Origin: an uncultured Candidatus Binatia bacterium
GTDB taxonomy: Bacteria > Desulfobacterota > Binatia > Bin18
DNA length: 64,000 nt
NCBI GenBank assembly: GCA_965200965.1
Contig: OZ241744.1
Span: 224,001 to 288,000, forward strand
Reading direction: 5' to 3'
The position numbers and the translations under genes were made by a program. Below the pieces are notes generated by a model. That model was not told the origin of the DNA. It saw nothing but the letters and a program-made list of their open reading frames with translations, and ran no database searches. The number at the start of each line of letters is the position of its first letter. Position 1 is the first letter of the stretch. Below, piece by piece: positions 1 through 64,000 of the stretch.

Positions 1-28
1 ACGGGGCGATGGGCACACGGGGGAACGC

Positions 29-1378
29 TTGTTTGGCACCGACGGGATTCGGGGGGTGGCCAACATTGAGCCGATGACGGCCGAAACGGCGCTGCGGCTC
101 GGACGAGCGCTGGCCTATGTCTTTCGTAATACCCCGGGGCGGCATAAAATTCTGATTGGCAAGGACACCCGTTTGTCGGGCTATATGCTTGAGACCGCCC
201 TGGCGTCCGGCATCTGTTCGATGGGCGTTGATGTGCTCTTGGTCGGGCCTCTTCCAACTCCTGGGATTGCCTTTCTGACCCGCAGCCAGCGGGCCAATGC
301 CGGGGTGGTAATCTCTGCCTCGCATAATCCGTTCCAGGATAATGGGGTCAAAATTTTTTCGCGGGATGGGTTCAAGTTGCCCGACAGCATCGAAGATATC
401 ATCGAAGGGCTGGTCATAGGCGACAAGATTAACCATTTGCGGCCCACCGCAACCGCTATCGGCAAAGCCCTCCGGATAGATGATGCCCTAGGGCGCTACA
501 GCGCCTTTGCCAAGACTACTTTTCCGCGTGAGTTGACCCTGGACGGGGTCAAAATCGTCATCGACTGCGCCAACGGCGCAGGCTACAGAGTGGCTCCCGA
601 AGTCTTGACCGAACTGGGTGCACAGGTGACCGCGATCGGGGTTGAACCGGACGGGGAGAATATCAACGCTGACTGTGGGGCGCTCCACCCCTACCACGCA
701 CAACGCTTGGTCCGAGAGACTGGGGCAGACATCGGGCTGGCCCTTGACGGCGATGCCGACCGGGCCGTCCTGGTTGACGAGACCGCCGAGATTGTCGATG
801 GTGACGCTATCCTGGCCATTGCTGCCGAGGAAAAGCTGCGCACCGGAAAACTCCCGTATAAGACCCTGGTGGCAACCGTGATGAGTAATCTCGGCCTTGA
901 GATGGCGCTGCGCCGGATGGGCGGACAGTTGGTCCGCACCCCGGTCGGTGACCGTTATGTGGTCGAAGCGATGCGGCGGGGGGGGTATGTGCTGGGCGGA
1001 GAGCAGTCCGGGCATGTTGTTTTCCTGGACACCAATACGACCGGAGACGGTCTGATTACCTTTCTGTCGATCTTGGCCATCATGGTTCAGCGCCAACAGC
1101 CACTGTCCGAACTCAAGCGCATTATGCCGCACTACCCGCAACACCTCAGCAATGTCAGGGTGCGTGAGCGGCGCGACTTGGCCCGCGTCGAACCGATTGC
1201 TCTGACCATTGAGCGGGTAACTAAAGCGCTGGGCGACTCCGGCCGCCTGCTGGTGCGCTACTCGGGGACCGAACCCTTGGTCAGGGTCATGGTCGAAGGA
1301 ACAGACGAGAGCCTGGTGCGTGGTTGCGCTGAGGAAGTGGCCGACGCGGTGCGGACACATTTGGGCGTGTCAGAGTAG
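29..1378 (+). CDS. glmM: Phosphoglucosamine mutase (true start probably upstream of the window; the frame is open to the edge)
   Basis: FGTDGIRG N-terminus, SASHNP catalytic serine loop, DGDADR metal loop, GGEQSGH and RYSGTEP motifs. Confidence 0.97.
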
Positions 1379-1384
1379 GACAGC

Positions 1385-2995
1385 GTGACGTATCTGGTGA
1401 CCAGCCAACAGATGCGTGAGCTCGACCGGCTCACCATTGAACGCTACGGCACGCCGGGTCGGGTGCTCATGGAGCGGGCCGGAGCCGGGGCAACGGCCCA
1501 CTTGCTTGCGGCGTTTCCGCAGCTCCTGAGCGACAAAAAGCACGCTGCCGTCTTGGTGCTGGCCGGCAAGGGCAATAACGGCGGTGACGGCTTTGTCATG
1601 GCCCGCCTCCTCAAAAAACACGGCCTCGCCTGCGAGGTCGTCTTGGCTGCTAAGCGGGCGGCCGTGAGCGTCGATGCGCGCCGCCCTATGCTGGCCTTTG
1701 CCCGCGGCCGTGGGCGGATCACCGAATTGACGCAGCCGGACCAGCTGTCGCTGGTCCGGGACAAACTGAGGAGCTGTTGTGTGGTCGTTGATGCCCTGCT
1801 GGGGACCGGCCTCAACGCGCCGGTCCGGGGGCTGGCTGCCGAGCTGATTACGCTGGTCAATGCCAGCGGCCGGCCGGTGGTCGCGGCTGATATTCCGTCC
1901 GGCTTAGACGCCGACCGTGGACAGCCTCTAGGGACCGCGATTCGGGCCCAGCTGACCGCCACGTTTGGCTATCCCAAGCTCGGCCTGAGCCTGTATCCGG
2001 GGTTGAATTATGTCGGCCGTCTGGTCGTCGTCGATATCGGGATTGCGCCTGAGGCCTTGGACACAGTCCGGCCGATGGTGGGTCTGCTGAGTCCTCAAAC
2101 AGTAGCTCATCTCCTCCAGCCACGTCAGCCCGAGTCACACAAGGGCAGCTTTGGACACCTGTTGGTCCTGGCCGGTGCCCGCGGCAAGAGCGGTGCCGCA
2201 CTGTTGGCCGCCTCGGCCGGCCTGCGGGTTGGAACCGGTCTGGTAACGCTGGCCGGACCTGAGTCCCTCGTGCCGGTCTTTTCTTCAGCCCTGCTTGAAG
2301 CCATGACGGTCGGCCTGCCCGAACGCGCCGACGGCAGCCTGCGGATGACAGCAAAAGCACTGCACGCGCTGCTCCTGGATAGGACCGCCATCGCGTTTGG
2401 ACCAGGTATTAGCGTCTCGGTCGACACGCTCAGGCTGACCCGCTGGTTGCTCAAGCAGAGCGAAGTGCCGCTCCTGATTGACGCCGACGGCCTGAACTGT
2501 GTGGCAGCCCAGCCCGACATGCTGAGGGCGGCGTCGCAGCCGGTCGTACTGACCCCGCATCCGGGCGAAATGGCGCGGCTGATCGGCACGGGCACGGCTG
2601 AGGTCCAGGCCAGGCGGCTTGAGATCGCCCGCAGTTTTGCCGGCCACTCCGGGTGTTATGTCGTCCTGAAAGGCGCGCGGACGGTGGTTGCCGCTCCTGA
2701 CGGCTGGGCCTGGATCAATCCGACCGGCAACCCTGGTATGGCCAGCGGCGGTATGGGCGACGCCCTGGCCGGCATCATCGGCGGCCTTCTGGCCCAGGGC
2801 TATCAACCGGCCGAGGCGTGTCAGTTAGGCGTCTTTGTCCACGGCAGCGCCGGTGACTTGGCGGTCCAGGAGATTGGACCGGTCGGGATACTGGCCCGAG
2901 ATGTTATTGACCGGCTGCCGCGCTCACTCCAGTCGCTCTCGGCTGTTCAGACCGACCGTGTCCCGTCCACCGTCCAGACGGTGCTTCAGCCATGA
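1385..2995 (+). CDS. nnr: Bifunctional NAD(P)H-hydrate epimerase/dehydratase (YjeF)
   Basis: GKGNNGGDG, DALLGTG and DIPSG (YjeF_N); HKGSFG, DADGL, TPHPGEM and GGMGD (carbohydrate kinase-like domain). Confidence 0.95.
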   Translation: MTYLVTSQQMRELDRLTIERYGTPGRVLMERAGAGATAHLLAAFPQLLSDKKHAAVLVLAGKGNNGGDGFVMARLLKKHGLACEVVLAAKRAAVSVDARRPMLAFARGRGRITELTQPDQLSLVRDKLRSCCVVVDALLGTGLNAPVRGLAAELITLVNASGRPVVAADIPSGLDADRGQPLGTAIRAQLTATFGYPKLGLSLYPGLNYVGRLVVVDIGIAPEALDTVRPMVGLLSPQTVAHLLQPRQPESHKGSFGHLLVLAGARGKSGAALLAASAGLRVGTGLVTLAGPESLVPVFSSALLEAMTVGLPERADGSLRMTAKALHALLLDRTAIAFGPGISVSVDTLRLTRWLLKQSEVPLLIDADGLNCVAAQPDMLRAASQPVVLTPHPGEMARLIGTGTAEVQARRLEIARSFAGHSGCYVVLKGARTVVAAPDGWAWINPTGNPGMASGGMGDALAGIIGGLLAQGYQPAEACQLGVFVHGSAGDLAVQEIGPVGILARDVIDRLPRSLQSLSAVQTDRVPSTVQTVLQP

Positions 2996-3486
2996 ATGCC
3001 AGCCTGACTGTGCGAACTGTCAGTCCCCAACAGACCCGAGCGCTCGGCCGGGAGGTCGGCCAGAGCTTATTGCCCGGAGCCATTGTTGGCCTTGAGGGTG
3101 ACCTGGGGGTTGGCAAAACCTGTTTTGTGAAGGGCTTGGCCACCGGCCTGGGGCTTGACGGCGACGAGATCGCCAGCCCCACCTTTACTCTTATCGCCGA
3201 GCATTATAGGGGGAAGGCTGCGCTGTTCCATATTGACCTGTACCGTTTGGAGGGCCTTGGGGCCGAGGATATGGAGGAGCTGGGGGTTGAGGAGTATCTG
3301 TTTGGCCGGGGGGTGAGCGTGGTTGAGTGGTTTCGGTTTCTCCCGGCCGAGTTGCTTGAGGAGTATCTGCTGGTGTCCTTGCGCTTTGGGCCGGCTGATG
3401 TCCGAATGCTTACGCTGACGGCGTATGGTGAGCCTTACCGACACTTGATACGCCGGCTTGAAGAAGCCTGCCGTTTTTCCTGCTGA
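2992..3486 (+). CDS. tsaE: tRNA threonylcarbamoyladenosine biosynthesis ATPase
   Basis: GDLGVGKT Walker A, SPTFTL, HIDLYRL, VVEW; follows nnr. Confidence 0.95.
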
Positions 3487-3497
3487 AGACAGATCAC

Positions 3498-4712
3498 ATG
3501 CTTATTGTTCAGAAATACGGCGGAACATCGATCGGCTCGCCTGACCGAATTAAAGCGGTCGCCCAGCGGATCGCCGAAACCCGGAACGCTGGCCACCGGG
3601 TCGCGGTGGTGGTGTCTGCCATGAGCGGTGAGACCGACCGGCTGTTGGGCTTGGCTAGGCAGGTGACACAGCGGCCCGACGCCCAGGCCAGCGATCTCCT
3701 GGTTTCAACCGGAGAACAAGTCACCGTGGCCCTGCTGTCTATGGCTCTGAAAGACATGGGCTATCCGACCCAACCGCTGCTCGGCCATCAGGTCGCAATT
3801 ACCACCGATAGCGCCTTTGGCCGGGCGCGGATCCAGCGCATCGCAACCGAGCGTCTGACCGGCGTGCTCAACAGCGGTGCCATCGTCGTGGTGGCCGGCT
3901 TTCAGGGGGTTGACGCCGCCGACAACATCACCACCCTGGGCCGGGGCGGGTCAGATACCTCGGCAGTGGCTATTGCGGCTGTGACCCGGGCCGATGTATG
4001 CGAGATTTACACCGATGTGGACGGCGTGTATACCGCGGACCCGCGCCTCTGTCCCAACGCCCGCAAGCTTCGGCGCATCTCCTACGACGAGATGCTTGAA
4101 TTGGCCAGCCTGGGAGCAAAAGTTTTGCAGATCCGGGCGGTTGAGTTTGCCAAACGCCATCAGGTAGCGGTCCATGTCCGGTCGAGCTTTGCGCCGGACA
4201 CCGGAACGTTTTTGGTCGAAGAGGAGCCGAGTATGGAAGATGTGATCGTCTCAGGCGTGACATCTGACCTGAACCAAGCCAAAATTACCCTACAGCAGGT
4301 TCCCGACCGGCCAGGTCTGGCGGCCAAGTTGTTTACCCCGATTGCCGATGACAATATTGTGGTCGATATGATCATCCAAAACGCCAGCGCTGAGGGCTAT
4401 ACCGACCTGACCTTTACCGTACCCCAAGACGACGTGCAAAGGGCGCTGAGCCGGGTTGAATCCATTGCCGAAGAGATTCAGGCCGGCGGGGTGACGTTCG
4501 ACCCGCAGGTCGCCAAGGTGTCTATCGTCGGCCTCGGCATGCGCAGCCATGCCGGGGTGGCGTCGCGCACGTTTCAGGTCTTGGCCGGCGAGGGGATCAA
4601 CATCCAGATGATTTCGACCTCAGAGATTAAAATTTCCATTGTCATTGAGGCCAAATACCGCGAGCTGGCCGTCCGCGTCTTGCACGACGAGTTTATCGCC
4701 CCGGCCCAGTAA
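3498..4712 (+). CDS. lysC: Aspartate kinase
   Basis: [24 protein letters not shown], two ACT domains, STSEIKIS. Confidence 0.96.
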
Positions 4713-4739
4713 AGCGCACCTGCTTCTCAGAGGTTCACC

Positions 4740-6356
4740 ATGCAACGCATAGTCCTATACGATACCACCCTGCGTGACGGCTGCCAGTCCGAAGACGTGG
4801 CCTTTACTCTGGAAGATAAGCTGTTGGTCGCCCAACAGCTGGACAATTTCGGCATTCGCTACATTGAGGGCGGCTGGCCTGGCTCTAACCCGCGCGACGA
4901 AGAGTTTTTTAGCGCGGTCAAAAAGCTGTCTCTCAAACAGGCCAGAATTGCCGCCTTTGGCTCCACCCGTCGGGCCACTATCGCGGCCGCCGATGACCTG
5001 AATATCCGCTTGTTGCTCCAAGCCGGGACCCCGGTCGTCACCATCGTCGGCAAGACCTGGGATCTGCATGTCCGAGACGATCTGCGGATTTCACAACAGG
5101 CCAACCTTGACGTCATTGGCGACTCGATTGCCTATCTCAAGACCCGCGTGGATGAGGTCTTTTTTGACGCCGAGCACTTTTTTGACGGCTATCGGGCCAA
5201 CCCCGACTATGCCCTGGCCTGCCTGAAGGTGGCTGCCGAAGCCGGGGCCGATGTGCTGGTCTTATGTGATACACGCGGGGGCAGCATGCCGCACGAGGTT
5301 CAGGAGTTGACCCAGGCAGCCGCCCGGCTGGGGAGCCGCCTGGGCATTCACTGCCACAACGACTGCGAGCTGGCCGTTGCCAACTCGCTGGCCGGCGTAG
5401 AGGGCGGAGCCAGTCAAGTACAGGGCACGATTAACGGTTTTGGCGAGCGGTGCGGCAACGCCAACCTGTGCTCAGTCGTCCCGAATCTCCAGCTCAAACT
5501 CGGCTACCAGTGTGTCAGCCCGGACCAGCTCAAGACTCTGCCGACGGTGTCCCGCACGGTGTACGAACTGGCCAATATCGAACCCCACAAACGCCAAGCC
5601 TATGTTGGTGCCAGCGCCTTTGCCCATAAGGGCGGGCTGCACGTCGCCGCGGTCCAAAAAAACCGCCAGACCTACGAACATATCGATCCCGAGCTGATCG
5701 GCAACCACCAGCGCGTCCTGGTCTCTGACTTGTCGGGCCGCAGCAATGTGATCTACAAAGCCAGGCAGTTCGGGCTTGACGTGGACAATACCGACCCCGC
5801 GGTCAAAACGATTCTGCGCGAGGTCAAACAGCTCGAAAACGCCGGCTTCCAGTATGAGGGGGCTGACGCATCGTTTGAGTTGCTGATGCAAAAAGCGTTG
5901 AACGGCAAGGTGCGCCACTTCCGTTTGATCGGCTTTCGGGTGATTGATGAGAAGCGCAAAGAGGACGAGCTCTCCCTGTCTGAGGCCACGATCATAGTCG
6001 AAGGCCCGGACGGGGCGGTTGAGCATACCGCGGCCCAGGGCAACGGGCCGATTAACGCCCTTGACCGCGCGCTGCGCAAAGCCCTGACCCAGTTCTATCC
6101 CCAGCTCGAAACAATGGAGCTGCTCGACTACAAGGTCCGGGTCCTGGGCGGAGACGCCGGAACCGGGGCAACGGTGCGGGTATTGATTGAATCCGGGGAC
6201 GAACACAGCAAATGGGGAACGGTCGGGGTGTCGCCAAATGTGATTGAGGCCAGCTGGCAGGCGCTGGTTGATAGCATTGAGTACAAACTGTACAAAGATA
6301 AAAAGCGCACAGGCGAACCCGTGCCAGCCGAGGGGCCCGCTCCGTCGCGGGCCTGA
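4740..6356 (+). CDS. cimA: Citramalate synthase (LeuA/CimA family)
   Basis: DTTLRDG, IEGGWPGSNP, FDAEHFFDG, HCHND, FAHKGGLH; usual position after lysC. Confidence 0.9.
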   Translation: MQRIVLYDTTLRDGCQSEDVAFTLEDKLLVAQQLDNFGIRYIEGGWPGSNPRDEEFFSAVKKLSLKQARIAAFGSTRRATIAAADDLNIRLLLQAGTPVVTIVGKTWDLHVRDDLRISQQANLDVIGDSIAYLKTRVDEVFFDAEHFFDGYRANPDYALACLKVAAEAGADVLVLCDTRGGSMPHEVQELTQAAARLGSRLGIHCHNDCELAVANSLAGVEGGASQVQGTINGFGERCGNANLCSVVPNLQLKLGYQCVSPDQLKTLPTVSRTVYELANIEPHKRQAYVGASAFAHKGGLHVAAVQKNRQTYEHIDPELIGNHQRVLVSDLSGRSNVIYKARQFGLDVDNTDPAVKTILREVKQLENAGFQYEGADASFELLMQKALNGKVRHFRLIGFRVIDEKRKEDELSLSEATIIVEGPDGAVEHTAAQGNGPINALDRALRKALTQFYPQLETMELLDYKVRVLGGDAGTGATVRVLIESGDEHSKWGTVGVSPNVIEASWQALVDSIEYKLYKDKKRTGEPVPAEGPAPSRA

Positions 6357-6381
6357 ACAGACTGATTTTTCCCGGCTTTCC

Positions 6382-6963
6382 ATGCTTCGACGGACATACG
6401 ACTGGGTCCTCGGCTGGGCTGACCATCGCTATGGCGGCTTGGCCCTGCTGCTGTTCGCTTTTGTCGAGTCGTCCTTCTTTCCCATTCCGCCTGATGTGCT
6501 GCTGATGGCCCTGGCCCTGGGCAAACCAGGGGCGGCTTTTCGGTTTGCCCTGCTCTGTTCGGTCGGCTCTGTTGCCGGCGGGTTGGGCGGCTATCTGATC
6601 GGCTGGCTCTTGATGGACGCGATCGGTCGGCCGATCATTGAACTATATAACGCTCAGGCCGCGTTTGCCGAGGTGCAGCAGCGATTCACCGACTATGGGG
6701 GCTGGGCCGTTGCCATTGCCGGCTTTACGCCTATTCCGTACAAGGTATTCACCATTGCCGCGGGAGCAACCCAGATGTCGCTGACGATCTTTGTGATTGC
6801 TTCGAGCCTGAGCCGCTCGGCCCGTTTTTTCCTGGTGAGCGGCCTGATCTATTACTACGGCCCGACCATCACGACCTTCATTGACAAATACTTCAACATC
6901 CTGACAATAGTCTTTACGATTCTGGTGCTGCTCGGATTTGTGGTTCTGGGCTGGTCCGGCTAG
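6382..6963 (+). CDS. YqaA/DedA-family membrane protein
   Basis: ESSFFPIPPD and GFTPIPYKVF motifs; ATG at 6382 chosen over the longer track ORF. Confidence 0.88.
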   Translation: MLRRTYDWVLGWADHRYGGLALLLFAFVESSFFPIPPDVLLMALALGKPGAAFRFALLCSVGSVAGGLGGYLIGWLLMDAIGRPIIELYNAQAAFAEVQQRFTDYGGWAVAIAGFTPIPYKVFTIAAGATQMSLTIFVIASSLSRSARFFLVSGLIYYYGPTITTFIDKYFNILTIVFTILVLLGFVVLGWSG

Positions 6964-7000
6964 AGAATGGGAGAGCAGCGGTGAGAGTGAAGGAGTGGCG

Positions 7001-7708
7001 GTGCGGAGGCGGGTGGTTCTCGGGCTGGGGCTTATGCTGCTGTGGTGTGTGGGCCTGACGGCCTGCTCACGCGGGGCCAGACAGTTGGTTCATACTGTTC
7101 GACCGGGTGACACCCTGTCTGCTATCGGTGTGCGCTACGGCGTCCCCTTTCAGGACATTTCCCGGCTGAATGATCTTGCAGACCCGGATAAAATTGAGGC
7201 CGGTCAACGCCTGCGTATCCCCCACGGCGGGACCGACTCGCGCACAAGCGGCCGTCGCCAGTTGGCCGGCCGGGCCGTAAAGCAAAAGCCCGGCTCGCCC
7301 CGGCCGGCCCCGACCACGGGCCGTTTTCTCTGGCCGACCACAGGCGTGTTGACCTCTCGATTCGGGCCACGCAACAACAGCTTTCATGACGGGATTGACA
7401 TTGCTGCTCCGGTCGGCACCCCGGTCGTGGCCGCCGCTCCAGGCGAAGTCATCTACAGTGGAGAGTTGCGCGGCTATGGGAAGGTCATTATTGTGCGGCA
7501 CGGCAATGGCTATGCCTCGGTGTATGCCCACAACAGCACCCACTATGTGAAACAGGGCCAGTTCGTGAAACAGGGCCAGCGGATCGCCGCGGTCGGCAAG
7601 ACCGGACGGGCCACCGGCCCCAACTTGCATTTTGAGATCCGACGCCATAATAAACCCCGGAATCCGCTCAAACTCTTGCCCTCGAACCGTCAGGTCGTCG
7701 GCAGATAA
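7001..7708 (+). CDS. LysM + M23 peptidase lipoprotein (NlpD-like)
   Basis: Lipobox LTAC, LysM (HTVRPGDTL), M23 motifs HDGID and HFE; AGGAG at 6991. Confidence 0.9.
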   Translation: MRRRVVLGLGLMLLWCVGLTACSRGARQLVHTVRPGDTLSAIGVRYGVPFQDISRLNDLADPDKIEAGQRLRIPHGGTDSRTSGRRQLAGRAVKQKPGSPRPAPTTGRFLWPTTGVLTSRFGPRNNSFHDGIDIAAPVGTPVVAAAPGEVIYSGELRGYGKVIIVRHGNGYASVYAHNSTHYVKQGQFVKQGQRIAAVGKTGRATGPNLHFEIRRHNKPRNPLKLLPSNRQVVGR

Positions 7709-7724
7709 CGCGCCGGAGACCGCC

Positions 7725-8240
7725 ATGCTTGACCTCAAAGCTTATATCCGCAGCATCCCGGATTTTCCCAAACCGGGTATTGTGTTCCGTGACATCACCC
7801 CCCTGCTGGCCAACGGTTCAGCTTGGCGGGCGTGTATTGATCGCTTGGCCGAGCGCTATCAGAACCGGGTTGATACGGTCGTGGGGATAGAGGCGCGCGG
7901 CTTCCTGGTCAGCACCGCGCTCGCCTATAGCCTGGGCTGCGGCCTGGCACTGGTGCGCAAGCCCGACAAGCTGCCGGCGGCAACATTTGCGGCCAACTAT
8001 GAGTTGGAATACGGCACCGACCGCTTAGAGATCCACCAGGACGCGTTTACGTCCGGCAGTCGCGTCGTGCTGGTTGACGATCTGTTGGCCACCGGCGGCA
8101 CAGCCCGGGCTGCGCTGCAACTCATCCGTCAACTCCGCGGCGAGGTGATAGAAGTCGCCTTTCTGGTTGAACTGGCCACTTTGGGTGGCCGTCAGCATCT
8201 CGCCCCGCATGAGGTGTTTGCGCTGATGGAGTTCAATTAG
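7725..8240 (+). CDS. apt: Adenine phosphoribosyltransferase
   Basis: IPDFPKPGIVFRDITPLL, GIEARGF, LEYGTD, VDDLLATGGT. Confidence 0.96.
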   Translation: MLDLKAYIRSIPDFPKPGIVFRDITPLLANGSAWRACIDRLAERYQNRVDTVVGIEARGFLVSTALAYSLGCGLALVRKPDKLPAATFAANYELEYGTDRLEIHQDAFTSGSRVVLVDDLLATGGTARAALQLIRQLRGEVIEVAFLVELATLGGRQHLAPHEVFALMEFN

Positions 8241-9217
8241 CCGGTCCGCCCGCGACGCTCTGCCCGATCCTCCACCAAGCGGGCGCGCAGCGCCGCAATG
8301 TGGCCCGGCGTGGTCCGACAACAACCGCCGATCAGCGCCGCTCCGGCTTGCCGCCAAGTCCGAGCCGCGGCCGCAAAGTCAACCTCCAGGAGCGACGCGC
8401 CCCACCGTCGAGTCTGCCTGTCATAGCCCTGGGCACAGTTGGGGTAGACGATAAGCGGTTTGGCAGTGACCCCGCGGAGCGTCTCAAGCAGGGGCAAAAC
8501 AGCGCTTGGGGAGGAGCAGTTTACGCCCAGCGCGACCACCTGGGGAAGGTCAACAAACGGGGCCAGGGCTTCCGCCAGCGGCGTGCCGTCACTGAGGTGG
8601 CGTCCATCCCGACAGCTAAAGCTGACCCAGGCCGGGCGGCCGGGCGTTTCGCACAGCAGGCCGGCCAGCGCCCGCGCCTCAAGCACGCAGGGAATCGTCT
8701 CGCAGGCCAGCAGGTCGGCCCGACTAGCAGCCAACACCGACCAGCGTGGCCGATGAAAATCGAGTAGTTCGTTCTCGCTCAGGCCGTACCTGCCGGTGTA
8801 CTCAGACCCGTCGGCCCGATAGGCACCGCAGGGGCCGATACTGGCCGCAACCAGCGGTCGCAGGCGGCCGGGTCGATTGTCGGCCTTGGACCAAAACGCC
8901 TCGCGCGCGTTCAGGGCCAACTCGACCGATGTGCGGAGCAGCGCGACGGCGTGGCTGTGGCTATAGCCATGCTCCACAAAGCCGGGCAGGCTGGCCTGAT
9001 AACCGGCCGTGATGATGCAGTCGGCACCGGCCGCCAAGTAGTCGGCATGGACCTGTTGAATAGCCTCGGGCGCGGTGTCTAACAGGCGGGCCGACCACAG
9101 CCCATCAATGAGTTGATGGCCGCGCGCTTCAAGTTCGGTTGCCAGCCCACCGTCGATAATCAGGACGCCGTTGCGGGCCAAAAAGGGCGTCAGCAGTGAG
9201 TCTGGAGGGGAAGGCAC
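8237..9217 (-). CDS. mmuM: Homocysteine S-methyltransferase
   Basis: DGGLATELE, WSA, ADGSEYTG, CETIP, GVNC and GGCC zinc ligands. Confidence 0.92.
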   Translation of the reverse strand: MPSPPDSLLTPFLARNGVLIIDGGLATELEARGHQLIDGLWSARLLDTAPEAIQQVHADYLAAGADCIITAGYQASLPGFVEHGYSHSHAVALLRTSVELALNAREAFWSKADNRPGRLRPLVAASIGPCGAYRADGSEYTGRYGLSENELLDFHRPRWSVLAASRADLLACETIPCVLEARALAGLLCETPGRPAWVSFSCRDGRHLSDGTPLAEALAPFVDLPQVVALGVNCSSPSAVLPLLETLRGVTAKPLIVYPNCAQGYDRQTRRWGASLLEVDFAAAARTWRQAGAALIGGCCRTTPGHIAALRARLVEDRAERRGRTG

Positions 9218-9336
9218 GGATGACCTGAACAGTGCTGGACAGAATTTGAAGCCCTACACGCTGAGGGTCTGGATCCCTCGCCGGGTTCTTCGTATCATAG
9301 CCGGGCGTCACCCACAACGGATGAAGGGCTGTCTGT

Positions 9337-9552
9337 CATGACGGGCGGGTGGTGAAGGCTCTGGCCGACGGGGTGCTTGTCATGGACCGGGGCCGTAGTG
9401 TGGAACGCGGCCCAGCCGACAAGGTCCTGACCCGTCCCCAGTACGCCTGCACCGAGCGGCTCGTGGCCGCTGTTCCCCAACTTGACCCGGGTTTGGCTGA
9501 CCGGGATGATGGCCGACCGCTCGAGTGCATGAATCACCCCCAGAAAGGATAG
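9337..9552 (+). pseudogene. C-terminal remnant of a peptide ABC transporter ATPase
   Basis: Reads HD..VVKALADGVLVMDRGRSVERGPADKVLTRPQ...ERLVAAVP (H-loop plus oligopeptide ATPase tail); in-frame stop just upstream; no Walker A. Confidence 0.65.
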
Positions 9553-9562
9553 GCGCTCGACT

Positions 9563-10426
9563 GTGGCCTACTTCCTCCTCATCGCTGTCGTCAGCCTGTG
9601 GGCCGGGAATTTCCCGGCCGGAAAGTTTGCCCTGACCCTGGTCGGAACCTTCACCCTGATGGCTATCCGGACAATATTCGGTGCCCTGGCCCTCAATCTC
9701 TTGGGCCGTCAGTCAAACCCGGACTGGTGGCGTGAAATCCGTACAGACCCCAAGAGCAGTCTCATCATGGCCTGCACCGGGGTCCTGGCTTCGGGCGGGC
9801 TGTTCTATGCCGGGCTGAAGATGACGTCGTCGTCCAACGCTGGCATCCTGGCCGCGGCCACGCCGATCTGGGTGACCCTGCTGTCGTGGCTGTTTTTGAG
9901 GGAGAAACTCAGCCTGCTCAATGGTGCCGGAGTCGTCCTGTCCTGGGTCGGCTTGGTAGCCATCATATGTCAAGGTTCGCTAGCCAATCTGCTCCGACGC
10001 TCGTTCAACTGGGGCGACATGCTGATTCTGGTCGGCCAGATCAACTGGGCGGTGTATACCGTCTATAGCCGGGTTGCCCTGCGCCAGCGCTCGCCTACCG
10101 CGGCGACGGCCAGCGCCTACCTAGTCAGCGCGGTCGCCCTGCTCCCGGTCTTTTTCTTTGAGGAGCCCGTACAACCGGCCTTTGAGTTCAGTCCGATTTT
10201 GCTCGTCGCCGTCGCCTATTTGTGTGTCCTGTCGCCCCTGACCAATCTGTTATACTATCAAGCCCTGACGCATATCAGTCCCCATCGGGCGGCCGTGTTC
10301 ATGAACCTCATTCCGATCATCGTGCTGGTGTTTTCTGCCGTTTTTCTTGGCGAGCAGATCACCGCTGTGCATGTGTGGGGAACCCTCTTCGTGATTGGCG
10401 GGGTACTGATGACGACCCAACGCTGA
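9563..10426 (+). CDS. DMT/EamA-family transporter
   Basis: About 10 hydrophobic segments, two EamA repeats (FLREK, FLGEQI). Confidence 0.9.
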   Translation: MAYFLLIAVVSLWAGNFPAGKFALTLVGTFTLMAIRTIFGALALNLLGRQSNPDWWREIRTDPKSSLIMACTGVLASGGLFYAGLKMTSSSNAGILAAATPIWVTLLSWLFLREKLSLLNGAGVVLSWVGLVAIICQGSLANLLRRSFNWGDMLILVGQINWAVYTVYSRVALRQRSPTAATASAYLVSAVALLPVFFFEEPVQPAFEFSPILLVAVAYLCVLSPLTNLLYYQALTHISPHRAAVFMNLIPIIVLVFSAVFLGEQITAVHVWGTLFVIGGVLMTTQR

Positions 10427-10513
10427 GCTGCGTCGCCGTTTTCCCGATTGATTTCTTCTTCCTGCTGAGATATCTGGCTGGGGTGACGACCGACCGTCTT
10501 GTCCGAGGAAGCC

Positions 10514-11155
10514 ATGCAGGAACCGTCCCGCGCTGTTGAGCTCAGCCACAAGACGCGGCCGGGAAAGACGACCCGGACGCGCCTGATCAAAGGCACAGCC
10601 ATATTCTTGCTGTTCGTCTTTGCTACCTCCGCCCTCCAGGGCAACTTGGCGAGCGCTCTGGTGTGGATGAGCGGCGGGCTTGGTATCTGGATTGTGTGGA
10701 AGAGCTACACCCGCCAGCGTGAGCGGAGCGAGCGGCTGCACGAACTCGACATCATGTCGGACGCCGCGTTTTCCCGCCACGCGGCCGAGCTGTTGCGGGC
10801 CCAGGGCTATGCGGTCACTCCGCTGGTCCGCTCTCGTCCGCCGGGGGCCGATTTCCTGTTGACCCGGGGCGCTGAACGGCGGCTGGGGCGGGTGTGCCGA
10901 CACCCCCGACCGCTCACAGACACGGTGGTCATTGAGGCACTGACCGCTGGCCACGCCCAGGGCTGTGACGGCGTGCTGGTCCTGGCCAACCAGCCGTTCA
11001 GCCTCCGCGCCCGGACGCTGGCCCGACGTGAGGGTTGTGTCCTGATCGATCGTGAGACCCTGGCCACGCTGGTCAGTCAGTATCGCCAGGGCCACCGGGT
11101 ATTGGCCTTTCAGTCTCTCCACCAGGGCCGCGGCCGGCGTCGGAGACACCCCTGA
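10514..11155 (+). CDS. Membrane-anchored Mrr-like restriction endonuclease-fold protein, catalytic motif degenerate
   Basis: Two N-terminal TM segments, then F..AELLRAQGY...GAD...FS..AR..A...VLIDRETL pattern of Mrr_cat; QxK motif absent. Confidence 0.65.
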   Translation: MQEPSRAVELSHKTRPGKTTRTRLIKGTAIFLLFVFATSALQGNLASALVWMSGGLGIWIVWKSYTRQRERSERLHELDIMSDAAFSRHAAELLRAQGYAVTPLVRSRPPGADFLLTRGAERRLGRVCRHPRPLTDTVVIEALTAGHAQGCDGVLVLANQPFSLRARTLARREGCVLIDRETLATLVSQYRQGHRVLAFQSLHQGRGRRRRHP

Positions 11156-11175
11156 GCGGCGCGGAGAGAGGCCAG

Positions 11176-11718
11176 ATGCTCACCTTCGTTACTGCCAATG
11201 CCGCCAAAGCCGCCGAGCTTGAACGCCTGCTCGGTCGGGCGGTGGCCCACCAGCCGCTCCACCTGGACGAAATACAGGCCGTTGAGCTCGAGCCGGTCGT
11301 ACGGCATAAAGCCGCCCAGGCCTACAGCGCTCTCCGCCGTCCGGTCCTGGTTGAGGATACCGGCTTGGCCTTTGCAGCCTGGAACGGCCTGCCTGGTGCC
11401 CTCATCGCCTGGTTTGTGCGCGGTCTGGGCAACGAGGGCCTGTGTCGCCTGCTGGACAGCCACCGTGCGGCAACCGCGACAACTCTGTTCGGCTACCACG
11501 ATGGAAGCGCCTGCCAAGTGTTTGCCGGCAGCGTCTCGGGCACTATTGTCGCCTCCCCGCGCGGCAGGCACGGCTTTGACTGGGACGCGATCTTTCAACC
11601 CTGTGGCAGCGCCCACACCTTTGCCGAGTTGAGCGCTGCGGACAAAGACCGCTTTTCGATGCGACGGCTGGCCCTGGAGCAGATGCTCCGTTCAGGACTG
11701 GTGTCGGACTGCGCTTGA
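11176..11718 (+). CDS. Ham1/ITPase-family non-canonical purine NTP pyrophosphatase
   Basis: VTANAAK, LDEIQ, VEDTGL, GLPG, FDWD, terminal SMR. Confidence 0.88.
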   Translation: MLTFVTANAAKAAELERLLGRAVAHQPLHLDEIQAVELEPVVRHKAAQAYSALRRPVLVEDTGLAFAAWNGLPGALIAWFVRGLGNEGLCRLLDSHRAATATTLFGYHDGSACQVFAGSVSGTIVASPRGRHGFDWDAIFQPCGSAHTFAELSAADKDRFSMRRLALEQMLRSGLVSDCA

Positions 11719-11723
11719 GTCGC

Positions 11724-12758
11724 ATGGCCCACGCCTCTTCCCAACTCCTGTCCGAGATGTTGCCCCGGGTCAGTCGCTCCTTCTCTCTGAGCCTGCGTAT
11801 CCTGCCGCCCAGCCTGCGCCCAGCGCTGGGCCTGGCCTACCTGTTCTGCCGCGCCGCGGATACGATCGCCGATACCGCGCTGCTGCCCCCAAGCCAACGC
11901 CTGGAGCAGCTTGAGCGCTATCGTCTGGCTTTTTCTCAGGACGATTTCAGCCTGCTGTCGGCCCTTCAGCACCAAGTGGGAGAGCGCCAGCACGGCGCTG
12001 CCGAGCGCGAGTTGCTGCTGAGCCTCGGGGCCTGCTTTGATCTGTTGTCCGGGCTTGGAGCAGACGATCAAGGCCGGATTCGTGAGCTGGTTCTAACCCT
12101 CACCCACGGCATGCAGATGGACCTCACGGTCTTTCCGGCTGAAGATGAGGCGGGCGGCCGCGTGGCCGCGCTCGGCTCCCGGCGCGATCTCGACCGGTAC
12201 ACCTATTATGTAGCCGGCTGTGTCGGCGAGTTCTGGACCAAGACCGCGGTCGCCCACCGTCCGGCCCTGCGCACTTGGCCGCTTGCGGTCATGGCCGAGT
12301 GCGGCGTCCGCTTTGGCAAAGGCTTGCAGTTGACCAACATCTTGCGCGACCTGGCCCACGACCTGCGTCTGGGTCGGTGTTATCTACCCCACGAAGACCT
12401 GGACCGGCTGGGGGTGAGACCCGAGGACTTACTCAAGCCGGCCAGTCTCAGCCGGATACAGCCCTTGCTTGACGAGTTGCTCGACCTGACCCTGGCCCAC
12501 TATCAGGCCGGTTGGCGCTACACCCTGGCGATTCCGCGGCGAGAATGGCACCTCCGCTTGGCCTCCGCCTGGCCGCTGCTGATCGGCGGCTCGACCCTCA
12601 GCCGCCTGCGAGGGTCGTGTCGGCTGCTTGACCCCGCCGTCCGGCTCAAAATCACACGCTCCCAGGTGTACGGGATCGTGCTGCGCTCCCTCCTCGGGGT
12701 ATGGTCCAACCGCGCCCTGCGACACCAGTACACCCGCCTCCGCGACAGACACCGCTGA
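11724..12758 (+). CDS. Squalene/phytoene synthase family protein
   Basis: VSRSF, Asp-rich DTIAD and NILRDLAHD, YTYYVAGCVG, GRCYLP. Confidence 0.88.
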   Translation: MAHASSQLLSEMLPRVSRSFSLSLRILPPSLRPALGLAYLFCRAADTIADTALLPPSQRLEQLERYRLAFSQDDFSLLSALQHQVGERQHGAAERELLLSLGACFDLLSGLGADDQGRIRELVLTLTHGMQMDLTVFPAEDEAGGRVAALGSRRDLDRYTYYVAGCVGEFWTKTAVAHRPALRTWPLAVMAECGVRFGKGLQLTNILRDLAHDLRLGRCYLPHEDLDRLGVRPEDLLKPASLSRIQPLLDELLDLTLAHYQAGWRYTLAIPRREWHLRLASAWPLLIGGSTLSRLRGSCRLLDPAVRLKITRSQVYGIVLRSLLGVWSNRALRHQYTRLRDRHR

Positions 12759-12930
12759 GGGTCACGATAGCACCACCCCCGCAAGTACCCCGCACCTTGC
12801 CCGACTATTTACCCAACACAACAATCTTGCTAGCGTTCTGGGTGCCTTGAATCCGGGCCTCTACTCGGTCGTTCTCAACCTCACGTCTCTGCTATGCGGG
12901 GGCCGGAGCAAGGCGAGTTCTGGAGGAATT

Positions 12931-13725
12931 ATGTCATATCATCGAGCGCTATGTGTTGTGACAGGTGTCGCCGGGCTGGTGTGGACAAGTTGCACCCCAA
13001 CCATGCCGCCCCGGACGCGGACAGTCTCGGCCCCACAGCTGAGCTGTGAGCAGGCCAACCGCCTGGCCTACCGGGCGGTCCAGATCCTCGGCCATCCGGT
13101 GGAGTCGGTCTCGGTTGCCACCCCCGGCTCACCCGGCCATATTGTCGCCGGCAAGAATACCGAGGCGCGCCAGGGCGAGGGCGGCAGAGTCACCATCACC
13201 TGCGGGGCCAACGGGGCCACTGTCGTGCCCGAACGGGGCGGGGTGGCGGTCCCGTCGCTGATCGGTGCGGCGGAACGGCCCGGCGGCTTTCATAACAATT
13301 TTGCCCGGACCTTTGGCATCCTGGCCACCAACCAGGAGGCGCATGCGCAGCAAGGCCCCAAGGGCGGGCTGAATATGACCCTGAGGCCCTTTGACGGCTT
13401 TGAGTCACAGATTGAACTCGGCGCAGACCTGCCGGCCAGCGGTATCCTGCCGGTCAAGGTTGAAATCCACAACAACACCCCACGCCCGTATGGGATCGAG
13501 TTGGACAAGGTCTATCTGCGGGCTGCCGGCGGGGGGCGGGTCACGCCGGTGGCCGCGCCGCCGGCCGGCCAGGTCAAGGCCCTGCACGTCGATACCCTTC
13601 AGCCGGGCCAGCAGGTGAGCGGCTTTCTGTTCTATCCGATGGGGGCCTACAGTTCGGCCAGTACGATCCTGATTGACAAAGAGAATAACGAGCGCGAAGG
13701 CTTCTCGATTCAGTTTGAGCAGTAG
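12931..13725 (+). CDS. Hypothetical exported protein or lipoprotein
   Basis: GGAGG RBS, ATG at 12931, hydrophobic signal ending in WTSC. Confidence 0.7.
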   Translation: MSYHRALCVVTGVAGLVWTSCTPTMPPRTRTVSAPQLSCEQANRLAYRAVQILGHPVESVSVATPGSPGHIVAGKNTEARQGEGGRVTITCGANGATVVPERGGVAVPSLIGAAERPGGFHNNFARTFGILATNQEAHAQQGPKGGLNMTLRPFDGFESQIELGADLPASGILPVKVEIHNNTPRPYGIELDKVYLRAAGGGRVTPVAAPPAGQVKALHVDTLQPGQQVSGFLFYPMGAYSSASTILIDKENNEREGFSIQFEQ

Positions 13726-13731
13726 CCCCTG

Positions 13732-13992
13732 CTAGAGCAGCTTCACCACGGCGGCGATCAGGCTGACTGCGACCACCATCATACTCCCCAGGCGCGGGCT
13801 GAGACGGTATTCCAGGTCTTTCAGGCTTCGCTCCAGGTCGTCTGTGGTGACAAGCCGGTCAGTGACCAATTCAGAAATGGCTTGGGCCTGGACCTCAGCC
13901 TGCTCTTCGGGCATACCGACAGGCGTGGATTTTTTCACAGAGGCGTGGGTATCAAAGACACTGGCGGAGAGTATAGGCGGACGGCGCGTCAT
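13732..13992 (-). CDS. DUF1640/CCDC90-like small coiled-coil membrane protein
   Basis: FDTH...GMPEEQAE...LVTTDDL...LEYRL followed by a C-terminal TM helix. Confidence 0.7.
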   Translation of the reverse strand: MTRRPPILSASVFDTHASVKKSTPVGMPEEQAEVQAQAISELVTDRLVTTDDLERSLKDLEYRLSPRLGSMMVVAVSLIAAVVKLL

Positions 13993-15180
13993 TCACAATG
14001 GCTTGACCGCTGGCCTGCGTCGCAGCGCGTCCCAGGCCGAGGCCCCGGCCCCCAGCAGACTAATCCCCGCGGCGCACAAAAAGGTGACGGCAAAATTAGT
14101 CGCCTCCAGGACGAGGCCCAGCCCGATGGAGCTCAGGCCGACTCCGACATCAAACGCGCCCATCAGGGTGGCCAGGGCCGGGCCGCGATCGTGGTTGGTT
14201 GAGCGATCGACCACCTGGGCCATGAGTGCCGGCTGTACGCCGCCAAAGCCGAAGCCCTGCAGGACGGCCGCGCTCAGCATCCCGAACCGGCTGCTTGACA
14301 GGGCCAGGGTGGTCATGGCCACGGCCAGCAGCACCATGCCGGGGATAATCACGGTCGGCCGTCCAAAGCGGTCTGACAGCCGGCCGGCAAAGGGCCGTGA
14401 GATTACCACCGCAATGGAATAGACGGTAAAGAACAGGCCCGGGTTGCCGAGCTGGTGGGCCTGGACAAACAGGGGCAGAAAGGACACCACCGTGCCAAAG
14501 GTCATGGTCATGCAGGCCGCGATCAGGCCCGGAAACAGGGCCGAGCGGCTGAACAGGGGCGGGCGGGCGGTGGGGGCGTGGGGCGAGGCCGGAGGGCGGT
14601 GGGGTTCGCGCAGCAGCAGGGTGAGCAGGAAGCTGGCCAGGGCTAGGCCCGAGGCCAGCCAGAACAGCTTGATAAAGCCGATCGTGCCGACCAGATAGGC
14701 ACCGAGGGCCGGGCCGATGGTCATCGACAAGTTCAGCGCCATGCCGTAATAGCCCATGGCTTCGCCCCGCCGGGAGGGCGGGGACAGGTCGGCCACAAAC
14801 ACGCTGGAGGCGGTGGTGTAGATGGCGATGCCGATGCCGTGAAAAAAGCGCAGCCCCAGCATGACCGACACCGAGCCGACCAGGGTGTACAGGGCCGGAG
14901 CCAGGAAGTAGATGCAGGTGCCGAGGCTCAGCCCGCTTTTGCGGCTCCACACGGAAACCAGCTGGCCCGACAGGGGCCGGGTCAGGACCGCGGAGATGGC
15001 AAACGCGCCCATAATCATGCCGACCTGGGATTCCGCCCCGCGCAATTCCTGGACGACGAACAGCGGCAGCACCGCAAACAGCAGGAACATGCTGCCCGAA
15101 AACAGAAACGCGCCTACGCACAGCAGTACATAATTGCGGGTGAACAGGGTAGCTTGGGGGGTCGGGTCCTGGGCTGACAT
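13993..15180 (-). CDS. MFS transporter
   Basis: 12-TM pattern, GRLSDRFGR motif A, RFFHGIG, RRGEAMG. Confidence 0.92.
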   Translation of the reverse strand: MSAQDPTPQATLFTRNYVLLCVGAFLFSGSMFLLFAVLPLFVVQELRGAESQVGMIMGAFAISAVLTRPLSGQLVSVWSRKSGLSLGTCIYFLAPALYTLVGSVSVMLGLRFFHGIGIAIYTTASSVFVADLSPPSRRGEAMGYYGMALNLSMTIGPALGAYLVGTIGFIKLFWLASGLALASFLLTLLLREPHRPPASPHAPTARPPLFSRSALFPGLIAACMTMTFGTVVSFLPLFVQAHQLGNPGLFFTVYSIAVVISRPFAGRLSDRFGRPTVIIPGMVLLAVAMTTLALSSSRFGMLSAAVLQGFGFGGVQPALMAQVVDRSTNHDRGPALATLMGAFDVGVGLSSIGLGLVLEATNFAVTFLCAAGISLLGAGASAWDALRRRPAVKPL

Positions 15181-15183
15181 CTC

Positions 15184-17073
15184 TCAGGCTGCCCGTTTCC
15201 CAGCCCCATGTGCAGCCCAGTTGGCCGGCCGGCTGGGCGTGGTCGGCGGCTCCAGACCGGTCTCGTGTTTGCAACGGGCCAGCAGCTCGGGCAGCGGAGG
15301 ACCGAAGTCAAAGGTTTGGAGTTCGCCCCGCTGCTGGGCCAGCTGTTGTCGCAGCCGCCGGGTGGCGTCGTGATCGACCTGGCCGGTGTCTGGCGCGAGG
15401 ACGATGCCGTACTCGCGCCGAGCTTTGTCAGCGGATACCAGCCCGCGCACTACGTCAAGGCGGACTGTCTCGGCCTGTCGTTGCAGCGGGTCTCCCCAGC
15501 CCCCGCCGCCGGCAGTCTGGTAGATCAATTGGTCACCGGGCGCAACCTTGATCTGGTCGCACTTGGAGGGCAGGACTTCTTGGCTGCCGCTGGCGCGCAT
15601 CAGAATTTTTTTGGACCGCATGCCAGGCTTGCCGCCCAGGATACCCCACGGCGGGGTCAGCCAGCGGTCGTCGTGAATGGCGATCTCGCCCGGCTCCAGA
15701 AAGGTATACCATTTGTCAATGCCGTTGCCCCCGCGGTGCAGACCGGCCCCGCCCGAGTCCGTCACCGAGGCATAACGATCAACCCGCAGTGGGCAGTAGC
15801 TCTCCAGATACTCGGTCGGGATGTTGGTGAACAGCGGCCACCACGAATGGCCGTCAAGGCCGTCGCCGATGGGCCGGCCGGGGATGCCGCCGTAGCCGAT
15901 CTCCATGATGAAGAAGAACTCCCCCTTGTTGTCGGTGCCGCTGTAGAGCAGGTGGGGACTGGTGCCGTAGCCGGCCGCGGTGGTCAGCTCGGGGCTTTTC
16001 TGGCCGAGGCAGCCGCTCATCACGTCAAACAGCCGGGCCAGGGTGTGGGTACGGCAGCCGAGCGGGGCCGGGAAGGTGGGGTGGAGCAGGGAGCCGTCGG
16101 GCAGCCGGGCCTCGATCAGGTCGTAGAAGCCATCGTTGAACAGAATCTGGGGGTCATAGACCATAATCAGGTAGACGCCGATGAACATCTTGAACATGCC
16201 TTCGTTCAGGTAGAAGTTGATCGGCCCCGCGGCTTGGGGGTCTGTCCCGGTCCAGTCAAAAACCGCCCGGTCGCCCTCGCGCCAGATGGTGAGTTTCATT
16301 TTGAACGGACCGTTGCCCAGCCCGTCGTCGTCAACATAGTCCTCAAAGGACTGCGGCTCGGTTGAGATATTGCGCCTGATGAGTGTCTGCATGGCCCGCC
16401 GGGTGCGGTCAAGGAGAGCTTGGCAGGCGGCCAGATAGGTGTCGCGGCCAAAGCGCTGGCACAGCTCTTTGATCCGCTGTTCCGCGGTCTTGCAGCCGGC
16501 CACAATCCCCATCAGGTCGGAGCGGTTCATGACCGGGAGGCGCACATTGTTGAGGATCAGGTTCAGGATGTCCTCGTTCAACTCACCCTTCTCAAACAGC
16601 TTGACCGGTGGGATGCGCAGCCCCTCGCCAAAGATCGATGTCGCGTTGGTCGGAAAGGAGCCGGGCAGCGGGCCGCCGACATCCATCTGGTGGCCGAACA
16701 TGGAGGTCCAGCCGATCAACTCGTCGCCGTCAAAGACCGGGACCAGGATCAGAAAGTCGTTGAGGTGTGAGATCGCCCCGCCGCACAGATAGGGGTCGTT
16801 GAGCAGGATGACATCGCCGGGGTAGAGCGGGCGGTCAAAGCGGTCCATCATCTCCCGGATATACGAGCCGAACTGCCCGACGACCATGCGCCCGGTGGGG
16901 TCGCAGATCATGGGAAACTCGTCGTGCTGCTCGCGGATGACGGGCGACATGGCGGTGCGGTACAGCACCGCGTCCATCTCGTAGCGATAGTTCTTGAGCG
17001 CGCTCTCAATGATGTCGAGCGTGACCGGGTCAAGCTCCCGGTCTGGAATAGGGGCGATATTCACGCCGCGCAT
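15184..17073 (-). CDS. Hydantoinase B/oxoprolinase family subunit
   Basis: RTAMSPVIRE, NDPY..GG..HLND, HQMDVGG, EGLRIPP, DSGGAG.HRGG, TAGGGGWGDP. Confidence 0.93.
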   Translation of the reverse strand: MRGVNIAPIPDRELDPVTLDIIESALKNYRYEMDAVLYRTAMSPVIREQHDEFPMICDPTGRMVVGQFGSYIREMMDRFDRPLYPGDVILLNDPYLCGGAISHLNDFLILVPVFDGDELIGWTSMFGHQMDVGGPLPGSFPTNATSIFGEGLRIPPVKLFEKGELNEDILNLILNNVRLPVMNRSDLMGIVAGCKTAEQRIKELCQRFGRDTYLAACQALLDRTRRAMQTLIRRNISTEPQSFEDYVDDDGLGNGPFKMKLTIWREGDRAVFDWTGTDPQAAGPINFYLNEGMFKMFIGVYLIMVYDPQILFNDGFYDLIEARLPDGSLLHPTFPAPLGCRTHTLARLFDVMSGCLGQKSPELTTAAGYGTSPHLLYSGTDNKGEFFFIMEIGYGGIPGRPIGDGLDGHSWWPLFTNIPTEYLESYCPLRVDRYASVTDSGGAGLHRGGNGIDKWYTFLEPGEIAIHDDRWLTPPWGILGGKPGMRSKKILMRASGSQEVLPSKCDQIKVAPGDQLIYQTAGGGGWGDPLQRQAETVRLDVVRGLVSADKARREYGIVLAPDTGQVDHDATRRLRQQLAQQRGELQTFDFGPPLPELLARCKHETGLEPPTTPSRPANWAAHGAGKRAA

Positions 17074-17077
17074 GGCA

Positions 17078-17127
17078 GTGCTCCTCTGTGTCTGGCTGTC
17101 CTAGCAGATGGGGCGCGTGGGGGGAAG
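17078..17127. repeat. 50-bp direct repeat, copy 1 (contains the hydantoinase B RBS)
   Basis: GTGCTCCTCTGTGTCTGGCTGTCCTAGCAGATGGGGCGCGTGGGGGGAAG; matches 19914-19963 with 2 mismatches. Confidence 0.92.
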
Positions 17128-17232
17128 GAAGCGCCGCCTGGCGTCCCTGTATCGCTCAGCATCAGCCGTCTTCAATACAGGGGTTCGTGTTCAGGGCTAT
17201 ACCGGACTCTCCATAGTCTCGGTCCGTTGGCT

Positions 17233-17559
17233 CTAAGCGTCTTTGCCTGCGGTCCGTCGGATCAATTCTTTCAGGGCCATGATGGTTTCTTCATGGCGGT
17301 GCTGCTGGGTGGCCATGCTCTCTTGGTGGCGGTGCTGCTGGGCGGTCATACTCTCTTCATGGCGGTGCTGCTGTAGGGCGTTCTGGGCGTCCCGGCTCGA
17401 ATTGCTCTTGTTCATCATCCGCAGACCCCAGGCGATGAGCAAGCATTGGGACATACCGACTCCCAGGGCGACCCAGTCGCCGGCAGACATCCCGGGGCTG
17501 GCCATCGTCTCCAGGGCGGTGACGGCTCGTTGAGCGAGGGCGAGATATGGTTCATCCAT
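17233..17559 (-). CDS. Small single-TM protein with three 11-aa repeats
   Basis: GAGGA RBS, TM segment WVALGVGMSQCLLIAWGL, QQHRH(E/Q)E repeats. Confidence 0.65.
   Translation of the reverse strand: MDEPYLALAQRAVTALETMASPGMSAGDWVALGVGMSQCLLIAWGLRMMNKSNSSRDAQNALQQHRHEESMTAQQHRHQESMATQQHRHEETIMALKELIRRTAGKDA
17275..17373. repeat. Three tandem 33-bp coding repeats
   Basis: On the minus strand CAGCAGCACCGCCA recurs with a 33-bp period. Confidence 0.9.
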
Positions 17560-17741
17560 GTGGCTGGCTTTCCTCTTGAGGTACACATTTCGTCAAGGCA
17601 GACCGTCCCCCCATGTCCGCAGTCATTTTGATTCCTGGCAATTGAATCCTCTCCGTGGCGAACTGCGTCCGGGATTTTTGCATCCTGGAGGCTGCTCATA
17701 ACCGCTCTGTACGGCACGGTATTGCAGTCAGGAGAAGCCCG

Positions 17742-18379
17742 CTACAGGTTCAGGAGTTGCTTCTTTTTGGCCTGAAACTCCTCTTCGCTGATGATCCCGC
17801 GGGTCCGCAATGAGGCAAGTTTCTCCAGCTCGTCCAGTGCTGATACTGGAGTTGCTACGAGTAGGGCTGACGGCGGGCTGTGCTCAGGCTGCGTCACAGG
17901 TTGGTCCTTCTGGTGGTCCTTCAGAGAGGGGGTGTCTGGGATAGTTTAGGTTCTTCGGAAGCCGCCGCCGGAATGGGTGCGGGTGCTGGAGCAGAGTCAA
18001 GGGCGCGAGGTCCCTCCTCTGAAAGTAAACCTGTTGGTCCAGTTTCGATAACAGTCTCGTCTTTCAAGAAGAAACCCAGCAAGCGCGCCCCTGCCGCCCC
18101 GATACTCCCAAGGACGAGGAGGGCTGCAACGCTCAGGTCTGGACTATCGATTGCCACGACTAATATCAGAGCGATCCAGGAAAAAGCGAAGTACCGCGTT
18201 ATATTCCAGCTTCGTCCGCCTCTACGCTCCTCGCCCGTTTTCAAATTACGGACAGACAAGTATACTGGAACCACAGCAACCGCGAGCAAGAATGATCCCA
18301 GCCCCATGCGTTGTTTTTCCGTGCATACACGTCCCAGCCTATCCATAGTCGCAATAAGGAGTGCAATAATCAAAGGCAT
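17742..18379 (-). pseudogene. Membrane protein with C-terminal SHOCT domain, split by a frameshift near 17930
   Basis: ORF 18379-17921 (TM segments plus Pro/Ala linker) stops; the alternate frame continues to LDELEKLASLRTRGIISEEEFQAKKKQLLNL* ending at 17742. Confidence 0.7.
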
Positions 18380-18404
18380 ACTCTGCTCCTTCCATGTGAG
18401 AGCA

Positions 18405-19298
18405 CTAATCTCGCCCCAGTACCTGTTGAACTGCCAATCCTCTGGCTGTGGCGGTGTCCCAGAGGTGTTTTTGAGTTATAGCAATTTCTTTTGCCTTTGC
18501 CGCGGCGGCGGTTGCCTGCTCGGCCACGAATTGACTGATCTGGACGACACTGACGCTCTTCGTCGCCCTGTTGGCGAGAACGCCAACGGTGAGGCCGACT
18601 AATACGCCTGCGCCTGCTGGACCCCCAGCGGTTCCGACGAGTGCAACTGCCCCCAGAGTTGCCCCGGAGACAAGAGCGCCTTTGAGGTGACCGTCAACAA
18701 ACTCTGCATACTCGCCCATCTGATGGGCTTTGTGAAAGGCTTTGGCCAAGCCCACGATGGTCACGACTATCAGCAGCGGGTTCCCGCTGATGGTGGCGGA
18801 TATTCCCATGCTGCCGACGAGTCTGGAAAAGGATTCAGTATCAGCCCGATTCCAGTTGAGAGCCAGGGAGACGATACCGATTGTGCTGCCCAGCAGTTCG
18901 GCGGCATCGTAGGTATTCAGATCGGAAAACCAGCCTTTGGGGATATGGAAAGTCGAGTTCAGGCTTTCGGCTACTTGATCGAAGGTTGACTTGTCCCAAG
19001 TCGCCAGCGGGAGTCCCCTGGGAGTAGTCCCGTCTCTGAGGAGACCCTGAATAGTTCCCCAGGCTTCCTGTATGATGCTGTCATCGGATGAGGCCCCTCG
19101 GGCGGCGTTGAAGGCCCCGGCAATGGTATGCCCTCCGTCGAACAGCCTGTGGTTGCCGCCGCCTAGGTGCGTTCCTGCGTACCCAGCGTCCATTGCCTTG
19201 TCATAAATGGTTGCGCCCCCTTTGGCCATATTCTGTAGCAAATCATTCAGGTCTTTGGACAGGCTGCTGGCTAACAGCCCTTGGGTAGTCTCCAGCAA
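18405..19298 (-). CDS. Hypothetical protein (HRLFDGGH motif, hydrophobic C-terminus), probably the 3' part of a frameshifted gene starting at 19867
   Basis: Frame is open upstream of the TTG and reads SSVADALLETTQ, continuing naturally from KKLRDAT of the upstream ORF. Confidence 0.65.
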   Translation of the reverse strand: MLETTQGLLASSLSKDLNDLLQNMAKGGATIYDKAMDAGYAGTHLGGGNHRLFDGGHTIAGAFNAARGASSDDSIIQEAWGTIQGLLRDGTTPRGLPLATWDKSTFDQVAESLNSTFHIPKGWFSDLNTYDAAELLGSTIGIVSLALNWNRADTESFSRLVGSMGISATISGNPLLIVVTIVGLAKAFHKAHQMGEYAEFVDGHLKGALVSGATLGAVALVGTAGGPAGAGVLVGLTVGVLANRATKSVSVVQISQFVAEQATAAAAKAKEIAITQKHLWDTATARGLAVQQVLGRD

Positions 19299-19867
19299 TG
19301 CATCGGCAACGGAGCTGTTGCATCCCGGAGTTTCTTGGAATTCGTCCTCAGGTGTTCCGCCACGGCACCCGTTGCCTGTGACGCCTTTTGAGAAGCATCC
19401 TGAACGGAACCGGTGACTGAGGACGCGGCGTCTGCAATTTTCCTGGAGCCGATTTGCACTCGTTCCGAGGCCGTATCCGATACCTTTTTGGAAGTGTCAC
19501 GGGCAGAATCCGCAACCGAAGAAGCGAGACCTCGCATTTTCCCAAGGCCGGCCGAACCTGTGGCAATAGCCGACGAGGCGGTATCCACGCTTTTTTTGGA
19601 AGTGTCCTTTACCTTGCCAGCCCATTGCGTAATTTTGCCGAACCTGTTGTTTTTGCCAGCCTCTTGGGGCGGGATTTCACACTGCATTGTTTTCGCCTGA
19701 TATTCGTCAGGCACACCATCCAGAACCATCGCCAGGTAAGTGTCGGTGATGTTTTCTTCCAACTCTTCCAGCGTCTTGCCCCGGGCCGTAATCTCAGGAT
19801 GTTCAAGGAGCTTGCCGAACCAGCATATTTCCGACTGCCAATAGATCAGGGTAAACTGCATTTTCAT
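19271..19867 (-). CDS. HicB-like antitoxin domain fused to a Ser/Ala/Thr-rich helical region
   Basis: LIYWQSE..WFGKLLEHPEITARGKTLEELEENITD pattern typical of short HicB proteins. Confidence 0.7.
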   Translation of the reverse strand: MKMQFTLIYWQSEICWFGKLLEHPEITARGKTLEELEENITDTYLAMVLDGVPDEYQAKTMQCEIPPQEAGKNNRFGKITQWAGKVKDTSKKSVDTASSAIATGSAGLGKMRGLASSVADSARDTSKKVSDTASERVQIGSRKIADAASSVTGSVQDASQKASQATGAVAEHLRTNSKKLRDATAPLPMHCWRLPKGC

Positions 19868-19913
19868 GTCTGCTCTCTCGTCACGCTTGGCCGGAGCAGG
19901 ATATCGGTGGGCG

Positions 19914-19963
19914 GTGCTCCTCTGTGTCTGGCTGTCCTGGCAGATGGGGTGCGTGGGGGGAAG
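19914..19963. repeat. 50-bp direct repeat, copy 2
   Basis: GTGCTCCTCTGTGTCTGGCTGTCCTGGCAGATGGGGTGCGTGGGGGGAAG. Confidence 0.92.
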
Positions 19964-19979
19964 CCGGCGGCTTGAGGGA

Positions 19980-20672
19980 TTACTCGGCCTCAAGCGGCGT
20001 CAGTTCGTCCGCGGCCGGCGGGCGGGTCGTCCACAGCCGGCCGGATTCGAGCGCAAACCACCAGCCGTGCAGGCTCAGTGTGCCGCCGGCGATGCGGTCG
20101 CTGATCCAGGGATAGGTGCGGAGGTTGTGAAGAGAGTGCAGGACGGCTTGGCGCTCAACCAGTGGGGCGTAGGCCGGCAGCCCCTCTGCGCTGACGTTTT
20201 TTGCGGGGTCGGCGGCCAGCCGTCTTAGCACCTGCTCGCAGACATCGCCGGCCAGGCTGAGCCACGCGCCGACGCATTCCAGTGCGGGCGCTCTGCCGGC
20301 GGCAGTGTCAATCAGGGCGCGGATGCCGCCGCAGTGGGAGTGGCCGAGCACGACGATGTGCGAGACCTTGAGGACTTTTACACCGTATTCGAGGGCCGCG
20401 CGCACGCCCTGGCCCAGGCTGTCGCCCGGGTCATAGGCCGGTGCCAGGTTGGCGATATGGCGCACGACAAACAGCTCGCCGGGCTGTGCGCCACACAGCA
20501 GGGCCGGGTCAACGCGCGAGTCGCTGCACCCGATCATCAGCACCTGGGGCTGCTGGCCGGCGGCCAAACGGGGCATGGGGCCGCCGGCCCCGTATTCGTT
20601 CTTACGAAAGGCCAGTGCTCCGGCCACGAGGTCGGCCAGTGGGCCGGGGAAGGGGGGGGTGTCTGAAGTCAT
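19980..20672 (-). CDS. Beta-class carbonic anhydrase
   Basis: GQQP, CSDSRV, PGELFVVR, GHSHCGG zinc motifs. Confidence 0.93.
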   Translation of the reverse strand: MTSDTPPFPGPLADLVAGALAFRKNEYGAGGPMPRLAAGQQPQVLMIGCSDSRVDPALLCGAQPGELFVVRHIANLAPAYDPGDSLGQGVRAALEYGVKVLKVSHIVVLGHSHCGGIRALIDTAAGRAPALECVGAWLSLAGDVCEQVLRRLAADPAKNVSAEGLPAYAPLVERQAVLHSLHNLRTYPWISDRIAGGTLSLHGWWFALESGRLWTTRPPAADELTPLEAE

Positions 20673-20732
20673 GCAGAACTCGTAGTGCCTGGTTGTCCAG
20701 GGATTGTTGGCGTCAGAGCGGGGGAGGGGGGG

Positions 20733-20842
20733 GGTACCAGCGCTTCTTTCTCTCCTTGCGCCACTGCCAGAGCGGATGTCCGCGCCTCCACTCGGACACG
20801 CCAAGGTACCAGCGCTTCTTTCTCTCCTTGCGCCACTGCCAG
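20733..20842. repeat. Two identical 38-bp direct repeats separated by 34 bp
   Basis: GGTACCAGCGCTTCTTTCTCTCCTTGCGCCACTGCCAG at 20733-20770 and 20805-20842. Confidence 0.92.
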
Positions 20843-20862
20843 GGAGCCTGCAATTGTCCCCA

Positions 20863-22914
20863 TCACGCCTGCGGCCGAATCAAGATGTTGGCGTAGCGAT
20901 CAAACGCAGCCGTGAAGTGGGGCAGGACGACGGTGGTGGAGTCCATTTCGGTGACAATGGCCGGGCCGGTGATCCGGTTGCCGGGCTTGAGCTTGGCCCG
21001 ATCGTAGATCGGGGTGGGCAGAAAATCGTCGTCAAAATAAGTCCGCTGCTCGTCGGTCTGGGCGTGGGCCGCGTCCGGGCCGTCAATGGCCGCGGCGCTC
21101 AGGCTGAGGCGTGCCCCTTTGCCTAGGGCCACGGCCCGCAGGTTGACGATTTCGCAGGCCACGTCCAGCCGGAAGCGGTACAACTGTTCGTGCAGGGCGT
21201 GGAAGCGGTCGGCCAATATCCCGGTCCCGTGGGCGTGCAGGTCTTCGATCGTCATGGCAATTGGCAGCTCATAGCCCTGGCGGAAATAGCGCATGTCGGC
21301 GTTATAGAAGATGTCCTGCTGGGAGCGGGGGATGCCCTCACGCTCAAGCCAGCCGGCGGCCTCGTCGCCGAGTTCCTGGAGCATCTGTTCGACCTCGGTC
21401 GCCGGCAGTTGCTCCAGAGTCCGCAGCACGGTCCGGGCGAACTCTTCACGGTAGTCGGAGCACACGTCGCCGGTGGCGCACAACACCCCGGGTGCCGGCG
21501 GGATGATGACCGGGAAGGTGCCGATCAGGCTGGCCACGGCGTTAGCGTGTAGCGGGCCGGCCCCGCCAAACGCCACCAGGGCAAAATCGCGCGGGTCATA
21601 CCCGCGCTGGACCGAGACCAGCCGCAGCGCGCCGTGCATGTTCTCGTTGACAATATCTATAATGCCCTGGGCAGCTTGGTAGACATCCAGGCCGAGGCTG
21701 CGGCCCACGGTCTCGACCGCGGCCCGGGCCGCAGCTTCGTCCAGGCGCATTTCACCGCCCAGCAGTTGCGGCGGCAGATGGCCGAGCACGACATTGGCGT
21801 CGGTCACGGTTGGCTGGCTTCCGCCCCGGCCGTAGCAGGCCGGGCCCGGGTCGGCCCCGGCGCTCTGTGGGCCGACCCGCAGGGCTTGGGTAATCTCCGG
21901 CACATGGGCAATTGAGCCGCCGCCGGCCCCAATGCTGCGCACATCAACCGAGGGAACTTTGATCGGAAAATAGCCCAGGGTAGTCTCGCGGGCGATGGTC
22001 TGCGTCCCGTCCTGGCACAGGGCCACATCGGTTGAGGTGCCGCCCATGTCCAGGGTCAGGATATTGTCAAAGCCGGCCGTGGTGGCGGTGAACAGCGCCC
22101 CGGCAACCCCGCCGGCCGGACCGGACATGACAGCGTAGACCGGGCGTTCCTGGGCCATGCGCAGGGTCATCAGGCCGGCGTCAGAGCGCAGGATATTGAC
22201 CTCGGCGCGCAGGCCGTGGTCGTTCAACTGCTGGGCGAAGTTCCGCAGGTAGACCGCGACGCTGGGCCGGACATACGAGTTCATCACCGCGGTCAGCGCT
22301 CGCTCATACTCCCGGAACTCGGGCAGGACCTCAGACGAAGCGGTGACCGGCAGCTCGGGGAACATCTCCTGGGCAATGGTCTTGATCCGCTGCTCATGGG
22401 TCTGATTGGTGTAGGAGTTAATCAGCGAGACGGTCAGGGCCTCAATACCCTGGCCGACCAACTTGCGCAGCGTGTCGCGTAAGGCCGCCTCATCCAGCGC
22501 GGTGACGATGTGGCCGCGGGTATCGATCCGCTCCCTGGCCTCACGGGTGTATTCAATCGCCGCCGGCGGCTCGGGCTTCTGCATGATGATCCAGCCGGCC
22601 AGCGGGCCGGGCGTCCACGAGCGGGCCAAGTGCAGAATCTGGCGGAAGCCCTCGGTCGTAATCAGGCCGACCCGGGCACCCTTGCCCTCCAGGACCGCGT
22701 TGGTCGCTACCGTCGTACCATGCATGATGTGGCTGATCTGGGCCGCGGAGATATCGGCCGCTCGACACACCTTGTCAATCCCGGCCAGCACCCCGGCCGA
22801 CGGATCCGTCGGGGTTGACGGGGTCTTGGCCCGTACTTGGCGGCCGGTGTAGTGGTCAAAAAGCAGCAGGTCGGTGAAGGTGCCGCCAACATCAACGCCG
22901 AGGGTCACAGGCAT
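20863..22914 (-). CDS. Hydantoinase A/oxoprolinase family subunit (ATP-binding)
   Basis: GVDVGGTFTD, HGTTVATN, SGPAGG, DMGGTSTD, GAGGGSIA, FGGAGPLH. Confidence 0.94.
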   Translation of the reverse strand: MPVTLGVDVGGTFTDLLLFDHYTGRQVRAKTPSTPTDPSAGVLAGIDKVCRAADISAAQISHIMHGTTVATNAVLEGKGARVGLITTEGFRQILHLARSWTPGPLAGWIIMQKPEPPAAIEYTREARERIDTRGHIVTALDEAALRDTLRKLVGQGIEALTVSLINSYTNQTHEQRIKTIAQEMFPELPVTASSEVLPEFREYERALTAVMNSYVRPSVAVYLRNFAQQLNDHGLRAEVNILRSDAGLMTLRMAQERPVYAVMSGPAGGVAGALFTATTAGFDNILTLDMGGTSTDVALCQDGTQTIARETTLGYFPIKVPSVDVRSIGAGGGSIAHVPEITQALRVGPQSAGADPGPACYGRGGSQPTVTDANVVLGHLPPQLLGGEMRLDEAAARAAVETVGRSLGLDVYQAAQGIIDIVNENMHGALRLVSVQRGYDPRDFALVAFGGAGPLHANAVASLIGTFPVIIPPAPGVLCATGDVCSDYREEFARTVLRTLEQLPATEVEQMLQELGDEAAGWLEREGIPRSQQDIFYNADMRYFRQGYELPIAMTIEDLHAHGTGILADRFHALHEQLYRFRLDVACEIVNLRAVALGKGARLSLSAAAIDGPDAAHAQTDEQRTYFDDDFLPTPIYDRAKLKPGNRITGPAIVTEMDSTTVVLPHFTAAFDRYANILIRPQA

Positions 22915-23117
22915 GGGAGAATCCGGAAAGCGCAAAACTGGTCTGGCATCGCATTCCCTTGCGTCGCACCAGACATGCGCTTATAGCCTGTCCGGCCGGG
23001 AAGAACAATGCGGAGGAGGCCGCGACAGAGTGCCCCTGATGACGGAAGGGCGGGCATGTGCTAGCCAGACAGGGCGAGCTGTGCGCCACCCCTATCTTGC
23101 TCAGAGGAGGACAGCGT

Positions 23118-24332
23118 ATGAAATTCAATCTGTTCCTGCTGCCGACTATCCCGGCCACATTTGAAGAGCGTGAGAAACTCCGGCCGATCGGGCGCAATAA
23201 CGACAAATATCAGGACCTCCTCAAAGAGGTCCGGGATATTGCCCGGATGGCCGAAGACCTGGGCTTTGACGCACTGTCCACCACCGAGCACCATTTTCAC
23301 TCAGAGGGCTATGAAGCCTCAATTGCCCCGCTGCTGCTGTACACTGACTTGGCCGCCCGGACCGAGCGCATCAAGTTTGCCTCGCTGGGACTTGTCCTGC
23401 CGACCTGGGACCCGATTCGGGTGGCCGAAGAGATTGCGGTCCTGGATCACCTGACCAAGGGCCGCTTTGTGGCCGGTTTTGCCCGGGGCTATCAGGACCG
23501 CTGGACGAATGTGCTCGGCCAGCACTATCACGTCACTGGCGCGCCGATGGATGGCTCGGAGGTTGATGCCCACAACAGAGCGGTCTTTGAAGAGGTCTTC
23601 AAGATCATGAAGATGGCCTGGACCCAGGAGTCGATCCGCTTCAAGACCAAGTATTACGAGGTCCCGGCCCCCTACGAACACGGCATCCAGCGTTGGCCAG
23701 TAGCCAAAAACTGGACCGCCAAATATGGGGCTGAGGGCGAGGTGGATGAGCATGGGGTGGTGCAGCGCATCTGTGTTGTGCCCAAGCCCTACACCCAGCC
23801 CCACCCGCCGATCTGGCAGCCCTTCTCGGTCAGCGAAAAAACGATCCGCTGGTGCGCGGCCGAGCATATCGTGCCCTGGATTCTGATTGCCCACCCGCCG
23901 TCGTTCCGCGATCTGTGCGAAGCCTACCGCGACGAAGCGGCCAAGGCCGGCCGTCAACTGGCCCTCGGCGAGAGCGTAGGGGCTTTCCGCTCGGTCCATC
24001 TCGGCGATTCCTACACCGAGGCCTACTCTTTGGGCGCGGCCTGTCAGGGGGCCGGCTTTATTGAGTATTTCTCCGGGTTCGGTTTCTTTGAAGCCTACCG
24101 CTTCCCCGGCGAGACGACCCCGGTGCCCACCACCTTTGAGCGCATGGTTGAGTCCAAGTACGCTCTGGTCGGCACGGTAGACACCGTCAAGCGTGAGCTT
24201 GAGGCCCTGTACAAGAACAGCAAGGTGGAGTGGTTCGGCTGGTTCTTTGACCAGGGCCTGATGCCCTGGGACGAGACCAAGCGTCAGTTGGAGATTTTCG
24301 GCAAGGAGATTCTGCCCGAGTTCAGGGACTAA
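23118..24332 (+). CDS. Luciferase-like (LLM) flavin-dependent oxidoreductase
   Basis: AEDLGFD, TEHHF, PIRVAEEIAVLDHLTKGR, PKPYTQPHPPIW; GGAGG RBS. Confidence 0.92.
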   Translation: MKFNLFLLPTIPATFEEREKLRPIGRNNDKYQDLLKEVRDIARMAEDLGFDALSTTEHHFHSEGYEASIAPLLLYTDLAARTERIKFASLGLVLPTWDPIRVAEEIAVLDHLTKGRFVAGFARGYQDRWTNVLGQHYHVTGAPMDGSEVDAHNRAVFEEVFKIMKMAWTQESIRFKTKYYEVPAPYEHGIQRWPVAKNWTAKYGAEGEVDEHGVVQRICVVPKPYTQPHPPIWQPFSVSEKTIRWCAAEHIVPWILIAHPPSFRDLCEAYRDEAAKAGRQLALGESVGAFRSVHLGDSYTEAYSLGAACQGAGFIEYFSGFGFFEAYRFPGETTPVPTTFERMVESKYALVGTVDTVKRELEALYKNSKVEWFGWFFDQGLMPWDETKRQLEIFGKEILPEFRD

Positions 24333-24371
24333 GATCAGTTGGTCAGGCTTCCTGTCCCAGCAGGCAGAGGG

Positions 24372-25313
24372 CTAACGCCGCGTAATTTTAGGACCGACAT
24401 ATACAACATACAGTGGTCCGTCCGCAGTGACGGGCCACGAAAAATGAATGCGGAGCGGGGGACGACGGGAATTGACCTTCCCGTGCCAAGGGCAGAACAA
24501 AGACTTAAATGTCAGTTCTCTTCGGAAATCATTCTTCTCGGTTTCCGATGAATCAGAAAACCACGCTCTTTCTCCGGTGAAGTATTCTTCGTAGAGCCTA
24601 TGTCCTTCACTGGTGCGATTCCCCTCTGCATCAAAGCACATCTTGAGATGGTCTAGCGTCTGGAGACGGTCGAGTATGTCTTGGGCGGCTTTACGGACGA
24701 AGGGGTGTCCCTGAAGGCGCTCAAAGCAATCTGAGCAAAACACTAGTCTCGTACAGCGAGCCTTTGACACGTCCGCCAACATGGCCCACGACGTGATTGG
24801 AGCGGGGGCGGCATATAAGGCGGCTTCCAGTGCATCGGCGTCCCGATAGTTGGCGACTTTGACCGTCTCCGCTTCTTCGTCGCTCCTCCACCATTTCACC
24901 ACGGCAGGGGAGAAGTCCCACGAAGACGGAATCAGACTCACCAGACTGGTTTTGATCCCGTCCAGGCAGCGATATGCCGCCTCTCCGACAGCGGTGTCAG
25001 TAACGACTGTTCCGTTGCATTCGAGGTATTGATCGGGGCTATGCCTCAGCTGGTCATCGTCCCAGAACGGCCCGCGGCGGGTCCACCACGACATCACGGA
25101 GCGTTGTTCATCTCTGGTCAAGTGCTGAATCGCCCGCGACAGCGGCATTTCTGGGGCTACCTGAACGGTCGAGAGCGTTCTGTGACAATAGAGTTCGCTC
25201 CCATACCGTTGCGCCGTTTTGCGGATAACCATAACCCGTTTAAGCGCAGTGCAGAACTCGTCAAGATCGTGAAACTGTCCGTGGATTGACAGATCGTTGA
25301 CCAGGAGTTCCAC
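24372..25313 (-). CDS. Putative defence effector (Menshen NsnC-like; RelE-like C-terminus inferred)
   Basis: GTG overlaps the stop of the upstream ATPase; C-terminal WHGK...LRIHFSW...LYVVYVG; third gene of the DUF262/DUF3696 triplet. Confidence 0.6.
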   Translation of the reverse strand: MELLVNDLSIHGQFHDLDEFCTALKRVMVIRKTAQRYGSELYCHRTLSTVQVAPEMPLSRAIQHLTRDEQRSVMSWWTRRGPFWDDDQLRHSPDQYLECNGTVVTDTAVGEAAYRCLDGIKTSLVSLIPSSWDFSPAVVKWWRSDEEAETVKVANYRDADALEAALYAAPAPITSWAMLADVSKARCTRLVFCSDCFERLQGHPFVRKAAQDILDRLQTLDHLKMCFDAEGNRTSEGHRLYEEYFTGERAWFSDSSETEKNDFRRELTFKSLFCPWHGKVNSRRPPLRIHFSWPVTADGPLYVVYVGPKITRR

Positions 25314-26446
25314 TATGAATCCCACCCCGCGAAGTAGGTCATATCCTTGTCGAACTGATCGAAGAACCCCTGCGGCCAAGGGTCAATGTTGCCTGTTCTA
25401 TCCAGGAAGGGGCTCACCACTTGCGGGCCATCGTCTTCCCGCGATTGAAAGAAATGAATCGAAACCTGCTCGGCTGGCAACCGGCCCGCTTTGACCGCAC
25501 GCCGAATGCCGTTCAGTATATGGTCGCTGTGGGTTTCCAGAATGACTTGGACCCCCGCTTGGGCGACATCTGCCAAAAACTGTCCCATTAGTGCTTGTCC
25601 GGCAGGATGGAGATGGACCTCCGGGTTTTCGATCAGCAGGATGCCCTCGCGGTTTATCGACAGAGCCGCAACTACGATAGGCAAAACCTGGGTAAGCCCG
25701 AATCCTGTATGGGCAGGACGGTGGAAGTCGGTCTCGTTGGAAGTGCGAATCCCCAGTGTAACAGCGTTCGCGTGAGGGACGGGAGTGAGCTCCAGGCGAC
25801 ATCCGGGGAAGAACATCTGCATCCGCGCCTCCACTTGTCGAAGCAGTCCTCTGTTCGGAACATCCGGTAATGCAAGCGTTTCGCAGATGTGTTCGTCGCG
25901 TTTGGAATACAAGACGCTTACCGCCCGTTCTCCAGACGCTCCCACCACCGGCGTAACCCGCAAATCGTCCATTTTGTACACCTCCCGTGGGCCAAGCCTC
26001 TCCGCTGTGAGATAGGTCAGATTTCTCAGACGCTCGGCTAGAGAAGGTGGCGTATCGGACGGAAGCAGGTAATGAAGCTGTGTCGGAGCATCTGTTTTCT
26101 GGCTGGCCGTGACTACGCGCTTGACGGCCATAGACATTTCTGAACGCTCGCCCATGAAGAGCCATTGATAGGGGGTCTCTCCGTCCACTAAGCCGATCTC
26201 GCAACTCTGCCGACCGTGTACTTGGTCCACGATATCGGATACGGCACCGAGTTGAACGGCCTCGCCGTTAAGGATGAGGCGTAGTGACCATTCGCGGTCA
26301 CGCATTGTCTGGTGCAGCAAGACAACAGCCTGAAGTACCGAAGATTTTCCCGAGGCGTTAGTGCCTGACAACAAGGTCAACGGAGACAAGGGAAGATGAA
26401 GCCGTTCGAAACATTTGAAATGTCGCAAGTCAAGCTGGGTAAGCAC
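25313..26446 (-). CDS. ABC/AAA_21 ATPase with DUF3696 (Menshen NsnB-like)
   Basis: FKCF, GTNASGKS Walker A, GFGLTQVLP signature, IENPEVHLHP, ETHSDH, WPQGFFDQ. Confidence 0.88.
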   Translation of the reverse strand: MLTQLDLRHFKCFERLHLPLSPLTLLSGTNASGKSSVLQAVVLLHQTMRDREWSLRLILNGEAVQLGAVSDIVDQVHGRQSCEIGLVDGETPYQWLFMGERSEMSMAVKRVVTASQKTDAPTQLHYLLPSDTPPSLAERLRNLTYLTAERLGPREVYKMDDLRVTPVVGASGERAVSVLYSKRDEHICETLALPDVPNRGLLRQVEARMQMFFPGCRLELTPVPHANAVTLGIRTSNETDFHRPAHTGFGLTQVLPIVVAALSINREGILLIENPEVHLHPAGQALMGQFLADVAQAGVQVILETHSDHILNGIRRAVKAGRLPAEQVSIHFFQSREDDGPQVVSPFLDRTGNIDPWPQGFFDQFDKDMTYFAGWDS

Positions 26447-27539
26447 CAAACACCCCCTTGAACATCGCAGTGGCGGTGGAAAACCGGGACCGAACTTGCC
26501 GAGAAGAATTTGGGCCATATGTGATGGCTTTTACAAACTCCTCGTGGTCGTCCATCAGCGAGTAGAATGCGTTTCTGAGGGCCTCTGCGTGAGACTTGAC
26601 TATCTCTTCCGGGTATCGTGACAACCCGGTTGACATCACGTCCCAAAGCGAGGCGTTCAGAACACTCCGTTTATCTTGTCTGTTTTGGTGTTTCCTGAAC
26701 GCATGACGGTCGAAGATTTCGTAGTTATTTGCGAGACTTCTCCGAAACTCATCCGACAGGTGCGACAGAGCACTCTGATTCAGAGTGTTCATTTTCTTGA
26801 GCGCTTGCGCGAGAAAATCGTCCATGTCCCCTTTGTATTCTTCGACAGGAAGGAGCTGGAATGCACAAAATCTGTTGACGAATTCACGGTCACGCATCGT
26901 TTGTCTGTTCAGGCTACGGCCTGTAGCTTGCGAGAAAATTTCTGTGGTCGTCTCGGTTTTGAGGAAACGAGTCGCCTGACCCATGTACAGGCTATTACGC
27001 ATTTGCTGCCGGCTAAGGGGAATTCCACCGTTCACACGCTCAAAAATGTCCAAGCGGGCCCGGTCCGGTACCTTGGCATCCATAATGTAGAAGATCAGAT
27101 TGCAATCCTCGATACGGTTTTGGAGCCTGGGCGATAGATCACGAAATTGCTTGTTGTTTAGTTCATTCTTGCTAGGAATTGATAGGCGTAACTCGTCATC
27201 GACGAAGCGCTTGAAGGTGAACAGGCGTTGTAAACCGTCTACGACTACCATTCGCCCTTGGTCGTCCTCTGCCAAATAGAAAACCGGCAGGGGAATACGC
27301 ATCAACACGGACTCAATGAGCTTGATCTGTTTGTCTTCCGGCCAGATAAAGTCTCGTTGAAATTCCGGGTCCATGATGTAAGCGCCTTGCCCAATTCTTC
27401 GCATAACATCGTAAATTGTGCGATTTTCCTGACGGATTAACACCGTGTCTATCGGATAATCGGAGTCCTCCGGCGAAACGTCATCCTTATCGCCAAGACC
27501 CTCGGGTTCCTCTGGAGTAATATCGGGTTGTTCAGTCAT
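26430..27539 (-). CDS. DUF262 (ParB/GmrS-like) protein (Menshen NsnA-like)
   Basis: PEFQRDFIW, LIESVLMRIPLP, VDGLQRL, IFERVNGG. Confidence 0.9.
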   Translation of the reverse strand: MTEQPDITPEEPEGLGDKDDVSPEDSDYPIDTVLIRQENRTIYDVMRRIGQGAYIMDPEFQRDFIWPEDKQIKLIESVLMRIPLPVFYLAEDDQGRMVVVDGLQRLFTFKRFVDDELRLSIPSKNELNNKQFRDLSPRLQNRIEDCNLIFYIMDAKVPDRARLDIFERVNGGIPLSRQQMRNSLYMGQATRFLKTETTTEIFSQATGRSLNRQTMRDREFVNRFCAFQLLPVEEYKGDMDDFLAQALKKMNTLNQSALSHLSDEFRRSLANNYEIFDRHAFRKHQNRQDKRSVLNASLWDVMSTGLSRYPEEIVKSHAEALRNAFYSLMDDHEEFVKAITYGPNSSRQVRSRFSTATAMFKGVFGAYPA

Positions 27540-27592
27540 TTTTCGGTCCTTTCTCGAGCTTCCTGCATAATAGATGCCTTTGGATTCTCCCG

Positions 27593-28069
27593 CTACCCCT
27601 GCCACCGATTCCTCTTCTCCGTCATAGCAGCTTCCATATGATGGGCTTTGCGTAAGGCTGGCAGTATCGGTCCCGGGTTGGCCACGATCGCGCCACCCGG
27701 GGTTGCAGGCGACCCCGGCAGCCCGCTGCCAGCCTCCTCACGCAGGCGCTCAATCAGGCTGACCGCCTGTGCGGTGCGACCGTTGGCCAGCAGGGCCAGG
27801 GCGAGCAAACGTAAGCCGCGCGGGGTGGCCTGAAGCTGACAGGCAGCCTCGGCCCAGGCCAGGGCTTCGGCAGCCCGGTCTCCGTCACACAGGGCTTGGC
27901 GTGCCTGTTCACGGAACTGCCAGGCTCGTGCCGCCAAGCGCATGAGCGGGTCCAGATCGGTCCCACACCGGGCGCAGACAGCCGTCCCGCGCCACGCCGC
28001 CCGGCAGGTCGGGCAGTGCGCCTCTGGCAGTGATGAACGCTGAACAGGTGAGGGCGTGGGGTCTGACAT
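27593..28069 (-). CDS. Zinc-ribbon plus TPR-like small protein
   Basis: CPTC..CARCGTDL followed by Ala/Leu-rich helical repeats. Confidence 0.72.
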   Translation of the reverse strand: MSDPTPSPVQRSSLPEAHCPTCRAAWRGTAVCARCGTDLDPLMRLAARAWQFREQARQALCDGDRAAEALAWAEAACQLQATPRGLRLLALALLANGRTAQAVSLIERLREEAGSGLPGSPATPGGAIVANPGPILPALRKAHHMEAAMTEKRNRWQG

Positions 28070-28076
28070 GACGGGG

Positions 28077-29945
28077 CTAGGCTTCTTCAACATAAAACAC
28101 CAGATCGGTGAGCTGGACGGTGGCCATGTGGAGGTGATTCCAATCCTGCATCCTCAGCGCCTCCTCAATCTGTTGGTGCAGCCCGAGCGCCTCGTGTCGG
28201 TCTTCGGGCGTCATGCTGTCCAGCAGCCGACGGCTGCGCTCTAACAGGCGGCCGGCGGCAAACACCTGTTGGCGCAGCGCTTGGTTTTCGTGGTCCTGGG
28301 CGGTTTCTGGAAACGGGAACGATGGTCTTGTTTGGCCTTGGTGGTTATTATCGTTCGCCTGTGTCGCCGGCTCAGTCTGGCCGGAAGGCGTCCCCTCCTG
28401 CTCGAAGGCTTCGACCGCAGCGGCGCGGTCTTGGGCTAAGACCGCGTGCATACGCTGGCGGGCCCGGGCCAGCTCTTCGGCCGACATGGCGGTCGTCGCA
28501 CCCTCAATCGTAATGTGCCGGGCCAAGCCGGTGCGCTTCTCAATCGCGGTGACTTTCAGAATCCCGTCCAGATCAAGCTCCATACGACACAGCACCTCAT
28601 TGCCGGCCGGCACGCGGGACAGCCCTTCCATGCAGAAGCGACCGACCAAAATGTTGTTTAAGGCGTCCGGGTCGTCGCCCTGATAGACCGACACCTGCCA
28701 GTCAGTTTGCTCGTCAAGCATCGTGTGATAGGAGTCGGTGCGGCTGACCGGCAGGGGAGTGTTGCGCCGGATAATCGGGTGGTAGCAGTGTTCATACGGC
28801 CGGCCGTCAAGCACACCGAGGTGCGACGGACCAAAAGAGTAGGGCGAGATATCGACCAGAATCCGATCTATATTGTGGCCGGCGAGGCGGGCACCTAACA
28901 CACCAGCCCCAAAGGCGACACACAGCTCGGGCTGGAGGTCCTGGTGGGGGACGAGGCCGGTCTTGTCCTCGATCAGCTGGGCTGCCAGCGGCGTGCGGCT
29001 CGCGCCACCGACGAGCAGCACCTCGTCAATCTGCTCTGGCTGCTTCCCCGCGTCGCTCAGCGCCCGGTACACGCTGTCCAGGGTGGTTTCCAGCAGAGGC
29101 TGGATCAGCCCTTCGTACTCCGCCCGGGAAATTTCCACATCAAGGTGGACCGGGACGCCGTTGCGTTCGGCCAGGTGCTCTTCCCGAATGTAGGCGTAGG
29201 GCGCAAAGCTCAGGCGTTGTTTGGCCTCCTCAACCGTATACAACAGGCGGGTCATGGCGGTGGGGTCGGCTCGCAGGTCTGGGCCGCCCGACTCGACAAA
29301 CCGGTCGTGGACCCAGTCCAACAAGCGCTGGTCAAAATCATCGCCACCCAGATGGTTGTTGCCGTGGGTGGCGATGACCTCGGTGATCTCGTCCTGGACC
29401 TGAACCAGAGACACATCAAACGTCCCGCCGCCCAAGTCATAAATCAGGACCGTGCGGTCTCCCCGCCGGTCGGTGCCATAGGCCAGGGCTGCGGCGGTCG
29501 GTTCATTCAGGAGGCGGACGACATCGAGACCGGCGATGTGGCCGGCGTCGCGGGTGGCCTGGCGTTGAGCGTCGGAGAAATAGGCCGGCACGGTGATAAC
29601 CGCCCGGGAGAGTGACCGGCCCAGGACTGTCTCGGCGCGTGTTTTGAGGCCGTGCAGGATCAGGGCTGAGATTTCCGGCGGGGTATAGCTGTGCTGGCCC
29701 AGTACGAGTAGTTGGGTGGAGCCCATCAGGCGTTTGACCGATTTCACCGTCCGGTCTGGATAGAGGGGGTATTGATTCCGGGCCGGGCTGCCGACCAGGA
29801 CCCGGTTGTCTGGGGCGAGGCCGACGACTGAGGGCATGATCCGCTCGCCATTGACGGCCAACACCTGGACCTTGTCGCCGACAATGGCCGCGACCTCGGA
29901 GTTGGTCGTGCCCAGGTCAATGCCGAGGATAATGTCGTGTGTCAT
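28077..29945 (-). CDS. Specialised Hsp70-family chaperone (not housekeeping DnaK)
   Basis: GIDLGTTNS, TVPAYF, EPTAAA, YDLGGGTFD, LVGGASRTP, linker ILVDI, substrate-binding domain. Confidence 0.93.
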   Translation of the reverse strand: MTHDIILGIDLGTTNSEVAAIVGDKVQVLAVNGERIMPSVVGLAPDNRVLVGSPARNQYPLYPDRTVKSVKRLMGSTQLLVLGQHSYTPPEISALILHGLKTRAETVLGRSLSRAVITVPAYFSDAQRQATRDAGHIAGLDVVRLLNEPTAAALAYGTDRRGDRTVLIYDLGGGTFDVSLVQVQDEITEVIATHGNNHLGGDDFDQRLLDWVHDRFVESGGPDLRADPTAMTRLLYTVEEAKQRLSFAPYAYIREEHLAERNGVPVHLDVEISRAEYEGLIQPLLETTLDSVYRALSDAGKQPEQIDEVLLVGGASRTPLAAQLIEDKTGLVPHQDLQPELCVAFGAGVLGARLAGHNIDRILVDISPYSFGPSHLGVLDGRPYEHCYHPIIRRNTPLPVSRTDSYHTMLDEQTDWQVSVYQGDDPDALNNILVGRFCMEGLSRVPAGNEVLCRMELDLDGILKVTAIEKRTGLARHITIEGATTAMSAEELARARQRMHAVLAQDRAAAVEAFEQEGTPSGQTEPATQANDNNHQGQTRPSFPFPETAQDHENQALRQQVFAAGRLLERSRRLLDSMTPEDRHEALGLHQQIEEALRMQDWNHLHMATVQLTDLVFYVEEA

Positions 29946-30675
29946 AGTCCTTGTCAGCGTCTTTCTCCGCGGTTTCTCCTGTCCCACTCCTCGCGACCTG
30001 GACCTCGGCAAAACGCAGGACTTGGCCGTTACAGGTGTAGCCGGGACGGATGACTGTGAGCACCGTGCCGGAGGCTGCGGCGGTAGTGTGACTGACCGCG
30101 GCCACCCGCATCAGATTAGGATTGAACGCCGCGTTGAGACACCTGATCTCGTACACATCCAGCCGTCGCAGCAGATCGTCGAGCCGTTCCTGGGCCAGCT
30201 GTGTGCCTTTGACGAGGGCTTCAAGCACCGGACGTTGGCCGAGCCGGGCGCGCAGCCCGCGGAGGCTGGCGAGCCGCCGCTCGGCCTCGGCCAGATTGCG
30301 GCTCAGGTGGTCGCGGACCTCAAGCAATTCGGAGACGAGTTCGGTACGCGCCTCGCGCCGTGCCCGGCCCAGTTGGCGGACCAAGTCCTGGCCGGCGGCC
30401 GCCGGCTCGCCGTGGGTGGTCGGCCCGGTCAGTCTGTCCAGGGCTTGGCCGAGTTCGGCGTGTAGCCGGTTGGTAGCCCGGCCTTGCAGTTGGGTTTCGC
30501 GGGTCAGCGCGCTTAACTGTCCGAGCACGGAAAACAGGTCGGGGGCTGGATCAGGCGAGGCCATACTGTCGGGGGCCAAGCCCGGGGGGGCTGGCTCTGC
30601 CCGGTCGAGCTCGTCAAGCCAGGCGTGAACGGTTTCAATGAGGCGCTGGCGACGGTCTGGAGCGCATCCGCTCAT
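29917..30675 (-). CDS. GrpE-like nucleotide exchange factor
   Basis: Coiled coil, then FNPNLM..V...GTVLTVIRPGY..NGQVLRFAEVQV; ATGA overlap with the upstream gene. Confidence 0.82.
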   Translation of the reverse strand: MSGCAPDRRQRLIETVHAWLDELDRAEPAPPGLAPDSMASPDPAPDLFSVLGQLSALTRETQLQGRATNRLHAELGQALDRLTGPTTHGEPAAAGQDLVRQLGRARREARTELVSELLEVRDHLSRNLAEAERRLASLRGLRARLGQRPVLEALVKGTQLAQERLDDLLRRLDVYEIRCLNAAFNPNLMRVAAVSHTTAAASGTVLTVIRPGYTCNGQVLRFAEVQVARSGTGETAEKDADKDYDTRHYPRH

Positions 30676-33128
30676 CGTCCTGACTCCCGCAGGATATGCA
30701 GCCACGGCCCCGGGCCGACGTGCCGGCGTTCGTCCGGCATGAGAGCAAGCAGGTCCTCAACCCGGGCCAGTGGAGGCGGACCGAACAGGCGAGAGGCGAG
30801 CCGTTTGTCGGCATCCTGAATCGCCTCATACGCCTCCCGAATCTGGGCAAAGCCCCGCGGGTCTCGGTCCGGCGGAGAGCGTCTGAGCGCACGGAGATAG
30901 GCTGCCCGAACGGTCTCATCGTCGGCGCTGTCTTCAATATCGAGAACGGTAAAAGGGCTGAGCAGAGGCGTACTTTCCAGCGCAAGCGGGGAGAAAGCCC
31001 AAGGCAGGGCCTGGTGTGGCGCGGCCGGCTTGTGGGTGAACATCTGGCCGGGTCGGTGGGCCTGCAAGCACGGCGGCCTCGGGTGGCGGCGTTCGACCTC
31101 AAGCGTCAGGTCTATTTGCGCTTGGCTGGGCGGCCGCTTATCGTGCCGGCCGCCGGGTGCCAAGGCACCCAGGGCCAGTGCGGCCTGGCCGGCCACCTCC
31201 CCGTCCTGGGCTTGGCTGGCCAGCTCACGCGCCGCCCGCAGGCAGTTACGCGCGCGGCTTTGGTGAGGCTGGGCGAGCGAACCGCTCAGGCTTTGGCCGC
31301 GGGTCAGCAGAAAATGGCGCAGGTGAGGTTCTGGGGAGTCCAGCCCGTGACCGGCAGCGATATAGGTCAGGGCTGGCCGGCCGATGGCCAAGCCGCCGTA
31401 ACACAGGGCGTGCAGCTGAGCCACTGAGGCCCTATCCAGGTTTTTTTCAACTTGGCTGACAAAGCTGTCGGGTACGGCTAGTCGACGCTCCAACGCGCCA
31501 AACAGGGCGCAGACCCGCGCCAGCCCCTCGACCGCCTGTGGGGGCGAGACCCTGGCTGAGCACTGGGGCCGAGACACTTGGGTAATCTCACTCACCGCGG
31601 CGAGGATCAGGGCGTGCAGGGCCGGATTATTCACCGCGCCGGCTAGGGTTCGGGCCAGCGCTTGGGCGGCAGCGGTATCAGCCCTCTTGTGGGCCAGCGC
31701 CCAGTTGAGGGCCAGCAGATAGGCTCTGATATCGCCGTCGTTGGCCCGTGGCTCTTGGGCCAAGCGTTCCAGATCGGCTAGGGCCAGCCCGGATTTAGCG
31801 TCCTGAATCCGCCGCTCGGCGCTGGATAACAGGAGCCGAAACCGGCTGTGCTGCAGCTGGGGGTGGAGGCGATTGAGGGCTTCCGCTTTAGCCACAAAAC
31901 CGAGCGCTTTGCGGAGCGCGCCCCGCTTTTCCGCGGCCGCAATCAGGTAGAGCAGGGGCTCAAGGTCGTGCGGATAGGCGGCGTGCCAGACCTCGGCTTC
32001 GGCCTCGGCCCGCCTGCCGTCGCGCCGCTCGTAGTAGGCGAGCAGGGCACGAAAGACGCACGCTCCGAGTTGGGGTGAAACACCCCCGACGGCCTGACGC
32101 GCACGGTCAAGCAGGCCGGCCCGATCGAAGACGGCCGGCAGTTCGCCGGCGCGGATCACCCGCCGGAGTTGCTGTTCAGAAGCCAGACCGAGATCGTCCA
32201 GCATCTGGGGCCGATCGGACGGGAACAGCTCGCTCATACGCAGCAGAATATGAACGGTTTCTGGAGCGCTGGGCAACAGCCGACCTGCGGCGTGGGCCGC
32301 GCTGAGGTAGGTGTCCCACACCAGCAGCGCTCTGTCCCACTGGCTGTGCTCAAGGCTGAGGGCGGCAAGGCGCAGCATCTCGGGGTCAATGTTGTGGCGG
32401 CTGATGAGGTCTATGAGGCCGGCTGGCAGCCCCTCATTCCGCTGCCAGTGGTGGAACACCGTCCTGATAAATGTGTATCTGTGGTCGGTAGGAAGGGTGG
32501 CCAGCCACGGCAGGAGGTGGTGCAGGGCGCTCAAGGCTTGGTCTTCGTTGTGAGCGCTCAGCGCTTGGCCGAGCTGTCTGAGTTGACTGCGTCGGGCATG
32601 ATTGCCGGCGCTGACTCGCTCCAACAGGGCCGCTCGATGAGCACCGGGGTCGGGAACTCCTGCCTCAGCCGGGAACTCCGTTTTCCCCAGCAAGGCGCGC
32701 AGGATAGGGACCAAACGGCCCGGACCGGAATCGGCCGGTATACGCGCCAGATTGGCTTCGGCCAGCTGATCGGCGCGTCGATAGAACGCGTCAAGCGCGC
32801 GGATGAGTAACTTCCAGGGTGCCAGTGGGGATTGGCGCGGAATAGTGTCCAGGCAGGCCAGGGTGCCTGTCGGCAGCGGAGCGGTGGTGACAGCCCTGAA
32901 CATCTGCCGAACGGTCCCTGCCTGGCGTCTCAGCGGGTGCTCAGCCGGCAGGTCGGCTAACTGGCCCGGGTCGGTCAGCCGGTATTGGATACGGGCTTCC
33001 AGTTCACGGCGGCGGTCTGCCCGGGCGCTTGCCATCTGGCTGATCAGTGTGCTGAGGTCACGACTCGTGCGCCGGGCGAGCGGGGTCACAGGCTCACCAC
33101 AGCCAGTGCGTCTTTTTCGTTTGGCCAT
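30672..33128 (-). CDS. Large helical/TPR-like protein with C-terminal atypical J-domain
   Basis: Long Ala/Leu/Arg-rich helical body; C-terminal PFTVLDI...VRAAYLRALRRSPPDRDP..F..IREAYE. Confidence 0.72.
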   Translation of the reverse strand: MAKRKRRTGCGEPVTPLARRTSRDLSTLISQMASARADRRRELEARIQYRLTDPGQLADLPAEHPLRRQAGTVRQMFRAVTTAPLPTGTLACLDTIPRQSPLAPWKLLIRALDAFYRRADQLAEANLARIPADSGPGRLVPILRALLGKTEFPAEAGVPDPGAHRAALLERVSAGNHARRSQLRQLGQALSAHNEDQALSALHHLLPWLATLPTDHRYTFIRTVFHHWQRNEGLPAGLIDLISRHNIDPEMLRLAALSLEHSQWDRALLVWDTYLSAAHAAGRLLPSAPETVHILLRMSELFPSDRPQMLDDLGLASEQQLRRVIRAGELPAVFDRAGLLDRARQAVGGVSPQLGACVFRALLAYYERRDGRRAEAEAEVWHAAYPHDLEPLLYLIAAAEKRGALRKALGFVAKAEALNRLHPQLQHSRFRLLLSSAERRIQDAKSGLALADLERLAQEPRANDGDIRAYLLALNWALAHKRADTAAAQALARTLAGAVNNPALHALILAAVSEITQVSRPQCSARVSPPQAVEGLARVCALFGALERRLAVPDSFVSQVEKNLDRASVAQLHALCYGGLAIGRPALTYIAAGHGLDSPEPHLRHFLLTRGQSLSGSLAQPHQSRARNCLRAARELASQAQDGEVAGQAALALGALAPGGRHDKRPPSQAQIDLTLEVERRHPRPPCLQAHRPGQMFTHKPAAPHQALPWAFSPLALESTPLLSPFTVLDIEDSADDETVRAAYLRALRRSPPDRDPRGFAQIREAYEAIQDADKRLASRLFGPPPLARVEDLLALMPDERRHVGPGPWLHILRESGR

Positions 33129-33342
33129 GAAGCAATTCTTTAGCCGGTCCCCCGGCCTGGGTGCAAGATGAATGAGGAATATGGTGGTGGCGGTCATTGG
33201 CTTTGCCTACTGGTGGGACCGGCGGACCGTCATCTGGGAAGCGCGGCGGGAAGCGATTGAGTTTATAGAGAAAGAGGGCGTGTTGCGGCGTCTGCTTGAC
33301 GCCGGCCCAGGAAGACCCGCGGCTGGCCACTGCGCTCAAGCA

Positions 33343-34476
33343 CTATAATCTGCGCTGAGACGAAACCGCCTGGCGGGCGGCGGAGAGCGTGGCTACGACA
33401 TAGCCCTGCTGATCCTCGGTCAGTTCTGGATAGATGGGCAGGGCCAGAGATTCCCGAGCGGCCGCCTCAGCCTGTGGAAAATCACCTTCTCGATAGCCCA
33501 GCCGGGCAAAACACGCCTGGAGATGGAGCGGCCGTGGGTAATACACCGCGCTTGCTACCCCGTGGTGGTGTAAGAAGTGGCGCACCCGGTCGCGCTGCGG
33601 CAGCCGAATCGTAAATTGATGATAGGTATGACCGGGCACGTCCCGGGGCGTGGTGAGCCAGTCCAGGAGTCCCGCGGCCTCAAACAGCCGCCGATACCGG
33701 GCGGCATGGGCCCGCCGCTTGGCCGTCCAGGCCGCCACATAGGGCAGCTTCACCCGCAGGACCGCCGCCTGCAAGGCGTCCAGCCGGAAATTTCCACCAA
33801 GCACGGTGTAGTCGTCTTTCTGAGTGCTGCCGTGGACGCGCAGGCTGCGCAGGCTGTCGGCCAGCCGTCTATCATCGGTGACAACCATACCGCCGTCGCC
33901 AAAGGCACCTAGATTTTTGCTCGGAAAAAACGAAAAACAGCCCATTGCAGTATCCGTTCCAACGGGCCGGCCGTGTGGGTCGGTGGCACCGATGGCCTGA
34001 GCAGCGTCCTCGATAATTGGAATGTTGCGCGCGGCTGCCAGCCGCGCCATATCTTTTAGATCGACACACCGACCGTATAAGTGGACCGGGATGATCGCTT
34101 TTGTCCTGGCGCTGAGTGTAGCCGGGACCGCGCTGGGGTCGATATTGAAGGTCTGGGGGTCAATATCGACAAAGACCGGGCGGGCACCGAGCCGAGCGAT
34201 GACGCCGGCGGTGGCAAAAAACGAATACGGTGTTGTCACCACCTCGTCGCCCACTCTGACATCGAGCGCCATCAGGCCGGCCAGCAGGGCGTCGGTACCC
34301 GAAGACACGCCAACCCCAAAGCGGACCCCGCACAGGCCGGCTACATCCGCCTCCAGCGCCTCTACCTCTGGACCAAGGATAAAATGCTGCGCCTCACATA
34401 CCCGGTCAATCGCTGCCTGGATTTCAGACGCGATACCCGCGTACTGGGCTTTGAGGTCTACGAGTGGAATCTTCAC
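33343..34476 (-). CDS. DegT/DnrJ/EryC1/StrS-family sugar aminotransferase
   Basis: SSGTDAL, PVHLYG, EDAAQA, SFFPSKNLG (PLP lysine), GDGG, RLDALQAA, SLALP. Confidence 0.95.
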   Translation of the reverse strand: MKIPLVDLKAQYAGIASEIQAAIDRVCEAQHFILGPEVEALEADVAGLCGVRFGVGVSSGTDALLAGLMALDVRVGDEVVTTPYSFFATAGVIARLGARPVFVDIDPQTFNIDPSAVPATLSARTKAIIPVHLYGRCVDLKDMARLAAARNIPIIEDAAQAIGATDPHGRPVGTDTAMGCFSFFPSKNLGAFGDGGMVVTDDRRLADSLRSLRVHGSTQKDDYTVLGGNFRLDALQAAVLRVKLPYVAAWTAKRRAHAARYRRLFEAAGLLDWLTTPRDVPGHTYHQFTIRLPQRDRVRHFLHHHGVASAVYYPRPLHLQACFARLGYREGDFPQAEAAARESLALPIYPELTEDQQGYVVATLSAARQAVSSQRRL

Positions 34477-34509
34477 GGGGCGCTGCCGATCTTTTCTTCA
34501 GATAGGGGC

Positions 34510-35796
34510 TCAGGCTGGCGAGCTGACTGTGATCCTCTGTCGAAGCCGGCCTATCTCGCGCCAGAGCCTTTCAAAATCCCGGAGTGTGATTGGGCGGTAA
34601 TGGGCGAGTGTATTCCGAATCTCGCGTGTCAATTCCGCTGGCTGTAGTAGGGGTCGTTCCCTACGAAGAGAGCCACAGTTCCTGAAGAGGTGGACGAGAT
34701 GGCCCCATTGGCAGGCGAATGGACTGTCTCGGACTGCATCAGCTTCCTCCGCAATGTCTGGCGGACACCACCGCAACGGCCAGTCTTCCCCATACTGCTG
34801 ACTGAGATGGCGACAGATAGAAATCCTTATATCGTCAATCAAAGGAAGCGCGAGATTTGTTTGTCCACGCCACAAGCGGTGCTGCAAGTCTTCAGCGCGT
34901 CCCAACAGGGCCAGAGCGGCGGCGTGCAGCTCGGGGCCATATTCCGGCGTCCAATTGAGAACGCCGTGCGCCCACAATTGATGCCAACGGGACGGGGGGA
35001 GGTGAGGAGAATGTATGCCGGTGAGAGTGGGCAGAAAATCTTCAATGTCCCACGCTTGCAAGATGTCTGGTGTCCAGCCACGCTGTTCCCCGAATGCCTG
35101 CAAAAGAGGAAGAAGCTGCTCGCAGTCAAGGTGGAGACAGTCCCATAGATATTCAGCTAGAGCGATGTCGTTTCCCGTGATAGCCGGGACGAGATGTTCC
35201 CGCCAGCGGTGGAGAGGGGAGCATTGGCTGTCCGCGTTTTCCGAACGGCACAGTATCTGTATTTCCAAAGCTGAGGGAAGTCCCCACCAGTAATGTACCG
35301 AGAGATGGAGGTCGCTTTCAGGAACTCGGTCGGGGAGGGCAGGTCCCGGGGTGAAGATACTTAGGGCTGGAGGGTCAAAATTGCGATCAGAGAGACTTTT
35401 ACTGGTCTGTGTCCAGTCAAGGACAAACTTCACCCAAGTCTTTCGGTCAGGTTCGGGCAACTCTTCAAATCCTTTCAGATGGATTATCTGGGGCAAGTCC
35501 CCGGAAATCATCAGGTTTGCAACACTTCGGGGGCTTGAGGCTTCTGGCCATTGGACATCAAGCGCTTCGCCAAGAGCTATGACCGGACGCTCCTTGCTTG
35601 GCAGCTCCGGGAGCACAATTTCTTCAACATAGAAATCTTGCCGGAACAAGCGCCCTTCCAATGCGGGCCATAGGTCTATGGGTTCTGCCCCTGTTGGAAA
35701 GAGCACCAAGTGACTGCGCCTTGTAGAGAGGTCGTCAAACAGGGCATCCACAAACCGCTGAACGCTTGGTGCGTGCATAAGCGTATCTGTCAACAT
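34510..35796 (-). CDS. Hypothetical partner of the STAND-like ATPase, with C-terminal HEPN-like motif
   Basis: Starts 4 bp after the ATPase stop; IRNTLAH matches the R-x4-H pattern near the C-terminus. Confidence 0.65.
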   Translation of the reverse strand: MLTDTLMHAPSVQRFVDALFDDLSTRRSHLVLFPTGAEPIDLWPALEGRLFRQDFYVEEIVLPELPSKERPVIALGEALDVQWPEASSPRSVANLMISGDLPQIIHLKGFEELPEPDRKTWVKFVLDWTQTSKSLSDRNFDPPALSIFTPGPALPDRVPESDLHLSVHYWWGLPSALEIQILCRSENADSQCSPLHRWREHLVPAITGNDIALAEYLWDCLHLDCEQLLPLLQAFGEQRGWTPDILQAWDIEDFLPTLTGIHSPHLPPSRWHQLWAHGVLNWTPEYGPELHAAALALLGRAEDLQHRLWRGQTNLALPLIDDIRISICRHLSQQYGEDWPLRWCPPDIAEEADAVRDSPFACQWGHLVHLFRNCGSLRRERPLLQPAELTREIRNTLAHYRPITLRDFERLWREIGRLRQRITVSSPA

Positions 35797-35800
35797 GCGC

Positions 35801-38800
35801 TCAGAGGAAACGGAGGAGAGTTGGTTCGACAGAGAGCTGGCCGTCCTGCCGCTCAATGCAGCCGAGCCGTTGCAGGTATTCGATTGCAGTATCGCATTTG
35901 TCGGATGAGAGAACGGCAAGGCCATCGCTGTCTTGAATGTCTTGTGGATCAATCAACTCAACCGGAACTTCCGGCCCGTTTTTTTCGATGAATTTGAGAA
36001 TCCGACGCGCAGTGTCGTGAAGTCCCAAAGAGTTCCTGAATGTCCGAGAAAGTTCCGAAGACGGCTCTTCGAGCTCTTCGCTAATGGTCTCCGCAGCAGG
36101 GCGAGGATCGTCCTGGGTGCCGCAGCGCTCGAACAGAACATCTAAAAGATATGGCCAGCCGCCGGTGTTCTCCAAGACGGCGCGACACACATCGTCTGAG
36201 TCCATTTTCCTCTGTTGGTCTAAGCGTTGACGCAGGCCTGAGAGATTCCAGCGTCGGGGAAAGGTGACCACATCGACCTGATCCTCAATATCCCGGCGCT
36301 GCTGGCCTGGCAGAGAAAGCCAGTTCCAGGCCGCCCCTGGGTCAAAGATGAAGAGGAGGCGCAGCCAGCGTTTTTTGCTGCGCTGGTGAGCTTGACAGGC
36401 TTTATGAGCGGCTCTTACGCTCTCGAACAGAGCGGTGTTCGTTCCTCGAAAAGAACCGTATAAGATCAACCGCTCATGGTTTTTGTGGGAGGCTAAATAT
36501 TCCCTGATCCATTTTTCCAGCCTGGCGCTATCGAGCTCTGTTGGAGGGATTTCTTGACAGACCCCCTTAGCCTCCGGCAGCTCGGCCGGGATAAAGCTAC
36601 GGAAGGCCGCCTCGATATGAGCTAGCCCGAGAGTTTCAGAGGCAAAGACTAGACCAACACCAAAGCGAGCCGCGTTCAAACTGCGTCCCTGAGCGTAGGT
36701 TAAGGGACTATAATCTCGTCCCTGATTGTCGAGCAGGGCGTGGTGGCTATCGGCGTCAAACCGCTGCTCTGGTTCCTTCTCCGACAGGGCTAACAAGTGG
36801 TCTTCAATATCGGTTTCCGTACCAACGAGGCGCACGAGATTCGGACTGCGTAACCGATAGGAACCAGTGGCGTATCGGACCAGAACGCCTAACCCTGTCA
36901 TCTCATCCAAAAGACCTCTGAGTTGGTCGGAATCGACCTTGTTGAACCCTTTGGGCCACCAGTCCCGCACCAGTGCTGACAGGTCTGCCGGAGTGTAGGC
37001 TTGAGCATAGCCGTCCGATTGTTCAGTTTGGTCAAGAATCATAGCCCAAACTATTGCCTGATAGCGTGAATCAAGGGCCAGAGTCCATTCGAACCGTTCT
37101 CGGATTCTATCGCGCACCTGCGGTAGCAGATAGACTCGCTCCACATTGCTTTGGGCAATAGGATAGGGCGGGGACATACCCTGTTTCCGTAAGCGTTTGA
37201 GGAGTTCATCGCAGAAGAGTTGGATGAGGCCCGGATGATAGTTGGTGTAGGACAAAATCCGTAGGACCGTTCCAGGGGTGTCAAACCGATAGCCAAGAAC
37301 TTCAAGTGGCTCACGAATAAGCTGTTGAGCGACGGTCGGTTCCAAAGGGCCGACTAGCAGTGGGGTGCCGAAGTGAGCAAGGGGCTGATTGGGGATGCCT
37401 TGGAAGCGTTGGACGTTGTGCAGACCAGCAAAAACTACCTTGAAACGCCTGTCCGTGGCCTGCATAAGAGCTCGCAGACCTTCCACAACCTGGAAGCCAC
37501 CCTTGGCGTCAGCATCCAGAAAATTATCGGCTTCATCAAAGAGCATCAGGACCAGCCGTTCGGCCTTTGCTGCTATCGCCTCCCGAGCATGACGCTGCAC
37601 TTCTTCCGGTTTGTCCGTGGTAATTGCGCGTGGCAAAAGCTTGAGTTCCTTCAAGCCGTCCCGAACCTGTCCCCATAGGGTTTCTGGGGCAACTGAGTCC
37701 CCGATCAGCTTGATGTCTTCAACCCAGGCGTACCGCTGTCGTTCAGGATGGTGAAATTCACGGCGGACATGCTGCAAAAGGGCTGATTTGCCGAGTTGTC
37801 TGCCACCGTAAACAAGGCAGCTTCCAGAAGGCCGTTGCAGTTCCCGCACCATTGGACTACGGCCAAAAAACATTTCTGGTGGCACATTTCCGGCCTGGAA
37901 GGGTGTGTAGGGATTGACGGCGGAGAAGGGCAGCGTACACCGTAGAAAAACAGGCAAACGGGCATCGCGTTCTTGGGCCAGAAACACGAGCAGTATTTCG
38001 TCTAGGACAGCAACAGTGAGGTCCTCACTGCGAACTCTCCGGCTATAATCGCGTCGCTGACGCTCGGTCAAGCGACCCAGATAGAAAACAAGGACACTGT
38101 GGGTATCGAGGCGCAAGTCTCGCAACCAGGCACTTATTGTGTCAGCACCTGGCCTTTCCCATACACATACAATATCGTAGCGTCCGCTGGTTTGTGAGCC
38201 AAATTGAGGGATGGGTTTGGTCAGACCGCTGGCCGACATCCGAGCTTGAATATGCACCCATTCCGCGCCTCGTTGGATGTCGTCAAGAGATGGATCAGGT
38301 TCGAGACGAAAGCCCAGATATCGAAGCAAAACGGGAAGATTTTCCGAAATTCTTGGACCTCTGACTCTTCCTTGTTTCAAATCGGTCCAAGCTTTAATGG
38401 CTTGGATTGCCTCGTCACGGCGTCTTTCTGGCGTCTCACCAAATTTGATGCCCGCGATAGAGGAGCCACGCTTGATGTTTCTGCCAACCAGCCGCAGATT
38501 CATCCCTTGCCCTTGCAATGAGTCTACAAGCTGTGGCACAGCCTCAAGAAACTCCTGCAACGCATCACGACTCGACGGAGGAGAAAACAACTCTTCGTCA
38601 AGCTCTCCGCCCCCCTCAACAACTTCTGTGAGATGCGCCACACATTCCTCAGCAACCCTGGTCTCCCGACGGTCCAGACTGGATTGAACAAATTTCCCGA
38701 TATCTTCCAACTTGGCCGAATCAATCCGGTTGGCGAGGCGTGGCTTGAGCTCATCCCATTCTTTCTGGAATTCTTTCAGCCGCACATGACCAGCTTCTTC

Positions 38801-39061
38801 CAACTGCTTATTGATCCGTTTGAGTTGGTCGTGCTTTGGTCCGAAGTGTGGAATTGTATTGGCCTTCAGCGCTTCAATGATCCCTTCATACTCGGATCGC
38901 TCTCCCGCACTTATTCCGTCAACCTCAGCGTGTTCAATTGCGGCTCTGGTCTCTGATATAGCTGTCCGCAGCCCTTCCTGTGAGCCTTCTAATGCCTCCT
39001 GATATGCCTGACGTTTTACGGAATGATCGGGTTCATCAAAGGCGTCCAGCATTGTTTCCAC
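35801..39061 (-). CDS. STAND-like P-loop ATPase, 3' part of a large frameshifted gene
   Basis: NPY...MFFGR, GGRQLGKS Walker A, LMLFDEAD Walker B, TNYHPGLIQ; frame stays open upstream to about 39320. Confidence 0.85.
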   Translation of the reverse strand: METMLDAFDEPDHSVKRQAYQEALEGSQEGLRTAISETRAAIEHAEVDGISAGERSEYEGIIEALKANTIPHFGPKHDQLKRINKQLEEAGHVRLKEFQKEWDELKPRLANRIDSAKLEDIGKFVQSSLDRRETRVAEECVAHLTEVVEGGGELDEELFSPPSSRDALQEFLEAVPQLVDSLQGQGMNLRLVGRNIKRGSSIAGIKFGETPERRRDEAIQAIKAWTDLKQGRVRGPRISENLPVLLRYLGFRLEPDPSLDDIQRGAEWVHIQARMSASGLTKPIPQFGSQTSGRYDIVCVWERPGADTISAWLRDLRLDTHSVLVFYLGRLTERQRRDYSRRVRSEDLTVAVLDEILLVFLAQERDARLPVFLRCTLPFSAVNPYTPFQAGNVPPEMFFGRSPMVRELQRPSGSCLVYGGRQLGKSALLQHVRREFHHPERQRYAWVEDIKLIGDSVAPETLWGQVRDGLKELKLLPRAITTDKPEEVQRHAREAIAAKAERLVLMLFDEADNFLDADAKGGFQVVEGLRALMQATDRRFKVVFAGLHNVQRFQGIPNQPLAHFGTPLLVGPLEPTVAQQLIREPLEVLGYRFDTPGTVLRILSYTNYHPGLIQLFCDELLKRLRKQGMSPPYPIAQSNVERVYLLPQVRDRIRERFEWTLALDSRYQAIVWAMILDQTEQSDGYAQAYTPADLSALVRDWWPKGFNKVDSDQLRGLLDEMTGLGVLVRYATGSYRLRSPNLVRLVGTETDIEDHLLALSEKEPEQRFDADSHHALLDNQGRDYSPLTYAQGRSLNAARFGVGLVFASETLGLAHIEAAFRSFIPAELPEAKGVCQEIPPTELDSARLEKWIREYLASHKNHERLILYGSFRGTNTALFESVRAAHKACQAHQRSKKRWLRLLFIFDPGAAWNWLSLPGQQRRDIEDQVDVVTFPRRWNLSGLRQRLDQQRKMDSDDVCRAVLENTGGWPYLLDVLFERCGTQDDPRPAAETISEELEEPSSELSRTFRNSLGLHDTARRILKFIEKNGPEVPVELIDPQDIQDSDGLAVLSSDKCDTAIEYLQRLGCIERQDGQLSVEPTLLRFL

Positions 39062-39242
39062 AAAGCGATAGTCTTGTGCACCCAGCCAACTATCGAAAGC
39101 TGCCTGAAGGGAATGTTGCTCGGCGATTGCTTTGCAGAGCGTCGAAGCAACCCGGGGCAGGGCTGTGTGAGTGGGCTGTCCGCTGTCTTCCCGGGGAATT
39201 TTCGGGAGCCATAGCAGGAGCCTGCTGAGAGCGGTTGGGAGG

Positions 39243-41354
39243 CTATCGGTATTTCCATCGAACCACTCCTGCTGGCGAGTCGAAGGCTGAACAGGCTGTT
39301 CCGGTAAGCGTGTTTTGAAGTTGTTGGACCGAGCGGAGCAAACACTGGGCCGCAGCGCGAATCGGCTGAGGCTGGACTCGACTACTCAATTCTTGAAGGG
39401 CTTGGATGATTTCGGGGAGGGAACCCTGAATCTGCGAACGGACCTCGTTCGTCATCTGCGAGAAAGAGTCTTCTCCACTCTGAGGTTCCTGTTCGCGCTC
39501 AACGCATTCACACCAATGTCCGGCTAGGTCGCAGGCTTCTTGGACATTATGAACGATTTGCTTGAGCGCCGTTCCATCAATTCTTTGGGTTCCTCTAGCT
39601 ACCTTGTGGATATAGGTGGTGACATAATCATCTTTCTCCCACTGTTGCAGATTCTTGCGTACCTCATTGAGCCTCCTTTGATCGTTTTCTGTCACTGGGA
39701 AAAGAAAGGCATGCATAGCTCCGCCTGGAGCTGTCATGCGTCGCCATACATTGGAGGCTCGCTGGTATCCTGTCCGCCGCAGAGGTGCCTGTTCTAGCCA
39801 TCTTTTGGCTGCCTGCGTGGCTTCTTGGAGGGATGCTCTGTGCTGTTCTATATCGGCGACACCGAAGAGATCAGCCAGTCGTATAGACCTCCCCCAATTT
39901 GTGAACATTTTGATAGCGTCGACGACTCCGGCCAGATTCGGGCATATCTTAGGGACGCTGAGCCATGTCTGAATCCCCGTGCTCGGCGCGAGGAGACTGG
40001 CCCGCAAGGCTGCTGACAGGCCCAGAAGTTTCTGAGGCTCATCCTCAAATGGCCGGGCGTCCCTGATAATGTCTCTGAGATCATCAACAAAGGCTTGCGA
40101 ATTGGGCAAGAGTTGGCGAGCCGCCTGTACCGCGGCAATTAACTCGGGGGGGACGGGGCAGGGCTGGCCCAGCACCGGCCACGCCCGCGCCAGCCAATAG
40201 GCAGTGGGCAGTGTATCCTCGGCAATCAAGGTCCATAGGAGTTCTGTCCAATTTTTCGGGTCAGGAAAAGTCTGGAGTTGGCGGGCAATGGCTTGAATGT
40301 CGGGATTTTCGGTCCCGGGCAGGAAGATATCCGAAGGGGATATCCCTGATTTGTTGCTCTGGTCAGGATTGGGGTCGGATGGATGGAAGTTGTCAGGAGG
40401 TGATTCCTCTAGCCTGTTCTCGTCCATCTGAGACGAAGTTGCCCCGTTTTTTCCTTCTTCTTCGCGCCTCTCCTCTTGACCGGGTTCTGGCCTTTCCTCT
40501 CTCTCTGCCGGCGGCTCAGAAGAAGCGGATTCGGGAGCAAGGGAAGGCTCGAGCTTATCCGCTTGCAGAACTGTGGGGGTTCTCTCTGTTCCAGATGAAG
40601 GGGCAGCGGCTTCTTGGGGCAAAACTTGCTCAGGCTGTGGTAGCGGAACGGGCTTGTCGGACGTTTCTGAGCGAGATTTCGAGGGAGTGCCGGCGGCTCC
40701 GCCTCGGCCTGGTGTTCCTGTCCGTTGTGTGGCTGGGGAAGGCTGTTCGGAGGAGGGGATGAACAACTCGGTGAGGCGTTCATGGATTTTCGCAATCTCC
40801 TCCTCCAATTCCCCGGCCTTTTGGTCACGCAAATGCTTCTTAGCAAGCGTAGCAGGGCGAGGCTGTCGATCATACTTGTAGTACTCAAGCAGTAAGGAGC
40901 GGAACTGCTCCGTGCTTTGCATGGCGGTGGTTATGTGGGTCGTGGGACACCTCTCTGCCGCCCACTGAGAGACATCTCGCATGTCAAAAAACCCCAACAT
41001 TTCTCTTGCTTGGGGGGTGGTGAGATCGCCCAGCGCTTTTTGGAGGCGTCCCCGCTGGTCCCGACGCTCCTGTTGATTCTTCTCGTATAACTGCTGGAGT
41101 GTCTCCAGAAATTGAGGGATAGCTTCCCAGTCGGGAGCTGCCAGGGGTAATTCCTGAACCGTCTTGAGCAAGCCATTCCAGTCTATGCGCGGTTGGGGCA
41201 TCACTGTTTGTGGTTGCTCTTGAGATGCAGTTGCGGACGCCTGAGACGGGACTGAGCTTGATGGGGCTTTCATCGCCTCCCCTTTCTCTCTTCCAAGCCA
41301 AGAGAGCAGAGAGACTACACTTTTGTTCAGTGGTTCACAATACTTATGCCGCAT
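39243..41354 (-). CDS. Helical/low-complexity 5' part of the same large ATPase gene
   Basis: Coiled coils and a Pro/Ser/Glu-rich linker; overlaps the open upstream extension of the ATPase frame. Confidence 0.7.
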   Translation of the reverse strand: MRHKYCEPLNKSVVSLLSWLGREKGEAMKAPSSSVPSQASATASQEQPQTVMPQPRIDWNGLLKTVQELPLAAPDWEAIPQFLETLQQLYEKNQQERRDQRGRLQKALGDLTTPQAREMLGFFDMRDVSQWAAERCPTTHITTAMQSTEQFRSLLLEYYKYDRQPRPATLAKKHLRDQKAGELEEEIAKIHERLTELFIPSSEQPSPATQRTGTPGRGGAAGTPSKSRSETSDKPVPLPQPEQVLPQEAAAPSSGTERTPTVLQADKLEPSLAPESASSEPPAEREERPEPGQEERREEEGKNGATSSQMDENRLEESPPDNFHPSDPNPDQSNKSGISPSDIFLPGTENPDIQAIARQLQTFPDPKNWTELLWTLIAEDTLPTAYWLARAWPVLGQPCPVPPELIAAVQAARQLLPNSQAFVDDLRDIIRDARPFEDEPQKLLGLSAALRASLLAPSTGIQTWLSVPKICPNLAGVVDAIKMFTNWGRSIRLADLFGVADIEQHRASLQEATQAAKRWLEQAPLRRTGYQRASNVWRRMTAPGGAMHAFLFPVTENDQRRLNEVRKNLQQWEKDDYVTTYIHKVARGTQRIDGTALKQIVHNVQEACDLAGHWCECVEREQEPQSGEDSFSQMTNEVRSQIQGSLPEIIQALQELSSRVQPQPIRAAAQCLLRSVQQLQNTLTGTACSAFDSPAGVVRWKYR

Positions 41355-41555
41355 CGCTCATGTCAACTGCGTTCGCCGGCTGACCCAAGCGTAGCATTGA
41401 AAAGAGCGTGGGCATCTCATTGCTTTTCCAGGGTAAAATGCAAGAACGCAACACGCGTTCTCTGACGGCGTTTCTCTACAAGGGACAAGAAGGTCAGAGC
41501 CAATCCGCAAGCTCGTGTGAGCCAAAGAAAGCGTTACGGTGGCGATGTTGCGGGT

Positions 41556-44500
41556 CTAATAGCGCTTGCGCCAGATAATATCGGCGCTGCTGGAGCCTTT
41601 GGAGTTGGCGCTTGTCCGCAAATCGAGGTCAGGCGTAATCTCGTAGTCAATCGCCACTTCCTGGTCCTGTTCGCCGCCGATGCTGTGGGTGGCGGAAATG
41701 CGCGTTTTGCGGGTGAGCGCGCGCCCGAAGCCGATGTAGCCGCCGGAAAAATCCAGGCCACTCAGGTCAATGCCCAGGGCGTCCAGGCCAAGGACATCGG
41801 AAACCGATTGTCTGAGCTTTGCCGCGGCATAGCTGCTGGCCAGCGCCACGGCCTTTTGTTGCAGGTCAATCTCCTCGCCTTTATCCAGCGTGCTGGCGGG
41901 CTTGCCAAACAGCAACAGCGCCAAAATATCGGCCTGCTCCAAAGACGGCGTGCTGCGTAAATCCAGCGTCGGTGCCTCGCCCGTGCCGCCGACCACCGCG
42001 TCAACCACATAATCGTCATGGGTATATCGAGCGAGGATATCCAGCCGCGGATTCATCCGGGTCTCTTTGGCAAAGCTGATGGTTCCCCTGTTCAGGACGA
42101 ACCGACGACCCTGGAAGCCGGCCCAGCCGTCGGCCAGTTGAATAACCCCGGCGAGATACGGTGCCTCGTCCGGTTTTTTGATGACGGCGACCCCTCCGCC
42201 TACAGTGATATTGGCGCTTTGATGCTGGAGGCGGGCGGTGTGGCCTAGGTCCAGCGTCACGTCCAGGGCAAGAGTGTTCAGCCCCGCGGGGGAGCGGGCC
42301 GTCTCCGCGTCCGTCCCGCTGTGGTCGGGCTGGGGCGCGCCGGCACCCGGTTGCACGACAATAGTCTCATCGTGGTGCAAAGGCTGAGCCGAGAGAAACG
42401 ACAGTTCCGGGCGGAGCGTGGCCTGCCGTACGCTGATGTGGCCCTTGAGGTGTGGAGCGGTGAGCAGGCCGCTGGCCGTGAGTTGGCCGTCAACCTCGAC
42501 CCGGTACCGGTGGGTCCATATCGCCGGCCAGCCGTCTGCCGTAAAGCTCAAGTCCAGGGCTTGCGGCCGGTAATCCGCCAGTTCAATAAGCCCGACCCCG
42601 CTCAGGCTGCCGCCGCCGGCTGTGGCCGTTAGTTGGGTGATGTGGAGGTGCCGGGGGCTCAGGCGGCCTGTGAGGCTGATCGGACTCACGGCAAGTCCCA
42701 GCGGTTTGACTGTGGCCCGGCCATCTTTCAGGCCAAAAGTGCCGGTCAGCAGTGGTCTGTCGACCGGCCCGCTGGCGTCCAGATCGAGATGAAGCGTACC
42801 GGCGATGTCGTCCGCCACCCTGCCGCTGAACGCGTTGAGAGAGGCGAGGTTGAGGCCGTCTGAACGAATGCCCACATCCAGATCGCCGAGGACGGCGGCC
42901 CGAAGACCCCGGGCCCAGCCGAGCGACACGGGCAGGCTGCCGTCGGCGTGCAGGGCGTGGTTCTCGTCCTGATGAAAGATGAACTGAAGGCGGGCTTTTT
43001 TGTCTTGGTAGTGGATCGTGGCGCTCAAGCCTTGGTAGGTCTGACCGGCAATCTGGGCTTCGCGCACGGCTGTGCTGCCGGCGATGGACGGAGCCTCGGC
43101 AGTCCCGGCAATCTGGACATGGGCCGAGAACAGGCCGCGTATGCGCGGCTGGCGGGGCAGCAGGCCGGCGAGTTCTTTGAGCGAAACGTCTTGAATCTGG
43201 AGCTGCAAATCCTGGCGACCGGTCGTGGCCAGACTGCCCCGCAGGATGATCTGTTGATCTGGCTGGTCGTGTTTCGCCAGGGCAAAACGGTCAAGCTGGA
43301 TGCCGCCCGCCTGATAGTGAACCCTGGCCGCTTGGGTCAGCCGCCAGGTGCCGAGCGGCAGAGCCACAGACAACTCCTGGAGTTGGGCCACAATCCGCTC
43401 CGGCTCGGCTACAATGTGCGCCCGGAGACGGTGCTGACGCTCAGGGGTCTGCGTAGCGGTGAGGCGGAGATGCAGCCGGTGGTCCTGGCCGGCCTTGGAT
43501 TGGCCAGGAGCAAGTTGCACATCGCCGCGGAGCGTTTGCAGGGCAAGCCCGGCTTGGAGATCGCTCAGCCCGATAGTGAGGCTGGCCTGGGGCTGGGGCT
43601 GGCCAAGCCGCGTGGCGGTAAAGTCGATCGCGGCCGCGGCCAGCGACAACTCGGCCAGCCGTACAGCCTCGGCCCTGAGCTTGCCCTGGGTCCGAATGTT
43701 GCCCGGACGGCCCTCGGCCATTCCCTCCAGCGTGAGTCGCCCCGAGCCTTCCCGACCAGCTAGGCCCAACCAGGGGGAGAGCCGATCAATCTGGAGCGAG
43801 TAGGACAAACGGCTGCTGTGGTCAAGGGCCGTGTCCAACTCCCCGGCGATAGTCAGCCGGGCGTCCGGGGTGAGCAGCGTCGCCTCTGAGATGTGGACTT
43901 GTCCACCGACTATGCGGGCGACGAGCCGGCCGTGGGTGAGGTCCAGCCGGCCGAGCCGGGACGGCTGAAGCGTCATCTCTACTCGGGTGTTCAGGCTTGG
44001 CAGCGCGAGGCCGGTCCCCTGGAGTCTCCCGCGCAGTTTGAGTGCGCCGCTGATCACATCGTGTCCGGCCGCGGCCAGCCGGTCGGCGGCAAAGTTGAGG
44101 CTGTACTCGGGGGTTTCAGCCAAGGCCAGCCGGCCCTGCCAGGTGGCGTGGCCAAGGCCGCCGGTCAGCTCTCCGCTAAGCGTGGCCGTCCCGTTGGCCA
44201 GCCGAGCCTGAACCGAGACGGTTCCCAACTCGACCCCGGCTAACTGTAGCCTCTCGCCCCGAAGGTTTGTCTCGGCCTCAAGCGCAGACACGGCCGTGCC
44301 GACCCCACGGCCACGCAGGCTGCCGTGTATCAGCCCGCGGACACCGCCGAGCGTCTCGTCTGCCGTGTCCAGCAGCCGGGTCAGATCGACATGGGCCAGC
44401 CTCAGCGTTCCCTGATAGCGCGGGGGTTGCTGGCTGAGGTCAGCCTCGGCCTGGGCATCAAGCGTCGCCCCGGCCGTCTTGAGGTGCAGAGTCGCCTGCA

Positions 44501-45374
44501 AATCGCCCGGGCGGCCTGTGAGCTGCACCCGTCCTGCTATATCGTGCTTGAGTGGCAGCCCGGGCGCGAACTGGAGCACATCGGCCAGCCCGATTTTTTC
44601 CAGGCTGAGTTCAAGAGCAAGGCCGAGTTCGGCTGTGCCCACATTGCTGAGCTGGCCGGTCAGCCGAAGCCGGGAATGGTCTGTTGTGAGGCTGAGTTGG
44701 TGCAGCCGGACTGCGGGCGGGGCGGTGCCGTGGTGGTAGTGAGCAGTGGCTTCGACGCCCAGGGGCGGAATACCTTCGGCCAAGGCGTGCAGGCTCAGCT
44801 GACGGATGTCGACGTCAAGGCCGCTTGGAGTGATATCGAGCCGAGCGTCGAGACGCAGAGCGTTCAACTGACAGCTTTGGTCCCCGCGGCTCAGAGCGAT
44901 CCGCCCATTCTCTATGGTCAGGTTTTCCAGGCTGATGATGAGGCTCGGCGGGTTCCGCGGCCCCTCCTGGGTAGCTGACGAGACGGCTTCGAGCAGCTTG
45001 ACCCCGCCCCCGTCACTCTGGGCTATGCGCATAAACGGTCCGACGAGCGAGATGTCCGAGACCTCCAGCCGCTCCTTGAACAGGGACAGGAGCCGATACC
45101 GGGCGGTCAGCCGGGGAATGTGGATCAAGGTCTCGCCCCGGTGCTCAAGACGGAACTGATGCACAATCAGGGAACCCCACAGCGTGCCTTCAAGTCGCTC
45201 AAAGCTGAACTGTCCGACGAGGCTGGTGTTGAGGATGTCAAGAAGGTGCTGGCGGGCCAGGGTGCGAAACTGCTCAGTGCGCACAAACACCAAGCCGCTT
45301 ACCATGACCAGCCCGAGCAGCAGCCCGAGCAGCAACAGGCTCCGACGCAGGATTGTCCACACGGTCGCCATCAC
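41556..45374 (-). CDS. tamB: Translocation and assembly module TamB (AsmA/DUF490)
   Basis: N-terminal TM anchor, long beta-rich body, C-terminal GTGEAPTLDLRSTPSL...DILALLLFG. Confidence 0.85.
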   Translation of the reverse strand: MMATVWTILRRSLLLLGLLLGLVMVSGLVFVRTEQFRTLARQHLLDILNTSLVGQFSFERLEGTLWGSLIVHQFRLEHRGETLIHIPRLTARYRLLSLFKERLEVSDISLVGPFMRIAQSDGGGVKLLEAVSSATQEGPRNPPSLIISLENLTIENGRIALSRGDQSCQLNALRLDARLDITPSGLDVDIRQLSLHALAEGIPPLGVEATAHYHHGTAPPAVRLHQLSLTTDHSRLRLTGQLSNVGTAELGLALELSLEKIGLADVLQFAPGLPLKHDIAGRVQLTGRPGDLQATLHLKTAGATLDAQAEADLSQQPPRYQGTLRLAHVDLTRLLDTADETLGGVRGLIHGSLRGRGVGTAVSALEAETNLRGERLQLAGVELGTVSVQARLANGTATLSGELTGGLGHATWQGRLALAETPEYSLNFAADRLAAAGHDVISGALKLRGRLQGTGLALPSLNTRVEMTLQPSRLGRLDLTHGRLVARIVGGQVHISEATLLTPDARLTIAGELDTALDHSSRLSYSLQIDRLSPWLGLAGREGSGRLTLEGMAEGRPGNIRTQGKLRAEAVRLAELSLAAAAIDFTATRLGQPQPQASLTIGLSDLQAGLALQTLRGDVQLAPGQSKAGQDHRLHLRLTATQTPERQHRLRAHIVAEPERIVAQLQELSVALPLGTWRLTQAARVHYQAGGIQLDRFALAKHDQPDQQIILRGSLATTGRQDLQLQIQDVSLKELAGLLPRQPRIRGLFSAHVQIAGTAEAPSIAGSTAVREAQIAGQTYQGLSATIHYQDKKARLQFIFHQDENHALHADGSLPVSLGWARGLRAAVLGDLDVGIRSDGLNLASLNAFSGRVADDIAGTLHLDLDASGPVDRPLLTGTFGLKDGRATVKPLGLAVSPISLTGRLSPRHLHITQLTATAGGGSLSGVGLIELADYRPQALDLSFTADGWPAIWTHRYRVEVDGQLTASGLLTAPHLKGHISVRQATLRPELSFLSAQPLHHDETIVVQPGAGAPQPDHSGTDAETARSPAGLNTLALDVTLDLGHTARLQHQSANITVGGGVAVIKKPDEAPYLAGVIQLADGWAGFQGRRFVLNRGTISFAKETRMNPRLDILARYTHDDYVVDAVVGGTGEAPTLDLRSTPSLEQADILALLLFGKPASTLDKGEEIDLQQKAVALASSYAAAKLRQSVSDVLGLDALGIDLSGLDFSGGYIGFGRALTRKTRISATHSIGGEQDQEVAIDYEITPDLDLRTSANSKGSSSADIIWRKRY

Positions 45375-45386
45375 CCAGCAGAGTCC

Positions 45387-47273
45387 TCAGAAGAATTGTC
45401 CCACACTGAAATGCGGCTGCCAGAGATTATCATCAGAGGGCGGGTCAAAGGGGAAGCCCACCTGCAGCTGGATCGGGCCGAAGCGGGTAGCATAGCCAAG
45501 GCCAAAACCGGCGGCAAACCGCAGGGCATCAATCGAGATATCGTAAGCCCGGGCCTCAAGCTGACCGAAATCGACGAACACGGCCCCGCTTAGCGCCTTC
45601 CACACCGGGCGGCGGAGTTCTACCGATCCTTCGATCAGGCTCAGGCCGCCGAGCGGGTCGTCCGAGCGGCTCAGCGGTCCGAGGCGGCGACGACCGTACC
45701 CCCGCACACTTTTCTCGCCGCCGGCGTACAGGCGTTCGGAGAGGGGCAGGTTTGTCACCGGGCCAAAGGCATCGGCCAAGCCGACTTTGAGGCGGCTGGC
45801 CACCACCGTCTGCCAGCCGAGCGCATAGTATGTTTTGGCCTCGGTCGTCAGCGTATAAAAGTGGTAATCCGGGCTGCTGGTTTGCGCAAAGTTGAGCGAC
45901 ACCACGCTGCCCCGTTTGGGGTCCAGCCGGTCTGTGGTGGTGTCCCAGGCCAGTTCCAGGACGGGGCCAGAGAGCAGCCCCTCACGTTCAATGCCGCCGA
46001 GAGCGCGGATCGTTGACGGCGAGATATTATTCAGTCTGGCGAACTCCAGCCGGTAGCCGACAGCCCCGGACAGGTTGGAGGAGAAGCGGTGTTCGAGCCG
46101 GGGCCGAAAGCGGGTGTAGTTCAGCAGAAAGGTCTCTTCGTCTTCCTGGCCCTGGCTGAGGTCGAGAACCAGCCGAGCGCGTTTGGTCAGGAAATGGGGT
46201 TGGACGAGTTGCACCCCCAAGGAGCGGGTGATGGACGAGAATTTCAGCAGCACCGACAGACGCCGCCCGCCGCCAAGCCAGTTCCGGTGCTGCCATTCAA
46301 TATAGCCGCGGAACTCATCCTCAGTGCCATAGCCCAGACCGAGCTTGAAATCTCGTGGTGGGCCTTCCTTGACCCGTACCCGCAGCGGGACCACCCGGGG
46401 CCGGCCGTTGGATTGGGTCGGGGCAATCTGGACGGAATCAAACAGGCCCAAGTCCAGCAGGTTTTGGCGGGTCGCGTTCAGAGGCTGGAGAGAGAACTGC
46501 TGGCCGGGCAGGTAGGTGAAGTCCCGTCTGAGGAGTTGGGGGGCGATGCCTTCCAGACCCTCAATATGGGTCTGGCCGAAAACGGTCGGTGGGCCGGGAC
46601 GAATCCGGTAGCGCAGGTGGGCGGTTCGCTGGTCAAGGAGCAGTTCAGCCGCGCGCCTGACCTCGGTCCAGCCATAGCCGCGGTCAAGAAAAAATGTCTT
46701 GAGTTGGGCTGCGGCCGCCCGGTAGCCGTCCTCGGTAAAAATGTCACCCTGTTTGACTGGCAGGTCGGGGAGCCGGGTATCAGAGGGCGGCGCGTGTTGG
46801 TCTGGTTGGGAGGGCTGTCTATCAAGTTGAATATCCACCCGTCCGACCCGGATCGGCTCCCCCTCGTCAATACGAATACGGAGACTGAGCAGGCCGCCTG
46901 CACCGCGGTCCCAGAGACGTTTTTCCTGGCGGGTCAACTCGTAGTGCAGGGTCGCATGATAATAGCCGTGGGAGCGATACAGACGGGTCAGGCGCTTCAG
47001 ATCAAGGCTAAAGGCGACCGGATCAAACAGGGGGTGGGCGCGCCACGGCGTATACCACGGGCGGGCCTCGGTGGTCAGAGCCGCCCGCAACTCGGCTTTG
47101 GCGAGGCGCGTATGACCGGAAAAGCTCAGCCCGCCCAGCCGCCATTGCCGGGCCGGATCAAGGTCGTCAAGGGTGAGGGCAAAGGCCGGCGGAAACAGCC
47201 CGCCCACCAGCGTCGCCACCAGACAGACCAGCAGCAGCCGTCCCGGTGCTGTACACCCTCTTCGCGGATACAT
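45387..47273 (-). CDS. tamA: Omp85 outer-membrane protein, TamA/BamA family
   Basis: Signal peptide, POTRA repeats, HRNWLGGG, YAGGEKSVRGY, terminal GQFF; adjacent to tamB. Confidence 0.85.
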   Translation of the reverse strand: MYPRRGCTAPGRLLLVCLVATLVGGLFPPAFALTLDDLDPARQWRLGGLSFSGHTRLAKAELRAALTTEARPWYTPWRAHPLFDPVAFSLDLKRLTRLYRSHGYYHATLHYELTRQEKRLWDRGAGGLLSLRIRIDEGEPIRVGRVDIQLDRQPSQPDQHAPPSDTRLPDLPVKQGDIFTEDGYRAAAAQLKTFFLDRGYGWTEVRRAAELLLDQRTAHLRYRIRPGPPTVFGQTHIEGLEGIAPQLLRRDFTYLPGQQFSLQPLNATRQNLLDLGLFDSVQIAPTQSNGRPRVVPLRVRVKEGPPRDFKLGLGYGTEDEFRGYIEWQHRNWLGGGRRLSVLLKFSSITRSLGVQLVQPHFLTKRARLVLDLSQGQEDEETFLLNYTRFRPRLEHRFSSNLSGAVGYRLEFARLNNISPSTIRALGGIEREGLLSGPVLELAWDTTTDRLDPKRGSVVSLNFAQTSSPDYHFYTLTTEAKTYYALGWQTVVASRLKVGLADAFGPVTNLPLSERLYAGGEKSVRGYGRRRLGPLSRSDDPLGGLSLIEGSVELRRPVWKALSGAVFVDFGQLEARAYDISIDALRFAAGFGLGYATRFGPIQLQVGFPFDPPSDDNLWQPHFSVGQFF

Positions 47274-47516
47274 TTGCACCTCTTCATATACCCCGGACGA
47301 GCGTCTGTAAAGCGTGGTCAGGCCCCTCAGGCTTGCGGTCGGCGGGCGGGCTTTTGATAGACAGGACGGGACAAGACAGCCAACCACCATGATTGAGGAG
47401 ACTCATATCTCCGCGGGAAACGCAGAACCCGCCCACCACCAGGCTCCGGTACAGTTGGCGATGGGAGATGCCGGTTGGCTCCGGTTCCTGTTCCTGCTGA
47501 GCGACACCCCCGTTCG

Positions 47517-47735
47517 ATGATCTCCGTATTCTTCCTGCTGTCCCTTGCCCTCTATGCCTACGCCGTAGCCTGCATCTTCGTGCCGCTCTTCATGCTCGGG
47601 GTGCTCGCGTACGGTAAGGTCCCCCTCGTCTACAATCGTCAGGAATTACAGTTCTTGCCACCGTCAGATTTCGTCATTGTCAAATTTCGTGACTATAGCG
47701 TGGTGTACCGCCGCCATAGCGGCGACTCGGGGTAA
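47517..47735 (+). CDS. Small hydrophobic hypothetical protein
   Basis: 72-aa ORF with an N-terminal hydrophobic stretch; no recognisable motif. Confidence 0.3.
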   Translation: MISVFFLLSLALYAYAVACIFVPLFMLGVLAYGKVPLVYNRQELQFLPPSDFVIVKFRDYSVVYRRHSGDSG

Positions 47736-50240
47736 CTACTCGGGGGAGGCCCATTCCACCTCCCAGCCCCGGCCAGCCGCAGTGACCTGCCCGGTGCGGA
47801 GACGCGCCAGAGGGTAGGCGGGCAGCCGCACCGTCGCCAGACACTTGTCAGCAAACCGCGCCGCCTGCTGCACATGCGGCAGGCGGTGCCGCCACCGGTG
47901 GAAGCCGAAATCCAGGGCCGCAAACCCGAAGGGCCGCCGCGCAGCGGTCAGCACCGCCCGGTCCCGGGGGAAGACATGCAGGAAGAAGCGCCCCTGCGTG
48001 TCCGCCCGCTGACACCCCGCTTTGACATAGGTCAGGGTCCGCCCGTCCAGGTAGAGGGCAAAGTCAGAGCGGGCCACCGGCGGGGCCGCCACCGCTGCCC
48101 GGTATGTCGCCTCAAGCAGGTCGGTCGCGGTTACGCCAGCAGCCGACCACGCCAGGGCGACGTGCCAGCGATCCACTCCCTCGGGGACGAACAGGCGGGC
48201 TTCAAGGGTTTGGATCGGATAGGGGGGCAGTGTCCGCCGGATCAGACACGCCCCGTCAACGCGGACCCCGTAATCGGGAAAGATGAAGTTCAGGACCTCA
48301 GTGCCTGGCACTCGACGCCACGCGGGGCGGTCGGCAGCGGCAGCGTCAGCGTCAGCGGGGTCCACGGGCACGACATGGACCACGAAGCGCCCCCGCACAT
48401 CGGCCGGCCGGCAGGGGGCCTTCACCCAGGTCAGGGTGGTCCCCTCCAGGTACAGGTCGAACGCCGAGCGGAGGAGGGGCGGCCCGGCGGTGGTGGCCCG
48501 GTAGAGTTGCTGGTAGCGCTCGACGGTGGCCGCGTCCACCAGGGCCGGGTCGCTTGCGCTCACCGTGAGGATGGTGTTGTTGTAGACTTGGCGGGTGTAG
48601 ACAACGGGTGCGAAGGGGCGATCAAGGCTGTCTCTCCACCCAGTGAACACATGAGAGGTCACATGAAAGTCTCCCTCCTCCTCCATTCCGTCGGCGAAGA
48701 CAATGCGACGCCGGGCTGCCTTGGGAAGGATGTCCCAGTTCCTTATGTGACGGCCGGTGGGATGGCCATTGGGACGGCCCGACGCCAGAGAGACAGGTGA
48801 AGTGGGATAGCGCTGGAGCAGATATTCCAGCCCCTCCCGGTACACCGTCCCCCAGTAGTCCATGTCATACTGCCCACGCAGGTACTCGGGCGTACTCCGG
48901 TCCACCAGCCGGTTGAAATAGAGGTGCTGGTAGGGATGAAGCCCAACCATTTCGATGACCACGCCAGCCAGACCAGCTACGGCCAGGCCATAGACACCGG
49001 CCCGCAGGGCTGGCCAGCGGCATACGCCAGCCAGCCGCCGCAGACCGGCCACGGCCAGCAGACACAGCGGGGCGTAGAGGAAATACATCTGCCGCCAGTT
49101 GTGGTAGACGTTGGCATTGAGGACGATGACGGCCCCAACGGGCAGGAGCACACAGGCCACGAGCAGCCCCTCAAAGCGGGTGGTGGGGTTGCGGAGCCAC
49201 TCGCCGGGGTGGGTCAGAGTCTGCCGGAGCACACCAGCCGCCCCGATGAGGCTCAGCAGCAGCACGCCCGGCGGGGTGGTGATGGCCAGCCAGGTCGGAA
49301 TGTAGTGCGCCGGAAGGTCCGGCCAGCGGATGACCTCGCCTTGAAAGAGCATAGTAGGACGGTGAGAGTGCTGGGAGAGAACTGCAATCGCGTCAAGCAG
49401 CTCCAGCGGATTGCCCCACAGATAGGGCGAGACCGCATACAGCGTCAAGACACTGGCCAGCCCGAACACCCCCAGCGTCCTCCCCACCTGCCGCCGTTCC
49501 GCCCGATTTCCCGCTCGCACCCAATCCACTACCCGCATCACCATCACCGCCACAAACAATCCCCCGCCCATGATGCGTAAGTTCGTTGCGACCCCCACCC
49601 CTACCCCACACAGCGCATACGCCCCCACCCCCCCCCGCTGCCACGCCCGATGAATCAGGGCCAGACAGCCCAGGAAGGCCACCAGGAAGGGGATGTCCTT
49701 GGTGTTGACAAACGAGTGGGCATACAGCCGGGGATGGAGGACGAAGAGGCCGAGGGCCAGCAGGGCCAGCCAGCGGCTGCCGAACAGCCGGGCGGCCAGC
49801 CAGGCCGCGCCCCCGCCGCCGGCCAGAAAGCAGAGGTGGGTGAGCAGATGGCGGCTCAAGTAGATGGCGCGGCTGTCGGTGAGGCCGAGCAGCCGCTCAA
49901 CCAGGACCAACGGCACTTCGAAGACAATGCCGTAGTAGCGGTTGTGGGGGGGACCGGGGGGGCGCAGGGTCTCGGTGTCGCCCAGCGCATAGGCGATTGC
50001 CGCCTGGCCGATCCCGTGTTGCTCCTTCTCGTCCCACCCCACCCCGTAATCGTCAAGGACGGCCAGGCCCACCACGGCCAGCACCGCCAGGGCCAGCAGG
50101 ACACTGTGGGCGGCCACGAAGGCCACCGCCGCCGTGGACCAGCGGCCCACGGACCGGGGGACAGAGGTCACGATGAGCCTGCCCAGGTGGGCGGCCATGG
50201 AGGTGCCGCCAGCCGTGCCCCGAATGTCAGCCGGCCTCAA
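47736..50240 (-). CDS. GT-C fold (ArnT/PMT-like) membrane glycosyltransferase, copy 1
   Basis: DDYGVGWDE after TM1, multiple TM segments, HPRLYAHSF.NTKD, WRQMYF, duplicated C-terminal domain. Confidence 0.8.
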   Translation of the reverse strand: MRPADIRGTAGGTSMAAHLGRLIVTSVPRSVGRWSTAAVAFVAAHSVLLALAVLAVVGLAVLDDYGVGWDEKEQHGIGQAAIAYALGDTETLRPPGPPHNRYYGIVFEVPLVLVERLLGLTDSRAIYLSRHLLTHLCFLAGGGGAAWLAARLFGSRWLALLALGLFVLHPRLYAHSFVNTKDIPFLVAFLGCLALIHRAWQRGGVGAYALCGVGVGVATNLRIMGGGLFVAVMVMRVVDWVRAGNRAERRQVGRTLGVFGLASVLTLYAVSPYLWGNPLELLDAIAVLSQHSHRPTMLFQGEVIRWPDLPAHYIPTWLAITTPPGVLLLSLIGAAGVLRQTLTHPGEWLRNPTTRFEGLLVACVLLPVGAVIVLNANVYHNWRQMYFLYAPLCLLAVAGLRRLAGVCRWPALRAGVYGLAVAGLAGVVIEMVGLHPYQHLYFNRLVDRSTPEYLRGQYDMDYWGTVYREGLEYLLQRYPTSPVSLASGRPNGHPTGRHIRNWDILPKAARRRIVFADGMEEEGDFHVTSHVFTGWRDSLDRPFAPVVYTRQVYNNTILTVSASDPALVDAATVERYQQLYRATTAGPPLLRSAFDLYLEGTTLTWVKAPCRPADVRGRFVVHVVPVDPADADAAAADRPAWRRVPGTEVLNFIFPDYGVRVDGACLIRRTLPPYPIQTLEARLFVPEGVDRWHVALAWSAAGVTATDLLEATYRAAVAAPPVARSDFALYLDGRTLTYVKAGCQRADTQGRFFLHVFPRDRAVLTAARRPFGFAALDFGFHRWRHRLPHVQQAARFADKCLATVRLPAYPLARLRTGQVTAAGRGWEVEWASPE

Positions 50241-52783
50241 GAGCGTGCTCCCGATGAGGCCGGAACGGGCCAGCCCACCTGATCGGCCACAGGAAATTCA
50301 ACTGCCCAGACCGGCTTCTCGCTGGCGACCTGCCCGGTGCGGAGCCGTGCCAGAGGATAGGCGGGCAGCCGCACCGTCGCCAGACACTTGTCAGCAAACC
50401 GCGCCGCCTGCTGCACATGCGGCAGGCGGTGCCGCCACCGGTGGAAGCTGAAATCCAGGACCGCAAACCCGAAGGGCCGCCGCGCAGCGGCCAGCACGGC
50501 CCGGTCCCGGGGGAAGACATGCAGGAAGAAGCGCCCCTGCGTGTCCGCCCGCTGACACCCCTCTTTGACATAGGTCAGGGTCCGCCCGTCCAGGTAGAGG
50601 GCAAAGTCAGAGCGGGCCACCGGCGGGGCCGCCACCGCTGCCCGGTATGTCGCCTCAAGCAGGTCGGTCGCGCGCACGCCAGCAGGTGCCAAGTCAATGC
50701 TTACTCTCCAAAGATCGGGTCCCCCGGGGACGAACAGGCGGGCTTCAAGGGTTTGGATCGGATAGGGGGGCAGTGTCCGCCGGATCAGACACGCCCCGTC
50801 AACGCGGACCCCGTAATCGGGAAAGATGAAGTTCAGGACCTCAGTGCCTGGCGTTCGCCGCCACGCGGGGCGGTCGGCAGCGGCAGCGTCAGCGGGGTCC
50901 ACGGGCACGACATGGACCACGAAGCGCCCCCGCACATCGGCCGGCCGGCAGGGGGCCTTCACCCAGGTCAGGGTGGTCCCGTCCAGGTACAGGTCGAACG
51001 CCGAGCGGAGGAGGGGCGGCCCGGCGGTGGTGGCCCGGTAGAGTTGCCGGTAGCGCTCGGCGGTGGCCGCATCCACCAGAGCGGGGTCGCTCGCGCTCAC
51101 CGTGAGGATGGTGTTGTTGTAGACTTGGCGGGTGTAGACAATGGGTGCGAAGGGGTGATCAAAGCGGTCTCCCCACCCAGTGAACACATGAGAGGTCACA
51201 TAAAAGTCCCCCTCCTCCTCCATTCCGTCGGCGAAGACAATGCGACGCCGGGCTGCCTTGGGCAGGATACCCCGGTTCATGGTGTACTGGATGCCGGGAC
51301 GGCCGCTGGGACGGCTCGGCACTAGAGAGACGGGTGAGGCGGGATAGCGCTGAAGCAGATATTCCAGCCCCTCCCGGTACGTCTGTGAGCGGTACGCTTC
51401 GTAGTACTGCCCACGCAGGTACTCGGGCGTGTTCCGGTCCACCAGCCAGTTGAAATAGACATACTGATGAGGATGAATCCCAACCATTTCGATGACCACG
51501 CCAGCCAGGCCAGCCATGGCCAGGCCATAGACACCGGCCCGCAGGGCCGGCCAGCGGCACACGCCAGCCAGCCGCCGCAGACCAGCCACAGCCAGCAGAC
51601 ACAGCGGGGCGTAGAGGAAATACATCTGCCGCCAGCCGTTGTGGACATTGGCATTGAGGACGATGACGGCCCCAACGGGCAGGAGCACGCAGGCCACGAG
51701 CAGGCCCTCAAAGCGGGTGGTGGGGTTGCGGAGCAGCTCGCCGGGGTGGGTCAGAGTCCGCCAGAGCACGCCAGCCGCCCCGATGAGGCTCAGCAGCAGC
51801 ACGCCCGGCGGGGTGGTGATGGCCAGCCAGGTCGGAATGTAGTGCGCCGGAATAGCCGGCCAGTGGATGAGTTCGCCTTGAAAGAGCATAGTAGGACGGT
51901 GAGGGTGCTGGGAGAGAACCGTGAATGTTTCGACCACCTCCAGGGGATTGCTCCACAGATGGGGCGAGACCGCATACAGCGTCAAGACACTGGCCAGCCC
52001 GAACACCCCCAGCGTCCTCCCCACCTGCCGCCGTTCCGCCCGATTTCCCGCCCGCACCCAATCCACCACCCGCATCACCATCACCGCCACAAACAATCCC
52101 CCACCCATGATGCGTAAGTTCGTTGCGACCCCCACCCCCACCCCACACAGCGCATACGCCCCCACCCCCCCCCGTTGCCACGCCCGGTGAATCAGGGCCA
52201 GACAGCCCAGGAAGGCCACCAGGAAGGGGATGTCCTTGGTGTTGAAAAACGAGTGGGCATACAGCCGGGGATGGAGGACGAAGAGGCCGAGGGCCAGCAG
52301 GGCCAGCCAGCGGCTGCCGAACAACCGGGCGGCCAGCCAGGCCGCGCCCCCGCCGCCGGCCAGAAAGCAGAGGTGGGTGAGGAGATGGCGGCTCAAGTAG
52401 ATGGCGCGGCTGTCGGTGAGACCCAGCAGCCGCTCAACCAGCACCAGCGGTACTTCGAAGACAACGCCGTAGTAGCGGTCATAGGGAGGGAGACCGGGGG
52501 GCGCGTGCAGGGTCTCGGTGTCGCCTAGCGCATAGGCGATTGCCGCCTGGGTAATTCGGCGTTGGGCTGTCTCGTCCCACCCCACCCCGTAATCGTCAAG
52601 AACGGCCAAGCCCACCACGGCCAGCACCGCCAGGGCCAGCAGGACACTGTGGCGGGCCACGAAGGCCACCGCCGCCGTGGACCAGCGGCCCACGGACCGG
52701 GGGACAGAGGTCACGATGAGCCTGCCCAGGTGGGCGGCCATGGAGGTGCCGCCAGCCGTGCCCCGAATGTCAGCCGGCCTCAA
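50237..52783 (-). CDS. GT-C membrane glycosyltransferase, copy 2
   Basis: Same motifs as copy 1. Confidence 0.8.
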   Translation of the reverse strand: MRPADIRGTAGGTSMAAHLGRLIVTSVPRSVGRWSTAAVAFVARHSVLLALAVLAVVGLAVLDDYGVGWDETAQRRITQAAIAYALGDTETLHAPPGLPPYDRYYGVVFEVPLVLVERLLGLTDSRAIYLSRHLLTHLCFLAGGGGAAWLAARLFGSRWLALLALGLFVLHPRLYAHSFFNTKDIPFLVAFLGCLALIHRAWQRGGVGAYALCGVGVGVATNLRIMGGGLFVAVMVMRVVDWVRAGNRAERRQVGRTLGVFGLASVLTLYAVSPHLWSNPLEVVETFTVLSQHPHRPTMLFQGELIHWPAIPAHYIPTWLAITTPPGVLLLSLIGAAGVLWRTLTHPGELLRNPTTRFEGLLVACVLLPVGAVIVLNANVHNGWRQMYFLYAPLCLLAVAGLRRLAGVCRWPALRAGVYGLAMAGLAGVVIEMVGIHPHQYVYFNWLVDRNTPEYLRGQYYEAYRSQTYREGLEYLLQRYPASPVSLVPSRPSGRPGIQYTMNRGILPKAARRRIVFADGMEEEGDFYVTSHVFTGWGDRFDHPFAPIVYTRQVYNNTILTVSASDPALVDAATAERYRQLYRATTAGPPLLRSAFDLYLDGTTLTWVKAPCRPADVRGRFVVHVVPVDPADAAAADRPAWRRTPGTEVLNFIFPDYGVRVDGACLIRRTLPPYPIQTLEARLFVPGGPDLWRVSIDLAPAGVRATDLLEATYRAAVAAPPVARSDFALYLDGRTLTYVKEGCQRADTQGRFFLHVFPRDRAVLAAARRPFGFAVLDFSFHRWRHRLPHVQQAARFADKCLATVRLPAYPLARLRTGQVASEKPVWAVEFPVADQVGWPVPASSGARS

Positions 52784-55326
52784 GAGCGTGCTCCCGATGA
52801 GGCCGGAACGGGCCAGCCCACCTGATCGGCCACAGGAAATTCAACTGCCCAGACCGGCTTCTCGCTGGCGACCTGCCCGGTGCGGAGCCGTGCCAGAGGA
52901 TAGGCGGGCAGCCGCACCGTCGCCAGACACTTGTCAGCAAACCGCGCCGCCTGCTGCACATGCGGCAGGCGGTGCCGCCACCGGTGGAAGCTGAAATCCA
53001 GGACCGCAAACCCGAAGGGCCGCCGCGCAGCGGCCAGCACGGCCCGGTCCCGGGGGAAGACATGCAGGAAGAAGCGCCCCTGCGTGTCCGCCCGCTGACA
53101 CCCCTCTTTGACATAGGTCAGGGTCCGCCCGTCCAGGTAGAGGGCAAAGTCAGAGCGGGCCACCGGCGGGGCCGCCACCGCTGCCCGGTATGTCGCCTCA
53201 AGCAGGTCGGTCGCGCGCACGCCAGCAGGTGCCAAGTCAATGCTTACTCTCCAAAGATCGGGTCCCCCGGGGACGAACAGGCGGGCTTCAAGGGTTTGGA
53301 TCGGATAGGGGGGCAGTGTCCGCCGGATCAGACACGCCCCGTCAACGCGGACCCCGTAATCGGGAAAGATGAAGTTCAGGACCTCAGTGCCTGGCGTTCG
53401 CCGCCACGCGGGGCGGTTGGCAGCGTCAGCGGGGTTCACGGGCACGACATGGACCACGAAGCGCCCCCGCACATCGGCCGGCCGGCAGGGGGCCTTCACC
53501 CAGCTCAAGGTGGTCCCGTCCAGGTACAGGTCGAACGCCGAGCGGAGGAGGGGCGGCCCGGCGGTGGTGGCCCGGTAGAGTTGCCGGTAGCGCTCGGCGG
53601 TGGCCGCATCCACCAGGGCCGGGTCGATCGCGCTCACCGTGAGGATGGTGTTGTTGTAGACTTGGCGGGTGTAGACAATGGGTGCGAAGGGGTGATCAAA
53701 GCGGTCAAGCCACGCGCTGAACATGTGATTGGTCACATAAAAGTCCCCCTCCTCCTCCATTCCGTCGGCGAAGACGATACGGTTCCGGTCCGCCTTGGGA
53801 AGGATGCCCCGGTTCCTTATATAATGGCCGGCGGGGCGGGCATTGGGACGGCCCGGTGCCAGAGAGACGGGTGAGACGGGTTGGCGCTGGAGCAGATATT
53901 CCAGCCCCTCCCGGTACGTTGTCCCCCAGTAGTCCATGTCATACTGCCCACGCAGGTACTCGGGCGTACTCCGGTCCACCAGCCGGTTGAAATAGAGGTG
54001 CTGGTAGGGATGAAGCCCGACCATTTCGATGACCACGCCAGCCAAGCCAGCCACGGCTAGGCCATAGACACCGGCCCGCAGGGCGGGCCAGCGGCACACG
54101 CCAGCCAGCCGCCGCAGACCGGCCACGGCCAGCAGACACAGCGGGGCGTAGAGGAAATACATCTGCCGCCAGCCATTATAGACATTGGCATTGAGGACGA
54201 TGACGACCCCAACGGGCAGGAGCACGCAGGCCACGAGCAGGCCCTCAAAGCGGGTGGTGGGGTTGCGGAGCCACTCGCCGGGGTGGGTCAGAGTCTGCCA
54301 GAGCACACCAGCCGCCCCGATGAGGCTCAGCAGCAGCACGCCCGGCGGGGTGGTGATGGCCAGCCAAGTCGGAATGTAGTGGGCCGGAATGGCCGGCCAG
54401 TGCACGACCTCGCCTTGAAAGAGCCTAGAACCCATGTGAGGATACTGGGAGAAAACCGTAAACGTTTCGACCACCTCCAAGGGATTGCTCCACAGATGGG
54501 GCGAGACCGCATACAGCGTCAAGACACCGGCCAGCCCGAACACCCCCAGCGTCCTCCCCACCTGCCGCCGTTCCGCCCGACTCCCCGCTCGCACCCAATC
54601 CACCACCCGCATCACCATCACCGCCACAAACAATCCCCCACCCATGATGCGTAAGTTCGTTGCGACCCCCACCCCCACCCCACACAGCGCATACGCCCCC
54701 ACCCCCCCCCGCTGCCACGCCCGGTGAATCAGGGCCAGACAGCCCAGGAAGGCCACCAGGAAGGGGATGTCCTTGGTGTTGACAAACGAGTGGGCATACA
54801 GCCGGGGATGGAGGACGAAGAGGCCGAGGGCCAGCAGGGCCAGCCAGCGGCTGCCGAACAGCCGGGCGGCCAGCCAGGCCGCCCCCCCGCCGCCCGCCAG
54901 AAAGCAGAGGTGGGTGAGGAGATGGCGGCTCAAGTAGATGGCGCGGCTGTCGGTGAGACCCAGCAGCCGCTCAACCAGCACCAGCGGCACTTCGAAGACA
55001 ACGCCGTAGTAGCGGGTGTTGGCATGGACGGGGGCCAGCAGGGTCTCGGTGTCGCCCAGCATGTAGTTGACCGCCGCCTGGGCAATTCGGCGCTGCATTG
55101 TCTCGTCCCACGCCACCCCGTAATCGTCAAGGACGGCAAGGCCCACCACGGCCAGAACCGTCAGGGCCAGCAGGACACTGTGGGCGGCCACGAAGGCCAC
55201 AGCCGCCGTGCGCCAGCGGCCCACGGACCGGGGGACGGAGGTCACGATGATCCTGCCCAGGTGGGCGGCCATGGAGGTGCCGCCAGCCGGCTCGGCAGCC
55301 GTACCCCGAATGTCGGCGGGCCTCAA
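52780..55326 (-). CDS. GT-C membrane glycosyltransferase, copy 3
   Basis: Same motifs; DDYGVAWDE. Confidence 0.8.
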   Translation of the reverse strand: MRPADIRGTAAEPAGGTSMAAHLGRIIVTSVPRSVGRWRTAAVAFVAAHSVLLALTVLAVVGLAVLDDYGVAWDETMQRRIAQAAVNYMLGDTETLLAPVHANTRYYGVVFEVPLVLVERLLGLTDSRAIYLSRHLLTHLCFLAGGGGAAWLAARLFGSRWLALLALGLFVLHPRLYAHSFVNTKDIPFLVAFLGCLALIHRAWQRGGVGAYALCGVGVGVATNLRIMGGGLFVAVMVMRVVDWVRAGSRAERRQVGRTLGVFGLAGVLTLYAVSPHLWSNPLEVVETFTVFSQYPHMGSRLFQGEVVHWPAIPAHYIPTWLAITTPPGVLLLSLIGAAGVLWQTLTHPGEWLRNPTTRFEGLLVACVLLPVGVVIVLNANVYNGWRQMYFLYAPLCLLAVAGLRRLAGVCRWPALRAGVYGLAVAGLAGVVIEMVGLHPYQHLYFNRLVDRSTPEYLRGQYDMDYWGTTYREGLEYLLQRQPVSPVSLAPGRPNARPAGHYIRNRGILPKADRNRIVFADGMEEEGDFYVTNHMFSAWLDRFDHPFAPIVYTRQVYNNTILTVSAIDPALVDAATAERYRQLYRATTAGPPLLRSAFDLYLDGTTLSWVKAPCRPADVRGRFVVHVVPVNPADAANRPAWRRTPGTEVLNFIFPDYGVRVDGACLIRRTLPPYPIQTLEARLFVPGGPDLWRVSIDLAPAGVRATDLLEATYRAAVAAPPVARSDFALYLDGRTLTYVKEGCQRADTQGRFFLHVFPRDRAVLAAARRPFGFAVLDFSFHRWRHRLPHVQQAARFADKCLATVRLPAYPLARLRTGQVASEKPVWAVEFPVADQVGWPVPASSGARS

Positions 55327-57800
55327 GAGCGTGCTCCCGATGAGGCTGGAACGGGCCAGCTCACCTGATCGGCCACAGGAAATTCAACTGCCCAGATCGG
55401 CTTCTCGCTGGCGACCTGCCCGGTGCGGAGCCGTGCCAGAGGATAGGCGGGCAGCCGCACCGTCGCCAGACACTTGTCAGCAAACCGCGCCGCCTGCTGC
55501 ACATGCGGCATGTAGTGCCGCCACCAGTCAAAACCAAAATCCAGGACCGCAAACCCGGCTGGCCGCCGTGCAGCGGTCAGCACGGCCCGGTCCCGGGGGA
55601 AGACATGCAGGAAGAAGCGCCCCTGCGTGTCCGCCCGCTGACACCCCGCTTTGACATAGGTCAGGGTCCGCCCCTCCAGGTACAGGGCAAAGTCAGAGCG
55701 GGCCACCGGCGGGGTCGCCACCGCTGCCCGGTATGTCGCCTCAAGCAGGTCGGTCGCACGCACGCCAGCAGCCGACCACGCCAGGGCGACATGCCAGCGA
55801 TCCACGCCCCCGGGGGTGATCAGGCGGGCTTCAAGGGTTTGGATCGCATAAGGGGGAAGCGGGCACCGGATCAGACACGCCCCGTCAAGGCGGACCCCGT
55901 AATCGGAAAAGCCGAAGTTCAGGATTTCAATGCCTGGCCCCGACCGCCACGCAGGGCGGTCGGCAGCGGCAGCGGGGTCCACGGGCACGACATAGACCAC
56001 GAAGCGCCCCCGCATGTCGGCCGGACGGCAGGGCACCTTCACCCAACTCAAGGTGGCCCCCTCCAGGTACAGGTCAAACGCCGAGCGGAGGAGGGGTGGC
56101 TTGGCGGTGGTGGCCCGGTAGAGTTGCCGGTAGCGCTCGGCGGTGGCCGCATCCACCAGGGCCGGATCGCTCGCGCTCACCGTGAGGATGGTGTTGTTGT
56201 AGACTTGACGGGTGTAGACAAGGGGTGCGAAGGGGAGATCACGGCTCTTGTCCCACGGGCTGAACATGTGATCGGTCACATAAAAGTCCCCCTCCTCCTC
56301 CATTCCGTCGGCGAAGACAATGCGACGCCGGTCCGCCTTGGGAAGGCTACCCCAGTTCCGTATTTGATAGGCGGTGGGACGGCCGCTGGAATGGCCCGGC
56401 ACCAGGGAGACGGGTGAGGCGGGATAGCGCTGGAGCAGATATTCCAGCCCCTCCCGGTACGCCGTCCCCCAGCGTCCCTCGTCATACTGCCCACGCAGGT
56501 ACTCGGGCGTGTGCCGGTCCACCAGCCGGTTGAAATAGAGGTGCTGGTAGGGATGAAGCCCCACCATTTCGATGACCACGCCAGCCAGGCCAGCTACGGC
56601 CAAGCCATAGACACCGACCCGCAGGGCCGGCCAGCGGCACACGCCAGCCAGCCGTCGCAGACCGGCCACGGCCAGCAGACACAACGGAGCGTAGAGGAAA
56701 TACATGTGCCGCCAGTTGTTATAGACATTGGCATTGAGGATGATGACGGCCCCAACGGGCAGGAGCACGCAGGCCACGAGCAGGCCCTCAAAGCGGGTGG
56801 TGGGGTTACGGAGCCACTCGCCGGGGTGGGTCAGAGTCTGCCGGAGCACACCAGCCGCCCCGATGAGGCTCAGCAGCAGCACGCCCGGCGGGGTGGTGAT
56901 GGCCAGCCAAGTCGGAATGTAGTGGGCCGGAATGGCCGGCCAGTGAATTGCTTCGCCTTGAAAGAGCATAGTAGGACGGTGAGAGTGCTGGGAGAGAACT
57001 GCAATCGCGTCAAGCAGCTCCAGTGGATTGCCCCACAGATAGGGCGAGACCGTATACAGCGTCAAGACACTGGCCAGCCCGAACACCCCTAGCGTCCTCC
57101 CCACCTGCCGCCGTTCCGCCCGATTTCCCGCTCGCACCCAATCCACCACCCGCCCCCCCACCACCGCCACAAACAATCCCCCGCCCATGATGCGTAAGTT
57201 CGTTGCGACCCCCACCCCCACCCCACACAGCGCATACGCCCCCACCCCCCCCCGCTGCCACGCCCGGTGAATCAGGGCCAGACAGCCCAGGAAGGCCACC
57301 AGGAAGGGAATGTCCTTGGTGTTGAAAAACGAGTGGGCATACAGCCGGGGATGGAGCACGAAGAGGCCGAGGGCCAGCAGGGCCAGCCAGCGGCTGCCGA
57401 ACAGCCGGGAGGCCAGCCAGGCCGCGCCCCCGCCGCCGGCCAGAAAGCAGAGGTGGGTGAGCAGATGGCGGCTCAAGTAGATGGCGCGGCTGTCGGTGAG
57501 ACCCAGCAGCCGCTCAACCAGCACCAGCGGCACTTCGAAGACAACGCCGTAGTAGCGGTCGGAGGGGGGACCGGGGGGGCGCAGGGTCTCGGTGTCGCCC
57601 AGCGCATAGGCGATTGCCGTCTGGGCAATTTGGTGCTGGGCTGTCTCGTCCCACGCCACCCCGTAATCGTCAAGGACGGCCATGCCCACCACGACCAGGA
57701 CGGCCAGGGCCAGCGGGATACTGTGGGCGGCCACGAAGGCCACCGCCGCCGTGCACCAGCGGCCCACGGACCGGGGGACAGAGGGACGCCCGCTTGTCAT
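55323..57800 (-). CDS. GT-C membrane glycosyltransferase, copy 4
   Basis: Same motifs; MTSGRP-type N-terminus. Confidence 0.8.
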   Translation of the reverse strand: MTSGRPSVPRSVGRWCTAAVAFVAAHSIPLALAVLVVVGMAVLDDYGVAWDETAQHQIAQTAIAYALGDTETLRPPGPPSDRYYGVVFEVPLVLVERLLGLTDSRAIYLSRHLLTHLCFLAGGGGAAWLASRLFGSRWLALLALGLFVLHPRLYAHSFFNTKDIPFLVAFLGCLALIHRAWQRGGVGAYALCGVGVGVATNLRIMGGGLFVAVVGGRVVDWVRAGNRAERRQVGRTLGVFGLASVLTLYTVSPYLWGNPLELLDAIAVLSQHSHRPTMLFQGEAIHWPAIPAHYIPTWLAITTPPGVLLLSLIGAAGVLRQTLTHPGEWLRNPTTRFEGLLVACVLLPVGAVIILNANVYNNWRHMYFLYAPLCLLAVAGLRRLAGVCRWPALRVGVYGLAVAGLAGVVIEMVGLHPYQHLYFNRLVDRHTPEYLRGQYDEGRWGTAYREGLEYLLQRYPASPVSLVPGHSSGRPTAYQIRNWGSLPKADRRRIVFADGMEEEGDFYVTDHMFSPWDKSRDLPFAPLVYTRQVYNNTILTVSASDPALVDAATAERYRQLYRATTAKPPLLRSAFDLYLEGATLSWVKVPCRPADMRGRFVVYVVPVDPAAAADRPAWRSGPGIEILNFGFSDYGVRLDGACLIRCPLPPYAIQTLEARLITPGGVDRWHVALAWSAAGVRATDLLEATYRAAVATPPVARSDFALYLEGRTLTYVKAGCQRADTQGRFFLHVFPRDRAVLTAARRPAGFAVLDFGFDWWRHYMPHVQQAARFADKCLATVRLPAYPLARLRTGQVASEKPIWAVEFPVADQVSWPVPASSGARS

Positions 57801-60148
57801 TGAGAGACTCCCGGCAGGGGCCGCCCAGCCCCGGCTCGCTCCGGTAATGCCACGTCCATCTCCCAGCCCCGGCCAGCCTCAGTGACCTGCCCCGTGCGGA
57901 GCCGCACCGGAGGATAGGCCGGCAGCCGCAGCGTCGCCAGACACCTGTCAGCAAACCGCGCCGCCTGCTGCACAGGCGACATGTGGTGCCGCCACCGTTG
58001 GAAGCCGAAATCCAGGACAGCAAACCCGAAGGGACGCTGAGTAGCAGCCAGTACTGGCGAGGCCGCCACCACCGCCCGGTACGTCGCCTGAAGCAGGTCG
58101 GTCGCGCGCACGCCAGCAGGTACCAAGTCAATGGTTACTCTCCAAAGATCGGGTCCCCCGGGGACATGCAGGCGGGCTTCAAGGGCGTGGATCGGATAGG
58201 GGGGCAGTGTCCGCCGGATCAGACACGCCCCGTCAACGCGGACCCCGTAATCGGAAAAGTCGAAACGCAGGATCTCACGGCCTGACTCCTGCAGCCACGC
58301 GGGGCGGTCGGCAGCGTCAGCGGGGTCCACGGGCACGACCTCGACCGCGAAGCGCCCCCGCACATCGGCCGGCCGGCAGGGGGCCTTCACCCAGGTCAGG
58401 GTGGTCCCCTCTAGGTACAGGTCGAACGCCGAGCGAAGGAGGGGCGGCCCGGCGGTGGTGGCCCGGTAGAGTTGCCGGTAGCGCTCGACGGTGGCCGTGT
58501 CCACCACGGCCGGGTCGATCGCGCTCACCGTGAGGATGGTGTTGTTGTAGACTTGGCGGGTGTAGACAACGGGTGCGAAGGGGCGATCAAAGCGGTCTCC
58601 CCACCCAGTGAACGCACGAGAGGTCACATAAAAGTCCCCCTCCTCCTCCATTCCGTCGGCGTAGACAATGCGACGCCGGGCTGCCTTGGCAAGAATGTCC
58701 CGGTTCCTTACTTGATAGCCGGTGGGACGGCCGCTGGGACGGTCCGGCACTAGAGAGATGGGTGAGGCGGGATAGTGCTGGAGCAGATATTCCAGCCCCT
58801 CCCGGTACGCCGTCTCCCAATAGTCCATCTGGTACTGCCCACGCAGGTACTCGGGCGTACTCCGGTCCACCAGCCGGTTGAAATAGAGGTACTGATGGGG
58901 ATGAATCCCAACCATTTCGATGACCACGCCAGCCAGGCCAGCCACGGCCAGGCCATAGACACCGGCCCGCAGGGCCGGCCAGCGGCACACGCCAGCCAGC
59001 CGCCGCAGACCGGCCACGGCCAGCAGACACAGCGGGGCGTAGAGGAAATACATCTGCCGCCAGCCGCCGTAGACGCTGGCATTGAGGACGATGACGGCCC
59101 CAACGGGTAGGAGCACACAGGCCACAAGCAGGCCCTCAAAACGGGTGGTGGGGTTGCGGAGCAACTCGCCAGGGTGGGTCAGCCCCCGCCGGAGCACGCC
59201 AGCCGCCCCGATGAGGCTCAGCAGCAGCACGCCCGGCGGGGTGGTGATGGCCAGCCAGGTCGGAATGTAGTGCGCCGGAATGGCCGGCCAGCGGATAACC
59301 TCGCCTTGAAAGAGCATAGTAGGACGGATGGGGTGCTGGGAGAGGACTGCAATCGCGTCAAGCAGCTCCAGCGGATTGCCCCACAGATAGGGCGAGACCG
59401 CATACAGCGTCAAGACACTGGCCAGCCCGAACACCCCCAGCGTCCTCCCCACCTGCCGCCGTTCCGCCCGACTCCCCGCCCGCACCCAATCCACTACCCG
59501 CATCACCATCACCGCCACAAACAATCCCCCGCCCATGATGCGTAAGTTCGTTGCGACCCCCACCCCCACCCCACACAGCGCATACGCCCCCACCCCCCCC
59601 CGCTGCCACGCCCGGTGAATCAGGGCCAGACAGCCCAGGAAGGCCACCAGGAAGGGGATGTCCTTGGTGTTGAAAAACGAGTGGGCATACAGCCGGGGAT
59701 GGAGCACGAAGAGGCCGAGGGCCAGCAGGGCCAGCCAGCGGCTGCCGAACAGCCGGGAGGCCAGCCAGGCCGCACCCCCGCCGCCAGCCAGAAAGCACAG
59801 GTGGGTGAGCAGATGGCGGCTCAAGTGGATAGCACGGCTGTCGGTGAGACCCAGCAGCCGCTCAACCAGGACCAGCGGCACTTCGAAGACAACGCCGTAG
59901 TAGCGGTTGTGGGGGGGACTGGGGGGGCGCAGGGTCTCGGTCTCGCCCAGCGCATAGGCGATTGCCGCTTGGCCAATCCCACGTTGATACTCCTCGTCCG
60001 GCCCCACCCCGTAATCATCAAGGACGGCTAGGCCCACCACGGCCAGCACCGCCAGGGCCAGCAGGACACTGTGGCGGGCCACGAAGGCCACCGCCGCCGT
60101 GCCCCAGCCGGCCACGGACCGGGGAACGGAGGGACGCCCGCTGGTCAT
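57797..60148 (-). CDS. GT-C membrane glycosyltransferase, copy 5 (~41-aa in-frame deletion in the second C-terminal domain)
   Basis: DDYGVGPDE; AASPVLAATQRPF replaces the longer segment seen in the other copies. Confidence 0.8.
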   Translation of the reverse strand: MTSGRPSVPRSVAGWGTAAVAFVARHSVLLALAVLAVVGLAVLDDYGVGPDEEYQRGIGQAAIAYALGETETLRPPSPPHNRYYGVVFEVPLVLVERLLGLTDSRAIHLSRHLLTHLCFLAGGGGAAWLASRLFGSRWLALLALGLFVLHPRLYAHSFFNTKDIPFLVAFLGCLALIHRAWQRGGVGAYALCGVGVGVATNLRIMGGGLFVAVMVMRVVDWVRAGSRAERRQVGRTLGVFGLASVLTLYAVSPYLWGNPLELLDAIAVLSQHPIRPTMLFQGEVIRWPAIPAHYIPTWLAITTPPGVLLLSLIGAAGVLRRGLTHPGELLRNPTTRFEGLLVACVLLPVGAVIVLNASVYGGWRQMYFLYAPLCLLAVAGLRRLAGVCRWPALRAGVYGLAVAGLAGVVIEMVGIHPHQYLYFNRLVDRSTPEYLRGQYQMDYWETAYREGLEYLLQHYPASPISLVPDRPSGRPTGYQVRNRDILAKAARRRIVYADGMEEEGDFYVTSRAFTGWGDRFDRPFAPVVYTRQVYNNTILTVSAIDPAVVDTATVERYRQLYRATTAGPPLLRSAFDLYLEGTTLTWVKAPCRPADVRGRFAVEVVPVDPADAADRPAWLQESGREILRFDFSDYGVRVDGACLIRRTLPPYPIHALEARLHVPGGPDLWRVTIDLVPAGVRATDLLQATYRAVVAASPVLAATQRPFGFAVLDFGFQRWRHHMSPVQQAARFADRCLATLRLPAYPPVRLRTGQVTEAGRGWEMDVALPERAGAGRPLPGVSQ

Positions 60149-62281
60149 TGAGGGACTCCCGGCAGGGGCCGCCCCGCCCCGCCTCGCTCCGGCAACGCCA
60201 CGTCCACCGCCCAGCCCCCGCCCGCCTCAGCGACCTGCCCGGTGCGGAGACGCGCCAGAGGATAGGAGGGCAGTTGTACCGTCGCCAGACACTTGTCAGC
60301 AAACCGCGCCGCCTGCTGTACATGCGAAATGTCATGCCGCCACCAGTCAAAACCGAAATCCAGGACCGCAAACCCCAAGGACCGCCGCGCAGCGGCCAGC
60401 ACCCCCCGGTCCCGGGGGAAGACCTCCAGGAAGAAGCGCCCCCGCGTGTCCGCCGGCTGACACCCCGCTTTGACATACGTCAGGGTCCGCCCCTCCAGGT
60501 ACAGGGCAAAGGCAGAGCGGGCCACCGGCGGGGCCGCCACCACCGCCCGGTACCGCGCCTCAAGCAGGTCGGTCGCACGCACGCCAGCAGCCGACCACGC
60601 CAGGGCAACGTGCCAGCGATCCACGCCATCGGGGGCGACCAGGCGGGCTTCAAGCGTTTGGATCGCATAGGGAGGCAGCGGGGGCCGGAGCAGACACGTC
60701 CCGTCAAAGTGGACCCCGTAATCGAAAAAGTCGAAATGCAGGATTTCAATGCCTGGCCCCGGCCGCCACCCGGGGCGGTCGGCAGCGGCAGCGGGGTCCA
60801 CGGGCAGGACATAGACCACGAAGCGCCCCCGCACATCGTCCACGCGGCAGGGGGCCTTCGCCCAGCCCAAGGTGGCCCCGTCCAGGTACAGGTCGAACTC
60901 TGAGCGGAGGAGAGGCGGCCCGGCGGTGGTGGCCCGGTAGAGTTGCCGGTAGCGCTCGGCGGTGGCCGCCAGCCGGTTGAAATAGAGGTGCTGGTAGGGA
61001 TGAAGCCCAACCATTTCGATGACCACGCCAGCCAGGCCAGCTACGGCCAGGCCATAGACACCGGCCCGCAGGGCCGGCCAGCGGCACACGCCGACCAGCC
61101 GCCGCAGACCGGCCACGGCCAGCAGACACAACGGGGCGTAGAGGAAATACATGTGCCGCCAGCCGTCGTAGACATTGGCATTGAGGACGATGACGGCCCC
61201 AACGGGCAGGAGCACACAGGCCACGAGCAGCCCCTCAAAGCGGATGGTGGGGTTGCGGAGCAACTCGCCGGGGTGCGTCAGAGTCTGCCAGAGCACACCA
61301 GCCGCCCCGATGAGGCTCAGCAGCAGCACGCCCGGCGGGGTGGTAATGGCCAGCCAGGTCGGAATGTAATGCGCCGGAAGGTCCGGCCAGCGGATGACCT
61401 CGCCTTGAAAGAGCATAGGAGGACGGCGAGGGTGCTGGGAGAGGACTGCAATCGCGTCAAGCAACTCCAAGGGATTGCCCCACAGATAGGGCGAGACCGC
61501 ATACAGCGTCAAGACACTGGCCAGCCCGAACACCCCCAGCGTCCTCCCCACCTGCCGCCGCTCCGCCCGACTCCCCGCCCGCACCCAATCCACCACCCGC
61601 ATCACCACCACCGCCACAAACAATCCCCCGCCCATGATGCGTAAGTTCGTTGCGACCCCCACCCCCACCCCACACAGCGCATACGCCCCCCCCCCCCCGC
61701 TGCCACGCCCGGTGAATCAGGGCCAGACAGCCCAGGAAGGCCACCAGGAAGGGAATGTCCTTGGCGTTGAAAAACGAGTGGGCATACAGCCGGGGATGGA
61801 GGACGAAGAGGCCGAGGGCCAGCAGGGCCAGCCAGCGGCTGCCGAACAACCGGGAGGCCAGCCAAGCCGCGCCCCCACCGCCGGCCAGAAAGCAGAGGTG
61901 GGTGAGGAGATGGCGGCTCAAGTAGATGGCGCGGCTGTCGGTGAGACCCAGCAGCCGCTCAACCAGGACCAGCGGCACTTCGAAGACAACGCCGTAGTAG
62001 CGGTTGTGGAGGGGACCGGTGTCGCGCAGGGTCTCGGTGTCGCCCAGCGCATAGGCGATTGCCGCTTGGCCTCTCCCACGTTGCGACCCCACGTTCCACG
62101 CCACCCCGTTCCTATATTCCCGATCCCCGTCCCACAACACCCCGTAATCGTCAAGAACGGCCAAGCCCACCACGGCCAGCACCGCCAGGGCCAGCAGGAC
62201 ACTGTGGCGGGCCACGAAGGCCACCGCCGCCGTGCCCCAGCCGGCCACGGACCGGGGAACGGAGGGACGCCCGCTGGTCAT
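60145..62281 (-). pseudogene. GT-C glycosyltransferase copy 6, frameshifted at a G13 tract and internally deleted
   Basis: C13 at 61686-61698 versus C5-A-C9 in intact copies; two ORF halves; YFNRL joined directly to AATAERY. Confidence 0.8.
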
Positions 62282-64000
62282 TGAGAGACTCCCGGCAGAG
62301 GCCGCCCAGCCCCGCCTCGCTCCGGCAACGCCACATCCACCGCCCAGCCCCGGCCCGCCTCAGCGACCTGCCCGGTGCGCAGCCGTGCCAGAGGATAGGC
62401 GGGCAGCCGTACCGTCGCCAGACACTTGTCAGCAAACCACGCCGCCTGCTGTACATGCGAAATGTCATGCCGCCACCAGTCAAAACCGAAATCCAGGACC
62501 GTAAACCCCAAGGACCGCCGCGCAGCGGCCAGCACCGCCCGGTCCCGGGGGAAGACATGCAGGAAGAAGCGCCCCTGCGTGTCCGCCCGCTGACACCCCG
62601 CTTTGACATACGTCAGGGTCCGCCCCTCCAGGTACAGGGCAAAGGCAGAGCGGGCCACCGGCGGGGCCGCCACCACCGCCCGGTACCGCGCCTCAAGCAG
62701 GTCGGTCGCACGCACGCCAGCAGCCGACCACGCCAGGGCAACGTGCCAGCGATCCACGCCCCCGGGGGCGATCTGGCGGGCTTCAAGCGTTTGGATCGCA
62801 TAGGGGGGCAGCGGATGCCGGATCAGACACGCCCCGTCAAGGTGGACCCCGTAATCGGAGAAGTCGAAATGCCGGATCTCACGGGCTGGCCCCGGCCGCC
62901 ACCCGAGGCGGTCGGCAGCGGCAGCGGGGTCCACGGGCATGACATAGACCACGAAGCGCCCCCGCACATCGGCCGGCCGGCAGGGGGCCTTCACCCAGGT
63001 CAGGGTGGTCCCGTCCAGGTGCAGGTCGAACGCCGAGCGGAGGAGGGGCGGCCTGTCTGTTGTGGTCCGGTAGAGCTGTTGGTAGCGCTCGGCGGTGGCC
63101 GCATCCACCAGGGCCGGGTCGATCGCGCTCACCGTGAGGATGGTGTTGTTGTAGACTTGGCGGGTGTAGACAATGGGCATGAAGGGGCGATCACGGCTGT
63201 CTCTCCACCCTCCGATCATACGACTGGTCAGAGAAAAGTCCCCCTCCTCCTCTATTCCGTCGGCGTAGACAATGCGACGCCGGGCTGCCTTGGGAAGGAT
63301 GTCCCGGTTCCTTATGTGATTGCCGGTGGGATGGCCAGCGGGACGGCTCGACGCCAGAGAGACAGGTGAAGTGGGATAGCGCTGGAGCAGATATTCCAGC
63401 CCCTCCCGGTACGTTGTCCCCCAGTAGTCCATGTCATACTGCCCACGCAGATACTCGGGCGTGTGCCGGTCCACCAGCCGGTTGAAATAGAGGTGCTGAT
63501 GGGGATGAAGCCCGACCATTTCGATGACCACGCCAGCCAGGCCAGCCACGGCCAAGCCATAGACACCGGCCCGCAGGGCGGGCCAGCGGCATACGCCAGC
63601 CAGCCGCCGCAGACCAGCCACGGCCAGCAGACACAGCGGGGCGTAGAGGAAATACATCTGCCGCCAGCCATTGTTGACATTGGCATTGAGGACGATGACG
63701 GCCCCAACGGGCAGGAGCACGCAGGCCACGAGCAGGCCCTCAAAGCGGGTGGTGGGGTTGCGGAGCCACTCGCCGGGGTGGGTCAGAGTCTGCCAGAGCA
63801 CGCCAGCCGCCCCGATGAGGCTCAGCAGCAACACGCCCGGCGGGGTGGTGATGGCCAGCCAGGTCGGAATGTAGTGCGCCGGAATGGCCGGCCAGCGGAT
63901 GACCTCGCCTTGAAAGAGCATAGGAGGACGGGTAGGGTGCTGGGAGAGGACTGCAATCGCGTCAAGCAGTTCCAGCGGATTGCCCCACAGATAGGGCGAG
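62278..64000 (-). CDS. GT-C membrane glycosyltransferase, copy 7 (5' end outside the window)
   Basis: Frame open to the window edge; same motifs as the other copies. Confidence 0.8.
   Translation of the reverse strand, partial: SPYLWGNPLELLDAIAVLSQHPTRPPMLFQGEVIRWPAIPAHYIPTWLAITTPPGVLLLSLIGAAGVLWQTLTHPGEWLRNPTTRFEGLLVACVLLPVGAVIVLNANVNNGWRQMYFLYAPLCLLAVAGLRRLAGVCRWPALRAGVYGLAVAGLAGVVIEMVGLHPHQHLYFNRLVDRHTPEYLRGQYDMDYWGTTYREGLEYLLQRYPTSPVSLASSRPAGHPTGNHIRNRDILPKAARRRIVYADGIEEEGDFSLTSRMIGGWRDSRDRPFMPIVYTRQVYNNTILTVSAIDPALVDAATAERYQQLYRTTTDRPPLLRSAFDLHLDGTTLTWVKAPCRPADVRGRFVVYVMPVDPAAAADRLGWRPGPAREIRHFDFSDYGVHLDGACLIRHPLPPYAIQTLEARQIAPGGVDRWHVALAWSAAGVRATDLLEARYRAVVAAPPVARSAFALYLEGRTLTYVKAGCQRADTQGRFFLHVFPRDRAVLAAARRSLGFTVLDFGFDWWRHDISHVQQAAWFADKCLATVRLPAYPLARLRTGQVAEAGRGWAVDVALPERGGAGRPLPGVSQ

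Follow-up and report, generated by a model that had tools for sequence, protein, structure and literature searches.

Near its end the window, i.e. the whole stretch of 64,000 nucleotides that was analysed, carries a row of closely similar genes in which two long pieces of DNA are identical to each other across a gene junction. This raises the question of how such a patchwork came about and what purpose, if any, the genes that carry it might serve. They belong to a family of 26 copies in the source genome (G000; one contig of 3,620,516 bp, completeness 99.3%), arranged in two tandem arrays of 13 that lie 841 kb apart. The end of array A (genome 271.7-305.6 kb) is seen in the window and array B occupies 1131.7-1165.2 kb. 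DNA identity among the copies of array A averages 90%, among those of array B 91% and across the two arrays 90%, and no two copies are identical.

With copies numbered in transcription order, the window contains A13 to A07, all on the minus strand. A13, the final copy of array A (47736..50240), encodes a GT-C/PMT_2-like protein of 834 amino acids. It is preceded by A12 (50237..52783; 848 amino acids, with a predicted 11-helix GT-C membrane domain, an extracytoplasmic domain and two repeats, R1 and R2), A11 (52780..55326; 848 amino acids, the last 211 identical to those of A12), A10 (55323..57800; 825 amino acids), A09 (57797..60148; 783 amino acids, with an in-frame deletion in R2), A08 (60145..62281; a frameshift in a G run at about 61685-61700 plus an internal deletion) and A07 (62278..64000), which extends past the window edge into the remainder of the array. 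Downstream of the array, on the same strand, are an Omp85/POTRA TamA-like gene (45387..47390) and a TamB-like gene (41556..45374), while array B is surrounded by Wzy_C, WcaJ-type, GT1/GT4, SGNH-like and carbamoyltransferase genes. Twenty of the 26 copies are full-length, with overlapping stop and start codons (translationally coupled). The six damaged copies comprise A09, B02 and B12, whose tails are altered or missing, and A08, B11 and B13, which have a frameshift in one G run. The array genes are probably co-expressed as operons; no RNA data set was listed among the runs with matching words, which tells neither for nor against expression. Four runs recorded as sponge metagenomes contain 32-42% of the sampled words, and one of them matches 445 bases of array flank without a difference; the bacterium is likely sponge-dwelling.

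The preliminary description had noted that 50112-50874 appears identical to 52655-53417 and spans a gene junction. The identity proved to be exact over 763 bp at an offset of 2543 (0 mismatches), ending at mismatches at 50110/50111 and at 50875; the runner-up among exact repeats within 47000-64000 is 172 bp. Each copy of the tract, which as a feature has no strand, takes in 211 codons at the 3' end of one gene, runs across the overlapping stop/start junction and continues for ~43 codons into the gene that follows: the A12 3' end, junction and A13 5' end in one case (50112..50874), the A11 3' end, junction and A12 5' end in the other (52655..53417). Outside it the units are ~8% divergent. Unequal crossover or gene conversion had been put forward as the cause. 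Recombination is borne out by PHI, tract tests, segment trees and the proteins of a second strain; a single unequal crossover had to be dropped for this tract, since it would leave the whole 2543-bp period identical and the 5' two-thirds of A12 differ by ~8% from both neighbours and have other nearest neighbours. The tract thus fits gene conversion or a double crossover, and is likely a gene-conversion patch.

Recombination signal is present throughout the family. PHI gave z = -27 for 19 of the 26 copies (seven were left out for large deletions, truncations or terminal position), -7.5 for the membrane part of all 26 copies, and -9 when only the window's five full copies were used. In 12 simulations without recombination, using one tree and patchy rates, z ranged from -2.2 to +1.8, by which patchy rates are rejected as the source of the signal. 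Tracts remained significant after Bonferroni correction in 48 of 325 pairs, with A11/A12 ranking first: there 279 polymorphic sites in a row agree (permutation mean 31), and the longest identical run is 625 columns versus 90-168 in 12 single-tree simulations with patchy rates. Each of five gene segments rejects the trees of the other four and the whole-gene tree in AU tests, which favour each segment's own tree by construction and are supporting only. No single tree fits all segments; one tree explaining every segment was the outcome that the preliminary description had set against its own reading. It had further claimed that the blocks LEVVETF/LELLDA and GGPDLWRV/VDRWHVAL assort independently. 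Three of the four combinations occur in the window and the fourth in B09 of array B, which is incompatible with one tree; independence itself was not upheld, the blocks being positively associated (2/1/1/20, Fisher p = 0.03) in the 24 of 26 copies where both are readable.

Might mixed reads from neighbouring copies have produced both the tract and the strain differences described below, during assembly or polishing? The copies are ~90% identical, three frameshifts fall in a G run, one of them being absent from a second strain of the species (in the A08 counterpart the same run is read through in frame), and no public-run contig examined spans the 763-bp tract. This second strain is represented by a single-contig assembly of 3,603,827 bp with 27 family proteins. 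We compared it at the protein level, pairing 18 proteins with G000 copies by best identity and leaving out nine that were fragments, split genes or had no clear partner. The tract is kept there: over their final 211 residues the A11 and A12 counterparts disagree at a single position, and an Ala-to-Thr change relative to G000 within this stretch is common to the two. Its recurrence in an independent assembly, with a private difference inside, argues against homogenisation by the assembler of one genome, and the shared Ala-to-Thr change fits re-homogenisation after the strains split. Moreover, the tract sits over the variable C-terminal region and not over the most similar membrane region, a congener has the same mosaic pattern, and exact pieces of the tract are found in four public runs. 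We regard an artefact as very improbable. The depth of tract pieces relative to flank varies among public runs, and depth here is not copy number.

The strain differences themselves carry a signature of copying. In the 18 orthologue pairs 185 of 220 substitutions match the residue of another G000 copy in a five-residue context; single-base changes placed at random on these sites would be expected to do so in 38.8 of 220, a figure that functional constraint could raise, and changes at all sites in 5.4%. Some changes are clustered: counted from the DDY motif, the B10 counterpart equals A03 over its first 40 residues. For four second-strain proteins no G000 copy reaches more than 91% identity, and B05 and B06 stand alone in their clusters; copies thus appear to have been gained and lost. 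A faster divergence of the strains within the array was considered and is not shown: orthologues there differ by ~1.5%, and the TamB of a further member of the species differs to the same extent (1.5%), so that only the pattern of the differences counts. Taken with the tests above, we hold with high confidence that conversion among the copies is real and continuing.

DNA exchange also runs between the arrays. The longest exact repeat, 869 bp, links A03 to B10 over 841.5 kb. Nearest neighbours, scored window by window along the genes, lie in the other array in 44% of cases and are adjacent copies in 10% versus 7% expected, so that the case for adjacent copies as preferred donors is weak. Loss of mismatch repair or of RecA was rejected as a cause, MutS-family and recA genes being present, and with recA in place RecA-type conversion is the probable mechanism. 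Changes in copy number would be due to unequal crossover, and for changes in the number of R repeats (1-4 R1 copies) unequal exchange appears to be the better explanation.

Conversion tracts together with hypervariable outward loops might also be read as silent-cassette antigenic variation, in which a single expressed locus receives its sequence variants from most of the copies, and no sigma-70-like promoter was found in 47300-64000. The vlsE/pilE-type systems have truncated silent donors and one expression site. Neither feature is seen here: the 20 full-length, translationally coupled copies retain intact putative catalytic residues, and nearest neighbours are scattered over both arrays with no single recipient. 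Such an arrangement is, in our judgement, highly unlikely.

The gene junctions preserve a record of transfer. The two types that had been described, ASSGARS/MRPADIRG (type 1) and LPGVSQ/MTSGRP (type 2), are indeed both present, and A10, the fourth copy, does have mixed ends (MTSGRP start, ASSGARS end). Type 1 occurs at A01>A02, A10>A11 (55247..55374), A11>A12 (52716..52831) and A12>A13 (50173..50288), the last three on the minus strand of the window. It matches the end of B13 joined to the opening ~35 codons of the single-copy glycosyltransferase gene behind array B, with a deletion between two 8-base repeats; the match to this B13 boundary, present at all three window sites, is longest at A10>A11 (97 bp at 91%). 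The type-2 junction A09>A10 (57797..57845, minus strand) shares its tail with the end of the broken GtrB/ArnC/PgfS-like gene that lies immediately upstream of B01. Both types thus trace to the flanks of array B, type 1 clearly so, from which we infer that DNA moved from B into A. Array A of the congener has junctions of another type, and a search of JGI metagenome contigs for the type-1 motif gave no match.

In this congener, G007, the two loci together hold ~50 copies: 21 in array A, between an Omp85-type gene and a gene that is pheS-like by eye, both the same as in G000, and at least 29 in array B, where the assembly breaks. It too gives evidence of recombination (PHI z = -35 for 39 copies; a 799-bp exact tract). 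When 76 intact proteins were placed in one tree, those of G000 (23 copies) and those of G007 (42 copies) fell into two separate clades, inside each of which the arrays are intermixed. Protein identity is 87.5% within G000, 80% within G007 and 62.5% between them; TamB is 85% identical between the two. Copies therefore cluster by species at shared loci with matching flanks, and conversion tracts and tree incongruence accompany the clustering: this is concerted evolution. The distribution of the family is otherwise patchy: it was detected in 13 of 301 genomes of the class (E <= 1e-30), G014 has 13 copies and G101 has 12, and Dehalococcoidia and Azotimanducaceae genomes have single copies per examined locus. 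Closed genomes of the same genus gave no family match, and the family must consequently be dispensable.

What do the genes encode? By domain, fold and motifs the products are predicted to be GT-C/PMT_2-type membrane glycosyltransferases. The five full copies in the window score 27.9-30.9 bits with PF13231 (PMT_2), against a cut-off of 26.1. An AlphaFold2 model (pLDDT 83.7) was compared using Foldseek, and all 20 matches at E <= 0.001 were GT-C enzymes or their complexes, among them ArnT (E 1e-5); structural alignment with Pmt gave Z 24.9 and rmsd 3.9 over 379 aligned residues. The matches are divided among protein-, lipid A- and glycan-modifying enzymes. NCBIfam ArnT gave no match at E <= 0.1 (identity in the structural alignment 14-16%), and a PDB sequence search with a 75-sequence profile found none at E <= 1. 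Like other PMT_2/ArnT-type enzymes (PF13231; ArnT 5EZM/5F15, Pmt1-Pmt2 6P25, AglB/STT3), the array proteins have a predicted 11-helix fold with long EL1 and EL4, an Asp in EL1, an Asp before TM4 and an Arg before TM10. They differ in having 10-16% identity to the solved members, no NCBIfam family, C-terminal beta-sandwich repeats, and 26-50 near-identical tandem copies versus one or few.

PMC7801869 describes the EL1 Asp as catalytic, the pre-TM4 Asp as acceptor-binding and the TM10 Arg as lipid-phosphate-binding, with the acceptor site formed at EL1, EL2 and EL4. Asp70 of A12 (52574..52576, minus strand), in the first extracytoplasmic loop and beside the hypervariable W69, T72 and A73, is invariant in the 59 intact array copies of both species and present in 74 of 75 homologues. 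Asp184 (52232..52234, minus strand), just before predicted TM4 at the position described for ArnT D158, is likewise found in 59 of 59 copies and in 73 of 75 homologues, and Arg385, at or before TM10, in 57 of 59 and 69 of 75. Asp70 is likely catalytic, and the three are the putative catalytic, acceptor and lipid-phosphate residues, an equivalence that is based on position in the predicted topology and on PMC7801869 rather than on residue-level superposition.

The C-terminal repeat R, of ~125 residues with two cysteines, is predicted to be a beta-sandwich (pLDDT 94). In A12, on the minus strand, R1 (50675..51073; ~130 residues, two Cys) occurs in 1-4 copies per gene in the family, and R2 (50279..50668), whose Cys pair is invariant, is predicted to form an Ig-like beta-sandwich. 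Searches with 32 members found no Pfam family, and Foldseek no match at E <= 0.001, the best structural match (Z 7.8) lying among Ig/FN3/CBM-like sandwiches; no function follows from a domain without family or clear structural relative. An Ig-like sandwich in 1-4(+1) copies with variable surfaces could be that of a surface binding protein, held in place by its membrane domain and binding host or phage ligands with its variable loops and its R repeats. Set against this are the conservation of Asp70, Asp184 and, mostly, Arg385 and the fact that R also ends three other membrane enzymes or proteins of G000. In addition, the bacterium is a diderm (TamA/TamB), and the loops of an inner-membrane protein would face the periplasm. 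That the products act mainly as binding proteins seems most improbable.

A sugar donor could be supplied from elsewhere in the genome. The GtrB/ArnC/PgfS-like gene upstream of B01 is a broken relic; a full-length GtrB/PgfS-like gene at 625 kb is a candidate donor synthase. No match to gtrA (PF04138) was found in G000, the control search finding PF04138 in 8 of 14 genomes.

Selection does not act evenly along these proteins. Pairwise pN/pS in the helices is 0.19 in G000 (20 copies) and 0.39 in G007 (39 copies), against 0.66 and 0.73 outside the membrane, values from non-independent pairs computed without a recombination model. The membrane helices are under strong purifying selection. A competing account of the family is a non-adaptive or dosage-driven expansion, in which a gene was amplified, conversion followed automatically among ~90% identical repeats, the loops are weakly constrained and all copies do the same job. 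In its favour are the ratios outside the membrane, below or near 1, the raised synonymous diversity of the variable regions, the six damaged copies, the several relatives without the family and the other repeat-rich expansions of G000. No whole loop is significantly above pN/pS 1. When the columns variable in G000 were scored in G007, pN/pS was 1.58 (bootstrap 1.21-2.11); the reverse test gave a neutral 1.08 (0.85-1.43). Relaxed constraint thus explains much of the pattern. It accounts less readily for the coincidence of variable columns between the species (rho 0.50; 32 shared versus 7.7 expected) with a ratio of 1.58 in G007, for positions 69, 72 and 73 beside invariant Asp70, where 5-7 or more different residues occur in each of the two species, for the absence of identical copies despite strong homogenisation, and for the retention, mostly intact, of arrays that make up 1.9% of the 3.6-Mb genome. 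Neutral or dosage expansion with relaxed loops is the main rival to the account that we prefer; we consider it rather unlikely. Diversifying selection on the predicted extracytoplasmic loops is likely.

The account that we prefer, and which we judge probable with some reserve, is that these are conversion-shuffled GT-C enzymes whose loops are kept different by selection and which shift the decoration of a surface glycan. As the pattern shows, homologous recombination of the ~90% identical units copies short stretches, from tens to hundreds of bases long, both inside an array and from one array to the other. Conversion homogenises the membrane core in each lineage and recombines loop variants into new enzymes, and selection likely keeps the predicted substrate-facing loops different among copies. 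In the periplasm, the enzymes would transfer sugars to a surface glycan, probably a polysaccharide as acceptor; the donor would be an undecaprenyl-phosphate sugar, synthesised by the product of the intact GtrB-like gene at 625 kb. The loop sequence and the number of R repeats would set the acceptor or the position, and recognition by phage or host may be the selective force. The arrays would in this manner diversify surface-glycan decoration. Points against this account are the broken GtrB-like neighbour, the missing GtrA member, the six damaged copies of 26, the closed genomes of the genus that lack the family, the spread of the structural matches over several kinds of GT-C enzyme at 10-16% identity, and the neutral reverse test of variable-column pN/pS.

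Comparable behaviour is seen in other systems. Trypanosomatid glycosyltransferase arrays reportedly display species-specific homogenisation, conversion tracts and birth and death of copies, as here; they are said to encode soluble UDP-sugar enzymes of eukaryotic parasites, in contrast to the bacterial membrane-enzyme family of this genome. The FutA/FutB enzymes of Helicobacter pylori have a fold other than that of the array proteins. They are paralogous surface-glycan transferases in which, according to PMC5358919, the number of C-terminal repeats varies between strains; they are two genes with 7-residue repeats, the arrays dozens of genes with ~125-residue folded repeats. Salmonella gtrABC, as described in PMC3688519, resembles the arrays in having a GT-C-type modifier beside a GtrB-like gene, which here is only the broken relic before B01, and in recombination that crosses gene borders; that source, too, describes a defective gtrB next to gtrC genes that are intact. 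It reports 1-4 dispersed phage-associated operons, GtrC families that can share under 18% identity and recombination mapped in gtrA/gtrB, whereas here there are 26 tandem copies, ~90% DNA identity, recombination within the transferase gene and no gtrA found. The arrays may function like gtrABC and FutA/FutB; they belong to neither. A literature search at listing level, in which subscription journals were thinly covered, found no description of the array family. What the locus contributes is a test across two strains, a comparison of two species at loci that they share, and the record of transfer kept in its junctions.

The known cases of surface-glycan variation in bacteria involve small numbers of transferases that are phase-variable or exchanged horizontally, and 26-50 recombining membrane transferases at ~2% of the genome represent another scale. 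Short-read assemblies would fragment such arrays, as the public-run contigs do. In its strongest form, which we offer tentatively as a possibility still short of likely, the family would be a combinatorial generator: dozens of co-expressed GT-C transferases with one core, reshuffled acceptor loops and varying R number would give a sponge symbiont a strain-specific glycan pattern under phage or host selection. If true, this would be antigenic variation acting on enzymes rather than on an antigen. If the copies differ in specificity, they form a natural library tying GT-C loop sequence to the choice of donor and acceptor, and would offer a testable handle on how sponge symbionts evade phages or host recognition. 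If they do not differ, the arrays are still a clear case of bacterial concerted evolution, with its direction readable from the junctions.

The copies of arrays A and B, the two arrays of predicted GT-C/PMT_2-type glycosyltransferase genes, share a G9-T-G5 run, located at approximately 61685–61700 of the window in copy A08 and with equivalents in B11 and B13. In these three copies a pure G run takes its place and leads to frameshifts; the same replacement is present in B01, but there the frame is kept. The counterpart of A08 in the second strain is read through the G run in frame. Either phase variation or a homopolymer error might account for the collapse of this run. A08 (window 60145–62281) and B11 (G000:C1:1135841–1137986), both broken and residing in different arrays, are 96% identical and have in common an insertion in the first extracytoplasmic loop and a large internal deletion.

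Immediately 5' of array B lies a broken GtrB/ArnC/PgfS-like glycosyltransferase gene (G000:C1:1165173–1165571; L034:173–571). The matching site in the congener, G007, holds a shorter relic, apparently of the same gene. The glycan cluster adjoining array B also contains three similar tandem SGNH/GDSL-like genes (L033:3264–7464; G000 1117–1121 kb), a smaller paralogue array. Elsewhere in G000, three further large GT-C-type membrane proteins in total (G000:C1:790079–794962 and 1126425–1128572) each end in one R domain, the predicted beta-sandwich repeat.

Further repeat-rich genes occur at G000:C1:1493–1503, 2849–2870, 1658–1666 and 1054–1059 kb. Judged by eye from translations, these are a tandem set of four proteins carrying Gly/Ser repeats, large secreted adhesin-like proteins, three genes resembling TonB receptors and one ankyrin-repeat protein. 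Downstream of tamB, the window encodes proteins of 1086 amino acids (35801–39061; weak AAA/STAND NTPase matches) and 703 amino acids (39243–41354; no match in Pfam or NCBIfam).

Across window 49980–50940, exact pieces of the 763-bp tract ranged from approximately 1x to 13x in depth relative to the flank between public runs X1–X4, depth not being equivalent to copy number. These differences weakly hint that module copy numbers vary among populations.
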